From the NCBI GenBank assembly GCA_027923505.1, contig BROI01000021.1, positions 248,001 to 312,000 on the forward strand: a stretch of DNA of 64,000 nt. The letters are read 5' to 3'. Position numbers and translations under genes: made by a program. The notes beneath the pieces are model-generated. The model did not search any database. It was not told where the DNA came from and worked only from the letters and a program-made list of their open reading frames with translations. Origin of the DNA: Mayamaea pseudoterrestris. Lineage: Eukaryota. This document shows positions 1 to 64,000 of this stretch, piece after piece (positions within the stretch are counted from its first letter, which is position 1; the number at the start of each line of letters is the position of its first letter).

Positions 1-483
1 AAGCAATGTTAAAGGTTGCGTTGGATGCGAAGTATTCCGTGTCAAAAATGTCTTGCACAAAGCCAATAGCTCGGACAAGTTTCCCCGGCAGCAGACAAGA
101 ACCGGGAATGATAGATTCACTGCCAGTCATCAACGGCTCACCGAGAAGACTTCGATCAAGCCATGGAATCGAGTCCTTTCACAGTACGAAAGAGCAGGTA
201 GACGGAGTCAGACAGACACCAAAATGTCACTCAGTCAATGATGACAAGCAAAGATTGACGGACGCAATCGGAACATCAAGCTCGTACATAGTATACAGCA
301 ATCAGCAATCCAAGCGGTTTCACTGTCAACCTCTCGCGCAGCACATACTTTTTCATTCGCAAGTTGTTCCCAATCAGTCTTTGTGACGAACATTCCAGAT
401 TCCAGTTTATTCAGCCAGTCACCCTGATCATCAAGACTATTCACTGGAGTAACAATGGGGCCGTTCATGGTCCTTGTCGCCAT
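1..483 (-). CDS. 5' part of a probable MCM complex-binding protein (MCM-BP) homologue, running off the window's left end
   Basis: Exon 1 is 483..349 (45 codons), followed by a GTATG...AAAG intron (348..176). Exon 2 is open to the window edge and reads DSIPWLDRS...LPGKLVRAIGFVQDIFDTEYF, resembling the MCM-BP N-terminal motif (VKFRCMIQDMFDPEFY in animals). Confidence 0.6.
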
Positions 484-623
484 GGTGCAGGACGCAGCTC
501 AGATGCAGGATGCCGCAGCGCTAGCACACGTTGCATTGCATTGCCGAAACGCTCTGCAGTATACATACCGTTCCGACGGGCATCAATCAACGGTGCGACA
601 CATGAATGGATGAGTCATTGTAA

Positions 624-1988
624 ATGACCAGCCGTTTTCAATGTCTTCGCTGCTCATCGACTGCCGATCACCATGATGTATGTGGCAGCTATGGCAGTGA
701 TGGCCTCTTCGGCTTCTTGGACTTGCAATGGAATAACTATACTCACAGTCAGTACTGGATTGACAACCCAAGCAGCGTCATGGTTGCGTCTTTATCGTCT
801 TTGACTGTGAGAGCAGTCTGCATGGTGCTGCTTCCGATACTTGGACTGTTAGTGACGTTCAACATTGAAATCATGCAAAACATTCAGACTCGCTTGACTG
901 TGAACAAAACAAATCAATCGAATTATTATCTGCATTACATCGATCATAACCGAGAGCAACCGCGACCTCGTCATTTACGACTTGTCTTTATGGGTGACAG
1001 CATGACGCGTTACCAATACCTTAGCCTTGCGTACTTTTTGTCCACTGGAATCTGGTTCGAATATGGCGACGACAACGACGAGGATGAAGAGGATCTGCGG
1101 AACAAATCAACAAAAGCTCCACAAAGCTTGAGTGATTCCCGTCGTCGCAACTTCAACCTGATGCAGGCCCACTCTTTTCACAATCCGCTCAAGCCGCACG
1201 ATGATTGGAACGAATTCTTTCGACACTCCAACCAAATGCTTGCACCAAATGAAATCTGCGATTGCGAGCGCAGCGCTGATTACTCTATTGCTGTGGAACG
1301 AAGATACTTTTGGGAGAAGACACTCGACAATAAGCTTGTATACATCAACTTGAACGGCCACGAAGGGACGTCGAACCGTACTGGTTTTTACGGGCGGATG
1401 GATGCGCGTCGAGTCTTCCATGACCTATTCGACGACCAGTTCAAACTGACAAGCGGTTTCGCCTCCAACATTACAGATAGCGCCATAAAGGAGTTGCAGT
1501 GGACCAACATCAAGTCACTAATAAAACAACAATCATTGAAATGGGAGGCATTCTCATGGGGTCAAGTTTTGCAAAGGCATGTAGCAGCTCTGGGCCTTGA
1601 TGATCTTGGTTCCGTTCCAGTTGTTTTCAATGCTGGCCTTCATAAACACAACTTTCCTGATGCAGCAGAAGACCTAATACAGGCACTTAATCAAACAAAC
1701 ATGCATGGTGTATGGAAAACTACAACTTACACCAAGGGCCAATTACTCAAGTCCTCCTCTTTGTCGATTCTTCCTTGCGATGTCACCATGTGCGCCTTGC
1801 TGCCTCGCTGTTTAAACGTGTCCTGGACTTCACTTATAAATCCAGACTTGTATAGCGATCGGCTACATTTTCATGAACCGGTGTATCGAGTCATGAACGA
1901 GGAACTTTTGAATATACTTGGCGTACTACCGAAAACATACCATACGTTGAAGCTTGTCATGGGGCGGCTAGGGGCAATAAAAACATGA
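624..1988 (+). CDS. SGNH/GDSL-fold hydrolase or acyltransferase (PC-esterase/TBL-like), type II membrane protein
   Basis: 454-aa ORF with an N-terminal hydrophobic helix, catalytic block LVFMGDSMTRYQY, VFNAGLH and a C-terminal DxxH (DRLH). The real start may be ATG 780 or 822. Confidence 0.75.
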   Translation: MTSRFQCLRCSSTADHHDVCGSYGSDGLFGFLDLQWNNYTHSQYWIDNPSSVMVASLSSLTVRAVCMVLLPILGLLVTFNIEIMQNIQTRLTVNKTNQSNYYLHYIDHNREQPRPRHLRLVFMGDSMTRYQYLSLAYFLSTGIWFEYGDDNDEDEEDLRNKSTKAPQSLSDSRRRNFNLMQAHSFHNPLKPHDDWNEFFRHSNQMLAPNEICDCERSADYSIAVERRYFWEKTLDNKLVYINLNGHEGTSNRTGFYGRMDARRVFHDLFDDQFKLTSGFASNITDSAIKELQWTNIKSLIKQQSLKWEAFSWGQVLQRHVAALGLDDLGSVPVVFNAGLHKHNFPDAAEDLIQALNQTNMHGVWKTTTYTKGQLLKSSSLSILPCDVTMCALLPRCLNVSWTSLINPDLYSDRLHFHEPVYRVMNEELLNILGVLPKTYHTLKLVMGRLGAIKT

Positions 1989-2114
1989 CAACAGTTAATT
2001 TGTTTTATCTTCTTTATGAGTCTGTTGCCACCCATTTAGCTAGGTAGACAGCAGACTCCAGCTGGTGATTAGCAAGCATTTTCAATTTGCCACACAACGG
2101 TATACCAGTGCTCG

Positions 2115-2545
2115 AGTGGCACCTTCTAGACAGATGACCCTTCAAGCTGCGCTCAAAAGGTATTTCCTTCTTGCCATCACTTAGCTACGTGGATGCCATG
2201 GAGGGATTTCACCACACCAGTTCAAACATATGTGACAAGGGTTTGGCCATGCAAGTGCTTATAGGATCAGTGACACCTTCTAGACAGATGACCCTTTTAG
2301 CAGCACTCAGAAGGTATTTCCTTCTTGCAGTCACTGAGCTATAGTGGTCGGAGGCCACACTTTAGCACCATGATGGCCATGATCTCCCATATATTTCAGG
2401 TTATAGGCAAGCTACAAATGCAAAAGCTGCACCAATCTTATCACAAACTAGCCCTTATGCATAGCCAGCCAAAAATTTACGGAAATGGAATTCAGGGAAT
2501 AGTGGTTGGAGGCCACACTTTAACAACATGAGGACCATGTCACTC
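2115..2545. repeat. Degenerate ~155-158 bp tandem repeat relic on the left flank of the satellite complex
   Basis: caccttctagacagatgaccctt...aggtatttccttcttgc occurs at ~2120 and ~2275. gtggtYggaggccacacttta occurs at ~2344 and ~2502. Confidence 0.75.
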
Positions 2546-2596
2546 ATTGGACATCTGCCCTCCTACATATTCCAGGCAGCTGGTAAGCTTTTAATC

Positions 2597-4372
2597 ATAC
2601 CACTACAATGCCCCGTGCCCTGGCCACCCAACAACCCAATGAGTCAGGCAAAACATGTCCAGAGTGTGCCATTGACATGAGGACGGTCTGACATGGTGCA
2701 AAACGGACTGCCTGGAGGCCTACACTATGGAATGGTCTGCAGGCTGGGGGTGGCCAACACCCCAAATTATGGAATTATACCACTACAATGCCCCGTGCCC
2801 TGGCCACCCAACAACCCAATGAGTCAGGCATAACATGTCCAGGGTGTGCCATTGACATGATGATGGTTGAAAATGGTGCAAAGGGACTTCTGGGAGGCCT
2901 ACACCATGGAATGGTCTGCAGGATGGGTGGCCAACACCCCAAATAATGGAATCACACCACAACAATGCCCCGTGCCCTAGCCACCCAACAACCCAATGAG
3001 TCAGGCAAAACATGTCCAGGGTGTGCCATTGACATGAGGATGGTTTGGAGTGGTGCAAAACAGACTGCCTGGAGGCCTACACCATGGAATGGTCTGCAGA
3101 CTGGGGGTGGCCAACACCCCAAATTATGGAATCATACCACTACAATGCCCCGTGCCCTGGCCCCCCAACAACCCAATGAGTCAGGCAAAACATGTCCAGG
3201 GTGTGCCATTGTCATGAGGATGGTCTGAAATGGTGCAAAACGGACTGCCTGGAGGCCTACCCCATGGAATGGTCTGCAGGATGGGGGTGGCCAACACCCC
3301 TAATTATGGAATCATACCACTACAATGCCCCGTGCCCTGGCCCCCAACAACCCAATGAGTCAGGCAAAACATGTCCAGGGTGTGCCATTGACATGATGAT
3401 GGTTGAAAATGGTGCAAAATGGACTGCCAGGAGGCCTACACCATGGAATGGTCTGCAGGATGGGTGGCCAACACCCCAAATAATGGAATCACACCACAAC
3501 AATGCCCCGTGCCCTAGCCACCCAACAACCCAATGAGTCAGGCAAAACATGTCCAGGGTGTGCCATTGACATGAGGATGGTTTGGAGTGGTGCAAAACAG
3601 ACTGCCTGGAGGCCTACACCATGGAATGGTCTGCAGACTGGGGGTGGCCAACACCCCAAATTATGGAATCATACCACTACAATGCCCCGTGCCCTGGCCA
3701 CCCAACAACCCAATGAGTCAGGCAAAACATGTCCAGGGTGTGCCATTGTCATGAGGATGGTCTGAAATGGTGCAAAACGGACTGCCTGGAGGCCTACCCC
3801 GTGGAATGGTCTGCAGGATGGGGGTGGCCAACACCCCAAATTATGGAATCATACCACTACAATGCCCCGTGCCCTGGCCACCCAACAGCCCAATGAGTCA
3901 GGCAAAACATGTCCAGGGTGTGCCATTGACATGAGGATGGTCTGACATGGTGCACAACGGACTGCCGGGAGGCCTACACCACGGAATGGTCTGCAGACTG
4001 GGGGTGGCCAACACCCCAAATTATGGAATCATACCACTACAATGCCCCGTGCCCTGGCCCCCCAACAACCCAATGAGTCAGGCAAAACATGTCCAGGGTG
4101 TGCCATTGACATGAGGATGGTCTGACATGGTGCAAAACGGACTGCCGGGAGGCCTACACCATGGAATGGTCTGCAGGCTGGGTGTGGCCAACACCCCAAA
4201 TTATGGAATCATACAACTACAATGCCCCATGCCCCGATCACCCAACAACCCAATGAGTCAGGCAAAACATGTCCAGGGTGTGCCATTGACATGAGAATGG
4301 TCTAACATGGTGCAAAACGGACTGCCGGGAGGCCTTCACCACGGAATGGTCTGCAAGATGGGTGTGGCCAAC
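2597..4372. repeat. Satellite family A, 180-bp monomer, ~10 copies
   Basis: Lines 3661, 3841, 4021 and 4201 all begin ttatggaatc atac, giving an exact 180-bp period. The monomer is ...aatgccccgtgccctggccacccaacaacccaatgagtcaggcaaaacatgtccagggtgtgccattgac... Confidence 0.97.
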
Positions 4373-4591
4373 ATAACACCGTTGACGATTTCGCAGTCAA
4401 CGTCTTACCTCCAAAAAGCTCCGATACAGGGTCCTTGGCCACGGTCTGTACAGCTCTTGATGGAGATGGCTCGTCGCATTCTTGTCCTTCACAATCGCAT
4501 ACGATGTATCGCCGCGCCAAAACAATACTGGCTTGAGCAATGGCATCGCATCACAGTACGGCCAGGTACTTTGTCGTCCGCAAGTTCTCCT

Positions 4592-7500
4592 CCAACACCA
4601 CAAGTTGCTTCTTCCCTGTCCCCATGCCTGGCCACCCAAATACCCAATGAGTCCAGGCAAAACATGTAGAGGTATGCCATTGACAGGTATAGTCTCAAAT
4701 GGTGCAAAAAGGACTGCTGAGCTGACACCATAGTGCGGCCTCCACTGTGGGTGGCCAACACCTGAAGTTGCAGATTCTTCCCTGCTCCAACCGCTTCCCT
4801 GCCTGGCCCCCCCAAATCAGGGCGTGGGTTGCCATTTGACAGGTCTGCATAGTCTCAAATGGTGCAAAAGGACCGCCTGGAGAGGCTGACAACATGGAGT
4901 ACGGCCTCCGGGGTATGGCCAACACCACAAGTTGCAGATTCTAATCCAAACGCCCCATGCCCTGGCCACCCAAATACCCAATGAGTCAGGCAAAACATGT
5001 CAGGGATGCCATTGACAGTGCAGAGTCTCAAATGGTGCAAAGGACTGCCTGTAGGCTGACACTATGGGTATGGCCTCCACTGGGGGTATGGCCAACACCG
5101 CAAGTTGCAGATTCTTCCGTGTCAAACACCCCATGCCCAGGCCACCCAAATACCCAATGAGTCAGGCAAAACATGTCCAGGGTATGCAACACCACAAGTT
5201 GCAGATTCTTCCCTGTCCAAGCGCCCCCATGCCCTGGCCACCCAAATACCCAATGAGTCAGGCAAAACATGTCCAGGGTATGCCATTGACAGGTGCATAG
5301 TCTCAGATCTGTAGGGACTGCCTGGAGGCTGACAACATGGGTACAGCCTCCACTGTGGGTATGGCCAACACCACAAGTTGCCCAGATTCATCCCTGTCAA
5401 AAACGCCCCATGCCTATTTTTTAACCCAAGAGTCCAGGCAAAACATGTCCAGGATGCCATTGACAGGTGCAGAGTCTCAAATGGTGCAAAAGGACTGCCT
5501 GGAGGCTGAAAACATGGAATGCGGCCTCCACTGTGGGTGTGGCCAACTTCACCACAAGTTNCAGATTCTTCCATGTCAAGCGCCCCATGCCCTGGCCACC
5601 CAAATACCCAATGAGTCAGGCAAAACATGTCAGGGTATGCCATTGACAGGTGCATAGTCTCAAATGGTGCAAAAGGACTGCCTGGAGGCTGACACCATGT
5701 CGGCCTCCACTGTGGCATAGCCAACACCACAAGTTGCAGATTCTTCTCTGTCAAACGCCCCATGCCCTGGCCACCCAAATACCCAATGAGTCAGGCAAAA
5801 CATGTCCAGGGTATGCCATTGACAGGTGCATAGTCTCAAATGGTGAAAAAAAAGCCTGCCTGGAGGCTGACACCATGGTGACGGCCTCCACTGTGGAGTA
5901 TGGCCAACACCACAAGTTGCAGGTCTTCCTGTCAAGCCTGACCCCATGCCCTGGCCACCCAAATACCCAATGAGTCAGGCAAAAGTATGTCAGGGTATGC
6001 CATTGACAGGTGCATAGTCTCAAATGGTGCAAAAGGACTGCCTGGAGGCTGACAACATGGGTCTGACACTCCACTGTGGAGTGGCCAGCATACAAGTTGC
6101 AGATTCATCTGTCAAGCGCCCTGCCCTGGCCACCCAAATACCCAATGAGTCAATTAAAACATGTAGGTGATGCCATTGACAGGTGCAGAGTCTCAAATGG
6201 TGCAAAAAGGACTGCCTGGAGGCTGACAACATGGGTACCGCCTCCTCTGTGGGTATGGCCAACACCACAAGTTGCAGATTCTTCCCTGTCCGCCCCCATG
6301 CCCTGGCCACCCAAATGCCAATGAGTCCAGGCAAAACATGTAGGGTATGCCATTGACAGGTGCATAGTTTACAAATGGTGCAAAAAGGACTGCCTGGAGG
6401 CTGACACCATGGGTACGGCCTCCACCAATGGAGCGGACCAACACCACAAGTTGCAGATTCATCCCTGTCAAACGCCCCATGCCCTGGCCACCCAAATACC
6501 CAATGAGTCAGGCAAAACATGTCAAGGGTAGGCCATTGACAGGTGCATAGTCTCAAATGGTGCAAAAAGGACTGCCTGGAGGCTGACAACATGGGTACGG
6601 CCTACTGTGGGTATGGCCAGCACCACAAGTTGCAGATTCTTCTGTCCAAACGCCCCATGCCTGGCCACCCAAATACCCAATGAGTCAGGCAAAACATGTA
6701 GGAGTTATGCCATTGACAGGTGCATAGTCTCAGAAATGGTGCAAGGACTGCCTGGAGGCTGACACCATGGATGCGGCCTACTGGGTATGGCCAACACCTG
6801 AAGTTGCAGATTCTTCCCTGTCAAACGCCCCATGCCCTGGCCACCCAAATACCCAATGAGTCAGGCAAAACATGTCAGGGTATGCCATTGACAGGTGCAT
6901 AGTCTCAAATGGTGCAAAAAGGACTGCCTGGAGGCTGACAACATGTCACGGCCTCCACTGTGGGTATGGCCAACACCACAAGTTGCAGATTCATCTGTCA
7001 AATGCCCCTTCTGGCCACCCAAATACCCAATGATTCAGGCAGAACATGTCCAGGGGATGCCTTTGACAGGTGCATAGTCTCAAATGGTGCAAAGGACTGC
7101 CTGGAGGCTGACAACATGGTACGGCCTCCACTGTGGGTATAAAACACCACAAGTTGCAGATTCTTCTGTCAAACGCCCTGCCTGGCCGCCCAAATACCCA
7201 ATGAGTCAGGCAAAACATGTCCAGGGGATGCCATTGACAGGTGCATAGTCTCAAATGGTGCAAAAAGGACTGCCTGGGGCTGACACCATGGAGTACACTC
7301 CACTGTGGGCGTATTACAAGTTGCAGATTCTTCCCTGTCAAACACCCATGCCCTGGCCACCCAAATACCCAATGAGTCAGGCAAAACATGTCCAGGGTAT
7401 GCCATTGACAGGTGCATAGTCTCAAATGGTGCAAGGACTGCCTGGAGGCTGACAACATGGAGTACGGCCTCCACTGTGGGTATGGCCCAGCACCACAAGT

Positions 7501-10130
7501 TGCAGCTTCATCTGTCAAACGCCCCATGCCCTGGCCACCCAAATACCCAATGAGTCAGGCAAAACATGTAGGTGCCATTGACAGGTGCAGAGTCTCAAAT
7601 GGTGCAAGACTGCCTGGAGGCTGACAACATGGGTACACCGCCTCCTCTGTGGGTATAGCCAGCACCACAAGTTGCAGATTCTTCTCTGTCAAACGCCCCA
7701 TGCCCTGGCCACCCAAATACCCAATGAGTCAGGCAAAACATGTCAGGGGATGCCATTGACAGATTGCATAGTCTCAAATGGTGCAAAAAGGACTGCCTGG
7801 AGGCTGACACCATGGAGTACGGCCTCCACTGTGGAATATCCAACACCACAAGTTGCAGATTCTTCTGTCAAGCCCCATGCCTAATCCAAACCAAGAGTCA
7901 GGCAAAACATGTCAAGGGTAGGCCATTGACAGGTGCATAGTCTCAAATGGTGCAAGGACTGCCTGGAGGCTGACAACATGGAGTACGGCCTCCACTGTGG
8001 GTATGGCCAACCCCACAAGTTGCAGATTCTTCTGTCAAACGCCCCATGCCCTGGCCACCCAAAATACCCAATGAGTCAGGCAAAACATGTCCGGGTATGC
8101 CATTGACAGGTGCATAGTCTCAAATGGGACTGCCTGGAGGCTGACACCATGGTACGGCCTCCACTGTGAGTATGGCCAACACCACAAGTTGCAGATTCTT
8201 CCGCCCATGCCCTGGCCACCCAAATACCCAATGAGTCAGGCAAAACATGTCCAGGGTATGCCATTGACAGGTGCATAGTCTCAAATGGTGCAAAGGACTG
8301 CCCAGAGGCTGACAACATGGAGTACGGCCTCCACTGTGGGTATGGCCAACACCACAGGTGCAGATTCATCCCTGTCAAATGCCCCATGCCCTGGCCACCC
8401 AAATACCCAATGAGTCAGGCATAACATGTCCAGGGTATGCCATTGACAGATGCAGAGTCTCAAATGGTGCAAAAAGGACTGCCTGGAGGCTGACAACATG
8501 AATACGGCCTCCACTGTGGGTATGGCCAACACCACAAGTTGCAGATTCTTCTCTGTCAAACGCCCCATGCCCTGGCCACCCAAATACCCAATGAGTCAGG
8601 CAAAACATGTCCAGGGATGCCATTGACAGGTGCATAGTCTCAAATGGTGCAAAAGGACTGCCTGGAGGCTGACAACATGGGTACGGCCTCCACTGTGGGT
8701 ATGGCCAACACCACAAATTGCAGATTCATCCCTGTCAAACGCCCCATGCCCTGGCCACCCAAATACAATGAGTCCAGGCAAAACATGTCCAGGATGCCAT
8801 TGACAGTGCAAGTCTCAATCTGGAAAGGACTGCCTGGTGACAACATGGAGTACGGCCTCCACTGTGGGTATGTCCAACACCACAAGTTGCATATTCTTCC
8901 TGTCAAGCGCCCCATGCCCTGGCCACTTAAATACCAATGAGTCAGGCAAAACATGTCAGGGGATGCCATTGACAGGTGCAGAGTCTCTCAAATGGTGCAA
9001 GGACTGCCCTGGAGGCTGACAACATGGGTGCCGGCCTCCACTGTGGGTATGGCCAACACCACAAGTTGCAGATTCTTCCCTCAAGCGCCCCATGCCCACA
9101 ATCCAAAACCCATGAGTCAGGCAAAACATGTCCAGGGTAAGCCATTGACAGGTGCATAGTCTCAAATGGTGCAAAAGGACTGCCTGGAAGGCTAACACCA
9201 TAGATGCCGGCCTCCACTGTGTGGGTATAGCCAACACCACAGAGAAGTGCAGATTCTTCTGTCAAGCGCCCCATGCCCTGGCCACCCAAATACCCAAGGC
9301 AAAACATGTCCAGGGGATGCCATTGACAGGTGCATAGTCTCAAATAGTTGCAAGGACTGCCTGGAGGCTGACAACATAGATACGGCCTCCCACTGTGGTA
9401 TGGCCAGCACCACAAGTTGCCAGATTCTTCCCTGTCAAACGCCCCATGCCCTGGCCACCCAAATACCCAATGAGTCATACCAAAACATGTCCAGGGTAGG
9501 CCATTGACAGGTGCATAGTCTCAAATGGTGCAAGGACTGCCTGGAGGCTGACAACATGGTACGGCCTCCACTGTGGGTACCATAGCCAACACCACAAGTT
9601 GCAGATTCTTCCCTGTCAAACCCCCATGCCCTGGCCACCCAAATACCCAATGAGTCAGGCAAACATGTCCAGGGTAGGCCATTGACAGGTGCATAGTCTC
9701 AAATGGTGCAAAGGACTGCCTGGAGGCTAACACCATGGGGTACGGCCTCCACTGTGGGTATGGCCAGCACCACAAGTTGCAGATTCTTCCCTGTCAAACG
9801 CCTTATGCCCTGGCCACCCAAATACCCAATGAGTCAGGCAAAACATGTCAGGGTGCCATTGACAGATGCATAGTCTCGAATGGTGCGAAAAGGCCGGCCT
9901 GGAGGCTGACAACATGGGTACGGCCCCCACTGTGGGTATGGCCAACACCACAAGTTGCAGATTCTTCCCTGTCAAACGCCCCATGTCTGGCCACCCAAAT
10001 ACCCAATGAGTCATACCAAGAACATGTCCAGGGTAGGCCATTGACAGGTGCATAGTCTCAAATGGTGCAAAAAGGACTGCCTGGAGGCTGACAACATGGT
10101 TCGGCCTCCACTGTGGTATGGCCAACACTA
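4592..10130. repeat. Satellite family A', ~180-bp monomer related to A, ~31 indel-rich copies
   Basis: Consensus caaatacccaatgagtcaggcaaaacatgtccagggtatgccattgacaggtgcatagtctcaaatggtgcaaaaaggactgcctggaggctgacaacatgg...gttgcagattcttccctgtcaaacgccccatgccctggccacc. The period is 181 bp between 8401 and 8582. Confidence 0.95.
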
Positions 10131-10149
10131 CAGCAAGTCCTGTAGGTGC

Positions 10150-13100
10150 ACCATTTACACCAGAACGGTGCCAAACATCAACGTCATTATTCAGGCTGCG
10201 CTACAAGAGTTGGTGGTGTCTCAGGGATGGCAATGATATTGGTGACAACTTGTCACCATTCTCAACCCGCTGATGCCGTGATATCAAACTGGTGCCCAAA
10301 TTACACCAGAATGGTGCCAACGTCATTATTCAGGTTTACAAAGATGGTAGGGGTTGGCTGGTAGCTCCCAGGGGATGGTGAATGGAGAGAAATTGTCACC
10401 AGTCTTAACCGTGATGCGTGAAAATTCAACGCCCCTACAGCAGGCCATTTATACACCCAAATGACACCAGAATGGTGCCAGCATCTTCAGGTGTAGAAGG
10501 GTGATGGACTTTGGTGACAACTTGTCACAGTCTCAGCTGCAGATGTCGTGACATTCAAATTAACCCACAGTAGGCAGTCGTAAGATCCAAATGACACCCA
10601 GAATGGTGCCAACTCACTTATACAACTTGCGCTACAAGATGGTTGGCTAGTGGGGGACGGAGTTTTGTCTCGGGAAAAGTGGTGAGTAGTTCTCACCAGT
10701 CTCATCCCACAGATGCCGTGACATTCAAACGCCTTTACAGCAGGCCATGTTTAAACCCATATAACACCAGAATGGTGCCAACATCATTGTTCAGGCTGCG
10801 CTACAAGATGGCAGGTCATTAGTGTCTCAGGATGGCAAAGAATTGGTGACAACTTGTCACCAGTCTCAGCTGCAGATGCCGTGATTATTCGAACGCCCCA
10901 CAGCAGGGGCCATGTATACACCCAATGACATGTGTGAATGGTGCCAACATCATCATTCAGGTGCTACAAGAGGGTATGCCTGGCTAGTGTCTCAGGGGAC
11001 GGAAAACGACAATTGTTTACATTGCTCGGCAGATGTGCGGAACAAACGCCCCACAGCAGGTTAACACCAATTGAAAACTGGAATGGTGCATATTATTCAG
11101 GTGCGCCACAAGATGGTATTGCTATGTCTCGTAGGAGCAATGATATTGGTGACAACTTGTCACCAGTCTCAGCTCTGCGGATGCTGTGTCATTCAAACGC
11201 CCCAGCAGGCATAATAACCAAATGACACCAGTTGCCAACATCATTATTCAGGCTGCGCCAAGAGATGGTGTCCGTGTCTCAGGGGACAGCAATGATACGT
11301 GAAACTTGTCACCAGTCTCAGCTTCAGATGTGACATTCAAACAATACAGAGGCATAAGGGAAGACAAATGACACAGAATGGTGCCAAACATCATTATTCA
11401 GGCTGCGCTACAAGCTGGTATGCACAACTCTGTCACCAGCCCCAGCTTGGGCGGATGCCGGGAGATTCAAACGTACAGCAGGCCAAGAATATACCCAAAT
11501 GACACCAAATTGGTGCCAACATCATTATTCAGGCTGCGTACAAGAGGTTGCTGGCTTGTGTCTCAGGGGACAGACGGTATTGGTGACAAATCTGTCACCA
11601 GTCTCAGCCCGCGTGACTCAAATTCAGAGGATGTCGAACAAAAAAGGAGCCAAACATTATTTAGGTGCGTAAAGAGTGGAGTCGTCTCAGGGGACAGATA
11701 GAGGTGAAAGTCACATTCAGATGCGTGAATTCAAACCACAGAGGCATATACCCAAATGATACCAGAATGGTGCCAACATCATTATTCAGGCTGCGCTACA
11801 AGATGGAATGCCTGGCTAGTGTCTCTTCAGGGGACGGATGATTTTGGTGACAACTTGTCACCAGTCTCAGCCAGCAGATGCTGTGACATTCAAACGCCCC
11901 TACAGCAGGCCACAATATACACCCAAATGACACCACAGAATGGTGCCAAATATCATTATTCAGGCTGCGCCACAAGCTGGTCTGCCTGGCTAGTGTCTCA
12001 GGGGACAGCAATGATATTGGTGACAACTTGTCACCAGTCTCGCCGGATGCCGTGACATTCAAATCGCCCCTACAGCAGGCCACAGTGAATATACCCAAAA
12101 GACACCAGAAGGTGCCAACATCATAATTAGTGCGCAACAAGATGGTATGCCTGGCTAGTGTCTCAGGGGACGGAAGATATTGGTGACAACTTGTCACCAG
12201 TCTCAGCCACAGATGCCGGGACATTCAAATGCCTACAGAGGCTGGGGATACACCCCAAAGGACACCAGAATGGTGCCAACATCATTATTCAGGCTGCGAG
12301 CTGGGATGTGTCTCAGGTGACGGGAATGATATTGGTGACAGCTTGTCACCAGTCTCAGCCTGCAGATGCCTGTGACATTCAAACGCCCCTACAGCAGGCC
12401 AGATAACCCAAATGACACCAGAATGGTGCCAACACATTATTCAGGCTGCACTACAAGATGGTATGCCTGGCTAGTGTCTCAGGGGACGGCAATGATATTG
12501 GTGACAACTTGTCACCAGTCTCAAGCTGCAGATGCTGTGACATTCAAACGCCCCTACAGCAGGCCATGTATACCCAAATGACACCAGAATGGTGCCAACA
12601 TCATTATTCAGGCTGCACTACAAGATGGTATGCCTGGCTAGTGTCTCAGGGGACAGCAATGATATTGGTGACAACTTGTCACCAGTCTCAGCCTGCAGAT
12701 GCCGTGACATTCAAACCCCCCTACAGCAAGCCATGTACACCAAATGACACCAGAATGGTGCCAACATCAATATTCATGCTGCGCAACAAGATAGTATGCC
12801 TGGCTAGTGTCTCAGGGGACGACAATGATATTGGTGACAACTTGTCACCAGTCTCAGCCTCGCAGATGCCGTGCATTCAAAGCCCTAACACCTGCTTCTG
12901 ACACCGATTTCGGTGCCAACTCCTCATTCAAAAGCTCCGCTACGGTATCCTTGGCTAGTGTCTTCAGTGGAGAGACGGCCGCGAATAGTCTTGGTCGCCA
13001 CACACGAAACGACTTGTCACCCGTCTCAACCTGCAGTCTATGCCGTGAGCTTCCAAAACGCCTCTACAGCAGACCATGGATATACACCCAAATGACACCA

Positions 13101-16100
13101 GAATGGTGCCAACATCATATTCAGACTATCGCTCACAAGATGGTATGCCACTGGCTAGTGTCTCAGGGGACAGCAATGATATGGTGACAACTTGTCACAG
13201 TCTCAGCCCGCAGATGCCGTGACATTCAAACACCCCTACAGCAGGCCATGTATCCCAATTGACACCAGAAGGTGCTAACATCTATTATTCAGGCTGCGCT
13301 ACAAGATGGCATATGCCTGGCAGTGTCTCAGGGGCACGGCAATGATATTGGTGACAACTTGTCACCAGTCTCAGCCTGCAGATGCCGTGACATTCAAACG
13401 CCCTACAGCAGGCCTGTAGTACTCCCAAATGACACCAGAATGGTGCCAACATCATTAATCAGGCGGCGCTACAATATAGTATGCCTGCCTAGTGTCTCAG
13501 TGGACGGCAATGATATTGTGAACAACTTGTCACCAGTCTCAGCCAGCAGATGCCATGACATTCAAACGCCCCTACAGCAGGCCATGTATACACCCAATTG
13601 ACACCAGAATGGTGCCAACATCAATTATTCCAGGCTACGCTACAAGATGGCATGCCTGGCTAGTGTCTCAGGGGACGGCAATGATTTTGGTGACAACTTG
13701 TCACCAGTCTCAGCCTGCAGATGCCGTGACATTCAAACGTCCCTACAGCAGGCCATATACTCCCAAATGACACCCAGAATGGTCCAATATCTTTGTTCAG
13801 GCTGCGCTACAAGATGGTATGCCTGGCAAGATGATCTCAGGGGACGGCAATGATATTGATGACAACTTGTCACCAGTTTCAGCCGTAGATCTGTGACATT
13901 CAAACACCCCTACAGCAGGCCAGTGACTATAACCCAAATGATCCACCAGAATGGTTGCCAACATCATTATTCAGGCTGCGCCACAAGATGTTATGCCTGG
14001 CTAGTGTCTCAGGGGACGGCAATGATAATGGTGACAACTTGTCACCAGTCTCAGCCTGCAGATGTCGTGACATTCAAACGCCCTACAGCAGGCCATGTAT
14101 TACACCCAAATGACACAGAATGGTGCCAACATCATCATTCAGGCTGCGCTACAAGATGGTATGCCTGGCTAGTGTCTCAGGGGACCAATGAATTGGTGAC
14201 AACTTGTCACCAGTCTCAGCCTGCAAGATGCCGTGACATTCAAACGCCCCATCAGCAGGCCATGTATACACCCAAATGACACCAGAATGGTGCTAACATC
14301 ATTATTCAGGCGCGCTACAAGATGGTTTGCCACTGGCTAGTGTCTACCAGGGGACGGCAATGATATTGGTGACAACTTGTCACCAGTCTCAGCCTGCAGA
14401 TGCCGTGACATTCAAACGCCCCTACAGCAGGCCATGTATACACCCAAATGACACCAGAATGGTGCCAACATCATTATTCAGGCTGCGCTACAAGATGGTA
14501 TGCCTGGCTAGTGTCTCAGGGGACAGCAATGATATTGGTGACAACTTGTCACCAGTCTCAGCCTGCAGATGCCGTGACATTCAAACGCCCCATCAGCAGG
14601 CCATGTATACACCCAAATGACACCAGAATGGTGCCAACATCATTATTCAGGCTGCGCTACAAGATGGTATGCCTGGCTAGTGTCTCAGGGGACGGCAATG
14701 ATATTGGTGACAACTTGTCACCAGTCTCAGCCTGCAGATGCCGTGACATTCAAACGCCCCTACAGCAGGCCATGCATACACCAAAAGACACCAGAATGGT
14801 GCCAACATCATTATTCAGGCTGCGCTACAAGATGGTATGCCTGGCTAGTGTCTCAGGGGACGGCAATGATATTGGTGACAACTTGTCACCAGTCTCAGCC
14901 TGCAGATGCCGTGACATTCAAACGCCCCTACAGCAGGCCATGTATACACCCAAATGACACCAGAATGGTGCCAACATCATTATTCAGGCTGCGCTACAAG
15001 ATGGTATGCCTGGCTAGTGTCTCAGGGGACGGCAATGATATTGGTGACAACTTGTCACCAGTCTCAGCCTGCAGATGCCGTGACATTCAAACGCCCCTAC
15101 AGCAGGCCATGTATACACCCAACTGACACCAGAATGGTGCCAACATCATTATTCAGGCTGCGCTACAAGATGGTATGCCTGGCTAGTGTCTTCCAGCAAT
15201 GATATTGGTGACAACTTGTCACCAGTCTCAGCCTGCAGATGCCGTGACATTCAAACGCCCCTACAGCAGGCCATGAATACACCCAAATGACACCAGAATG
15301 GTGCCAACATCATTATTCAGGCTGCGCTACAAGATGGTATTCCTGGCTAGTGTCTCAGGGGACGGCAATCATATTGGTGACAACTTGTCACCAGTTTCAG
15401 CCTGCAGATGCCGTGACATTCAAACAACCCACAGCAGGCCATGTATACACCCAAATGACACCAGAATGGTGCCAACATCATTTATCAGGCTGCGCTACAA
15501 GATGGTATGCCTGGCTAGTGTCTCAGGGGACGGCAATGATATTGGTGACAACTTGTCACCAGTCTCAGCCTGCAGATGCCGTGACATTCAAACGCCCCTA
15601 CAGCAGGCCATGTATACACCCAAATGACACCAGAATGGTGCCAACATCATCATTCAGGCTGCGCTACAAGATGGTATGCCTGGCTAGTGTCTCAGGGGAC
15701 GGCAATGATATTGGTGACAACTTGTCACCAGTCTCAGCCTGCAGATGCCGTGACATTCAAACGCCCCTACAGCAGGCCATGTATACACCCAAATGACACC
15801 AGAATGGTGCCAACATCATTATTCAGGCTGCGCCACAAGATGGTATGCCTGGCTAGTGTCTCAGGGGACGGCAATGATATTGGTGACAACTTGTCACCAG
15901 TCTCAGCCTGCAGATGCCGTGACATTCAAACGCCCCTACAGCAGGCCATGTATACACCCAAATGACACCAGAATGGTGCCAACATCATTATTCAGGCTGC
16001 GCTACAAGATGGTATGCCTGGCTAGTGTCTCAGGGGACGGCAATGATATTGGTGACAACTTGTCACCAGTCTCAGCCTGCAGATGCCGTGACATTCAATA

Positions 16101-19100
16101 AACACCTACAGCAGGCCATGTATACAACCAAATGATACCAGAATGGTGCCAACATCATTATTCAGGCTGCGCTACAAGATGGTATGCCTGGCTAGTGTCT
16201 CAGGGGACGGCAATGATATTGGTGACAACTTGTCACCAGTCTCAGCCTGCAGATGCCGTGACATTCAAACGCCCCTACAGCAGGCCATGTATACACCCAA
16301 ATGACACCAGAATGGTGCCAACATCATTATTCAGGCTGCGCTACAAGATGGTATGCCTGGCTAGTGTCTCAGGGGACGGCAATGATATTGGTGACAACTT
16401 GTCACCAGTCTCAGCCTGCAGATGCCGTGACATTCAAACGCCCCTACAGCAGGCCATGTATACACCCAAATGACACCAGAATGGTGCCAACATCATTATT
16501 CAGGCTGCGCTACAAGATGGTATGCCTGGCTAGTGTCTCAGGGGACGGCAATGATATTGGTGACAACTTGTCACCAGTCTCAGCCTGCAGATGCCGTGAC
16601 ATTCAAACGCCCTTCAGCAGGCCATGTATACACCCAAATGACACCAGAATGGTGCCAACATCATTATTCAGGCTGCGCTACAAGATGGTATGCCTGGCTA
16701 GTGTCTCAGGGGACGGCAATGATATTGGTGACAACTTGTCACCAGTCTCAGCCCGCAGATGCCGTGACATTCAAACGCCCCTACAGCAGGCCATGTATAC
16801 ACCCAAATGACACCAGAATGGTGCCAACATCATCATTCAGGCTGCGCTACAAGATGGTATGCCTGGCTAGTGTCTCAGGGGACGGCAATGATATTGGTGA
16901 CAACTTGTCACCAGTCTCAGCCTGCAGATGCCGTGACATTCAAACGCCCCTACAGCAGGCCATGTATACACCCAAATGACACCAGAATGGTGCCAACATC
17001 ATTATTCAGGCTGCGCTACAAGATGGTATGCCTGGCTAGTGTCTCAGGGGACGGCAATGATATTGGTGACAACTTGTCACCAGTCTCAGCCTGCAGATGC
17101 CGTGACATTCAAACACCCCTACAGCAGGCCATGTATACACCCAAATGACACCAGAATGGTGCCAACATCATTATTCAGGCTGCGCTACAAGATGGTATGC
17201 CTGGCTAGTGTCTCAGGGGATGGCAATGATATTGGTGACAACTTGTCACCAGTCTCAGCCTGCAGATGCCGTGACATTCAAACGCCCCTACAGCAGGCCA
17301 TGTATACACCCAAATGACACCAGAATGGTGCCAACATCATTATTCAGGCTGCGCTACAAGATGGTATGCCTGGCTAGTGTCTCAGGGGACGGCAATGATA
17401 TTGGTGACAACTTGTCACCAGTCTCAGCCCGCAGATGCCGTGACATTCAAACGCCCCTACAGCAGGCCATGTATACACCCAAATGACACCAGAATGGTGC
17501 CAACATCATTATTCAGGCTGCGCTACAAGATGGTATGCCTGGCTAGTGTCTCAGGGGATGGCAATGATATTGGTGACAACTTGTCACCAGTCTCAGCCTG
17601 CAGATGCCGTGACATTCAAACGCCCCTACAGCAGGCCATGTATACACCCAAATGACACCAGAATGGTGCCAACATCATTATTCAGGCTGCGCTACAAGAT
17701 GGTATGCCTGGCTAGTGTCTCAGGGGACGGCAATGATATTGGTGACAACTTGTCACCAGTCTCAGCCCGCAGATGCTGTGACATTCAAACGCCCCTACAG
17801 CAGGCCATGTAGACGCCCAAAAGACACCAGAATGGTGCCAACATCATTATTCAGGCTGCGCTACAAGATGGTATGCCTGGCTAGTGTCTCAGGGGACGGC
17901 AATGATATTGGTGACAACTTGTCACCAGTCTCAGCCTGCAGATGCCGTGACATTCAAACGCCCCTACAGCAGGCCATGTATACACCCAAATGACACCAGA
18001 ATGGTGCCAACATCATTATTCAGGCTGCGCTACAAGATGGTATGCCTGGCTAGTGTCTCAGGGGACGGCAATGATATTGGTGACAACTTGTCACCAGTCT
18101 CAGCCTGCAGATGCCGTGACATTCAAACGCCCCTACAGCAGGCCATGTATACACCCAAATGACACCAGAATGGTGCCAACATCATTATTCAGGCTGCGCT
18201 ACAAGATGGTATGCCTGGCTAGTGTCTCAGGGGACGGCAATGATATTGGTGACAACTTGTCACCAGTCTCAGCCTGCAGATGCCGTGACATTCAAACACC
18301 CCTACAGCAGGCCACGTATACGCCCAAATAACACCAGAATGGTGCCAACATCATTATTCAGGCTGCGCTACAAGATGGATTGCCTGGCTAGTGTCTCAGG
18401 GGACGGCAATGATATTGGTGACAACTTGTCACCAGTCTCAGCCTGCAGATGCCATGACATTCAAACGCCCTACAGCAGGCCATGTATACACCCAAATGAC
18501 ACCAGAATGGTGCCAACATCATTATTCAGGCTGCGCTACAAGATGGTATGCCTGGCTAGTGTCTCAGGGGACGGCAATGATATTGGTGACAACTTGTCAC
18601 CAGTCTCAGCCTGCAGATGCCGTGACATTCAAACGCCCCTACAGCAGGCCATGTATACACCCAAATGACACCAGAATGGTGCCAACATCATTATTCAGGC
18701 TGCGCTACAAGATGGTATGCCTGGCTAGTGTCTCAGGGGACGGCAATGATATTGGTGACAACTTGTCACCAGTCTCAGCCTGCAGATGCCGTGACATTCA
18801 AACGCCCCTACAGCAGGCCATGTATACACCCAAATGACACCAGAATGTTGCCAACATCATTATTCAGGCTGCGCTACAAGATGGTATGCCTGGCTAGTGT
18901 CTCAGGGGACGGCAATGATATTGGTGACAACTTGTCACCAGTCTCTTCAGGCTGCAGATGCCGTGACATTCAAACGCCCCTACAGCAGGCCATGTATACA
19001 CCCAAATGACACCAGAATGGTGCCAACATCATCATTCAGGCTGCGCTACAAGATGGTATGCCTGGCTAGTGTCTCAGGGGACGGCAATGATATTGGTGAC

Positions 19101-21553
19101 AACTTGTCACCAGTCTCAGCCTGCAGATGCCGTGACATTCAAACGCCCCTACAGCAGGCCATGTATACACCCAAATGACACCAGAATGGTGCCAACATCA
19201 TCATTCAGGCTGCGCTACAAGATGGTATGCCTGGCTAGTGTCTCAGGGGATGGCAATGATATTGGTGACAACTTGTCACCAGTCTCAGCCCGCAGATGCC
19301 GTGACATTCAAACGCCCCTACAGCAGGCCATGTATACACCCAAATGACACCAGAATGGTGCCAACATCATTATTCAGGCTGCGCTACAAGATGGTATGCC
19401 TGGCTAGTGTCTCAGGGGACGGCAATGATATTGGTGACAACTTGTCACCAGTCTCAGCCTGCAGATGCCCTGGCATTCAAAACGCACCTCCAGCAGGCCA
19501 TGTATATACCCAAATGACACCAGAATGGTGCTAACATCATTATTCAGGCTGCGCTACAAGATGGTATGCCTGGCTAGTGTCTCAGGGGACGGCAATGATA
19601 TTGGTGACAACTTGTCACCAGTCTCAGCCTGCAGATGCCGTGACATTCAAACGCCCCTACAGCAGGCCATGTATACACCCAAATGACACCAGAATGGTGC
19701 CAACATCATTATTCAGGCTGCGCTACAAGATGGTATGCCTGGCTAGTGTCTCAGGGGACGGCAATGATATTGGTGACAACTTGTCACCAGTCTCAGCCCG
19801 CGGATGCCGTGACATTCAAACGCCCCTACAGCAGGCCATGTATACACCCAAATGACACCAGAATGGTGCCAACATCATCATTCAGGCTGCGCTACAAGAT
19901 GGTATGCCTGGCTAGTGTCTCAGGGGACGGCAATGATATTGGTGACAACTTGTCACCAGTCTCAGCCTGCGGATGCCGTGACATTCAAACGCCCCTACAG
20001 CAGGCTATGTATACACCCAAATGACACCAGAATGGTGCCAACATCATCATTCAGGCTGCGCTACAAGATGGTATGCCTGGCTAGTGTCTCAGGGGACGGC
20101 AATGATATTGGTGACAACTTGTCACCAGTCTCAGCCAGCAGATGCCGTGACATTCAAACGCCCCTACAGCAGGCCACATATACACCCAAATGACACCAGA
20201 ATGGTGCCAACATCATTATTCAGGCTGCGCTACAAGATGGTATGCCTGGCTAGTGTCTCAGGGGACGGCAATGATATTGGTGACAACTTGTCACCAGTCT
20301 CAGCCTGCAGATGCCGTGACATTCAAACGCCCCTACAGCAGGCCATGTATACACCCAAATGACACCAGAATGGTGCCAACATCATATTTCAGGCTGAGCA
20401 ACAAGATGGTATGCCTGGCTAGTGTCTCAGGGGACGGCAATGATATTGGTGACAACTTGTCACCAGTCTCAGCAGACCCCCGCAGTGCCAACTCGCGGCC
20501 CCCTCGTGACATTCAAACGCCCCTACAGCAGGCCATGAATATACCCAAAAGACACCAGAATGGTGCCAACATCATCATTCAGGCTGCGCTACAAGATGGT
20601 ATGCCTGGCTAGTGTCTCAGGGGACGGCAATGATATTGGTGACAACTTGTCACCAGTCTCAGCCTGCAGATGCCGTGACATTCAAACGCCCCTACAGCAG
20701 GCTATGTATATACCCAAATGACACCAGATTGGTGCCAACGTCATCATTCAGGCTGTGCTACAAGGGGGTATGCCTGGCTAGTGTCTCAGGGGACGGCAAT
20801 GATATTGGTGACAACTTGTCACCAGTCTCAGCCCGCGGATGCCGTGACATTCAAACGCCCCTAGAGCAGGCCATGAATATACCCAAATGACACCAGAATG
20901 GTGCCAACATCATCATTCAGGCTGCGCTACAAGATGGTATGCCTGGCTAGTGTCTCAGGGGACGGCAATGAATTTGGTGACAACTTGTCACCAGTCTCAA
21001 CCTGCAGATGCCGTGACATTCAAACGCCCCTACAGCAGGCTATGTATACACCCAATTGACACCAGAATGGTGCCAACATCATTATTCAGGCTGTGCTACA
21101 AGGGGGTATGCCTGGCTAGTGTCTCAGGGGACAGCAATGATATTGGTGACAACTTGTCACCAGTCTCAGCCCGCAGATGCCATGACATTCAAACGCCCCT
21201 ACAGCAGGCCATGAATATACCCAAAAGACACCAGAATGGTGCCAACATCATCATTCAGGCTGTACTACAAGTGGGTATGCCTGGCTAGTGTCTCAGGAGA
21301 CGGCAATGATATTGGTGACAACTTGTCACCAGTTTTAGCCTACGGATGCTGTGACATTCAAACGCCCCTAGAGCAGGCCATGAATTTACCCAAATGACAC
21401 CAGAATGGTGCCAACATCATCATTCAGGCTGCGCTACAAGATGGTATGCCTGGCTAGTGTCTCAGGGGACGGTAATGATATTGGTGACAACTTGTCACCA
21501 GTCTCAGCCTGCAGATGCCGTGACATTCAAATGCCCCTTCAGCAGGCCATGTA
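10150..21553. repeat. Satellite family B, 169-bp monomer, ~67 copies, with a near-identical core at ~14350-20460
   Basis: Monomer aaatgacaccagaatggtgccaacatcattattcaggctgcgctacaagatggtatgcctggctagtgtctcaggggacggcaatgatattggtgacaacttgtcaccagtctcagcctgcagatgccgtgacattcaaacgcccctacagcaggccatgtatacaccc (169 nt by count). ORF-track starts recur every 169 bp (16132, 16301, 16470). Confidence 0.98.
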
Positions 21554-21810
21554 GGTCAAGAGTGATTTGGCCAGTTTTAAATTGTTCTTCCCAAACGCCT
21601 TCACTTGTTCTGCTATCAGCTCATTATACCGTTCAATTTCACAGTCTAGTATGCTCAAAGCGCCACTGTTATAGTGACTACGAGTAGTAGGTGCATGCTT
21701 CACTTGCGATGTCGAGGCCCTAGAACCTCTTACAGCAAGCTGTGTTCTCGAATCAGCTATTGCTGGCCGGGACACAATATCTTCAGCCTCTGTATTGTCA
21801 TCAGTAGACT

Positions 21811-22310
21811 GCAATGTGATTGGTGACAACTTGTCACCAGTCTCAGCCAGCAGATGCCGTAATGTTCAAATGCCCATACCTAGAGCCATGTAATATGCCC
21901 AAATCAAGCCAGAATGGTGCTAACATCCTTTCAGGTGCGCTACAAGTAAATTTGACTGGCTGGTCCCTCAGTTGTCTGCAATGTGAATGGTGAGAAGTTC
22001 TCACCAGTCTCAGCCAGCAGTTGCCTTGACATTCAAATGCCCGTACATCAAGTCATGCATACTCTCAAAATGCACAAGACTTAGGTCAACATCATTATTC
22101 AGGCTGTGCTATAAGTTGGTATGCCTGACCGGTGTCACAGTAGCTGCAATGTGACTGTTCTCACCAGTCTCAGCTGTTGGCAGCCTTGGCATTCACTGCC
22201 ATCAGCATGCATAATTAGAGCCATATATATAAATGCCCAGTTCACATAAGAATGATGCCAAACCCATTTTAAAGCATGCTTTACAAGATTTAATGCCTGG
22301 CTACCGGTAG
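21811..22310. repeat. Three increasingly degenerate satellite B monomers (right-flank relic)
   Basis: gcaatgtga...tcaccagtctcagc recurs at 21811, 21978 and 22146 (period 167-168 bp), followed by diverged agaatggtgc/caggctg/atgcctgg motifs. Confidence 0.9.
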
Positions 22311-22544
22311 TCCTTATTGTTTCGTTCACGTGGTACGTCGAACTTGTACTTGTATATGGCGTCCGTACGAGTAGTGTATAGACATCAATGATGGTGTGAC
22401 GCACTTTTGGTCGCGCGTCCGTTTCCACTTCTTGTCTGTTTTCACGTCCTGCACGGACGGTATACACGCGATCATCAATCTCTGCTTCGACTGATTCATA
22501 CAATAACATCATTGCATACATATTTTACCAAGCTTTTGAAAGAA

Positions 22545-23167
22545 ATGTCCATATCATGCAGAGTTGGCGTTCGTTTACGATCGGCCATGTCAGGATGCCG
22601 ATGCTTCCGGGCGCAACAACGATGCTTCTCAGAGTGGGGTCAGCGAGGGTATGATATTACCAGCGACTTGTTGTCGTTTGGTGATCGACCCAAAACTGTT
22701 CTGCAGGTGCGTACATGCGTAGACCTATATTGTTGACAACAACGGGTGAAGCTTATACAGACACACATTCGACTGTCTATCGACAGGCCTATGCTCCAAC
22801 AGGATTCGATGTTTTAAACTTGGTCAAAAGAGTTGACCCAAACGAACAAGCCGAGTCTGGGACACTTCACATGCATGGCAGCATCATTGCGTTTCCGTTT
22901 GGCAGCTTTCTTTGGAACATTACTGGGCCAAAAGACGTGACACTCGAATCGTTGGCGCCCATAATGTTGCACCGACCCAAGATAGAATATCTTTTCATCG
23001 GATGTAACGAATCTATAGACCGAAAAGAGATTGATCGGATACAGGCTGCCATGCCTGGACTTGTGGTGGAAAAAATGATGATATCGAACGCCATGGGCAC
23101 GTTTAATATTTTGAATGCCGAAGATCGGCAGGTATGTGCAGCATTAGTTCTGGATCCTAACGACTAG
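22545..23167 (+). CDS. NDUFAF3: NDUFAF3/Mth938-like (DUF498) mitochondrial complex I assembly factor
   Basis: Exon 1 (22545..22706) carries an Arg-rich presequence. Intron 22707..22786 (GTGCGT...ACAG). Exon 2 has GSIIAFP..FLW, IEYLFIGC and EKMMISNAMGTFNILNAEDRQVCAAL. Confidence 0.85.
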
Positions 23168-23282
23168 TCAATTATAAATGTACAAGTTGATGAAAGTGCT
23201 CATAGAGTACTTGATATAGATTCAAAACAGATCGTTCCTATGATGCGCGGTACGTATTCATTTGTAGTAGCATCCCATAGCT

Positions 23283-24131
23283 CTACGGATCAATAGAGTC
23301 AACCTTAACGAGACAAAAGAGTCCGTCCCCTTGCTGCCGAATGATTAGAAACTTGTCGTCCAAAAATGTGACATCAAAGTAACCTGGTCCATTCTCACTT
23401 TGCGACACTCCAGGAATTCTGGGCAAGTCCACTCCCAAGGGCGGAAGAAGACTCGTGACATTCATACCCAGAGCCTGCACTGGCTGCAGCTGCACCGAAC
23501 AAAACTCCAATCCGACGCGATTGGGTTGATTGATGCGTTCGTATGCTCGCGTTTCAACATTGGCTCGAAGCAATGAACTTGGCACAAGACTTGGAGGTAA
23601 GAGAGACTGAATCCGCGGTGCAAAGTCAATGACGTTTGTCACGATTGGCGGTGTAAACACTTGATAAATGGCGCCAGTCGTAGCAAATGGATTCGCTTCC
23701 AACGATAACACATCTAGAGCCGTCGTCCAAACCATGCGCCAGGCTCCAGTCAAGGGAGAAGTTGTAGAAGCAGTGTCGTACGTCGCTGCGCCTGTTATTC
23801 CGCGAGCAGCAAAGGTTTCCTGATTTCTAGCCTCGATTTGCTTGATGAGTTCATCGACTCGCTTTCTAGCTCCTGAGGATGCTCCGAAACCACGATTGTA
23901 AGAAGCACCATATGATATAAGTTTAGTTTGAAGATCTTCAGTTGCAGCAGTCGTCGCAGGCCGATCGTCTACGGCATTGACAGAGGTCGCAGCGTCAAAC
24001 AAGGCGCCTGACGAGTCTGAGCGAACTGAGGCACCGAACAAACGTCGAATGCGGTTGGCTTTGTATTGTGAAAAGCTATCCGCTGGCCAAATCAGACTCA
24101 GCAGCACAAGGACGGAAGATACAGACCTCAT
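23283..24131 (-). CDS. Plastid lipid-associated protein / fibrillin (PAP_fibrillin)
   Basis: Signal peptide ending ADS-F. Motifs NRGFGAS...VDELIKQIE, LTGAWRMVWTTA and GYFDVTFLDDKFLIIRQ are typical of fibrillins. Confidence 0.85.
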   Translation of the reverse strand: MRSVSSVLVLLSLIWPADSFSQYKANRIRRLFGASVRSDSSGALFDAATSVNAVDDRPATTAATEDLQTKLISYGASYNRGFGASSGARKRVDELIKQIEARNQETFAARGITGAATYDTASTTSPLTGAWRMVWTTALDVLSLEANPFATTGAIYQVFTPPIVTNVIDFAPRIQSLLPPSLVPSSLLRANVETRAYERINQPNRVGLEFCSVQLQPVQALGMNVTSLLPPLGVDLPRIPGVSQSENGPGYFDVTFLDDKFLIIRQQGDGLFCLVKVDSIDP

Positions 24132-24272
24132 TCTTCGTCGATCGTCGTTCACGAAGAAAAGTGGAAGAAGAAAACGAAGCCTAAATTAAAGCGGCACCCA
24201 AAACTGACGTCACAAGCGAAACGTGAAACAACGCGCGCCCACAGAAATTCTTCCACGGACAACAACTCGACC

Positions 24273-25640
24273 ATGACGAGCGCAACCTTAACGTCCAGCA
24301 TAATAGCCGCCAACGGAGACCATGTTCCGCCGAATAAGAATCAAAGACTAGTAGTGACGCCTTATGGCGAAGGTCTTGTCGTTCGAACATCGACGAGAAC
24401 ATATAAAGATGCTTCGCAGGTGGTCCTTCACGAGATGGAACTCACCGCATGGAAACGAGCAAACGGATCCCACGCCAAACCGGCGACCTTGTATACTGCA
24501 GTCGAGTATCCGTCGATTCAACCACAAGTAGGTCATGACGTTTTATGCTCCTGCTTTGGTCGAGGACGAGTCGTGGAGATTCGAGACGATGGCATCCTCG
24601 TCGTTCGACTCTCTCACTGGCGACTGGCGCGACGAAACATTGTGACATGCTACGTTCAACCGGACAAGGTACAAGTCGTTCGACACAAGAAGATATACGA
24701 AATGACGGTTGCGGAAAGGATTGAGCATGGACAAGCGCTCAAGCAGGAAGCGTCCAAGCAGTTTGCAGCCAAGGACTATGACGGCGCTCTCAAATCGTAC
24801 GCCAAGGCTGTCGACGCGGTTCGTTATGTGCAGCACAAGCCAGATTCGACCAACGAAATGCGGGCTGACTTGTTGATACTTATGATCACCTGCAGCAACA
24901 ACGCTGCCACGTGCTGCCTGCAGACCCACCAGTACGACCTTGCGGCCAATTATGCAAACAATGCAATCACTTTGATTGACGCACTGGAAGGCAAAAAGGG
25001 AATGAAGATTCATACAATTATGCTTGCTGATGGACTGACCGACATGGTCATGTTTGGCGAATATAAAATCAAGAGCTTGTTGGTACTGGCCAAGGCTGAT
25101 TATGAGAAGAAGAAAACTGTCGAAGCGCTTCAACACTTGAAATTGGCCCACTCTATCGCTCAGCAGTTTACGACTGAAAGTATTCCGAGCAAGTCATTAC
25201 AAGCTTATACAAAGGAGATTAGCAAGCTTCATGCGAAGTGTAAAGAGAAGCGACAGGAAGAAAAGGTCATTGAGAAGAAGCGCGCCAAGGCAATGTTTGC
25301 AACGACTACCGATGACAAAGAAGCGAGCAATGATACTGCCAAGCAATTGTCGACCGAAAACTCGGAGAATCCTCGCTTGGCCGAGATATCTTCTCGCGCG
25401 AGCGCGTCGCCTACCTCGGTTGTGGATGGCGGAATACAAAACGTGCCTGACATCCTCGCTGCACCAGCCAGTCCAAAGCAAAAGATCAAGAAGCGCGTGA
25501 GTTTCTCCAGCAACGTCAAATCGTCAAAGGAAGATGCCGAGGATGCATTCTTTATCGGGTTGGGCGTTGCCGGGTTGGCATTGGTCGTAGGAGCTGCCGT
25601 TGTCGGTGCAAGAGCTCTTTTTGGCAAACAAAGAAGCTAG
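24273..25640 (+). CDS. TPR-domain protein with N-terminal SH3/KOW-like repeats and a C-terminal tail anchor
   Basis: 455-aa ORF with a co-chaperone-type TPR (LKQEASKQFAAKDYDGALKSYAKA...CSNNAATCCL), TPYGEG and CFGRGRV motifs, and a hydrophobic C-terminus followed by basic residues. Confidence 0.75.
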   Translation: MTSATLTSSIIAANGDHVPPNKNQRLVVTPYGEGLVVRTSTRTYKDASQVVLHEMELTAWKRANGSHAKPATLYTAVEYPSIQPQVGHDVLCSCFGRGRVVEIRDDGILVVRLSHWRLARRNIVTCYVQPDKVQVVRHKKIYEMTVAERIEHGQALKQEASKQFAAKDYDGALKSYAKAVDAVRYVQHKPDSTNEMRADLLILMITCSNNAATCCLQTHQYDLAANYANNAITLIDALEGKKGMKIHTIMLADGLTDMVMFGEYKIKSLLVLAKADYEKKKTVEALQHLKLAHSIAQQFTTESIPSKSLQAYTKEISKLHAKCKEKRQEEKVIEKKRAKAMFATTTDDKEASNDTAKQLSTENSENPRLAEISSRASASPTSVVDGGIQNVPDILAAPASPKQKIKKRVSFSSNVKSSKEDAEDAFFIGLGVAGLALVVGAAVVGARALFGKQRS

Positions 25641-25728
25641 TCGAGCATAATAAGATGTGTTGCAGAATACTATAATGATATCGTAAATATGACATTGTAA
25701 CTGTATGATTGACATGACTAAAGCAGGT

Positions 25729-28037
25729 TTACTTCTTATTTGTCGGCGACAGGAAGCTCTCCAAATCGTCAAGTTCTGCATCATCGATATCAAGTAAATC
25801 GTCGTCAACATCATCATCATCATCGTCGCCAAGTAAACCTTCCATATCGGCATCCAGGTCCATATCCGCATCTGCCAAAAGATCATTCACTTCTTGGTCA
25901 TGCTCCCCAGAGACTGCAGGTTTAGACTCCTTCGATAACTCAGCGTCAGTCGTAGACACAGAGAGCGCTACGTCAGATGTTTCCTCGACTGCGACTGGAG
26001 GAAGCTCGACAATAGTAGGTTCGGGCTGCGTTTTGTTCGGCTGAGCAGGTTCGAATACAATCGTTTCGGATTCTGAATGGTCCTGAGGCTCGTCGTCCAA
26101 AGCGGCCATTAAAGAATCCATCAAGAAATCTTGTTTGCGCGTCGTTGGCACCACCGACGCTGGAGGTTTCTCTTCTGGTTCGACAACAGATGGTAGAAAG
26201 TCGAGCTCTCCACCAATACTAAATGTTTCAAGTGCTGCCTTTTGAGCCTTAGTCTTTTCGTCAATGTCGGTAGAAGCGGCAGCTTTCCCCAGCTTTGTCT
26301 TGTTAAATTCGCGGCGTCGACCAACTGTTGCCCCGAAAAACGGATCCTCTTTCGATTTCTCTTCCTCTGTCAGCTTTGCATGCTCCTCCCTTCGAGTCTG
26401 AATAACATCCCAGAATCGCGAGTCGCGATGAAGCATCGAGTCATAGGCGGATGCCTTGATTGTATTTGATGTCTGCGTGGGTGGCTTGCTATGATTGAGT
26501 TGCGACTCCGATTCTGATTCACTATCCGCCTCGTTCTCCGTCAATACTTTGCCAGCCGCATCAGCATCAACAGACTCAAAAATTAAATCCAAAAAGAAGT
26601 CATCAGGGAATCGCTCATCCATGCATGCGCCGTCGAGCTGAGCCTTCGTTAGTCTCATGACCTTCGGCGGGGTGTACCCAGTGTGAATTGCCGCCCGAAA
26701 CATGCTGATGCGCTGCTTGTGTCCAAGGTGGCGGCATCGAACCAGAATATCACCTTGTACAACCAGATCAACGTGAAACGCAATGCTACCATCTGCAACC
26801 TGACAAAAAGGAAGCTCCCTTTCCGACTGCTGAAAATGTAGCGATGCAGGAGCAGTGTGCAAAAGCTTGCCAGCTTTGAATATTTGCAGATACGGTGCGC
26901 ATCCAAGTCGCTGCGTCTCGTCGTCCTTGTCCTTGCCATCCTCGCGAGGTGGTCCCAGCGCAAATCGAGGAGCAGTTGACATGATAATGCGCTTTAGCAT
27001 CAAGGGAGGTTGCGAAGGGCGGATTCCTTCGAGCCTGTCGTAAGAAGGTGAGCAACAATAGTCATAGTCAGTGATTGGCTAATTAACCCCACCAAAAACA
27101 TAATCACTACTCACATGTTCTTGAAGTATGATGCGTACCGTCGCTGCGACGGAATGGTAAGCTCGTCTGGGTTCAGCTGCTTGCACGATGCAATGTACGC
27201 CAGAGCGTCATAAATATCGCTGAACCCAGCTTCTCCCATCCAACATAGGAATGCAGCAAGTACAGTCGATGTTCTCCCTTTTCCTGTTAAGCAATGGACT
27301 ACTGCAACGTTTCTTGCGTCCGCCTTGAGCCATGATTCCATACTCAATAATAGTTTAAGCATGAGTCCAAGTGGAGGGCTTGGCGATCCAGGAAATGAGT
27401 ACGTCAGCACTTGGTCCTGCATTATTGCAACATCATAATCGACTTCCGATAAATTCCAGACCATGTAGCGATTCTCATGCCGTCGTTGAAGCATGTGAGC
27501 TACTGCTGCAAGCTTGCGTTCAGCCGTGATGGATCCATCCGGTGATGCCATGGCCGGATGACTCATGGCAATGAGCCGGTCAGTAACATAGACAACTTGA
27601 GCATCCTTGAGTGCCGGCACATCGAGCGGAAGATTAATGTCGCGCGTATTGTAAGCGGTGCGAGCCGACTGGATTCGCTTTTCCAGCAAGGCTTGCTGCT
27701 GCTTAAGCGTATCTTCCGCTTGCAGCTGCAGAGCGCGAGCCTTTTCCTCTGCTACAATCATGCTCGCCTTGGTTTGCTCCACAACGCTAGTCCATCCAGT
27801 CTTGAATGAAGATAGAAGGTCTTGCTGCTCGGGAGCATCAGATGTACCACAAGTTGTTGGTCTAATTTCGTCCGAAACTTCATCCTGCGCCGATGAGGCT
27901 CGAGCGTTGCGGCCGGCGTTGGTGGCAGCCTTGCTGATAACGTCGCCCGTCTTTCCCAGCGCGTCTCCTGCCTTTTCGAGCGTCTTTTGCAACTCCTCTC
28001 TGGCCTTGTCGAATCCAAATGATGAAAACAGACTCAT
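25729..28037 (-). CDS. PTEN/tensin-type phosphatase with C2 domain
   Basis: YVTDRLIAM, intact CX5R site VVHCLTGKGRT and TIPSQRRY. Intron 27114..27035 (GTGAGT...ACAG) joins to a C2-tensin exon (PYLQIF, VQGDILVRCRH, MFRAAIHTGY). Acidic tail. Confidence 0.9.
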
Positions 28038-28287
28038 GGTGAAAGTTGGAGGTTGTTCGGTGCAGTATCGCGAGAAACATGATCGAGTCGTTGGGCTCGC
28101 GCCGATCTTTACTTGAGGATCGGGTTTTCCTGCAGCGCGGCGGCGCGCGCGCCGTTTCTTTCGTCGCTTCGTCTCGACCTTCATTATTGCCGACCTTTCC
28201 AAACACCTTTCTGTCAGATAAGTCGACGAACAAGCTATAAAGAGGGAAGGCAAGGAGTAAACTGCGTCACTGGTAACTTCCGACAGC

Positions 28288-28986
28288 ATGGCGACCCCGC
28301 CGACGACACCAGAAGACGTCCTCTTGTTCATCCCAAATCTGATCGGCTATGCGCGCATCGCTTGCTGCCTACTAAGCCTCATGTTAATGTTGACCCGACC
28401 ACAGCTATGGATGCTGAGTATAATCATATACCTAGCCGGCTTTATCGGTGACCTCATTGATGGATGGGCTGCGCGAAAATGCAACCAAATGAGCAATTTC
28501 GGGGGCGTATTGGACATGGTGACGGACCGATGTAGCACCTTGGGTCTGCTGTACGTCTTGGGCGGAGAGTTAGCCTACAGAGACGCTGCAGGATGGAAGA
28601 TTTTATTCTTGTGTCTGCAAATTCTTGATATATCTAGCCACTGGACGCAAATGCATAGCTCGCTGGCTTTGGGAGCGCACCATAAGAGTGCCGAAGGCAA
28701 CGCTGGAAAGAATTTTTTGGTGCGATGGTTTTACTCGTACTACTACTTTTTTGGATACCTTTGTGTCGGAGCCGAGTTTACTTATGTACTGCTATATGTC
28801 AAGAGTAGACTTTTGGCGGCGAAAGATGCGTCATTCTTGTTATCGCTGGCGAACTGGTCTCTCCTGGTCACAACGCCAGGGTGTGTCGCAAAACAATTTG
28901 TCAACCTGATGCAACTTTGCAGCAGCTGCTATGCTATCGCCAGACATGACGCTGAACTACGGAACCTGGTCAGAAAGCAATCATAA
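28288..28986 (+). CDS. PIS1: Phosphatidylinositol synthase (CDP-alcohol phosphatidyltransferase)
   Basis: VLLFIPNLIGYARI, signature DLIDGWAARKCNQMSNFGGVLDMVTDR, and LDISSHW...HHK. Confidence 0.92.
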   Translation: MATPPTTPEDVLLFIPNLIGYARIACCLLSLMLMLTRPQLWMLSIIIYLAGFIGDLIDGWAARKCNQMSNFGGVLDMVTDRCSTLGLLYVLGGELAYRDAAGWKILFLCLQILDISSHWTQMHSSLALGAHHKSAEGNAGKNFLVRWFYSYYYFFGYLCVGAEFTYVLLYVKSRLLAAKDASFLLSLANWSLLVTTPGCVAKQFVNLMQLCSSCYAIARHDAELRNLVRKQS

Positions 28987-28999
28987 ATTCATTATATTA

Positions 29000-30855
29000 T
29001 CATTTAGTCTTCCATACATTCTTGAGTAAGTTCATGGCTCCATTATTACGTCGCGTCTCAAAAAAGTCAGCCAGCGACTCTTCAAAGTCCCTGGCATCCA
29101 CGTGTGCTGTGATTTCTCCAGCCTCTCCTTCGCGCAAGGCAGCACTCACTCGTCGAACGGCACGAATGGCAGCCTCGTTGACGAGGTATTCCAGCTCAGC
29201 ACCGCTAAAACCTTCCGTCAACGCGGCAATGGCGCTGAGATCGACAACGCGACCTTTACCCAATGCACCGAGTCGATTGGGATCAACTCCTTGGCCTTCC
29301 TGAAAGCCGGGAAGCTTTTTACAATGGACTCGCAGTATCTGCTCGCGGCCTCGTACATCTGGCAGCTTCAGTTTAACAATTCGATCGAAGCGTCCAGGTC
29401 GAACCAATGCCTTGTCAAGTACCTGTCTCCGATTAGTTGCCGCCAGCACGCATATCCTCTTTGAGCTATCCAGGCCGTCCATGCATGTCAAGAGCTGGTT
29501 CAACGTTTGCTCCGCCTCATCATTGCCTCGACCAAAAGTTCCTGGCAGATCAGAGTCGCGACTTTTTCCAAGAGCATCTAATTCGTCTATAAACACAATG
29601 CACCCAGATATGCGGGAAAGTCGAGAAGCTTTTTCAAATAGCTTACGAACCCTGGCTGCACCTCGACCGACATACCTGATAAATACAACAGTTGGCAATT
29701 GTCAGACTCAACACATGAGTCGGTCGCATTGTCGGATCAAATCAATACACTTACATTTCCACAAAGTCACTTCCAGAACAGTACAATAGAGGAACACCCG
29801 CCGAGGCTGCTGTGGCCCGAGCAAGCAGAGTCTTTCCTGTTCCTGGTGGACCCTCCAAAAGCAAACCAGTGGGTGCTCGAGCTCCGAGAATGGCATACTT
29901 TTCAGGATTTCGCAGCGTATCTACAAGTTCCATTACCTCCAACTTTACTGAATCCATGCCTTGAATATCATCAAACGATGCCGATGGCAAATCGCTCGTT
30001 CGAGCCAGCTTTCCAGGCGAATCGCCTCCTTTGGCGCCGCCCCCAACAGATTTGTAAAGGCGAAACAGGATGAGCATGTAGAATGTAATGGCCAAACTCC
30101 TGGCTGCCAGCACGACGGGTGAGGTTTTCGGTGCAGGCGCAGCAGCAAACGAAATGTCGTGCTTGCGCAGAAAGCTGACAAGTTCTGGGGAGGCCGAGAC
30201 TGTTTATAAAAGGAGCATTAGGGGTGATCAATTGCTGGGCATGACACACAATAGACCAATCTCTCTTACCTTGTCTTGTAAAGGCAGATAAATATGACGA
30301 CGTATCTTGTTCTTTCTGTTTCTTGGCTGGAAATGACATTCCTCGTTGACTCGAATCGGCTGGTCGGTTCAAACGGTATGTCATTCGATCACTGCCGATT
30401 CGAAGTCCTTCAATCTTGGGCGCCTCCGAAGATTTGTGTTGCTGTTCCGCAAGATCCATAAAGCCACTGTACGCAATTTCAATTGGTCTGTGAATCGGCT
30501 GCGAATGTAGTTGACTGACAATCGGAGCAGATGCAAAGGCCAAGAGCAAGATTGGAATCAGCAAGAATCGTTGCGCTCGTTTCGACAGGGAGAGAAATCG
30601 AGTTCGAAGTCGAAGAGGAAGCGCCGAAATCCGTTTGAGAAGAACCTTGAGCTTATTTTGAGGTCTTTGTTCGTCACCCATATCGTTGTTAAGAGCCATC
30701 CAAAGCACATTGTTCCGTCGAATCGGCGTCAATGAAGGCGAAAGAACTTCTGAGCATGCAGTGGAGGTGCAGCGCATTGGACGCGCCAAGCGGGCATTCT
30801 GAAAACTGTCTACACTTAGCACCAAACAGAGTAATAATGTTCTATGGAGTTGCAT
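29000..30855 (-). CDS. Plastid-targeted FtsH-family AAA ATPase lacking the M41 peptidase domain
   Basis: Three exons with introns 30269..30200 and 29754..29676. Signal peptide (VDS-F), two TM segments, Walker [27 protein letters not shown], Walker B IVFIDELD and [16 protein letters not shown]. The protein stops right after the AAA lid. Confidence 0.88.
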
Positions 30856-31179
30856 CGTGTCGTCGTTCAATATGCGACACTATTGGAACCGTCGCCGAGG
30901 CCATGGCCGTGGAATATAGAACATCTCGGAGGTGGCGCGCCGCGAGCGGCGGCGACGAATGGCGAACGGAATGTCACAGAACTACCGTTACGACATCACC
31001 GATGCTACCGGGAGCATCGATCGGCCATCTTTTCCTTCGCATAAGTACCGGTACCCGTATGCTCTACTAGCGCGGAATGCTATACATAAATTAACCAAGA
31101 AAGGTATGTTAAATGTAAAATGTTTATCTTAAAGAGAAATATAGGCTACTGCTTGTTCGCTGCCGCGATGCTTTTTCAA

Positions 31180-32052
31180 TTACTGCTCATCATCATTAGT
31201 GACAGTCTCAACGACAACCTCTTCAGCTTCCTTCTTGTCCTTGTCGGTATCAGATCCTTCGGTGGGCCCATTTTCAATCTGTCCCGCCGACGTGGGAATC
31301 TCAATTTGCTTCGCCGGCAAAGCCGCCTTGGGAGGAGCCGCAACCGTCAACACACCATCTGCCAAGAATGCTTGAATCTTGCTCGTGTCGATCTGATTCT
31401 CCTTGATGTGGTAATGGCGGTTGACTTTCGATACGACCTGGCGCTTGCCATGGTGGTTCACCTTTGTGCGCTCTCCATTAATGCTAAGCTTTCCCTTGTG
31501 GAATTCAATCTTCAAGTCTGAACTCTTGATTCCAGGAACATCCACCGTCAACACCAAGCCGTCCTCATTGATATCGGTTGGCTCGGACGAGGTGACCGAA
31601 ATGACCTGAGGCGCCGGCTCTTCCTTCTTTGGGGCGCTGATCGTAAGAACTCCATCCGTCAAGCGCGCGCTTAGTTTGTCAGAATCAATCAAGCTCTCGT
31701 CGAGCGCAAAGTGTTGCGAAAACTTGGCAATGGTAGTCTCTCCCGCCTTTCGTTCAGCCGTCACATGAAGAACAGAGTCCTTTACCTGAAGCTTGACATC
31801 TTGAATCTTGACTCCTGGAACGTCAAAGGAGATGGTGTACTTATCCTTGGTATCTTCGATGTAAACATTCGATCCGCGGTACGAACCGAGAAGGCCGTTC
31901 TCATCGTCATTTCGGGAAGCCGTCAATCCCTTTGAAGTTTCGTTGTTCGGAATGTCGGCATTTGGGTTGAAGACGCAAACCAAAGGGTTGTTAAGTCCCA
32001 ACAGGGAAGGAACTATGCGTGAAGAGTGGGATGCAGGGTAATGGTAGAACAT
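31180..32052 (-). CDS. HSP20: Small heat-shock protein with two tandem alpha-crystallin domains
   Basis: Two copies of the ACD signature: DVPGVK...ARLTDGVLTISAPK and DVPGIK...AFLADGVLTVAAPP. Confidence 0.92.
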   Translation of the reverse strand: MFYHYPASHSSRIVPSLLGLNNPLVCVFNPNADIPNNETSKGLTASRNDDENGLLGSYRGSNVYIEDTKDKYTISFDVPGVKIQDVKLQVKDSVLHVTAERKAGETTIAKFSQHFALDESLIDSDKLSARLTDGVLTISAPKKEEPAPQVISVTSSEPTDINEDGLVLTVDVPGIKSSDLKIEFHKGKLSINGERTKVNHHGKRQVVSKVNRHYHIKENQIDTSKIQAFLADGVLTVAAPPKAALPAKQIEIPTSAGQIENGPTEGSDTDKDKKEAEEVVVETVTNDDEQ

Positions 32053-32806
32053 GATAGTATTCGTTTCGTGCGGTTTGATGCAAGCTCGGATTTGTGAGAT
32101 GAAAGTGAGAAGCGAATGGATTCAAGCATCACGTCTGAAACTTCCCCGTGGATTGAATAGACTCTTCCACGTGTATCATTGTCCGTTTTCCACGTGGAGC
32201 CAACGATGTCAGCTGAAGCAATGTATGGACTGTGGAACAACGAGTATACAGTAGTCCAGCTGAAAGTGCGACCCATGCATTCATTATCTAGCTAACGAGT
32301 CGCAGCCAAGCAACGTCGCACCTAAGGCAAACATGACATAGCTAACTTGCACATGGTAGGTCTTTCGGCGAACACGAGTTATCGTAGATCGAAGAGTCAC
32401 TCTGACGTGCCAGCTGGTTTCATCCACCAATCGATCGAAGACTGGAGATTGAAGATGCGAGATTACCGATGCTGATCAGATGTATTTGGAGAACCTTGAG
32501 CCATCTGCGGAAATTCCGCGTGACCGAATGGCCAGCTGACACATATGGCTTCCATTGTAGGGTGCGATTAAACCCTTGGCGTGGAGTCGAGGTATTTTTC
32601 CACTTATGCCTTGCCACTCCGTTGCGCCAGAGCGGCCAGCAAGTCACGTCACTCGTCGTCAGTCGACAGACCTTCTTAGATTTCGCCTCCACCCGTGGAG
32701 TTGGGCATCGAATATCACAAAAACGAACAGCGAGCAGGTGGTCCTTTCATGTCCTTCATCCACAACTTTCACCATTATCTTCCTTCAACGCCAAACTTCC
32801 TCAACC

Positions 32807-33577
32807 ATGTCTAACAATCCGTACACTGCTCTTCAGCACGGAGGGATGCTGAGCAATCGCACACAGACTTCAGACTCCCGGCCTCAGAATCACTACGTCC
32901 ATTCAAGTGACTCCCACTCCTCCTCACGCAGATCCTCTCTTCAACAAGCGGCCACTCAGTCGCAGCAGTCGGCCCCTCCCACGGCGGAACTCTCGGAGAA
33001 CCACGCCTGGGTGCGACTTACCGTCGACCTTCCTGGCGTCCATTCCAAGGACCTTGACGTTGCCATTCACTACGGCATTCTGACGATTACTGGCGCGCGC
33101 CAGACGTTGAGTGTGGACGGCAATGTGGTTCTGAAGAAGCACAAGTTCAGTCGCAGATACGCGATCGACACCGACATTGTCGATGTCACCAAGGTGAGCG
33201 CGAACCTTTCGCTTGGTGTCCTTACGGTCAAGGCTCCCAAGAGGACGCGTCTCCAGGATCGAGTCAAGGTCGATGTCACTGTCGGCGATCGGTCATTGAT
33301 GAGCCAAGACGCCAGCGGCAACTTTATGAATGCCAACGCAAACAAGAACTCTGTCGCTGCGATTGCTCCCGTTGGAAGCAGTGCGGTGACTACTGCAGCA
33401 TCCGAAGGAACGTTTGAGTCCTTGGGACAGTCGACATTGGCAGCGAATGAGCCGGGACAAGGAAAGGAGCACAATGTCAGTGTTGGGCAGGCGCCTCAAA
33501 TGGTCAGACCCGACGAGGAGACTGATTCTATGGCGACACCATCGCCAGACGAGGACGGCAGTGCCAGCAAAAATTAG
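32807..33577 (+). CDS. HSP20: Small heat-shock protein with a single alpha-crystallin domain and low-complexity extensions
   Basis: VDLPGV...GILTITGAR...FSRRY...ANLSLGVLTVKAPK. ATG at 32807 is in an accATG context after a CT-rich leader. Confidence 0.88.
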   Translation: MSNNPYTALQHGGMLSNRTQTSDSRPQNHYVHSSDSHSSSRRSSLQQAATQSQQSAPPTAELSENHAWVRLTVDLPGVHSKDLDVAIHYGILTITGARQTLSVDGNVVLKKHKFSRRYAIDTDIVDVTKVSANLSLGVLTVKAPKRTRLQDRVKVDVTVGDRSLMSQDASGNFMNANANKNSVAAIAPVGSSAVTTAASEGTFESLGQSTLAANEPGQGKEHNVSVGQAPQMVRPDEETDSMATPSPDEDGSASKN

Positions 33578-34468
33578 CTTATTTTAACCATTCATCTTAG
33601 ATTGTACTTTACTACTACTTTCATTAAGCGTAACTACGGTAGCAACGTCTTACATCGCATCCATCGCTTCAAGTTCCCGCAATTCAATCGTGGTAGTATT
33701 TAGCCCACTTTATCGTGACCTGCGTTGAGCAGCTGCTTTGCGACTGAGTTGGCGAAGGTCATATGGATCACACATGTCTATTACGATCACCAATCCGATG
33801 CTTTCTTCCAACGAGAACTATCGAAGTTTATACATTGAACGCAATCAGTTGACGGAGTGGTGCGGCAGTTTGTGTGTGTCTGGGTGACCTCCATTGAGCA
33901 GCGCTCTGGCGTTCACTGCAGATGCGCCATATGTACACATGTCTTGGGGAGATCACGGCTCGTCGATGGTGCTTCGAAAGGAGGACCACGGAAGCAACCT
34001 TGGAAGGCGGAGTCGTTTGGCGCTGGAACTACATCGATTTCGGCGCGTCTCCATGGCACACACATGCATTGGTTTTGTCGAAAGTTGCACCTCAACTGCA
34101 ACGGAGTCTGGCAAAGTTGCAGTAGAATGTAACGCTCTTCCATCCAACTGCCATTCGCTTTCCCGAGTCATCCATGGAGTTCCGCGAGTCGCGCAATGAA
34201 GTCGTGTGCTTGCGGGATATCACGATAGATGACTGCGCTTGTCGCTATGTACGTACGGTACTCGTTCGGGTATTTGGTTCCGCTGCGACTCCATCGGTTG
34301 CTGTGGACGATGGCTCATCACAGGAGCCCCACGCAGCGATTATGAAAAGTGTGCCGCAATCACTTTGCCCGCACCACACACTTTCGACAGGACGTTCCAT
34401 TCTCCAAGTCAGCCACCGTCTTCTCCTTCATTGCAATCTTTAAAGATTTACATAAAATTGTTGCCAGA

Positions 34469-34693
34469 ATGATGCGAACAAGAACATTCGGCTCCCGGAT
34501 GGTCCAGAATCTTCGAAATGCATCGCGAACACATCCATCTCTACATCGAACAATGCAACACAGCCGACGAACCATGCAGAGAATGGCAATAAGGAATGCA
34601 TCAGTAACAGTGTCAATGCTTCATGATATAAGTTCGCAATTCTCGTCGCCATGTCTGCTTTTGGATGCCGGAGAAGACGAGGACGGAACGTAA
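34469..34693 (+). CDS. Small (74 aa) hypothetical protein with a basic presequence-like N-terminus and acidic EDEDGT C-terminus
   Basis: Preceded by a pyrimidine-rich leader. Likely intron 34690..34804 (GTAAGT...TTCAG) inside the last codon. Confidence 0.45.
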   Translation: MMRTRTFGSRMVQNLRNASRTHPSLHRTMQHSRRTMQRMAIRNASVTVSMLHDISSQFSSPCLLLDAGEDEDGT

Positions 34694-35359
34694 GTGACCG
34701 AAAGGTGCGACGCATGCCGAGCCAAACATGGACGCTTCTTCCTCTTGATTGTTGTTGACCCACCGACTATAGTTGATGAAACCCATCACATTCATTTCAT
34801 TCAGATGACAGGCAGGGGTCAACGCAGAAGTATAGTGACTTGGATGGCGGAATTGGAGGCAAAGGTGCGTTCATCTTCATCCGTTTAATGCGAGCATCGA
34901 GAGTACGGCGGCATGTTTATGCCAGGTGAATGCAACACCCAGTGAGGAAACGCGATTTACTACTACAAATATATAACATCGGAATTTTTCTTGTCGATAT
35001 TCGCTTGTCGACTTCCTTCTGAGGGTGTTGCTGACCTGCAAGACACATTGTCAGGTTGGGCCGTCGATCTCTCGCTTGAATCACAGCTTGGCTCACCGCG
35101 AGAGCACCTTCTTTTTTCTTCTTATCATCAGGTAAAATTTATTAAGGTGCTTGTTTATATTACTTTATTTATTAATCCTAGTGTACGTGATGCTAGAGCA
35201 AAGACGTTGACTGAAATATCGCCAGTCGCCAGCCAACATCGAGTTGCGTGCTCCTTTCTCCCATAGCTTGGAAATGTGCTGCACGAGACTACGGGTATAC
35301 TACCGGCAGTTTAATTTACGGTATCGCGATATTCTAAAACTAATCCAGTATGCTACAAG

Positions 35360-35635
35360 TTACCCTCCGTCGTCTTCCTCGTCCATTGCTGTCAGATCGC
35401 CCATCAAGAATACTCGAAAGTTCCCTCTTGGCACAAATCCGCTATTCATCAGTCCGTCAATATGTATTATCCTTGAGCTATTAAATGAAGCCTCTGTAAA
35501 CTTGCAGCTGCTGGCCGCGCTTGGCGCTTGCCATGGACTGCCGATTGACCAAGACGCCGCTGTCGACCGTCGTATCGTTTCTTTACCTCGTCGGCCAAAT
35601 CGACTTAACGCTCTTGCTGCTGATTGCTGCATCAT
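35360..35635 (-). CDS. Small (91 aa) hypothetical protein with a basic presequence-like N-terminus and acidic DEEDDGG C-terminus
   Basis: Same architecture as the 34469 ORF, followed by AT-rich 3' sequence. Confidence 0.4.
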   Translation of the reverse strand: MMQQSAARALSRFGRRGKETIRRSTAASWSIGSPWQAPSAASSCKFTEASFNSSRIIHIDGLMNSGFVPRGNFRVFLMGDLTAMDEEDDGG

Positions 35636-35911
35636 GACGTTTGCTCTTGACCTCTATAAGACTTTCAAGCTCCCCTTCCGAGAACAGTATTGACTTGAGA
35701 GTGAAAGCAATAGCCAAAAGTCTCGGCGCGATCACAGCATGGCGACGACGAGAAGCGCATCGTCCACAAGATTTGAGAACCGCTCCGACGCGATATTTCG
35801 TCGATTTTTTGTGACGATGATGGTTGCCAAATCCAATGCCGACTGTCCATCAGTGTACTGCAGCTCTTGCTTATTCGCATCCTCTGGTCCGTCTAATACT
35901 ACATTTTTGTA

Positions 35912-37285
35912 ATGCAATTCTTGCAATGCTGTAGAGGGACGAGCTTGTGCCACTCGCTAGCCTTTTTCGTGCTGATACTTGGATCATTGCAGCTCATCGC
36001 CATACTCACGCAAGTGTACGGCACAAATGCACGAGACTTGCTTTGCCAAAGCATGAATGTTCAACGAAAGACAATAGCATCGAATGAAATAAAAGAGAAA
36101 GCGTCCGAGACGACTGCCATAACGGAGCTAGAGCAATTGTTGCCAAGGAGGTATCCAGTCTCAGACAGCAACGCAACAACCAACTTTGAAGGTGTTCAAG
36201 CACGAGCATTCACACCATACGAGCACCCAGTACCTTGTTTTGAGCCCGAGCAAGACTGGAAACTGCGTCAAAGCGATGCATCGCAAACTGGCTTTCTATT
36301 TGTAAAACCATTCAAGACTGGATCGTCAACCGCCTCGGGCTTGAACCTTCGAATCGCTCGCAACGTTGCCGCTCGAGACCAGCAGCATGACTTTGACGTT
36401 TGCAAGGCGAGGAGCGACCACGTGTGGGCCAACGCAAAGTATTACGATCGACTGCCAGATAAGTCCTTTCTCTGGACCATTGTGAGGCATCCAACCGCTC
36501 GAGTCGTTTCACAATTCTTCCACTTTCGAGTCAGTCGGGCCAAGTCGGAACCGACCGATCGCAACTTTATCGCATACATGACTACTGGTCCCATTGACAT
36601 GATTCATGACTACTACTTGGGCTCGCTATCACTCCAAGACTACAAGCGCGGCGAAACTGACCCTGTTGCCACGGCGAATCACATTTTGAAGGAATATAAT
36701 TTCGTTGGAATCACCGAACGTATGGACGAGTCAGCCATTGCATTGGCAATGCTTTTAAACGTTCCAATTGGTGACTTGCTTTACTTGACAGCCAAGGGCC
36801 ATGGTGGGTATGATGATGCGGGTGGACGGGATGGTAATGTTTGTACCTTTATTTGGCCATCCTTTGTGTCGAGCGGCATGCAGGCCTATCTCGATTCAGA
36901 TGATTGGAAGGAAAAGAGTCACTGGGATACCATTTTGTATGATGCGGCGAATCGAAGTTTGGACTTGACCATTGACAAACTAGGGCGAGAACGCTTTTAT
37001 GACAACGTTGCCGTGTACAAACAGGCGAAGCGATTAAGCGAGGAGAGGTGTCTACACAATGTCACGTTTCCATGTTCCGAGGGAGGCGACTATACACCAG
37101 ATGAGGAGACGAGCTGCCTTTGGAAGGATTCTGGTTGGTTGCTGGCGCGACATAGTTGTTTACGTATAGCTGCTCAAAGTTTGCATAAAGGTCCAACACA
37201 CTTCCTCCCTTTACACACAGGTTGCGGGTGTGAATGTCTCGATGCAGTAGCGCGGGAGTTGAAGATTGACCAAATAACTTTGTAG
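35912..37285 (+). CDS. Golgi-type sulfotransferase (galactose-3-O-sulfotransferase / Sulfotransfer_2-like)
   Basis: N-terminal TM, 5'-PSB motif FVKPFKTGSST, 3'-PB motif IVRHPTARVVSQFF and FVGITERMDES. Probable in-frame intron 37134..37220. Confidence 0.85.
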   Translation: MQFLQCCRGTSLCHSLAFFVLILGSLQLIAILTQVYGTNARDLLCQSMNVQRKTIASNEIKEKASETTAITELEQLLPRRYPVSDSNATTNFEGVQARAFTPYEHPVPCFEPEQDWKLRQSDASQTGFLFVKPFKTGSSTASGLNLRIARNVAARDQQHDFDVCKARSDHVWANAKYYDRLPDKSFLWTIVRHPTARVVSQFFHFRVSRAKSEPTDRNFIAYMTTGPIDMIHDYYLGSLSLQDYKRGETDPVATANHILKEYNFVGITERMDESAIALAMLLNVPIGDLLYLTAKGHGGYDDAGGRDGNVCTFIWPSFVSSGMQAYLDSDDWKEKSHWDTILYDAANRSLDLTIDKLGRERFYDNVAVYKQAKRLSEERCLHNVTFPCSEGGDYTPDEETSCLWKDSGWLLARHSCLRIAAQSLHKGPTHFLPLHTGCGCECLDAVARELKIDQITL

Positions 37286-37501
37286 ATACATTATTGCCGC
37301 CGTAATACAATGTCATTAGAAAAATTAGATGTACTGAATTATAGCATAAGGCGTTGATCTCATCATTATTTTCAAACAAGGGATAGATCAGTACCGTTCT
37401 GACTAGTCGGCGACGCAACGACATACCGGTAGACTGAATGAGGGACGACGACGACGACGAGATCGCTACGACGATGATGTGCTCACTGACCATGATGTTT
37501 C

Positions 37502-38635
37502 ATGATGTTTTGTGGTTTAGTTTGCATGCTGCGTCGTCGCAAGCCAGACACACCTGAGAAACCAACCTACAAGAGCAAGAGTCGTCGAGCATCACTACTT
37601 TTACAAAGCTGCTATATCCAGAATTGGGACTTGGTTAGACAACGATGTCGTTCACATCCGCAGGAAGCTTTTCATCGGACGAACGACACTGCACGCACGG
37701 CGCTCCATCTAGCTTTACTGCCTGGATATCAAGCTCCGCAAGACGTGATTGAGCTGCTTATACATTGCAACCCACATGCTATACTTGTCGAAGATAGTTT
37801 AACACTATTCAAAGCTCGCACTCCACTGCATTACCTTTGCCACTCGCGCCATCGCGACAACGTGGAACTTTGGCGAATGGCCATACAAGCGGCACTGACA
37901 ATGACAAGACAGTATCCATTGGACTGTCCTCCCATGAGCTATTATTCGCCGCTTTATCACGCTTGTAGTCGAGGCGCGTCGGCTGGTACGCTCGAGGCTT
38001 TGATTCTCGGTGCAGATACTTGGATAGCTTCGGTCGACATTGGGTCTATGCACAAAGACCCGCTGGCTATATTGTGGAGCCGCGTTGAACATCACTTCCG
38101 TGTCATGGACATTCTGACAATTGTGACAATTAGAACGATTACAGCTTCGTATTTAGCAGATCGAAATGCGTCGATTTGGAACAATGATATCTATTCAGAT
38201 TACAACCATGCCGAGCAAGCATGGATCAAGCTTTTAGTGATGCTGCAATATGGCTTCACTTTGACGCATGCAAGGTATTCCAATATCATGGAGCTGTTGG
38301 TGAGGATGTTCTGGCCGCTACCCGAGTTGACGAGGCTTGCATGCACGTTGTTTCCCGATGAGATTATTTCTCGCACCAATGATGGGTCATCATTCCTGCA
38401 AGCACTCTTAGACCGAGAAGAATTATCCCAGGAACCGCTATTGACATTTAAAAAACGTAGGATGATGTCCATTGAGGTTATGTCCATTTTTATTGAGGTT
38501 CGGCCAGAGCTTTTAAAAATTAAAGACAAGCGCACCGGGCTTTATCCTTTCGCGATAGCGGCGACCAAAGCCATGTCTGTCAATTGCATATATACGATGC
38601 TTCGGTTGTCTCCGGATGTCATCATTACATCTTGA
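37502..38635 (+). CDS. Degenerate ankyrin-repeat protein
   Basis: RTALHLA, RTPLHYLC, SPLYHAC and C-terminal DKRTGLYPFAIAA...IYTMLRLSP, a pattern common in diatom ankyrin-like families. Confidence 0.7.
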   Translation: MMFCGLVCMLRRRKPDTPEKPTYKSKSRRASLLLQSCYIQNWDLVRQRCRSHPQEAFHRTNDTARTALHLALLPGYQAPQDVIELLIHCNPHAILVEDSLTLFKARTPLHYLCHSRHRDNVELWRMAIQAALTMTRQYPLDCPPMSYYSPLYHACSRGASAGTLEALILGADTWIASVDIGSMHKDPLAILWSRVEHHFRVMDILTIVTIRTITASYLADRNASIWNNDIYSDYNHAEQAWIKLLVMLQYGFTLTHARYSNIMELLVRMFWPLPELTRLACTLFPDEIISRTNDGSSFLQALLDREELSQEPLLTFKKRRMMSIEVMSIFIEVRPELLKIKDKRTGLYPFAIAATKAMSVNCIYTMLRLSPDVIITS

Positions 38636-38676
38636 TAAGTAAAAAACGTTCTATTAAACAAACTAATCACATGTTT

Positions 38677-40197
38677 CTACTGAAATGCATCGTCGCCGGA
38701 CATGTCAATGCCATCGGCACCGACGAAATCCACAGTGTCAAGAAGTTCGAGTGTATCCACGAAGCCATTATTGGCATTGTCGTCAACGTCATCATCGTCG
38801 TCTCCATCTTCGTCGTCGTCAAGAATTATATCCGCTTCTCTTGCCTCTCGCATAATGAACTGCGCTACTGGCAGAGGCTCAAGGCCCCAACCTAACAGAA
38901 CGGAACCTTTCACTTCAATTCGCTGACCGGTATCCATCCTATCGCATTCGGGTCTAATAGTCGTCTCCAACGCTTCTTGGTCGCCTTTCAAGGTATTCAA
39001 ATTCTCACCTTCGTTATGAATGCTTCCCCAGTATGTCTTCGCGTCATCTTGCGTCAATGATCGTCCTTCGCTAAAGACGCTACCGGAAACACTTCGACCA
39101 AAACCAAAACGCCAAATTTGCATCCATAGTTGGTCACGATCATGGCCAATCACATCAAATTTGCCGCGCAAGATAACATCTCGTCCCAAGCCTGCAACGG
39201 TACTAAAGGTATTGTTGACATGAAACTGCACTTGCATTACCCGAATGTTAGCCATTCGCTGCGCCTCGTCTTCCTCCTCCTTCTTGACGGCATCGCTCTT
39301 GTCGTAAACATACTTGTTATATTTTATTGACCATCGCTTCTTGCCTTGGAAATTGTGTCGCAAAGGGTGACTCGTCAAGAGAAACGTCTTGTTGTAGAAA
39401 TCACTCCGGCGATACTTTTCGACGGAGACTTCTTCCTTGGCCTTTTGACGAGCGTTTAAACTTCCCAGCACTTGTCGTAAGCAAACAGTCTCGCGTTGAA
39501 GTGGCCGATACATTGGTTGATCAAAGAATGCAGGATGATTGCGAGGATAAAAGAACTTGCCGACCTTAATGGAACCAAATGGGACGCTCAGTCGCGTGTC
39601 AACCTGCACCAGCGTGTCGGTCTGACTTTGCGTTTCGTTCTGGTTTTTGAGATTTGTAGCAGAGTCATCGCCGAGACTAGTCTCGTGTGTGGCAATGACT
39701 CGGCCAACCAGCAGCGTATCTTGCTGCTTTGAGTTTGCTATCGTTGCCTGGGGACGTTGCGAATATTCCTTCGACGTCGACGGAACTTGCGTAGGTCGAT
39801 CTGCGGCTAGTAATAGCGTTCCATCAACAAAGTCCCACTTTCCCTTTTGAAAGCTGTTTTCAATAGATTTTGTAGATTGCAATGACGCAAACTGTGAAGT
39901 CTGTTGGAACCGTTTCCACGATTTGTCGACATCCTTCTCGCTGGCGTCAAAGTTGTCATTTTGATATTGCTGGAACGAGCCATCCTCCTTTAGCATGAGC
40001 AGTATTTCCGCTTCTGGTGTCTTGCTCTTTCTCGGATAGACAGTGAACTCCTTCAAAGGTGTTGGCTTGGTTAGCCTCCATAGACCGGCAATTTCATGAT
40101 GTGTAATGTCGGGCCGTTTTCCACCCGCTGCCCATTCAAAGGCTCGACACGCGGAGATGAACAGCAAGAAGCGAAATGCTTCAGTCAAACACCTCAT
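38677..40197 (-). CDS. Hypothetical protein with signal peptide (probably plastid-targeted) and acidic tail
   Basis: ~506-aa uninterrupted ORF. MRCLTEAFRFLLFISACRA-F matches the bipartite cleavage pattern. No family recognised. Confidence 0.7.
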   Translation of the reverse strand: MRCLTEAFRFLLFISACRAFEWAAGGKRPDITHHEIAGLWRLTKPTPLKEFTVYPRKSKTPEAEILLMLKEDGSFQQYQNDNFDASEKDVDKSWKRFQQTSQFASLQSTKSIENSFQKGKWDFVDGTLLLAADRPTQVPSTSKEYSQRPQATIANSKQQDTLLVGRVIATHETSLGDDSATNLKNQNETQSQTDTLVQVDTRLSVPFGSIKVGKFFYPRNHPAFFDQPMYRPLQRETVCLRQVLGSLNARQKAKEEVSVEKYRRSDFYNKTFLLTSHPLRHNFQGKKRWSIKYNKYVYDKSDAVKKEEEDEAQRMANIRVMQVQFHVNNTFSTVAGLGRDVILRGKFDVIGHDRDQLWMQIWRFGFGRSVSGSVFSEGRSLTQDDAKTYWGSIHNEGENLNTLKGDQEALETTIRPECDRMDTGQRIEVKGSVLLGWGLEPLPVAQFIMREAREADIILDDDEDGDDDDDVDDNANNGFVDTLELLDTVDFVGADGIDMSGDDAFQ

Positions 40198-40672
40198 TAT
40201 AGCACAAAGGATGGAAACGAAATGCCCTGTCATTGGAGTGAGACAAATGATGGAGTCAAAGTTGTCAAGGATTCCTTCGTGTCATCAATCATCATCATTC
40301 ATCGTGTCGACATCACGCTCAGGCAAGACCAAGTGGCCGTCTCAAATTCCCAAGTTATAGCTTACCTACAAACAAATGGTTTCTCTAACAGCAAGTTGAT
40401 AAAGATTATGTTCAGAGCATGCACGAGTCATGGAGAGCTCCAAGTTCCGTCTCGGGTCAGTCCGAAAGAACTTCGTCGTCGGTAGCTGGCGATTCGTCGG
40501 CGTCACAGGAGAAGGACATTTCATTCGCGCTTTATGTTAGTACCGCTGCGATGGAGGTGCATTTCTACACCAGCCGCACGTTTCGCACTCGCATCATTTC
40601 ACCGGCAACAACGCATTAATTTAATCTAAAGAAACAACCATTTTCGACGAAAAGACTATCACCGTAAGGAAC

Positions 40673-42508
40673 ATGAGTACAGAGGAAGAGCTTAATGCCA
40701 AGATTGCCGCACTCGGCGACCAAATCCGTCAAGCCAAGGCGGCTGGCGAGTCGCAGGATGTTTGGAATCCGTTTCTGCAGGAAATGATTGCCACCAAGGC
40801 AGCATTCAAGGAACTTACTGGAAAGGACTTTGCGCCGCCTCCGCAGCAATCAAAGAAAAAGGCATCTTCGGAACCAGAAGCAATCAATCAGGAAGCCTTT
40901 GACAAGAATAAGGAGAAGCGCGCCAAAAAGGCGGCCGAAAAGGCCCAGCGCGAAGCGGAGAAGGAAGCCAAGCGCGCCGTTCGAGCGCAGCGAGAAAAGG
41001 AAAAGCTTGACAAGCTTGCGGGAGTTGGGCAAAGTAACTTTGGAGATGCTCCATTGGTGCAGTCGTTGGAAGTGACGGACAAGACGTGGACGTCGGTTGG
41101 CGCGTTGAAGCCATCGCTGGCTGGCAAGGTCGTTTTGGTGCGCGGCCATTTGCAAAAGTCGCGCATGGTCGGCAAAGGAGCATTTGTTGTCGTTCGATCA
41201 TCCTTGTACAGCGTCCAGGGTGTTGCGTTTGAAACAAAGGATGGACCATTGTCGGCTGCCATGGTCAAATACATTGCTGGCTTGCCTGCTGAATCGGTCG
41301 TTGACATGGAGGGAACCTTGAGCGTACCGGATACGCCAGTCGAATCTGTTACACAGAAAATGGTCGAGGTGCATATCACATCGTTTCACTGTGTCTGCAA
41401 GGCAAAAACAGCTCTTCCTTTTCAGATTGAAGATGCGATGCGACCAGAACCGGCTGATGAGGCAGTCGGAGAGTACAATGAGGATGAAGAGATTGTGCAC
41501 GACGACGGGTTCGTTCACGTTGGCCAAAAGATTCGGCTTGATTACCGCTGGTTGGACCTTCGAACGCTGGCCAACCAAGCCATTTTTCGCATTGAAAGCA
41601 TGGTCGGTTGCTTGTTCCGTGAATACTTAATGAAGAATGGGTTTGTGGAAATACATACGCCCAAGCTGATTGGTGGCGCATCAGAGGGTGGGTCGGAAGT
41701 TTTCCAGCTCAACTATTTTGGACAGCCCGCTTGTCTCGCCATGAGCCCGCAGTTGCACAAGCAAATGACGGCAGCTTCGTCCGGCTTTGAGCGTGTTTTT
41801 GAGACTGGGCCAGTGTTTCGTGCCGAAAACTCGAACACGCGTCGACACTTGTGCGAGTTTACGGGCCTTGATTTTGAAATGGTCATTCACGAACACTACA
41901 ATGAAGCGTTGGAAGTATTCAACGACCTTTTTATTTACATATTTGACGGCTTGAACGAAAGATGCAAGGTGGAGCTTGAGCGTCTACGAGAACAGTTCCC
42001 GTTTAAGGATCTCAAGTATTTGCGACCGACTTTAAAACTTACGTACGCAGAAGGATGCGCGCTGCTTCGAGAAGCTGGCGTTGAACAGGGCGATTACGAA
42101 GATCTTTCGACGGAGAATGAAAAGAAGCTGGGCGATCTTGTCGCGGAGAAGTATGGTACGGACTTTTTCTTCCTGGACAAATTCCCACTCGCTGTGCGTC
42201 CATTCTATACCATGCCGGACCCCAAGAATCCTCAGCTATCTAATAGCTACGACTTTTTCATCCGAGGTCAGGAGATTTTGTCTGGTGCTCAGCGAATCCA
42301 CGATCCGGACTACCTAGAGGAGCGTGCCAAGGTCCATGGCATTGACTTAAAGGACATTAAAGCCTATGTCGATTCTTTCCGACACGGAACGCAGCCTCAC
42401 GCCGGAGGTGGCATTGGACTGGAGCGCGTGGTGATGCTCTTCCTCGGCTTGACAAACATTCGAAAGTCTGCTTGGTTTCCGCGCGACCCCAAGCGAATTT
42501 CACCGTAA
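40673..42508 (+). CDS. DARS1: Cytosolic aspartyl-tRNA synthetase with a WHEP-like N-terminal extension
   Basis: EIHTPKLIGGASEGG, motif 2 GPVFRAENSNTRRHLCEF, NSYDFFIRGQEILSGAQRIHDP, motif 3 PHAGGGIGLERV and FPRDPKRISP. Confidence 0.96.
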   Translation: MSTEEELNAKIAALGDQIRQAKAAGESQDVWNPFLQEMIATKAAFKELTGKDFAPPPQQSKKKASSEPEAINQEAFDKNKEKRAKKAAEKAQREAEKEAKRAVRAQREKEKLDKLAGVGQSNFGDAPLVQSLEVTDKTWTSVGALKPSLAGKVVLVRGHLQKSRMVGKGAFVVVRSSLYSVQGVAFETKDGPLSAAMVKYIAGLPAESVVDMEGTLSVPDTPVESVTQKMVEVHITSFHCVCKAKTALPFQIEDAMRPEPADEAVGEYNEDEEIVHDDGFVHVGQKIRLDYRWLDLRTLANQAIFRIESMVGCLFREYLMKNGFVEIHTPKLIGGASEGGSEVFQLNYFGQPACLAMSPQLHKQMTAASSGFERVFETGPVFRAENSNTRRHLCEFTGLDFEMVIHEHYNEALEVFNDLFIYIFDGLNERCKVELERLREQFPFKDLKYLRPTLKLTYAEGCALLREAGVEQGDYEDLSTENEKKLGDLVAEKYGTDFFFLDKFPLAVRPFYTMPDPKNPQLSNSYDFFIRGQEILSGAQRIHDPDYLEERAKVHGIDLKDIKAYVDSFRHGTQPHAGGGIGLERVVMLFLGLTNIRKSAWFPRDPKRISP

Positions 42509-42661
42509 CCTGTAGATTAATGACATTGTTAAGATAATAAATAAGTATTGGTTTGAATGGTGGTTCTTAAAAGTGTCTGATTCGGTATACTGGTACATGG
42601 ACTCGTTCTGGAATGGGTGTCATAAGGTAGCTAACACTGGACCGGTACTTACTGCGACACG

Positions 42662-43519
42662 ATGTCGCACGCGTCCATTCGATCTCATTTCACTGTCAAA
42701 GCCATGGCGCAAATGGCAACATCCGCATTAGTTCGGCTCAACAAACTAGTTGCTCAGAAGGGGCTATGCAGTCGCAGAGAAGCCGATGTCTTCATCACGA
42801 AGGGCTTGGTGAAGGTCGATGGGCGCATCATCTCTGAGCTTGGGAGTAAGGTGCGACCGAATGCATCTGTCGAACTCTTGCCGCGAGGAGTCGATTTGGT
42901 GAAGCAACAAGGGACGATACTATTTAACAAGCCTTTGGGGGTGGTGTCTTGCCAGCCAGAGACGCATCAAACGCCAGCGATTCAACTATGCACTCTGGAG
43001 AATGAGTACATTCGCAATCGTCGCGGCAAAGATCGGACAGCAACCTCATCTGATGATGTGCAATCTGCAACAAATAATAGTCGTATCCGGGAGCCTCGCC
43101 GACAGTCTGGATGGGCAGCCGCAGGTCGGCTTGATATAAACTCAACAGGACTCCTCGTCTTGACGCAGTCGGGATTTATTGCAAAGCAAATTATTGGCGC
43201 TGCCATGGAGAAGGAATACCTTGTGCGCGTTCGTCACAATCTATTGAAGGACGACATGGAAACGACTGACAAGATACACCAATTGCGCGAAGGCTTTATT
43301 CACGAAGGTGATCGCCTTACGACCAAGTCCGTGGAAGTGTTGAACGAGTCGCAGCTCCAGATTGTACTTGACGAGGGAAAGAAGCATCATCTACGTCGAA
43401 TGCTGATGCATGTAGGCTGGAAAGTTGATGCATTAAAGCGAGTGAGAATAGGCAACATTGTTCTTGGTGACTTACCGCCAGGAAATTGGAGGTGGTTGCG
43501 AAGCAATGAACAATTTTGA
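42662..43519 (+). CDS. RsuA/RluB/E/F-family rRNA pseudouridine synthase with S4 domain (organellar)
   Basis: S4 motif VRLNKLVAQKGLCSRREAD, catalytic GRLDINSTGLL, EKEYLVRV and EGKKHHLRRM...LKRVRIG. Confidence 0.9.
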   Translation: MSHASIRSHFTVKAMAQMATSALVRLNKLVAQKGLCSRREADVFITKGLVKVDGRIISELGSKVRPNASVELLPRGVDLVKQQGTILFNKPLGVVSCQPETHQTPAIQLCTLENEYIRNRRGKDRTATSSDDVQSATNNSRIREPRRQSGWAAAGRLDINSTGLLVLTQSGFIAKQIIGAAMEKEYLVRVRHNLLKDDMETTDKIHQLREGFIHEGDRLTTKSVEVLNESQLQIVLDEGKKHHLRRMLMHVGWKVDALKRVRIGNIVLGDLPPGNWRWLRSNEQF

Positions 43520-43865
43520 TGCGTTCTTGAGGAGCAATCGGAGTGACAGTGAATGGGTCGATGGTCGAGTATTTGGTCCACTTTCTCTCAGCTTGCAAAA
43601 ACATAGATGTTGCTATTGTAAAGCTTTGTGCACAACATCTATCTACTTATGCTACGGTAGTCGACGGTTATTTATTTGCTTTTGCACGGTTAGTAAATTG
43701 AGGTGTCCGATCGGTACTCAATTGTTGGCGGCGCATTCATAATGCAATCCGAAATCAGAAACGCGACATGACGATGGATTGTGATGATTCGCCATTGTTT
43801 TGCGTAGGATTGAAACATTGCTACAGCAACATCTGCATATACTTTTAAGCTCCGAAAAACTCGCT

Positions 43866-44931
43866 ATGAGACTATATAGACTGCTAGTTCCGATATGCTC
43901 CATCAGCACCCTTGTCGTGTGCCAACTCGCTTCGCAGTCCGAGCAAGTAAACGAGGAGGAATGGGCGGCTGATCACTTGAACGACCTCAATGATGGAAGG
44001 TTTCAGATTCAACACGACACCTTTGACGTAGCTGAAGATGGACAGGAGTATCATGCCATTCCGGGAGGCGACGCGCGCGTCCAGCATACATTGCCCCAAC
44101 ACGAACAGCAGGAGGAAGGAAATGGAGAGGCAGAAGATGTCGCAATCATATATAGTATCGATGAGCTAGAAACTGAGGGTTTGCTTGTTCAGACTCGTGC
44201 AACTCTGATCAAGCAACAAGTCAAGCGAGTTGGCCTGGGTGTCGATCAGCTCAAACAGATTCTGCTGGAGTTGCAGGAAGAAGAGGATGAAGTCAAACGA
44301 ACTGTCAATGGGTTTACAGGGTTTGAAGCTGCGGATGCAGATGACGACAGGACCTTGCTGGATGTTTTTGGTGAAGTTGCGAAAGAGTATTTGACCAAAA
44401 AAGTGGTGCGTAGTGTCTTCGCTGGAGGCAATGCAGTGCATTTACCAAGGTATCCAATGACTGACACCATATCGTATTCTGGTGGATTACCTATAGATAC
44501 CTGACACTGATCCAGAATGTCGATGGGATTGGCACAGCCTTCGATGTGAGTCTGCATGTGATTGCGAATTCCGTTTTAAACCAGGGGATTACCATTTAGG
44601 TCGAGCTTGTCGACAACGAAGGATTCCGATTCGACATTGCGATGAATCCAACCTTGAACCCGTCGTCAATAAGCGACTAGTATCCCTTATTCATCAAACT
44701 GCTCAGCTAATCGGCGACAACGTCAAGAATGTACTCAAGAAAACATCAGAGCCAGTGTGTCGAGATCTTGTACGGCTTCACACTGTTTTGAATGGCCGAT
44801 GCATGCCCCGTGGACGGATCCCCACTAAATCAATTCCTCAGCGCCTGCTTTGCGGATCAATAAGTTTTGTAGAATGCCCCGAAGATGACGCAATGGATCA
44901 CTTTATGCACCGACCCTATGTGCGCCAATAG
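43866..44931 (+). CDS. Signal-peptide protein with an acidic coiled region and a Cys-rich domain (two exons)
   Basis: Exon 1 ends at 44405. Intron 44406..44496 (GTGCGT...ATAG). Exon 2 is open to TAG 44931 and begins IPDTDPECRWDWHSLRCESACDCEFRFKPGDYHLGRACR. Exon 2 is not in the ORF track. Confidence 0.7.
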
Positions 44932-44978
44932 ACAAACAATTTTTTGACCAAAAAACCTCGCTTATTGTAGTACATAAT

Positions 44979-47090
44979 TTAGTCCAGTAAATCGGCCAAC
45001 TGCTTTTCTGTAAGGTCACTCTTTGATAGATCTGACTTAGTGTGGGTACTGCTGCTTTCGGTCAAATCGGTGCTCTCATCGGATTCATCCGTCTCTGGAT
45101 ATTCAGTCGTCGAACTCTCGTCGGGAGTTACTGTCTTTGTCGAAGACTCAATCTGTAGCAGTCGAGGAGCTGACTGAAACTTGAGACGAGGCCGAGTAGG
45201 GCGAACTTTCTCGACTTGGGTCTCTGACACCAATGGCGCATCTTGTCGCCTCGAACGCCGAAGTGGGAGATTTACCGGACTCCACATAACTTCTGCAACC
45301 CAATCGTGTATTCGTTGCGGAACAATAGGCATCATCAGTCTAACAAATGCACGGTTCATCCAGCCAGGCATGACTTCCGTGTCACCCAGCAGCAGGGCGC
45401 GTACCCCAGCTTCCGCCACCTGCCGAGGTGGTCGTGCATAGAACGGTATCTTCCAGCACAACGCATCTTGAGCCTTGCTGCTCTTCCGAAACCCAGTCTC
45501 AGATATAGCGCCAGGTAACAGACAAGTAACCCCAACCCCGAATCTCTCTAGCTCATTGGCAATGGATAGGCTTAATGTCTTTTCGAATGCTTTGGTCGCT
45601 GAGTAGATTGCAACAGACGGAATTCCTGCCACCGCACCACAGATCGACGAGACCATGAGAATACGACCTCGTTTACGTTCCTTCATCTCTTTGCCAAACA
45701 AGTGAGTAAGAGTCGCAGCTGACATGACATTCAGTTGAACCATTGATTGGACGTCGGTCAAAGGAAGATCAACCATGCTTCCCTGTGAGCTAATGCCAGC
45801 ATTGCTGAAGAGAAATTGAACAGCAAATGCTGTGAGCAGGCGCATTAATTCAAAAATCCCAATCTAACGCAACGACAGCGCTTACTTGATCAACACATCT
45901 ACCTGTAATCCAGCTTTCTTCGTAGTTTGGTAAATGTTTTCGGCAACGCCGGCTTTTGTCAAATCAGCCTGCAGAACGCAGCATTTGATGCCATAACACG
46001 CTTCAAGATCATATGCAAGAGCTGTCAGCCGATCAAGATCTCGCGCAAGCAAGATGAGAGGAATCCCCCAACGAGCCAGTTCCACTGCAATGGCTCGGCC
46101 TAGACCTTTCGATGCTCCAGTCACCAGCGCGTAACCCAATGGCAGCTCGGCATTAGCATCGTCTCGTTTTCTTCCACTGGAGTGATGATGCTTGAGCTTC
46201 TGAATTGCCATGCATTGTTCCATAATATCCACTCGCCGACGGTGGCGACGCTGCGCTATTTGCTCGCGCCGCATGCGTCGCCAGTCCGTGAATGTGACCC
46301 CACTCGGCTTGGTCAAGAATTTGCGCAGCTTCTTTGGCACGGCTGACGAGTTTGATAATGACTCACGCTTGTCATTATCCATTTCGGACACTATAACTTC
46401 ATCCTCGTAGTCAATTTCCGGCAAAAAGGGAGGCAGAATGGCTCGATTGATGTCCTTGTAAGCCAACGGCAGTGGCGTCAATAGTCGCTTTCGTAGCAAC
46501 TGCGCATGAGTCCAGCTCATGACTGCCAAGCCAGCTCCACCCAGAGCGATTGATCTAACGAATGGGTTCGAAAACAAGGGTATTGTCAGTATTCTTTTGG
46601 AAACGCCCTTGGCAGTGATAACAGTCGCTCGTCGCTGAGGTAGCAACGCCAAGAGAACCAGTGGTGGGGCGGCAGGTGGTGCATGAAGCCAGAGCTGACT
46701 CGCCAGGACTTTAGTTTGCAGAATGGCTGCTCGCGTGGATGCTTGTAGAAAGGGAAGGACCAAAGATGGGTGACTTGCAGTCAATGCATCCGAATCCTTC
46801 GAATTTGGGGAAAGCAGATTGAAGGGCCATGGTGGCCAAATTCCGGGACGCTGGCGCTTCGGACCCTGAGCTTCCGAAATATCTCTCTCTAACGTTGTTT
46901 GTTTTGAAACTTGTAGAAATTGAAAGTAGTCCGAGTCGGAACGCGCACTATTTGATCGGTCCAATAAAGGATAACTGGTTGAGTCATATCTGCTTGCGAC
47001 ACTGGATGACGAAATTCGTCTTAGACCTGACGACTCTTGCAAACATAATAAAGTGCAAAGTACTAGCGATATTACTCGACAAGCAGCCAT
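44979..47090 (-). CDS. Short-chain dehydrogenase/reductase (17beta-HSD/KAR-like) with a long N-terminal extension
   Basis: ALVTGASKGLG. Intron 45885..45805 reconstitutes NNAG. Catalytic YSATK. N-terminal signal peptide. Confidence 0.88.
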
Positions 47091-47586
47091 CTTGGCATTG
47101 AGAGAGGCAATGCTTGAGAAAGTTGTCGTCGGAAGAAAATGATCACGATCGGCGTCGTCTCGAATGCGGTCGAAGGATCTTTCGCGCATGTCGCACGAGA
47201 ACCACTAAGACGTACGTACTAAATAAAGACGTGCCAATGTGGATTTGACCGCGGCAACGCAATGTGGTTCGATGGCAGTTCCCGCGAGCAGAGTGGAAGT
47301 ACTCATAAAGATAAGTTAGATGAAGGATATACCAGATGATGAATATGGAGTTGTATGATATGTTTATGGTAGAGTACGACGTAAATGAAACCAGAGCATT
47401 TCATTGCCGATGCGATAGGTACCGGTACTGACGGCGTCCACCAAACAGCATCATTATTGCAATCGCATCGCATGATCGATGAACCCTTCGACTGCCCGAA
47501 ACATTTGCATCACATCCCACTCACTGAGATTAATCGAGTGAGAGAAAAGTATGAGTTATTTCTGCAATTGCGATAGACAGATTCAT

Positions 47587-48027
47587 ATGTTTCAAAAACG
47601 AGTAATGCCCTCCTACTCTTACCATTTGCATTCATCAATTCGCACCATGGTATCACCGAGCAAAGGCAGACGGCCGGTTTCTCTTGCACCACGTCGCCTG
47701 GCATCCGGAGCTCGCCCGAAATTGGATTCTGCAGTGGAAATGCTTGGGCCCTACGGATTGCGCCGCATTGACTATTCCAAGCCACCTGCTCGCTGGCCTC
47801 GGCCACCGCCTCCACCAGCTTCGAAACAATCGACTGAACGATACTTTCCATTCGTCCTCGCCGCATTCACGTTTGCAGGAGGTATTTGGATATACTTTAA
47901 CCAGGACGAGCAGGTGTACGAATACTGGAAGCAGGTCGAGACCGGAAATGTTCCAATTGATGGTTTGGATGATGGCGAAGACGACGATGATTTAGACGAT
48001 GACGATGAATGGGACGACAAAAAGTAA
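47587..48027 (+). CDS. Small single-pass membrane protein with acidic tail (hypothetical, possibly mitochondrial)
   Basis: Basic N-terminus, TM YFPFVLAAFTFAGGIWIYF, YEYWKQVE and an Asp-rich end. Start uncertain. Confidence 0.55.
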   Translation: MFQKRVMPSYSYHLHSSIRTMVSPSKGRRPVSLAPRRLASGARPKLDSAVEMLGPYGLRRIDYSKPPARWPRPPPPPASKQSTERYFPFVLAAFTFAGGIWIYFNQDEQVYEYWKQVETGNVPIDGLDDGEDDDDLDDDDEWDDKK

Positions 48028-48091
48028 ATGCAGTTAAATTACTTGAGTTCGTTTGTACACATATTTGATGGCCTTGTCATTGCTCTTGGTT

Positions 48092-48925
48092 TTATCCGCC
48101 TCGTGTAGCGTCCTCTCGCTCCATGGATTCTGACCATGCCGATGTCATACGAACGGCCGATCCTTCGAACAAGTTTCCCGAGTTTGGTCGGATTCTCAGC
48201 TTCTCCAACCACACATAGGAAAGAGGTGCTAATAAAACGTCGGCGCTGCCATCGGCGTAGACAAGGCAGCGACGTATTTCCACAATCATGGCCGCGTTGC
48301 CTTCCCTTGGCGAAACACGATGTGCGTGGATAAAGACAGCAGGAGGAAGCAAAGGGTCGAGCTCTCCATCTTGTCTCGCAGTCTCGGGCTGATTACGCAT
48401 CACTTCTGCGACGAGGAGGCGATAGCGAGGTTCAAACAAATGAAGGCCATATTCCTCGCCAATTTGAATTTGTGCTTGCATAATAAAGACAGGGCCTCGG
48501 AATCTGATGAAGTCGTCGATGATTCGTTTATAAAGATCTTTTGCTGATACTCCCAATGTCAATTTTGCTTGTTCAATTAACTGCATGGGCGCTGGTTTGT
48601 CCTGACTCGTCGTGGAAACGCCGGCAAGCCGCAGGGTAGGTTCCAGCCAGAGCGACGGCTCGGCTTCAATTCTACGCAGCAAAATTTGCTCCCACACATC
48701 GTCGTGGTTAGCAAATGCATGAAACTCCTTGCATACCAAGGGCAAACAATGAGTTAAGGTGGACTGGCGTTGAAAGTGATCCCTTTCAAATGGCGCGTCA
48801 GCAACGAATGTCAAAATGTGCGACTTCAACTCGCTATGGAGCTGCCCAAAAGCACGAAAACTAGACATGTTGTCGTTTTTTGCGGTCTTTTGCCGCTTGC
48901 TGCGCCTCGCAGTAGGGCTCAGCAT
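48092..48925 (-). CDS. F-box protein fused to a LON N-terminal (LON_substr_bdg/PUA-like) domain
   Basis: F-box-like FGQLHSELKSHILTFV...LPLVCKEF...DDVW, LON-N hallmark LHLFEPRYRLLV and an NLS-like RRSKRQK. Confidence 0.7.
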   Translation of the reverse strand: MLSPTARRSKRQKTAKNDNMSSFRAFGQLHSELKSHILTFVADAPFERDHFQRQSTLTHCLPLVCKEFHAFANHDDVWEQILLRRIEAEPSLWLEPTLRLAGVSTTSQDKPAPMQLIEQAKLTLGVSAKDLYKRIIDDFIRFRGPVFIMQAQIQIGEEYGLHLFEPRYRLLVAEVMRNQPETARQDGELDPLLPPAVFIHAHRVSPREGNAAMIVEIRRCLVYADGSADVLLAPLSYVWLEKLRIRPNSGNLFEGSAVRMTSAWSESMEREDATRGG

Positions 48926-49211
48926 CAAGTATACTGTGAACAAGAAGATTGCAGCGACAAGTTCTGTGTCAGCTTCGTCGGCGCCGCGACGGCGCGGCAC
49001 ACGAGTGTGAAGATCTCATAAAACGTCATCGTGTCCGACCGTTTCTTCGTAGGAAGCTACGCGCGTTTTGGTTGCATGTCGAAACTGCCCATGACCCTCG
49101 CGTCTCGTTCACACACGCGGCCCACTCAGAACGCATCGTCGCTCGGCAACTGCAGACGCAACAGTTAGGCTAATTTATCATCATTCGTACAGCTTTTTGA
49201 AGTAGAGAATT

Positions 49212-49794
49212 ATGGCGTCGAATGCTAGCGCACTGCCGCGGAGAATCATCAAGGTGAGCGAAACCAACGATAATAGCATGGCGAATGCACGAACATCGAA
49301 AACGGAATGGAAGCTTTAGTATAGTATCTCTCACGTACATGGTTATTTCATTTTAATAGGAAACACAGCGTCTGATTGCGGAGCCTGTCCCAGGAATCAG
49401 CGCCACGCCGTATCAAGACAATCTACGCTATTTTGCAGTAGCTATTGAAGGACCCTCGGACTCGCCTTACGAACAAGGTGTCTTTCAGCTTGAACTCTTT
49501 TTGCCTGCCGATTATCCCATGGCACCACCAAAAGTGCGCTTTCTTACCAAAATTTACCATCCAAACGTTGATAAGTTGGGACGCATTTGTCTCGATATTC
49601 TCAAGGACAAGTGGAGCCCTGCTCTCCAAATTCGAACCGTTTTGCTTTCGATACAAGCTTTGCTGAGCGCACCCAATCCAGATGATCCATTGGATAACGA
49701 CGTGGCGGAAGTTTGGAAAAGCAATGAGCCGGAGGCCCTTCGACGGGCCAAAGAGTTTACCGAATCGTTTGCGATGAAGGCGGGGTCTAAGTAG
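49212..49794 (+). CDS. UBC13: Ubiquitin-conjugating enzyme E2 N (K63-chain E2)
   Basis: Exon 1 is 49212..49253 (LPRRIIK), intron 49254..49359. Exon 2 reads ETQRL...[51 protein letters not shown]. Confidence 0.95.
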
Positions 49795-49902
49795 ACAACT
49801 CGTTATAATTGACGATGCAGTCTCAGAGTATGATCAGTAGTTCAATTTTTCTAATACGCAAGTGCGGTATAACAAATTCAATGTTTTATATCAATTGTAT
49901 CT

Positions 49903-50802
49903 TTACGAGAACATTTTACTAAAGGCCCTGCTCAGCTCGTCAAAGGGATTGCCGTTGAGCGGCCCAGTGCCAGCGGATGGCACAACAGGGCGCTTCACCA
50001 CGCGCGGTTCAACTGGAGGCGCGGGAGGAGCCGTAATTCTTCCAATGGTCCAAGGAAAGAGACTGCTCAGTAGAATGTCCCACTGCGGCGAGTCAAATCT
50101 GTCCTGCTGGAAGACAATTAGTCCGGACTCGGGGTCGACGGTAAAGTCCGTGTACACTATATATGGCTTGATCGTCAAGCCTGGTCCGATGCTTACGTTT
50201 CCTGATAGCCGCCAGGTGCAAGTGATGGTGTTTGGAGTGTCTTGGTTTACTGTTGTTGAGATAATTTCAGCCCTTGCGGTCCGTTGATCAAATAGCTTGT
50301 TGACGCCTCGGGCATACTCCTCAATGCCTGATACTTTAACATCTGGATCTTGGAACTTAAAACTCTCCGCAAAATAGCATGGATTCACCTTTCCCGAGAC
50401 AAACCATTCGGATTCATACAAATCCGCGTCAAGCAACTGGGCCAGCGTTTCCAGTGGAAGTTTGGGCAGTTTTGGTGCGTCGAAGTCAATGCTGGCAAGC
50501 TGATCAATCGTTTCCTCTTCATCGTTTTTGGGCATAAAGTTCGAAAGCACTCTTGTTGCTACGTTTCGGTACTCCTCAACCTGGTTGTCGTCCATTCTTC
50601 CGCTTTTCGAGTCTGCTTTATCGACGTTGTTGTCGGCGCGTTTCTTCATCCATGTTGTTGGTGTTCTTCTACCGGTACAGCCGTTTGATACGTATCTCTG
50701 CTCAACAACTGGAGTAAATGCATTGATTGGTGATATAACGAAGTATAAGCTGGTAAGGAAAACTGCTATGCATCGATCAAATGAACGATGAAAAGTTGCC
50801 AT
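49903..50802 (-). CDS. Plastid-targeted NTF2/SnoaL-like protein (DUF2358-like)
   Basis: Signal peptide ending INA-FTP. Motifs WFVSG, FKFQDPDVKVSGIEEYARGV, ITCTWRLSG and GLIVFQQDRF. Confidence 0.7.
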   Translation of the reverse strand: MATFHRSFDRCIAVFLTSLYFVISPINAFTPVVEQRYVSNGCTGRRTPTTWMKKRADNNVDKADSKSGRMDDNQVEEYRNVATRVLSNFMPKNDEEETIDQLASIDFDAPKLPKLPLETLAQLLDADLYESEWFVSGKVNPCYFAESFKFQDPDVKVSGIEEYARGVNKLFDQRTARAEIISTTVNQDTPNTITCTWRLSGNVSIGPGLTIKPYIVYTDFTVDPESGLIVFQQDRFDSPQWDILLSSLFPWTIGRITAPPAPPVEPRVVKRPVVPSAGTGPLNGNPFDELSRAFSKMFS

Positions 50803-50984
50803 GGTGACGACGAGAATAAGTTTTGACAGTGAAATTGGCGCGACGTGAGCGCGGCAGAAAGTCATTGCCGGTCGGACGTCGGAAAATGAGTCGGCATTTT
50901 CAAATCTCGCCACCATCACAAATCAATCGATCCTTGACGCTTGACGATCCAGAAAGCTCATTTCGCCTCGACATACTGCCAACC

Positions 50985-51854
50985 ATGGTGACTGTCGTCA
51001 AGGAGTCGATGCCGATTTCGGCTTATGCGAGTGTGAAACGCATGATGCCAATCATAGTGACAGGATGGATCGTGTTGACGGCATGCTACCTCTTCTTTCT
51101 CCATTGGTTCCGAGACTCGATCACCATTTTCGGCATGAAGCCATCGGCAGAATATTGCGTCAAGCAAGATATTGATACCTGCAAACGACCAGATTTATTT
51201 GCCTTTCAGCTTGTCAGTGGAGTGGCGCTAACGCTCTGTGGCATTGTCGGCTTCTACACCTGGCATGTCACTGGAAGATCACACTCGGCGCTTCCCAACA
51301 CTGCGGCGGGACGATTGTTTGATTACTTGCCAGAGGCTGAATTACTGGCTGCGCTAAATTTCATGTTTCAGGCATGGGACTTTGTCATTTCACTGTCGAT
51401 TCCCGAGCATGCCACGCCCATCATGCTTGCCCACCATCTCATGGCCAGTGCCGTTGCTTGGTGCTCCATTCGCTACCAATGTCTTCATTACTATGGAGTC
51501 TTCTTTCTCGGGCTTACCGAAGTCTCGAGCTTCTTCTTGGTGTTTATTGATTTGAGCAAGTACTATCCTTCTGTGCCAGGTAGCTGGTTGGACACATGGG
51601 TGGGTGGCATTTGTGGTCCATGCTTTGCTTTGACGTTCTTTTACTACCGCGTCTGGCTGTGGTGGCCAGAAAGCATGCGGTTGTTTCGAGATGTACAAGA
51701 AGTTGCAAGATCGGGCCAGGCACAAAAGCTGCGGCCGCAAGGTACATGGGTTCTGTACTTGTTTTTGGTGTTGAATGTGCCCCTCGGCATTCTTCAGTTG
51801 TATTGGTTCACTATTATTCTGGAGGAAGCAAAGAAAGTTGTACTTGGTCAATAA
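50985..51854 (+). CDS. TLC (TRAM/LAG1/CLN8) domain membrane protein
   Basis: Multiple TM helices, WDF, MLAHH, TEVSSFFL, FFYYRV and LQLYWFTII. Confidence 0.85.
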   Translation: MVTVVKESMPISAYASVKRMMPIIVTGWIVLTACYLFFLHWFRDSITIFGMKPSAEYCVKQDIDTCKRPDLFAFQLVSGVALTLCGIVGFYTWHVTGRSHSALPNTAAGRLFDYLPEAELLAALNFMFQAWDFVISLSIPEHATPIMLAHHLMASAVAWCSIRYQCLHYYGVFFLGLTEVSSFFLVFIDLSKYYPSVPGSWLDTWVGGICGPCFALTFFYYRVWLWWPESMRLFRDVQEVARSGQAQKLRPQGTWVLYLFLVLNVPLGILQLYWFTIILEEAKKVVLGQ

Positions 51855-52148
51855 CGCTAATTGACGTTACGGTTGGCTCTTTTTAAAGCTTTTGGTATAC
51901 CTTTAGTCTAGCTTGAACTCGTGACAAAGAGCCCGTCGGCATCTCGTCATAGAAAGAAACGGACCCCGTGACTACCAGTACGACGTCGGGTCTTTTGAAA
52001 CGTCTCGCTTGCGTTTTGCGCCCTTGCAATTTTGGCTGGTTCGATCAGCGCAGCGTCGTCTTCATCCATCCTCTCTCTCATCATCCTTAGATTCTGCACA
52101 GCTACCAAAAAGACATCAAGATTGGACCAAGGGATTACAGTCAGTATT

Positions 52149-54882
52149 ATGCCAGTCATACCGGACTGCATTCCTCCCTTTGAGATCAAGGCACCAACGA
52201 CATCGGGCGACAATGGTGCACCGACAGCATCGCTCCTCAAAGATGCCGAACGAGTCTTTCGTCTGATACAGGACGAACGACATTTGACGGCGGAGAAGCT
52301 TTACTTGGATGTCAAGCAGCGATTGCATGACTGGAAAAAGAGTGATGTGGCTTCCGGCGCATCGGCGAAGCACCGAATCCATCTACCTCGTGGCAGTTAC
52401 AAAACTAAACAATCCAAGCAGGAACAGGAGCGAGCTGTAAAGGAGATGCAGCAGGTGGAGGCGCTTTTCACGCAAAAAGTGGAGCTATTGGATCGTTTAG
52501 TGGTAGGTGAAGCTGTCTTGGCGAGGGTGTATTCATAGTGCCCCTTGTCAGTGTCAGCGTGACTCGAAATCGCTTGTCGCTTGCTCACCTCTTCTGCACA
52601 CTTGCTCTACATAGAATCGCTGTCGTTTGTTCAAAAAGGCAAAGCAAAACCTCAGTGTTGACGACGACTGGACATATGCTTGCCATCACTTTGGTATTAC
52701 AACGCACTATCGCCGCGAAGCTGACAAATCCTTGAGTGTCAAGCTTGAAGGGGATCTCATTGACGTGCCACTCTTTGAGCAAATCTGCGTCCTCAAGGAA
52801 GTTGACTTGCACTATCGCTGGGCGCCATTTTGTTCCTCCAGTATGACGATTGCTGATCTTGATAAGATTGATACAATTGGCTGGTTTCTGATTGGCATGC
52901 CCAATTTCGGCATTGCGCGTGATGGTTGCTTTCGAGCCATTGGTTGCGATTGCATTGAGGAGGATGGGACGATCGTACTAGCGGCGCAAGGCATACAAGA
53001 TCGAAAACCAAACAGTCCAGAACCCGAAGATACATATTTGAGTGATGACCCCATCATTCAGAAGCTCGACATTCCGCCACTTCCAAAGCGACGAGGAAGT
53101 GGGCGCATGACGATTAAGAAATTTGAAGCTTTAATTACCATTACGTCGCCAACGTCAGCTAATACACGTCTCGTGGCAAATGTTGATCCAAATATGGCGT
53201 TTATGCCGCAGTCGCTGCTGGAGTTTGTCATGAAGCACTTGGCCGGTGTCATGCTGGCCAAGCTTCAGGCTGCCGCTAAAAAGGTTACGAAGAATCCAGC
53301 GCACAATGAACATGCCAAGCGGATGCGAACAGAGCAAGACTTTTACAAGGTCTGGCTCATGACCAAGTTTCAGTCGCTTTGTACGCAGAAGGGTTGGGTG
53401 ATGCCGCATGTGGCTGTGTTTGATTACTCTGACAAGGACTACCACAGAGCGGCGACATTCAGTGGTCAGAGTGTCGACTTGTCAACTGTTTTGGATAATA
53501 TGTCGGCCATCAGTGAACCTGAGCTTCATCATTCGGAATCGAACTCGGTGTCTGGAGTGTCGAGTGCGTCAACACGTCGTTCGAAGAACCCTCTGTCGGC
53601 ATATTTACGCGATATGGAGGAGCGCACACGTCGGAAGAAGGAGGAAAAGATCGCGGAAAGTCGACGGCTGGCCGCTTCACGCTTAAAACCAAAGCAAATT
53701 GAGCGTAGCAAGCTGGATAGATTAGACGAGCTCAAAGTGGTCAAGACTTTAAGGCTTGCATCGGCACCAGTCGACGGCGACGATGATGATAATGCGTCGT
53801 ACGTTACAGCGGCTCAAGATTTGACTCTATCGCTTCCGCAAAGGGCAACATTTCGGCTGCATTATCATGCTGCATGGCTTCGAGTCTCTCTTTTGGTCGT
53901 TCTATTGACTGCCCATTCTTTCGTGCTCTATTCAACACTAGTGCCCAGTCTTGCAAGGCTTGTGTTTGGTGAATCACTGTCGCACTGGCGATTTGTGCAC
54001 GAAGCTACGATAACCTTGCTTCACTTGCTGCTATGCGGTGTTACCGACTATCTAGTGTGCTTCGTGGCGCTCATGTATACGTTCAGTTCATTAGATTTGG
54101 GTATCAAAGCAGGGACAATCATCAAGAAGTACTTTGCGGACAATATGTCATTCCTGGTAGCGGGGAAAGTAGTGGCGATTGTCGCTTTTGCCTTGGCCAA
54201 AGCAGTGATAGTGATATCGATTCGAGTTTTGGCTAAACTTGGACTGCGAGTGCTAAAGGCGCCTTTGCCTTTGTGGACATTGAGTGAGGTGCCTCAGTCT
54301 TTCCTGGGGCTTGGCATACGGCCAGAGTTCGTCAATGCATCATCGCGAGAGCTTAGTTGGATGTTCAATCAAGCTCAAACAATGTATCAGTGTATGATGT
54401 GGGGTGCTACGAAGCTTTTCCGCACATACCCTTTTCTGTGTTTTTCGGAGAGGCTCATACGGCTGAAGCTTTCGGCGCAGGAAGCTTTAGAGCCATACGC
54501 AGTTGATCAAAGCTTGTATTCTTCGTGGCGGGAGGAAGCTTTCATAACGGCACGCACTTTTTTTACTTATTCGACAGCGTTTCTTTTACTTTTCCTTTTA
54601 CTCTTCACGCTCACAGCGATGCGATCTCGTCCGCCTCGGGCGAAGGAGCATCCTCAGCGATCGATGCATGCGAAGCCAGTCTTGGCAACAATAAGCGAAG
54701 TGAGTGAAGAACAAGAAGATAGGGCTCTTTCATCTTTGGCATCGTCAGCTGATTCCGAATTAGACCAATCTGCAACGAGACGTCGACTCTTTCGAATGCA
54801 TCGTCGTCGCAAAGATGTGGCCGCCGAAGCTCCTTCGCCTGAAGCGTCTCGCCGCAGCCTTGTTCATGCTTCATCGATGTGA
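52149..54882 (+). CDS. START/SRPBCC-like lipid-binding domain protein with C-terminal TM segments
   Basis: Exon 1 is 52149..52502 and intron 52503..52614 joins in frame to the 751-aa ORF. Motifs DDDWT...FGITTHYR, EVDLHYRWAPFC and VANVDPNMAFMPQSLLEF. Confidence 0.7.
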
Positions 54883-55100
54883 GGGCTTGTTGGTTACATT
54901 TTCAGCTGATTCACTCGCGTACTACATATTGCAACTTTTCAGCTGGCGCTTGTGGATATGTGGCCGCCGAAGCTCCTTCGCCTGAAGCGTCTCGCCGCAG
55001 CCTTGTTCATGCTCCATCGATGTGTGGGCTTGTTGGTTACATTTTCAGCTGATTTACTCGCGTACTGCATATTGCAACTTTCCAGCTGGCGCGTGTGGAT
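54815..55100. repeat. 143-bp tandem duplication (2 copies) covering the stop codon and 3' UTR of the START-like gene
   Basis: atgtggccgccgaagctccttcgcctgaagcg... begins at 54815 and again at 54958, with only a few substitutions. Confidence 0.95.
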
Positions 55101-55247
55101 CCGCCAAAAGTCATTCGGAGATCGATACTACATGCATATTCCACTTACAATAACCGTCATGCTACTCTAGGCTAAACATTTTCAACTTGTGAACAACGTA
55201 TTCGTATGATTACATTCCCTTGCTTAACATTATCTTAAATTGTATTC

Positions 55248-56731
55248 TTACTCAAGAGCCATGGCTCCGGCAACAATTTCAAGAATCTCTTGGGTCACAC
55301 TCGCTTGACGAGCGCGGTTGTATGCCATGGATAGATCCTTGGCAAGCTTTCCAGCGTTGTCGCTGGCACTTTGCATGGACTGCATTCGGGCTGCGAGTTC
55401 AGAGGCAACAGACTCTTGAATGGTTCGGAGGATCTGAAAAATATAGCAAAAACAAGAACAGAAGTCAGAAATTGCAACTAAAGAATTTGTAACGAGATGC
55501 GCAAATAGCAAATTCAAAACCGTACCTGTCCGTTGAGGTACAGCGGCAGAATGGAGTTGACAATTTGGAGCGGATCTTGCTCAAAGATCATGTCATTGGG
55601 GAATTCCTCGGGCTCTGCAACCTCGAGTGTCTTGCGCTCGACGCCAAAGTCACCATCCTGGGACGTCAGTTGGAAGACTTCATCGCCCTTGGTAGTAATG
55701 TCACTGGCAGAGAATGGGACCAATGTGCGGACCGAGGGCTGCGACGCAATGAGCGAGACAAACTTTGTGTACAAGAGCTCAATGGCATCGGTCTCTCCAC
55801 TAAGGAACGTGTTGAGAAGCTCCTCGGAGATTTCAAGAGCCTGGGAGGCGCTTGGGTTTTGTCCAGTCATAAAAGACTTTCGGATGGGGTATCCACGTCG
55901 CTGGAAGTAGGTGATTCCCTTCTTTCCAATGAGGACCATGTCGACCTCAACGCCGTTTCCAATAAGTTCCTTGTAGCGAGCTTCGGCCTTCTTGATCATG
56001 AAGGAGTTGTATCCTCCACATAAACCGCGATCTCCAGTAATGACAACCAACGTAACCTTCTTGACTTCACGAGGGGTTAATAGTGGAAGATCAATCGTCT
56101 CGCCGTCCAATCGGTTAATAAGGCCTCCGAAAACGGATTGAAGAGTCTCTGAGAAAGGGCGAGTAGCAAGCACAGCATCTTGGGCACGACGCACTTTAGC
56201 GGCAGCGACAAGCTTCATAGCCATGGTGATTTTTCGTGTGTTCTTGACAGTCTTGATGCGGTCGCGAATGGCTGAAGGGTGTCGAAACAGAACAGCGTAA
56301 TGAGACGTCAAGTACTAAATTTTAACGGCCAGTCAACGCAGTTTTATTTAATCCGATCAACAGTTTTAGTTATTCGCAGCATGCTTTCGCATGACTAAAC
56401 ACTGAAGGTCATTCCATGATCGTTGGAAACGATTCTACATCAGCTCATCGCAAAGATCCGAAAATGATGAACCAAAAATCAAGGATTAAGCTTCTTTCAG
56501 CTCCCTGCGTCGTTCCGATTATTCTAACACATATGCGCACGCATCAAACGTACCATTTGCCTTGCCGTCCATGACAATGGTGGCCTTGCGCGTGCGGTGC
56601 GATACAGGCTCTGTCAAGATGCTGCTTCCTCGGTCGCCTACACTCGGTGTCATGGTGGTGAACGCGGCAGGTTGTGGGGCAAACGCCGAAGCGACAGCGA
56701 GCAGCGATAGGGAGCAGAGAACCTTCATCAT
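55248..56731 (-). CDS. atpC: Chloroplast ATP synthase gamma subunit, nuclear encoded, three exons
   Basis: Signal peptide ASA-FAP. Introns 56553..56272 and 55525..55434 give [25 protein letters not shown] and ASELAARM...[20 protein letters not shown]. Confidence 0.97.
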
Positions 56732-57118
56732 CGTGTCGTTTCAGCAAGAGTAGCAGCAGTGGCGAGATGCTTGGAGACGACAGGAGGTGCTGCTATCAAA
56801 ATCGCGTGCGCAACGCGTTCCAATGGGTGGCTCTTCAACCACACGACGGACGGCGATGCAAGCAAGCCCGTACGTCAGTCATGTTAGATAGTTAGCGGCT
56901 GGGTTAACACGTCAGCATGAATCCTCCGTCACTTTCGTGTCGCACCGGAAATAACTTGGCGCGCCGCGCCTGACGTTTTTGCTTCCATCATCGAACCAGC
57001 CGCTCATCTCGACTGTCATCACCTTCACGCCGATAGAACGTAGCCTATCTGCCGACAAAAACTTCCTTAAACAACATCTGCTTCGTAACTTTGCTTGTAT
57101 AGAACTCCAGTTGGAATT

Positions 57119-57555
57119 ATGAAAGTCGTTACGATCATTCTTGTCGGTCTTTCGCTGCTTGCTCATTCCAATGCATTTTCGGTAGTCCAGCCAACACAAT
57201 CGAGACGCAGCGCCGTCTCGACGACGCTAGACATGACTGTTCTCACATATGGTACCAAGAAGAAGGACTTCAAGCCTGGCTCGCCGCTGTCTAGTGCTGT
57301 CAAGGCACTTGGTGTGCCGGTCAAGTATTCTTGCAAAAAGGTGCGACGATTGACTGCGGCATCATGATTTTACTCTGTGTTTTAGTCGAAAGGGGTCTAC
57401 TTTGTGCTAACCTTTCTTTACACATTTCATAGGGAGACTGCGCAACTTGTCAGATAACGCTAGCTGGACGTTACACAAAGCCTTGCGTCGCCAAAGTGCC
57501 GGCGGCGCCAACGCTCAAGTCGCTGCAGGAGAAGGGCCTTGAAATTAGAGCATAA
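57119..57555 (+). CDS. Small plastid-targeted 2Fe-2S ferredoxin-like protein
   Basis: Signal peptide SNA-F. Intron 57341..57432 joins YSCKK to GDCATC...KPCV, giving Cx4Cx2C...C. Stop TAA at 57553-57555. Confidence 0.85.
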
Positions 57556-57747
57556 GCAGGTACACAGATTAGCGATAGTAAAACATATAAAATCGTTGCA
57601 CATAATGGGAAAGGAATCGAAAGTTTATGTCAGATATTTCGTGGCAGTTTGATTCGTGGCAGTTCGTTGAAATCGTCAATGTTGAATATCATTTTTGTCA
57701 TTCCCTGAACCCTTCAAAATTGCTGCCCTTGGGCTAAAAAAAGATAA

Positions 57748-58915
57748 TCAAACGGCACACTGCGTCATGTTTTGAATGAGACCCGAGACAGCTTCACCGG
57801 TCGCTTCGTCTTGCTGCTGCAAAACGTTCACAACCTCGCCCACAACAATGGTGCTCGGTGGCCTGATCTTATATTTGGCTGCCAGATCGGCAATAGTTTG
57901 CATTGTACCAACCACAGTTCTTTGATCGGGGCACCCAGCTCGCTCCACAATGGCAACTGGCGTATTTATGGGATACTTTGCTTGCTCCACGAGACGCTCA
58001 CAAAGCTCCTTCAGCCTTCCAACAGCCATCAAAAATACAAGCGTCTGCTCCTTTTGATACTGTATCAGATCTGGATTTGATCCCTCTCGTCCATAGCCAG
58101 TGCACATGACCACTTGATTTGAGACACCGCGATGCGTAACTGGAATATTGCCGAGCAAGGGCGCAGAAAAGGCCGCCGATACACCCTAAAAGAGCAACAA
58201 GATCATTCAATGAGAACAGAACATTCGTCTTCCAACTCGTACGTTCTATTCTCAAAACGCATGTACATACCGGAATGACAGATGCCTCAACTCCAAACCG
58301 TCGAAAAGTGAGCACCTCTTCGCCACCTCGTCCAAATACAAAAGGATCGCCAATCTTGAGCCGAATCACATGCCGACCCTCGTTCAACGCCTGATAGCAC
58401 CACCAGTATATTTCCTCCTGCGCCAGTTCGGCGCAACCTGGCAATTTTCGAGCAACCTTGACTTGGCAAGGAATCAAGTCAAGAATCTCCTTCGCCACGA
58501 GTCGATCTGCCACGACCAATGCATTGGGCGGTGGATTCGAGAGAAGCTTGTACGCCGCGACTGTCAGTAGATCAGGATCACCAGGTCCAGAGCCAAGCAG
58601 CGTTATTTGGCCTCCGTTTGGTAACTGATTTCTTGGAGTTTGTGTCGACAGTGGTGGTAGCGACGTGCTGTAGGGTATGCCCCATTCATTCGACGCGTCT
58701 TGGGGAGCTGACTCTTGATGTCCGCCTTGCAAGTAAAACAAGCGACGATACGGTTGCGAATGAACTTGTTTGGACGGAGCAGGCACGTTTGGGGACAGAA
58801 ATGCTTCCACGACGAGCCCTTGGAAATCAAACAAAGTCATTGCCAGGGATCCTAGACGCAGGAGTGGCAAACTGCTGAGCGGCCGACGGCGGAGGCGAAA
58901 GGTAGTCGCAGACAT
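57748..58915 (-). CDS. UPM1: Uroporphyrinogen-III C-methyltransferase (SUMT, CobA/CysG-A type; sirohaem pathway)
   Basis: LLGSGPGDPDLLTVAA and RLKIGDPFVFGRGGEE. Intron 58270..58186 gives VIPGVSAA, followed by IPVTHRG and TLVFLM. Confidence 0.93.
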
Positions 58916-59292
58916 GTTGGAGGAGTTCCGTTGAATGAGAAGCTAAGAGCTTTTTTTGTCAGCGAAAACAGTTTATGGTGCAATGTTGTGGTCAACTGGT
59001 GCCAACAGGACAGATGGGATGCATAAAGGTTGCGAAGCAAATTGTTCTGCGGAATCCGATGGCTGCTGCTGCGCGCGGTCGAAAATTACGGAGACATGGT
59101 GCGACATCAGCGCTGGTGCCAGAGTTTTGATATCGTACCACGACTCAAATTACTACATTGTCATTGCTCTCATTCGGTCACTAGCAACTACATCGCAACA
59201 GTCAGTGCATAATTATTAGCAAAAGCAAAGCGTGCGTATAATGTTTCTAAACATAGCAGCTAGATTGGCAGAGCTATCAATACATCTTCGAT

Positions 59293-60534
59293 CTAAACAG
59301 GGGCGACGACAGTGGGAGAGCTTAGCACCGCGTCTGCGATGGCAGTATTTTGACCTGCTGCATTTTCGAGATCGGTGCTATCCACTTTGATGGGTGATGT
59401 GTCTTCCTCTTCCTTCAGTCGCACAACAAAGTCGCGTCGACAGCAGGGACACGCCATGTTTCCTCTTGTGATCCACTTGACCGGGTCGACGGCATCACTT
59501 ATGTGAATCTGCTCGGCGTCGCGCTGTCGACGGGACTTTTTTCGCTTGTTCGTCTTAAGCCAGTCCAAAACACAATCGTGATGAAAGACATGACTGCAGT
59601 CAGGATTTGAAGACTGCAAAGGTCGAACATGGAACGAGTCAGTTGCTGATCAATCTCACGGGCAAAACAAAAGAACGCAAAGCTATAGAATCTTCTTCGC
59701 AGTCACTATAACTACTTACCCATGAAATACGGTCGTCTGGCTTGAACAAGGATAGGCAAATGGCGCATCCATTGGGTACTTCTCGACAATCCTTTTGTTC
59801 ATTGTCGCCTTCATCGTCAATTACTTCGTGACCAGCGACAGGAACCTTTACGGTCGTACCATTCTCTCCCATAAAATCAACGTCATCATCTTCATCTTCT
59901 TCATCGCAACGAGCGTCGCCCTTTTCAATATCCGATTCGTCGATAGTCGACGCTGTCGGAGAATCGCTCTCTGTTCCGGAGTCGTCGCCCAGTTCAATAG
60001 TGAACTCCTGCGACGCTGGCGAATCCTTAATGTCACTAGCAGATAGTTTCTGCATGCAGAGAAACAAATGTTAGAAAGCTTTCTCGACGTGTGTAGCAAG
60101 CGCAAAGCGGCAGCCAGCAACAATGGCATCGACGAACCTTCGAGTAATGCCGAAGAAGTTCCATTAAGTAGGATTCTCGAATCTCAGCTTCCTGCACTTT
60201 GGAAACAACATAGTGAAAGTCGCCATTTTCAGCTTGACTGTGATGCAGGAAAACAGAATGTGTGAGTCAGCAAGTCTAATTGCTATGGACAATTCCCAAG
60301 AGTTCCTAAAGCCAATAACAATGATGCAACATACCTTGAATCAGTCGCCACAGCTTCCGCATCAGCAGGTTGCTCGATAGGCTGCCTCTCCGTCACTCGC
60401 CCTCGTCCGGAGAGGATGCTCCACACGTTGGCGAAAGCTTGCGAGCTTGCGACATAGGGTATAACGACAAAAAACAGCAAGGCTAGCAATGAGACAACCC
60501 AAAAGACCAACAGTACTGTAGCTCCTCCCAACAT
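59293..60534 (-). CDS. Membrane-anchored RING-H2 E3 ligase (ATL-like), four exons
   Basis: N-terminal TM. Introns at about 60334..60238, 60137..60051 and 59719..59614. Spliced RING reads CAIC...CSHVFHHDCVLDWL...CPCCR. Confidence 0.8.
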
Positions 60535-60931
60535 TCTGTATCGGGGTAGTGAAGATGAAAGTATCGAGAAGCGAAGGTTTGTAGAGCCTTCCAAGTCAGT
60601 CCAACGAACGAAGGTACAGCGTGATGGGCGATGAACCTCTCTCGGTCGGCAGTTAATGAGGAGGTCCGGCGGAAAATCGGCGAAACGAGCGTTTGCGCTG
60701 GAATTCCACGGAGAATGCATTGGAAGTCGCGGCTAATCTCACAAGACAATGCACGATTCAATCGTCGATATGACTATGAATTTTAGTGTACTCGTGCGGT
60801 TAGCAGAACGTTAAACGTTAGCCATTCACGACTGATATGACTGTCTCACTGTGACCGGCTGTCGCCCAGCAACGAACAATTTCCTGCACCATGACCAACC
60901 ATGCCACCGCATCAACCCATCTACCGGTAGT

Positions 60932-62935
60932 ATGATGATTGGCCCCAATCAAAGTAGACGGGAACGTGACGACGAGACGGCTGTGCGCCGTAACTACTGG
61001 GGCTGTGCTCGTGAGCGAAACCGACGACTTGCGCGGACGGCTATCAAAAGGCGTATCGAGAGTGACGGTGACATTTCGCGTCGCAGCACTGATACTTTAG
61101 TTGTCGCTGGAAAGGAAACAAACGCTGACGAATCATGTAACGCCTCGCAACTTTCAAGCGAATGGATCGACAAGGCTATATGGCATATAATTAAGGGGAA
61201 ACGTTCCTTCTTCTCCTTGACCTGTATCCAAGAAAATCTTGTCTACTTTGAAACGCCTCATTCGTCCGAGCTACTGTTTTCGTTGGACAAAGGCGAGTTG
61301 AAAGGCAAGGCACAAATGATCAACTGGTTCGAACGGCAGGGTTATGAAAACTTTAAACAAGAAATCAGGAATAATCTTGACACGTTCACGTTATACGAAT
61401 TTGCAGTCTGGTGCCGGCGATGGCACATTGTCGGAAGCCTCATCATTGCTGCAGTCAATCCATGCGTACGAGGAAGACGACGAAGCGACTCGACAATTGC
61501 GACACACGAATATAATGACAATAGCTTTCGGCTCTTTGCTTTCGGACAGACGATTCTGAGACTTTTCTTCGACATGAGCGTACCGCTGTCCCTGTCAAGT
61601 CATGTTGTGCAACGAGTAGCTGAACTTCGACGGACGGCTTTGGTCGGAACATGTTCCATCTGCTTTACCAAAGATCCACTACTATGCTGTGATATGGCTA
61701 AGTGTGGAGGTGCTTGTGAGCTTTGTTGGTGGAAGAATGTTGTTGAGTGCTTGGAGCGGCTGGAAGACTATCTTGTGACGTGCCCCGTATGTTGTTGCAG
61801 TTCGAACGCTGCGATCGACAATAGCTCTGTTGGTGCGCGCGATCCAGTGACGCTACGCGAGGAAAGTCTTCAAAAGTATGAAGCTCTGCCATATGATATC
61901 AAGGAGCTTCGTAAGCGTGATCCCAAATCGAGCGGCAAAAAGCCGCAGGGTCCAAAGGAGGAGGACATTCTCGTAAGTTCTTGGACTGCGGCTGTTGCGC
62001 CGCTGGTTGGGCCAACGATGGAACTACGACGCGATAGATTTTTCTTGCGTGTCACGAAGGGACACTTCCACCATATTAAAGGTTTCTTATCGCTTGGCAT
62101 TGATGTTGACATGCAGAATGAATATGGTCAGACTGCGCTGTACATTGCGGCTTGGTTGGGCTATACACAAATTGTGCAGACCCTTCTTGACTACGGTGCG
62201 GATACTAGCAGACTAGCGCATGGCGGGCTGAGTGCACTGGCCGCTGCACAGGCCAATGAGCGGGACGTCATTATGCAAATGTTAATCGATGCCTGTGCCA
62301 TCCAGTCGGTCGAAATGTTTGACCGCGCAGACTTGACCGCGTGCACTCCACAATTAGAAACGTTGATTGATTTGTCAGTAGACCATCCTGGAGCCGGGTC
62401 ATTTGTAATTGACAACGCCGTGACTGACAAAATGATTGACGCGCTTAAACGTTTATGGCGATCCATTCCGATGGAAATGACATGCATCAAACAAAAGAAG
62501 GGCAAATTATGCTCGGATCGAAGCTACTATTGCGATGCGGAAGGGTTTCTTCGGAGGGCCATTTCCCAATCAATATCCGATGCGTTCGGTGCGCAAGTGA
62601 AGAGTGCCGTCGTGCTCGAACACATGCGCTTCCTGTCGTACGCTGTCCCCGGTGCCACGCTGCTACCGCATACTGATCTGCATCGAGTCGAGCTGACGAC
62701 CGGCATTCATAGCACCCATACATTTATTTTGTACCTTACAAGCTGTTGCTCAGGAGGTGAAACATCCTTGTTAGAGCACACTAGCGGCCCTGGTCGACAT
62801 GAAGTAAGGGCCAAAGTCACACCAATTCGAGGTCGTCTACTTTTGTTTCCGCATCTTACTCCTCACGAAGGCAACGAAGTTGTCGACGTACCAAAGCTCT
62901 TAATTCGTGGAGAGGTCATAATTTCTTACACATGA
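60932..62935 (+). CDS. Multidomain protein: RING-like Cys cluster, ankyrin repeats and 2OG-Fe(II) oxygenase (P4H-like)
   Basis: CSIC...C...CELCW...CPVC, ankyrin NEYGQTALYIAAWLG, HxD in PHTD, TFILYL...GGET and GRLLLFPHLTPHEG...K. Start uncertain. Confidence 0.8.
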   Translation: MMIGPNQSRRERDDETAVRRNYWGCARERNRRLARTAIKRRIESDGDISRRSTDTLVVAGKETNADESCNASQLSSEWIDKAIWHIIKGKRSFFSLTCIQENLVYFETPHSSELLFSLDKGELKGKAQMINWFERQGYENFKQEIRNNLDTFTLYEFAVWCRRWHIVGSLIIAAVNPCVRGRRRSDSTIATHEYNDNSFRLFAFGQTILRLFFDMSVPLSLSSHVVQRVAELRRTALVGTCSICFTKDPLLCCDMAKCGGACELCWWKNVVECLERLEDYLVTCPVCCCSSNAAIDNSSVGARDPVTLREESLQKYEALPYDIKELRKRDPKSSGKKPQGPKEEDILVSSWTAAVAPLVGPTMELRRDRFFLRVTKGHFHHIKGFLSLGIDVDMQNEYGQTALYIAAWLGYTQIVQTLLDYGADTSRLAHGGLSALAAAQANERDVIMQMLIDACAIQSVEMFDRADLTACTPQLETLIDLSVDHPGAGSFVIDNAVTDKMIDALKRLWRSIPMEMTCIKQKKGKLCSDRSYYCDAEGFLRRAISQSISDAFGAQVKSAVVLEHMRFLSYAVPGATLLPHTDLHRVELTTGIHSTHTFILYLTSCCSGGETSLLEHTSGPGRHEVRAKVTPIRGRLLLFPHLTPHEGNEVVDVPKLLIRGEVIISYT

Positions 62936-63510
62936 AGCAGCAAGTGGCTTACTGAACTTATGGACAGTTGCTGCACAGACAACACAGTTGGGCCCGCTCC
63001 AATTACGAGCTGGCGGCAGCCTCTGTTTCTTGTCGGGGCAAACTGTGACTGCATCCGAGCTTAATAACAACCAACCAGCAGCACCTCTGGTAGTGCTAAC
63101 CTTGATGATAGCAGTGGCAGCACCATGGTCGGTGCCACTGTTTCGGTGGTTTATGGAAGCCTTGCTGTTCTCTTGGTTTTGTAAACCAAGCGCAACCAAG
63201 GCTCGGCTGATGTGTATTGAATGATCCTTGCTTGGCTGCTTTAGAGCAACATATTACAAGTATATACTAAAGATAAAGTTGCAACATAAAGCTACGAAGT
63301 GGAGCATTAGCTGGACGAATAGTATAGAAGCTGTGCGCGGTCAAGCCACGAGTCCCATCTGACGCATGAATGAGTGTGACGTCAGTCAACTTTCGACAAG
63401 GATCCCGATCTTCGTTTATGGCAATGGAGCGACAACGACAACTTCCTCGTTAATCTCCAAGGAACCCGAGAGAATCTTTGGAGTGGCTTCTCGAAATCAA
63501 GGCGAACGAA

Positions 63511-64000
63511 ATGTTCTCATTCCATAGTGCGCTCTTCCTTTTGCTTGCGCCAACCTTGCTCGCTTTCACTCCAATAGCCGTGTCACGAACTAAACAAAGA
63601 ATCATCATCCCACCGACCACCCTAACCATGTCCGATTCTTCGCGTTACACAAATCCCAATCAACCGGAACGTTTTGCTACTGCCAAGAAGGAGAACAATG
63701 AGCGCTATCTTGACATTACTACCGTTTACGACCCTTTGTTTCTGAAAGGAAAGCGGGTTGCGATTACTGGCGCCAATCGAGGCATCGGTCTTGCTTTGGC
63801 CAAGGAAGTTACTGAAGCAGGTGCAAAGCTGATTGCCCTTTGTCGATCGAGTTCTGATGAGCTAGAAGCTCTCAAACCGGAGGAACTCGTCACTGGCATT
63901 GATGTCCAGGATGATGAGGCATGCAGCAAGCTTGCGAGCAAGATTTCGGGAGGACCAATTGACATTGTAAGTGGCTCTCATAGTTTGTGTCTGCCGATGT
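63511..64000 (+). CDS. Plastid-targeted short-chain dehydrogenase (C-factor/CsgA-like), 5' part
   Basis: MFSFHSALFLLLAPTLLA-FTP and VAITGANRGIGLALA...GIDV...GPIDI, then a GTAAGT donor at ~63967. Missing from the ORF track because it is open-ended. Confidence 0.85.
   Translation, partial: MFSFHSALFLLLAPTLLAFTPIAVSRTKQRIIIPPTTLTMSDSSRYTNPNQPERFATAKKENNERYLDITTVYDPLFLKGKRVAITGANRGIGLALAKEVTEAGAKLIALCRSSSDELEALKPEELVTGIDVQDDEACSKLASKISGGPIDIVSGSHSLCLPM

Follow-up and report, generated by a model that had tools for sequence, protein, structure and literature searches.

Within a 64-kb window of Mayamaea pseudoterrestris DNA, the whole stretch that we analysed, a non-coding tandem-repeat block occupies positions 2115-22303 in a single orientation between ordinary genes. 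The block itself is real satellite DNA: it consists of head-to-tail arrays whose unit falls within ~100-400 bp, contains no coding sequence or known RNA gene, and is built from families whose high copy number extends beyond this locus. Its structure, orientation, age gradient, lack of coding sequence and known RNAs, high abundance and CpG decay are established directly. The account that we tentatively prefer, leaving any centromere role aside, is that the block is methylated satellite heterochromatin. An earlier note had proposed a satellite-type centromere, a type for which we found no description in diatoms or other stramenopiles in the literature searched; we regard this as possible, although less probable. 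The features discussed below are as follows.

624..1988, + strand: left flanking ORF of 454 amino acids, an ordinary eukaryotic gene (ORF list)
2115..2592, + strand: relic units of family D, a fourth repeat family (direct repeats)
2593..4373, + strand: satellite A, 10 monomers of 180 bp (177-180) (Tandem Repeats Finder, BLAST, nhmmer)
4374..4619, + strand: A/B junction, its right half a degenerate B-like copy (consensus alignment)
4620..10132, + strand: satellite B, 33 nhmmer hits of ~176-179 bp (Tandem Repeats Finder, BLAST, nhmmer)
10126..14341, + strand: left diverged layers of satellite C, identity rising from ~0.65-0.75 to ~0.95 towards the core (BLAST, nhmmer)
14342..20424, + strand: homogenised core of satellite C, ~36 monomers of 169 bp (Tandem Repeats Finder, nhmmer)
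16221..16237, no strand assigned: one example of the 17-bp dyad GGTGACAA-C-TTGTCACC, within monomer C
20422..21553, + strand: right diverged layer of satellite C, identity 0.84-0.94, with one 193-bp variant unit (nhmmer)
21554..22303, + strand: relic C copies, 65-80% alike, including the compensated dyad variant (nhmmer)
22715..23167, + strand: right flanking gene of the DUF498 family (ORF list, Pfam)

The block comprises D relics (~155 bp), 10 monomers of A (180 bp), ~33 of B (~177 bp) and 73 matches to C (169 bp). Tandem Repeats Finder delimited arrays at 2593-4373 (period 180, 9.9 copies, 92% matches), 5180-10132 (period 359/179) and 11746/12308-21553 (period 338/169, 54.6 copies of 169); BLAST and nhmmer searches with monomer profiles recovered 10 A monomers, 33 B hits (4621-10132) and 73 C hits (10126-22303), all on the + strand, and none of the 163 nhmmer hits in the 64-kb window lay outside 2000-22400. 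These results bear out the monomers of 180, ~180 and 169 bp that had been described from the letters of the DNA, as does a per-kilobase GC content of 0.48-0.54 the stated value of roughly 50%.

That the 20-kb block is free of genes while its surroundings are very gene-dense, as the earlier note had claimed, was also upheld. No Rfam family was found within the window, and none of the six array ORFs has a Pfam match; among 307 candidates none proved related to the B-array ORF, the C-array ORF has just two relatives, both translated from similar repeats, and the C-array ORFs stop after three monomers, the period of 169 not being a multiple of 3. Outside the block, 22 of 29 flank ORFs of at least 150 amino acids match Pfam, all to cellular families, and a Pfam transposon domain occurs in none of the 29, nor in the array ORFs. 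From the end of the left flanking ORF it is ~125 bp to the first D relic unit and ~600 bp to the A array; this ORF has no Pfam match, and the Atlas cluster closest to it is a hypothetical protein of a diatom (score 0.93). The right flanking gene starts ~410 bp past the last C relic. The window's aspartyl-tRNA synthetase has its best named relatives in Seminavis robusta (73%) and Phaeodactylum tricornutum (74% over 94%), in keeping with the earlier attribution to a diatom; on the evidence of its sequence, the host is a raphid pennate diatom and not Phaeodactylum.

The A and B consensuses are ~80% alike (score 182 versus 16 +/- 2.5 for shuffles), and the C consensus is unrelated to both (score 18-19 versus ~16 for shuffles). 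At the A/B junction, the B consensus scores 56 (z = 4.4) over 4483-4620, with the other families at background. Mean pairwise identity within B is ~0.87, and neighbouring A monomers are 86-97% identical. The D direct-repeat pairs, 2115-2187/2269-2341 and 2341-2381/2499-2539, are spaced by 154 and 158 bp, with copies 88% alike; D on the left and C relics on the right confirm that relic copies flank the block on both sides, the left-hand ones belonging to a family that had gone unnamed. Higher-order repeats, which are typical of primate centromeres but not universal, had been claimed for the block, and this holds for A alone: a unit of three monomers (537-540 bp) occurs ~3 times there, with 97.0% identity between 2593-3129 and 3130-3666 and 98.1% between 2773-3309 and 3310-3846. 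No lag from 1 to 8 was favoured in B or C, and we therefore rejected the Tandem Repeats Finder periods of 359 and 338 as higher-order repeats.

Identity within C is graded on both sides of a homogenised core, as had been noted from the sequence. Mean identity in blocks of 12 monomers rises from 0.73 through 0.80, 0.85, 0.93 and 0.96 to 0.985, and then falls to 0.91; most core monomers are 97-100% alike with a few lower, giving block means of 0.96-0.985. For the relic copies at 21801-22303, similarity is down to 65-80%. The difference between the C core (0.985) and its edges (0.73), together with the ~0.80 identity of A and B, shows concerted evolution, and the young homogeneous centre within older diverged layers is a feature that is not specific to centromeres.

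CpG is strongly depleted in all three arrays, with observed/expected ratios of 0.18 in A, 0.16 in B and 0.38 in C where the flanks have 1.09, and TpG (1.86) and CpA (1.60) are raised relative to flank values of 1.15 and 1.18. Because array dinucleotides reflect one amplified monomer, this depletion rests on three independent families and not on 19 kb. At the CpG sites of the C consensus, transitions occur in 0.088-0.091 of cells, compared with 0.019-0.028 at other C/G sites, and the single CpG of B shows a transition frequency of 0.275 on its C side; these per-site values count copies, not events. Judged by base composition, CpG depletion with excess CpG transitions is the footprint of long-standing cytosine methylation.

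To estimate abundance, we compared the summed word depth of contigs on the block with that on the single-copy flank in two runs from different studies (X1 and X19), covering 14,340 bases of the ~20.2-kb block outside the C core, together with the left flank. The organism is present in both runs, since flank contigs match with 0-1 differences. In X1, where 148,415 of 555,133 contigs (27%) matched, flank bins, including the left flanking ORF, have depths of 147-175 and the 25 satellite bins 58,892-1,207,225; in X19 (92,374 of 560,787 contigs, 16%), the flank lies at 4.6-8.5 and the satellite bins at 6,748-207,116. The resulting ratios of ~360-7,400x in X1 and ~1,000-31,000x in X19 (overall ~10^2.5 to 10^4.5) give an order of magnitude and not a count, because summed contig depth is not a copy number and a contig fitting several monomers may count once or per place. 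Even if all genome copies were piled on one place, the X1 maxima of 2,247,451 (C, place 13684) and 3,354,094 (B, place 6816) are ~14,000x and ~20,000x the flank. Within the window there are 73 monomers of C and 43 of A/B. D is also high-copy, given a summed depth of ~10,000-430,000 at places 2130-2206 in X1 against ~164 in the flank. In addition, another M. pseudoterrestris contig, of 917,834 bp, carries a C-like repeat that has been annotated as a hypothetical protein (the contig of the window has 669,208 bp). Arrays unique to this locus, which the earlier note had named as a finding that would count against a centromere, are thus not what the depth excess in both runs and the repeat elsewhere indicate. 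By a rough estimate, the assembled 20 kb holds at most ~0.5% of the genome's satellite copies, and the locus may thus represent a minor array or one that has collapsed.

In the heterochromatin account, at least four families (D, A, B and C; ~155-180 bp) arose by head-to-tail amplification at a single site with ordinary genes on either side, with unequal exchange and gene conversion between copies keeping the array middles alike and leaving the edges to decay. Judged by depth, the same families exist elsewhere in the genome in thousands of copies, which would make the 20 kb a small, possibly collapsed sample of a megabase-size satellite compartment. The arrays would most likely form a silent, methylated heterochromatin block, possibly without a sequence-specific cellular job. 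What we infer is that the block is in a methylated heterochromatin state, that unequal exchange homogenises it and that the kinetochore lies elsewhere. A gene-flanked site that brings together several unrelated high-copy families is, against a purely heterochromatic reading, what one would sooner expect of a specialised domain (a centromere, for example) than of local amplification under neutrality.

Were the arrays kinetochore-forming DNA, which is possible but rather doubtful, one layered, methylated block of nucleosome-sized satellite would be predicted per chromosome, with CENH3 occupying the homogenised core of C, or else A/B; new variants would expand in mid-array and push older layers outwards. 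The nucleosome-sized monomers, the assembly of several unrelated families with a young core and older layers, and their high copy number across the genome, including the repeat on a second large contig, are all consistent with this. Unequal exchange, however, gives any tandem array a layered pattern, so the gradient is expected from exchange alone; moreover, the higher-order unit seen in the small A array is missing from both B and the C core, genes lie within 0.1-0.6 kb on both sides without a gene-poor, transposon-bearing border, and the assembled 20 kb represents only the small share of genome copies roughly estimated above. A satellite field near a chromosome end, as beside telomeres in brown and green algae, is a far less probable reading, even though such satellites are the commonest reported in related algae, for example the 98-bp repeat in the Ectocarpus report (PMC11541908), and the known DNA left of the block amounts to ~2 kb of the window and ~5 kb of a run contig. 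Ordinary genes stand on both sides, no run of three or more telomere units occurs in the window, and in that contig the genome extends a minimum of 4,974 bp beyond the window's left end, all of which sit better with a centromere. The block (2100-22310) contains 0 TTAGGG and 2 CCCTAA where ~5 per strand are expected by chance, and its monomers are therefore without the telomere-like motifs of the Ectocarpus repeat; within the window the arrays adjoin no telomere repeats.

It is also conceivable, though unlikely, that the block is in part an assembly product, either because the C core has collapsed or because gene-rich flanks that are not true neighbours were joined through shared satellite. The C core is the part most at risk of collapse: ~6 kb of monomers at block-mean identities of 0.96-0.985 are hard to span. 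In addition, the Nanopore reads described for the published M. pseudoterrestris assembly have an N50 (8.6 kb) that falls short of the block's length, the B array contains a single N at 5561, and the window holds so small a fraction of the estimated copies. That assembly is reported with "Satellites 0", its 30.6 Mb including 2.26 Mb of repeats left unclassified. Yet a 1,738-nt short-read contig from X1 (482 to 2219, 0 differences) carries the left junction between unique and repeat DNA, the smooth two-sided gradient around the C core is that of a real array, unlike a chimeric join, and A, B and the outer C layers are diverged enough to assemble.

Arabidopsis CEN180 and human alpha satellite have ~170-180-bp monomers in one orientation, a homogenised centre with diverged outer layers, high copy number and conserved boxes. 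The block resembles them in its ~170-180-bp head-to-tail monomers, homogenised centre, outer relics, high copy number and short boxes, but its assembled array is 20 kb where theirs span hundreds of kb to Mb, it places two unrelated families side by side, its higher-order unit is confined to one small sub-array, and it has close gene neighbours in place of a transposon-rich pericentromere.

The diatom centromeres described so far are of another kind, which weighs against a satellite centromere. In P. tricornutum, CENP-A ChIP-seq peaks are reported to span 2-5 kb, to include a 500-bp stretch below 33% GC and not to be composed of repeats, with ~10 low-GC 100-bp boxes (<=32% GC) within 3 kb marking them (10.1101/096016); the centromeres predicted in Fistulifera solaris, by prediction and an episome test, are likewise given as short, low-GC and not repeat-based (10.1101/2021.11.10.468027). 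The block shares with these a pennate host, an intergenic site closely flanked by genes and a compact genome, but it has a GC content of 51-54%, with a 100-bp minimum of 40%, and is entirely tandem repeat by Tandem Repeats Finder. A competing element of the Phaeodactylum type is likewise lacking from the 64-kb window (of the 669-kb contig), which favours the satellite centromere: no stretch of at least 500 bp falls below 33% GC (lowest 500-bp GC 42.4%), and only 4 of 1,279 100-bp boxes are at <=32%, all of them outside the block and never more than 2 within 3 kb.

Among other stramenopiles, the Phytophthora parasitica report describes PpSat1 and PpSat2, whose ~20-25 kb arrays limit assembly and for which a centromere role was proposed from abundance alone (PMC7290008). 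Compared by description, the block is like PpSat2 in being a satellite in gene-rich surroundings, whereas PpSat1 arrays are described in transposon-rich, gene-poor DNA beside telomere-like motifs, a setting not seen here. Centromeres are reported as ECR retrotransposon regions with only 3.5% tandem repeats in Ectocarpus (PMC11541908) and as transposon-rich in Phytophthora sojae (PMC7082073); the block is similarly regional, non-coding and repeat-bearing, but unlike these retrotransposon-built centromeres it has no transposon domain found in or beside it.

Our literature searches turned up neither abundant satellite DNA nor a satellite centromere described for any diatom. If our abundance estimate is right, a compact ~30-Mb diatom genome hides megabases of nucleosome-sized satellites that standard assembly, k-mer sizing and repeat annotation have missed, with consequences for estimates of genome size, for the completeness of assemblies and for epigenome studies in a proposed freshwater model diatom. 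If the block is centromeric, centromeres would have switched within one diatom order between short, low-GC unique DNA, as in Phaeodactylum, and satellite arrays. The block also offers a concrete and cheap way of testing whether every diatom centromere follows the Phaeodactylum pattern, a question relevant to designing artificial chromosomes for diatoms.

Conserved boxes are a further point in favour of a centromere. Every monomer has two blocks markedly better conserved than the remainder (figures that partial hits inflate at monomer ends). As single strands, the monomers show no stronger folding than their shuffles (z = -0.46, +1.17 and -0.87), which counts against a centromere. The 17-bp dyad falls within one of monomer C's two most conserved stretches and is intact in 56 of 66 aligned copies. 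Together with one compensated variant of this dyad, the conserved blocks hint at a bound factor, and the dyad could be a putative binding site of a CENP-B-like factor. In the relic copies at 21984 and 10680, the left arm has changed from C to G and the right arm from G to C, paired changes that restore the full 8/8 dyad in the former and 7/8 in the latter.

The repeat block is one continuous tandem-repeat field in a single orientation, from about 2115 to 22303, on which Tandem Repeats Finder, BLAST with single monomers and nhmmer with family profiles were concordant; none of the 163 nhmmer profile matches lies outside the block in the 64-kb window. Four families, D, A, B and C, make it up.

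Repeat families and relics of the block, by window position.
2115-2539: D relics, two repeat pairs with spacings of 154 and 158 bp, copies 88% alike
2593-4373: A monomers, 10 x 180 bp
between the A and B arrays, 247 bp: A/B junction, its right half a decayed B copy
4621-10132: B array, 33 nhmmer matches of ~176-179 bp each
10126-22303: C array, 73 nhmmer matches, 169-bp monomer

A and B form one superfamily, with consensuses ~80% alike and an alignment score of 182 versus 16 ± 2.5 for shuffles; kinship of C with A/B was ruled out by alignments that were negative on either strand. Of the D family (spacing 154-158 bp), no more than two or three relic units persist, to the left of the A array. 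The B array contains the only ambiguous base of the whole window, a single N at position 5561; a polishing conflict between repeat copies that were collapsed or are heterozygous may explain it.

Along the C field, mean identities of successive 12-monomer blocks run 0.73, 0.80, 0.85, 0.93, 0.96, 0.985, 0.98, 0.974, 0.96 and 0.91, and relics beyond 21800 retain 65-80% identity; the earlier note, which had described a near-identical core within diverged outer layers, was therefore correct on this point. Its higher-order repeats held for A, where the unit is three monomers and successive trimers are 97.0-98.1% alike, against 86-97% for neighbouring monomers. They did not hold for B and C: identity-by-lag comparison favoured no monomer lag from 1 to 8, meaning that the 359- and 338-bp periods reported by Tandem Repeats Finder are scoring ties rather than higher-order repeats, and leaving higher-order structure as the weakest part of the original observation.

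None of the six array ORFs matched Pfam and the B-array ORF had no relative among 307 candidates, ruling out a coding repeat protein. The C period of 169 bp is indivisible by three, and the 169-aa C ORFs cross three monomers in three frames; the C-array ORF found two relatives, both translations of similar repeats. RNA-gene arrays (5S, snRNA or other) were likewise ruled out, as Rfam gave no family above threshold anywhere in the 64-kb window. Whole monomers showed no excess of single-strand folding or cruciform potential relative to shuffles.

Word depth over window 1-14340, a stretch that leaves out the C core (14342-20424) and the right junction, was compared on four public sequencing runs. 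In run X1 the single-copy flank has a word depth of 147-175, its contigs showing 0 differences, while 25 satellite bins reach summed depths of 58,892-1,207,225 and 148,415 of the 555,133 run contigs matched the stretch; X19, a run from a different study, has a flank depth of 4.6-8.5, satellite bins of 6,748-207,116 and 92,374 of 560,787 contigs matching, these summed contig depths not being copy numbers, since contigs that fit several monomers are counted perhaps once, perhaps repeatedly. The single-place maxima in X1 are 2,247,451 (C) and 3,354,094 (B). On the most conservative reading, in which every genome copy is piled on one place, they exceed the flank by factors of ~14,000 and ~20,000, which gives a rough estimate of at least ~14,000 C and ~20,000 A/B monomers. 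Set against the 73 C and 43 A/B monomers of the window, these ratios leave the locus with no more than about half a percent of the copies and put the satellite total, as a rough estimate, in megabases. The D relics at 2130-2206 have X1 summed depths of ~10,000-430,000; D, too, is therefore present in high copy at other places of the genome.

On a 917,834-bp contig of Mayamaea pseudoterrestris (the window's own contig is 669,208 bp), the C-array ORF also finds a match in a hypothetical protein, at 53% identity and 57% query coverage. That protein is visibly a repeated C-like translation, so one or more other large contigs also carry a C-like array. Uniqueness to this locus, which the earlier note had named as an outcome that would refute its centromere proposal, is thus not what we found: the satellites are abundant in X1 and X19, and a C-like repeat occurs on a second contig.

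Two further runs, labelled as other organisms of X1's study, carry traces of the same sequences: X2 has satellite depth and no flank depth, and X4 has satellites together with a flank depth of ~2.7-2.8-fold with 0 differences. We read these signals as carry-over of the same DNA between libraries rather than as cross-species conservation, visible because the satellite is so high in copy number. One 1,207-nt contig of X2 is identical over 103 bp of the A/B junction (4374-4476), the remainder of the contig lying outside the match; the junction sequence may be present in another context. Fourteen soil, rhizosphere or litter metagenomes contain 0.13-0.24 of the sampled words, a fraction in which a few repeat words are counted many times and from which we draw nothing on habitat or spread. 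Two metagenome loci retrieved with the best-conserved C 22-mer were rejected as chance, as they match the dyad region only (27-55 model positions, E ~2e-5) and no A/B profile.

The arrays carry a marked deficit of CpG, with observed/expected ratios of 0.18 in A, 0.16 in B and 0.38 in C versus 1.09 across 41.6 kb of flanking DNA, and an excess of TpG (1.86) and CpA (1.60) over the flank (1.15 and 1.18), GpC not being depleted; array composition here reflects one founder monomer per family. Among 60 distinct C monomers, transitions occur in 0.088-0.091 of cells at consensus CpG versus 0.019-0.028 at other C/G positions, where cells are copies and not independent events, and several consensus TG or CA sites of C are still CG in 2-10 copies. 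Three families, unrelated or diverged, share this signature of CpG loss. Repeats are a target of methylation in diatoms, and the simplest reading of the base composition is that the arrays have been under long-standing cytosine methylation, as silent heterochromatin beside unmethylated genes.

Genes press closely on the block from both sides: on the left, ~125 bp separate the end of the nearest gene from the first D relic and ~600 bp separate it from the A array; on the right, ~410 bp lie between the last C relic and the start of the next gene. In the flanks, 22 of 29 ORFs of at least 150 aa match Pfam, as densely packed cellular genes that include aspartyl-tRNA synthetase, HSP20, ATP synthase gamma subunit, PTEN-like phosphatase and PAP-fibrillin, and no transposon domain was found by Pfam among the 29.

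We tentatively favour the reading that the block is methylated satellite heterochromatin with no shown centromere function. The meeting of several high-copy families at one gene-flanked site points to a special chromosomal domain; together with the occurrence of the satellites beyond this locus, it argues for a true satellite centromere, a candidate that we consider possible though unlikely. Monomer size, single orientation, layered ages and high abundance are like those of CEN180 and alpha-satellite centromeres, whereas the core without higher-order repeats and the borders, which are neither gene-poor nor transposon-bearing, are unlike them. Against the centromere case, unequal exchange gives any tandem array such an age gradient. 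Weighing further against a centromere, low-GC DNA without repeats forms the centromeres of the closest diatoms studied: those of Phaeodactylum tricornutum are described, in the available text of the source, as CENP-A peaks of 2-5 kb, each with 500 bp under 33% GC and with about ten or more 100-bp boxes of ≤32% GC per 3 kb, and are stated there not to be repeat-based (10.1101/096016). No element of this type was found in the 64-kb window, in which the lowest 500-bp GC is 42.4% and 4 of 1,279 100-bp boxes are at ≤32% GC (at most 2 per 3 kb, 0 in the block); one elsewhere on the 669-kb contig would be compatible with this result. In two sources (PMC11541908, PMC7082073), the remaining stramenopile centromeres, whether mapped or predicted, are built on transposons, and for satellites of the oomycete Phytophthora parasitica a centromere role was proposed from abundance alone, without proof, in the portion of the report available (PMC7290008). 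Our literature search, with subscription-only papers and preprint supplements outside its range, returned no description of abundant satellite DNA or of a satellite centromere in a diatom; should the block prove to be a centromere, its type would be new to diatoms and, within the literature compared, to stramenopiles.

That the local array length or the join between the two flanks is a product of assembly, a reading that overlaps with the others, seems to us improbable; in its favour are the block-mean identities of 0.96-0.985 over the ~6 kb of the C core and a Nanopore read N50 of 8.6 kb for the published M. pseudoterrestris assembly (30.6 Mb, 41 contigs), whose repeat annotation, in the part of the publication available, counts 0 satellites and 2.26 Mb of unclassified repeats. 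A satellite field near a chromosome end is very improbable: unlike subtelomeric satellites as described for Ectocarpus in the accessible text (PMC11541908), the block has genes on either side and monomers without a telomere-like motif, and the window contains no telomere run. In a run contig, the genome continues for at least 4,974 bp to the left of the window.

Within the monomers, some stretches are better kept than others. C has two, which are the best kept among the 27 diverged non-core copies as well: the first surrounds a perfect 17-bp dyad, GGTGACAA-C-TTGTCACC, and the second, model columns 108-127, has the lowest mismatch among all 20-column windows. The commonest 20-mer of the C region is TTGGTGACAACTTGTCACCA, with 56 copies. 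A/B monomers are best conserved over a 24-bp box containing TGAGTCA. A permutation test of these boxes was significant, and we take it only as a hint because truncated hits inflate the mismatch at monomer ends. The dyad is intact in 56 of 66 aligned C copies. Two relics, one per flank of the C field, have matched changes in both arms, with the dyad fully restored (8/8) at 21984 and at 7/8 at 10680; of the remaining non-intact copies, seven have a change within or beside a single arm and one, at 11007, has decayed beyond recognition. Such paired changes hint that a dimeric factor may bind the dyad, and the paired-arm form may be a single old variant.

The aspartyl-tRNA synthetase of the window is closest to those of raphid pennate diatoms (Seminavis robusta 73%, P. 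tricornutum 74% over 94%), with Epithemia and Nitzschia next in order and the closest relatives at 88-90% among the best 120 matches. These matches make the host a diatom other than P. tricornutum. The PTEN-like gene (25729-28331, minus strand) is split over two adjacent ORFs, one (27111-28331) holding the phosphatase motif and the other (25729-27003) the PTEN C2 domain, and is probably a single gene with a short intron. Short-chain dehydrogenase domains on the minus strand are similarly divided between two adjacent ORFs (45882-47189 and 44979-45845), and another copy begins at the window end (63478-63999); these may be an intron-bearing gene and a paralogue. Two HSP20 genes stand head to head (31180-32052, minus; 32576-33577, plus), and may share a heat-shock promoter region in the ~520 bp that separates them. 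An isolated direct duplication of 143 bp (54815-55100, 2.0 copies, 95% alike), unrelated to the satellites, overlaps the 3' end of a 751-aa ORF (52627-54882) by ~70 bp.

What the first reader, a model, noticed from the sequence alone, without database searches (positions are those of the whole stretch)
16050..16068. Perfect 19-bp dyad TGGTGACAA-C-TTGTCACCA in nearly every satellite B monomer
Seen: 9-bp perfect inverted arms around one base, repeated every 169 bp (example coordinates given). It is essentially invariant in the core and is among the best-kept elements of the noisy edge copies. Smaller dyads (CACCA-gaa-TGGTG; CAGGCTG...CAGCCTG) also occur. Known: dyad symmetries and non-B DNA are enriched in many centromeric satellites, and palindromes are typical homodimer binding sites. 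Inference: a once-per-nucleosome protein-binding box (CENP-B-box analogue) or cruciform.
Basis: partly seen in the sequence, partly recalled or inferred. Interest (0 to 1): 0.75.

Follow-up and report, generated by a model that had tools for sequence, protein, structure and literature searches.

The report
Conserved palindromic box in diatom satellite
Each 169-base unit of a very abundant diatom satellite repeat carries a perfect 19-base palindrome that changes less than the rest of the unit, so it is probably a protein docking site, but nothing yet shows what binds it or that it marks a centromere.

Summary
TGGTGACAACTTGTCACCA occurs 57 times in the window, with 0 expected by chance. It is perfect in 57 of the 72 satellite B monomers that cover it and unchanged in all 36 core copies.

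The dyad changes less than the rest of the monomer. It has 1.00 parsimony changes per site, against 2.43 at the other non-CpG sites (p 0.0008). It is the 19-mer most often intact in the 15 oldest copies (4 of 15).

The constrained unit is an asymmetric 25-bp box, not the dyad alone. This box is the dyad plus GTCTCA. The left arm changed 12 times and the right arm 3 times.

The 9-bp half-site word recurs as a second, everted pair half a monomer away. One compensated double change keeps the palindrome in the outermost copies.

The predicted DNA hairpin is weak (-7 kcal/mol). There is no match to the CENP-B box, no Rfam hit, and no array break inside the dyad.

Centromere location, protein binding and non-B structure could not be tested. 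A genome-wide count could not be obtained.

My best reading is a sequence-specific protein-binding box. This is a new member of a known kind.

The parts
10124..22303 (+). Satellite B array: about 72 monomers of 169 bp. The core (14289-20371) is homogeneous and both edges are decayed.
   Evidence: TRF gives period 169 and 54.6 copies. blastn gives 74 hits. nhmmer gives 73 hits. The alignment is shown.
16050..16068 (.). Example copy of the perfect 9+1+9 dyad TGGTGACAA-C-TTGTCACCA (model positions 76-94).
   Evidence: It is perfect in 57 of 72 monomers.
16050..16074 (+). The 25-bp least-variable box (model 76-100): the dyad plus the right flank GTCTCA.
   Evidence: Parsimony changes are 1.00 per site, against 2.50 at 121 other non-CpG, non-boundary sites (Mann-Whitney p 0.00015). 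The edges are sharp: sites 71-75 have 2, 3, 4, 5 and 6 changes, sites 76-77 have 0 and 0, site 100 has 1 and site 101 has 5.
16044..16074 (.). Imperfect 31-bp extension of the dyad, with 13 of 15 arm pairs matching.
   Evidence: Local alignment of the monomer with its reverse complement scores 37; shuffles give 18.7 +/- 4.3, with a maximum of 32. The whole monomer is not palindromic.
16298..16322 (+). Second well-kept block, CAAATGACACCAGAATGGTGCCAAC. It holds the small dyad CACCA-GAA-TGGTG (16305-16317) and two degenerate copies of the 9-bp half-site word in everted order (ATGACACCA and TGGTGCCAA).
   Evidence: By cell counts it is the second valley of variation. By parsimony it is only mildly low, at 1.81 changes per site. 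A second inverted pair of this kind arose in 23 of 20000 shuffles.
21988..22006 (.). Variant perfect dyad TGGTGAGAA-G-TTCTCACCA in an outermost copy. Arm position 7 is changed on both arms in a complementary way.
   Evidence: The same pair of changes is seen in the left-edge copy beginning at 10605. The right-arm change alone is seen in copy 22085, and the left-arm change alone in copy 10313.

Best explanation
The dyad is the main part of a constrained 25-bp box, TGGTGACAACTTGTCACCAGTCTCA, that occurs once in each 169-bp monomer of a very abundant diatom satellite. I think it most likely works as a docking site for a sequence-specific DNA-binding protein that reads the 9-bp word TGGTG(A/C)CAA. 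That word is present as a head-to-head pair in the box and as a weaker, everted pair half a monomer away. Monomers that keep the box would be the ones kept or re-amplified during array turnover, so the box stays intact while the rest of the monomer drifts.

Shown: the dyad exists, its period, its lower substitution rate, the sharp edges of the kept block, the recurrence of the word, and one compensated double change.

Inferred: that a protein binds, what that protein does (heterochromatin packaging, centromere function, or promotion of recombination and amplification), and any relation to nucleosome spacing.
For: The dyad has 19 parsimony changes over 19 sites. The other 127 non-CpG, non-boundary sites average 2.43 changes per site. 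The tree was built without the dyad columns, which works against the dyad (Mann-Whitney one-sided p 0.0008). Only 2 of 169 19-bp windows have fewer changes, and both overlap the dyad.

In the 15 most diverged copies the dyad is intact in 4. That is the maximum for any window; only 5 of 169 windows reach it, all overlapping the dyad, and 86 of 169 have none intact.

In the edge copies the rate of substitutions plus gaps is 0.085, against 0.152 elsewhere.

The kept block has sharp edges, as expected of a site and not of a smooth gradient.

There are four copies of the 9-bp word per monomer; the second inverted pair arose in 23 of 20000 shuffles.

The palindrome survived a double transversion at mirror positions in the outermost copies on both edges.
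Against: No binding data exist. All counts come from one array of 72 related copies in one window, and a genome-wide per-position count could not be obtained because the variant table is cut.

By number of distinct variant types the dyad is only moderately low: 37 against a mean of 47, with 11 of 169 windows lower.

The arms are unequally kept (12 changes against 3), which a strictly symmetric dimer site does not predict.

The second word pair has the opposite orientation and a different spacing, so one dimer geometry cannot fit both.

The second block is not clearly low by parsimony (1.81 per site).

The word-recurrence statistic is post hoc.

The neighbouring satellite A has no comparable dyad, so such a box is not a general requirement of satellites in this genome.
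Confidence: 0.4

Rival explanations
1. There is no sequence-specific function. The palindrome was a chance feature of the founder monomer. Its low variation reflects uneven mutation and uneven homogenisation along the monomer, for example gene-conversion tracts that start near the palindrome, plus occasional copying of one arm from the other.
For: Conserved and variable segments are usual in satellite monomers (abstract of PMC3694981; passages of PMC5139131). The core copies are nearly identical everywhere, so most of the dyad's 'invariance' is array homogenisation. By distinct variant types the dyad is only about 20% below the mean. A 9-bp dyad arises in 0.6% of shuffled monomers, which is not negligible across many satellite families and windows.
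Against: Arm-to-arm copying keeps symmetry but does not lower divergence from the consensus, and most of the changes seen are one-sided. The edges of the kept block are sharp and the left edge coincides with the start of the dyad. The dyad is the 19-mer most often intact in the oldest copies. Array breaks avoid the dyad and do not cluster in it.
Confidence: 0.3
2. The dyad works through DNA structure. Under negative supercoiling or during replication it extrudes as a small cruciform or hairpin (non-B DNA) that helps to deposit centromeric or heterochromatic chromatin, as proposed for dyad-rich centromeric satellites.
For: The single-strand DNA hairpin is -7.0 kcal/mol, against -2.5 +/- 1.5 in shuffles (z -3.1; 0 of 200 shuffles fold as well). 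Dyad density by the Kasinathan and Henikoff definition is 0.274 in the B core, against 0.204 +/- 0.011 in shuffles and 0.157 in genic DNA (definition from passages of PMC5889037). One compensated double change keeps the pairing. The centre base is the most variable dyad position, with 4 changes, as expected of a loop.
Against: The stem is only 8 bp with a 3-nt loop. By my own knowledge, not tested here, arms this short extrude poorly. The left arm changes four times as often as the right. The right flank GTCTCA, which lies outside the stem, is kept as well as the stem. The mirror extension on the left is variable. The whole monomer folds no better than shuffles (z 0.27). Satellite A next door has no dyad enrichment (0.220 against 0.216).
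Confidence: 0.15
3. The dyad is a relic of origin. It would be the abutted terminal inverted repeats of a small mobile element that was amplified in tandem, or a palindromic breakpoint at which arrays recombine and spread.
For: If the monomer is read from TTGTCACCA to TGGTGACAA, it has 9-bp terminal inverted repeats joined by one base. In one mollusc satellite, 13 of 16 junctions map to a 12-bp palindrome (passages of PMC5139131). Conserved motifs sit at monomer junctions in Meloidogyne satellites (abstract of PMC3694981).
Against: No array break or end in this window lies inside the dyad. Exits are at model positions 169, 160, 116, 134 and 147; re-entries are at 71, 13, 12, 1 and 17; the array ends lie near 133 and at 50. 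No solo copies lie outside the array in the window. There is no target-site-duplication-like junction.
Confidence: 0.05

Closest known systems
CENP-B box of primate alpha satellite and mouse minor satellite, and the 'CENP-B box-like' motifs reported in other satellites (for example Meloidogyne; PMC3694981, abstract read)
   Same: It is a short motif occurring once per nucleosome-sized satellite monomer, and it is better kept than the rest of the monomer. A role in protein binding and/or array rearrangement has been proposed for such motifs.
   Different: There is no sequence match at the dyad to the CENP-B core, a motif I recalled rather than took from a call. The only match is 7 of 9 specified positions in the second block, which is chance level. 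The CENP-B box is not a palindrome. No CENP-B-like protein could be looked for, because no genome is held. Centromeric location is unknown.
[quoted passage not shown]
   Same: It is a dyad with arms under 10 bp and a short spacer in a tandem satellite, with dyad density above shuffled and genic background.
   Different: Here it is one long, exact and position-fixed dyad per monomer that is itself conserved, not a statistical excess of many short ones. Conservation is asymmetric and extends outside the dyad. CENP-A occupancy and non-B formation are untested.
Palindromic boxes in another satellite block of the same genome
   Same: By that note it is in the same genome, has a spacing of about 170 bp, belongs to a high-copy satellite, and shows few matched arm changes.
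   Different: A sequence look-up with the B monomer found no look-alike window, so it is probably another family. I could not see that sequence, and its claims were not tested here.
Known diatom centromeres (Phaeodactylum tricornutum, Fistulifera solaris): short low-GC regions (passages of 10.1101/2021.11.10.468027; listing and abstract start of 10.1101/096016)
   Same: Both are in diatom nuclear genomes.
   Different: Those centromeres are 1-2 kb, 36-42% GC in F. solaris, and are said not to contain highly repeated elements. This array is 12 kb of about 50% GC satellite.

Membership tests
CENP-B box | Match to the essential core nTTCGnnnnAnnCGGGn (motif recalled, not from a call) | tested here: not met
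   One search found no match at the dyad with up to 2 mismatches. One 7-of-9 match per monomer lies on the minus strand in the second block. By my own arithmetic, a match of that quality is expected by chance in about 45% of 169-bp monomers. Across the window there were 174 matches, against 130 expected from shuffles.
CENP-B box | Bound by CENP-B, a pogo-transposase-derived protein | not testable with these tools
   No whole genome is held for this window, and there are no binding data.
CENP-B box | Regular spacing, one per monomer or per alternate monomer of a centromeric satellite | tested here: inconclusive
   One per monomer is met (57 of 72). Centromeric location is unknown.
Centromeric dyad symmetry / non-B DNA (Kasinathan and Henikoff) | Dyads with palindrome length over 4 and spacer under 20, enriched over composition-matched background | tested here: met
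   One search gives 0.274 for the B core, against 0.204 +/- 0.011 for shuffles and 0.157-0.158 for genic DNA. The enrichment effectively rests on one monomer sequence. Satellite A is not enriched.
Centromeric dyad symmetry / non-B DNA (Kasinathan and Henikoff) | Located where CENP-A is deposited | not testable with these tools
   No ChIP data exist, and no RNA or chromatin run was listed.
Centromeric dyad symmetry / non-B DNA (Kasinathan and Henikoff) | Forms non-B DNA (permanganate or S1 signal, or predicted cruciform extrusion) | tested here: inconclusive
   Only a single-strand fold could be computed: -7 kcal/mol, z -3.1. No supercoil-dependent extrusion model or experiment was available.
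Satellite DNA with conserved box and variable domains | A tandem head-to-tail array of nucleosome-sized monomers in high copy number | tested here: met
   In one search, 42767 contigs of run X1 were laid, and the summed word depth was 1.1e6-1.0e7 on satellite bins against 111 on the unique flank. The tool warns that this is not a copy number.
Satellite DNA with conserved box and variable domains | A segment with significantly lower variability than the rest of the monomer | tested here: met
   all within this one array.
Phaeodactylum-type diatom centromere | A short, non-repetitive, low-GC region | tested here: not met
   The array has GC 0.48-0.51 in 2-kb windows and is repetitive. The feature definition is taken from passages.
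Structured RNA or ribozyme satellite (for example hammerhead satellites) | Match to an Rfam covariance model | tested here: not met
   One search found 0 matches at E up to 1 on 15800-16700, both strands.

The most novel reading that the evidence does not exclude
A lineage of diatoms has satellite-based chromatin domains, possibly centromeres, unlike the short low-GC centromeres of the model diatoms. Their 169-bp unit would be defined by a 25-bp palindromic box with four copies of a 9-bp word, read by a dedicated DNA-binding protein. That would be an independently evolved counterpart of the CENP-B box system in a stramenopile.
Probability: 0.1. Interest if true: 0.7.

Novelty: new member of a known kind. 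Interest (0 to 1): 0.4.

Why it matters
Satellite DNA of diatoms is almost undescribed. Two searches returned no listed paper on diatom satellites: 'diatom / satellite DNA / centromere' (26 papers hold all terms, 15 listed) and 'diatom / satellite repeat / tandem repeats / heterochromatin' (1,100 papers hold at least 3 of the 4 terms, 12 listed). The diatom centromeres in print are short low-GC regions.

A very abundant, nucleosome-sized satellite with a sharply bounded conserved box gives a concrete 25-mer to use as bait for the protein that organises this chromatin. It also gives a probe for asking whether some diatoms have repeat-based centromeres. If the box proves to be neutral, it is one more example of uneven variability along a satellite monomer.

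Tried and rejected
1. Whole-monomer palindrome (inverted-dimer origin). Ungapped symmetry and gapped arm-against-arm alignment are at shuffle level. Rejected.

2. Ancient direct dimer of units of about 84 bp. The best half-against-half score is 15, against 14.5 +/- 2.0 in shuffles. Rejected.

3. First conservation profile. Its minimum sat at the profile ends, and three rotations showed that this was an alignment-boundary artefact. It was replaced by a boundary-corrected table.

4. Metagenome scan for the 19-mer. None shares more than about 34 aligned bases (79% identity, E 0.34) with the monomer, and none has a 169-bp array. These are unrelated palindromes and say nothing about relatives of the satellite.

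5. Sequencing runs. No RNA holder was listed.

6. Laying contigs of four runs on 21238-24000. This showed the satellite to be very abundant in X1 and X2. The 'other letters' table is cut (132 rows not shown) and mostly lists places where the edge copy differs from the majority, so the genome-wide per-position test could not be made.

7. Runs X7 and X8 (other organism labels, same study as X1). They hold satellite contigs (544 and 436 laid) but not the unique flank. A shared satellite and carry-over between libraries cannot be told apart.

8. Relation of satellites A and B. Local alignments of natural copies are not significant (18 against 16.5 +/- 2.2, and 14.5 against 10.5 +/- 1.9 with a maximum of 18.5), although 23 shared 8-mers exceed the 5.4 expected. 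This is left open. The comparison was made on natural copies, not on consensus sequences.

9. Rfam scan: nothing.

10. CENP-B core pattern: chance-level matches only.

11. No whole genome is held, so searches for dispersed copies and for candidate binding proteins were impossible.

Full report
**What is there**

The window is nuclear DNA of a diatom. An asparaginyl/aspartyl-tRNA-synthetase-like ORF at 40673-42508 has its best named hits in Seminavis (73%) and Phaeodactylum (74%). Earlier notes of this scan on the same genome also call it a diatom.

Dense ORFs fill 22-64 kb. Upstream lie two tandem arrays:
- Satellite A: 2593-10132, period 180/359.
- Satellite B: about 10124-22303, period 169.

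The 19-mer TGGTGACAACTTGTCACCA sits at 16050-16068. It occurs 57 times, all inside B; none is expected by chance. Of the 56 spacings between hits, 33 are exactly 169 bp. A profile built from 40 core copies finds 73 monomers. 72 of them cover the dyad and 57 carry it perfectly. A perfect dyad with arms of 9 bp or more and a spacer of 12 or less appears in 29 of 5000 shuffled monomers.

**Anatomy**

- The dyad extends imperfectly to 31 bp, TGATATTGGTGACAACTTGTCACCAGTCTCA, with 13 of 15 arm pairs matching. The alignment score is 37, against 18.7 +/- 4.3 in shuffles.
- The monomer as a whole is not palindromic.
- It is not a detectable dimer of two units of about 84 bp.
- The 9-bp half-site word TGGTGACAA occurs four times per monomer. 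Two copies form the dyad.
- A second pair of that quality arose in 23 of 20000 shuffles of the non-dyad part. This statistic is post hoc.

**Is the dyad better kept than the rest?**

My first profile was misleading. The lowest variation fell at the ends of the profile, and re-running with three rotations showed this to be a boundary artefact of local alignment.

I then took each position from the rotation in which it lies farthest from the boundary. The results are:
- In the 36 core copies the dyad has 0 changes in 684 cells, against 76 in 5402 elsewhere.
- In the edge copies, substitutions plus gaps are 0.085 in the dyad against 0.152 elsewhere.
- The dyad has the lowest substitution rate of all 169 19-bp windows. 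17 windows are lower when gaps count.
- By distinct variant types it scores 37 against a mean of 47, with 11 windows lower.

Copies share ancestry, so I also counted Fitch changes on a FastTree tree of 68 monomers. The tree was built without the dyad columns, which biases against the dyad.
- The dyad has 19 changes over 19 sites, against 2.43 per site at 127 other non-CpG, non-boundary sites (Mann-Whitney one-sided p 0.0008).
- Only two windows have fewer changes, and both overlap the dyad.
- In the 15 most diverged copies (about 20-25% from the core) the dyad is intact in 4. That is the maximum for any 19-bp window; 5 of 169 windows reach it, all overlapping the dyad, and 86 have none intact.

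**What exactly is constrained**

- The low-variation block runs from model 76 to 100, which is the dyad plus GTCTCA (1.00 against 2.50 changes per site, p 0.00015).
- Its edges are sharp. Sites 71-75 have 2, 3, 4, 5 and 6 changes, sites 76-77 have none, site 100 has 1 and site 101 has 5.
- The left arm took 12 changes and the right arm 3.
- The centre base is the most variable dyad position, with 4 changes.
- Of the 15 imperfect dyads, most carry one-sided changes.
- One change is compensated: C>G at arm position 7 together with the mirrored G>C. This gives the perfect variant TGGTGAGAA-G-TTCTCACCA at 21988-22006, and the same pair is seen in the left-edge copy at 10605. Half-changed forms occur in copies 10313 and 22085.
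- The variant lies at both outer edges, so it is probably the older form, and the palindrome survived the switch. This is one event, so its weight is limited.

**Structure**

- As single-stranded DNA the dyad folds into an 8-bp stem with a 3-nt loop at -7.0 kcal/mol. Shuffles give -2.5 +/- 1.5, and 0 of 200 fold as well.
- The whole monomer folds no better than shuffles (z 0.27).
- Dyad density by the Kasinathan and Henikoff definition (passages of PMC5889037) is 0.274 in the B core, against 0.204 +/- 0.011 in shuffles and 0.157 in genic DNA. Satellite A is not enriched (0.220 against 0.216).

**Context**

- The array is about 50% GC.
- The diatom centromeres in print are short low-GC regions without highly repeated elements (passages of 10.1101/2021.11.10.468027). 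Nothing here places B at a centromere.
- B is very abundant. 42767 contigs of run X1 and 8916 of run X2 were laid on 21238-24000. Summed word depth is 10^6-10^7 on satellite bins, against 111 (X1) and 29 (X2) on the unique flank. The tool warns that this is not a copy number.
- Runs X7 and X8, which carry other organism labels but belong to the same study as X1, hold satellite contigs and not the flank. Sharing and carry-over cannot be separated.
- No Rfam family matches.
- The CENP-B core, a motif I recalled, has no match at the dyad and only a chance-level 7-of-9 match in the second block.
- Breaks in the array do not fall in the dyad. Exits are at model 169, 160, 116, 134 and 147; re-entries are at 71, 13, 12, 1 and 17; the array ends lie near 133 (an A|B junction at an ACAG microhomology) and at 50. 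This contrasts with a mollusc satellite in which 13 of 16 junctions lie in a palindrome (passages of PMC5139131).

**Reading**

- Best explanation (0.4): the box is a docking site for a sequence-specific protein that reads the 9-bp word, and box-bearing monomers are preferentially retained or re-amplified. The evidence is the sharp, position-specific deficit of changes, its survival in the oldest copies and the recurrence of the word. Binding itself is inferred.
- Rival 1 (0.3): uneven mutation or homogenisation without function.
- Rival 2 (0.15): a small cruciform or hairpin. The compensated change and the variable centre favour it. The unequal arms, the conserved flank outside the stem and the short stem count against it.
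- Rival 3 (0.05): a relic of mobile-element ends or a recombination breakpoint.

**Comparison and novelty**

The feature works like the conserved boxes of other satellites. These include the CENP-B box, the CENP-B-like and other conserved motifs of Meloidogyne satellites (abstract of PMC3694981), and the dyad-rich satellites of Kasinathan and Henikoff. It is not a member of the CENP-B box family by sequence.

A sequence look-up with the B monomer found no look-alike window, so that block is probably another family. If so, position-fixed palindromes may recur in this genome's satellites, although satellite A lacks one.

I rate this a new member of a known kind, of moderate interest. What lifts it is that diatom satellites and any repeat-based diatom centromere are essentially undescribed: the listings of the searches showed no paper on diatom satellites.

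**Limits**

- All conservation statistics come from one 12-kb array.
No genome is held and the variant table is cut.

Noticed in passing
window 2593-10132: Satellite A is a 180-bp repeat with a 359-bp two-unit higher-order period, directly abutting satellite B. Its best dyads (5-7 bp arms, 12-nt spacer) are at chance level. A and B share 23 8-mers against 5.4 expected (for example TCAAACGCCCC and CACCCAAAT), but their alignments are not significant. They may be very distant relatives.
   Followed up: partly
window 10120-10140: The junction between satellites A and B lies at a short ACAG microhomology, in the variable half of the B monomer (about model 133) and not in the dyad.
   Followed up: partly
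window 21554-21760: A 207-bp non-satellite insert interrupts the B array between model positions 147 and 17. Its summed contig depth in run X1 is only about 2-4 times that of the single-copy flank.
   Followed up: no
window 20372-20561: One B monomer is 190 bp long, which is 21 bp more than usual. TRF reports a local period of 190.
   Followed up: no
window 21238-22167 (runs X7, X8): Runs labelled as other organisms, from the same study as the best holder, contain near-identical satellite B contigs (544 and 436 laid) but none of the unique flank. This is either a satellite shared among relatives or carry-over between libraries.
   Followed up: partly
window 25729-28331, minus strand: Two adjacent ORFs carry a PTEN C2 domain (25729-27003) and a dual-specificity phosphatase motif (27111-28331). 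This is probably one PTEN-like gene split by an intron.
   Followed up: no
window 40673-42508, plus strand: A class II Asp/Asn-type tRNA synthetase with an N-terminal WHEP-TRS domain. The same architecture is seen in most of the listed hits, and those that carry names are largely diatoms.
   Followed up: no
window 54815-55100: A 143-bp tandem duplication (2 copies, 95% alike) at the end of, or just after, the 751-aa ORF at 52627-54882.
   Followed up: no
loci L001-L121: The same 19-base palindrome occurs singly in at least 121 unrelated metagenome contigs (the scan stopped at its limit), and one contig (L034) has two copies 42 bp apart. None is related to the satellite.
   Followed up: partly
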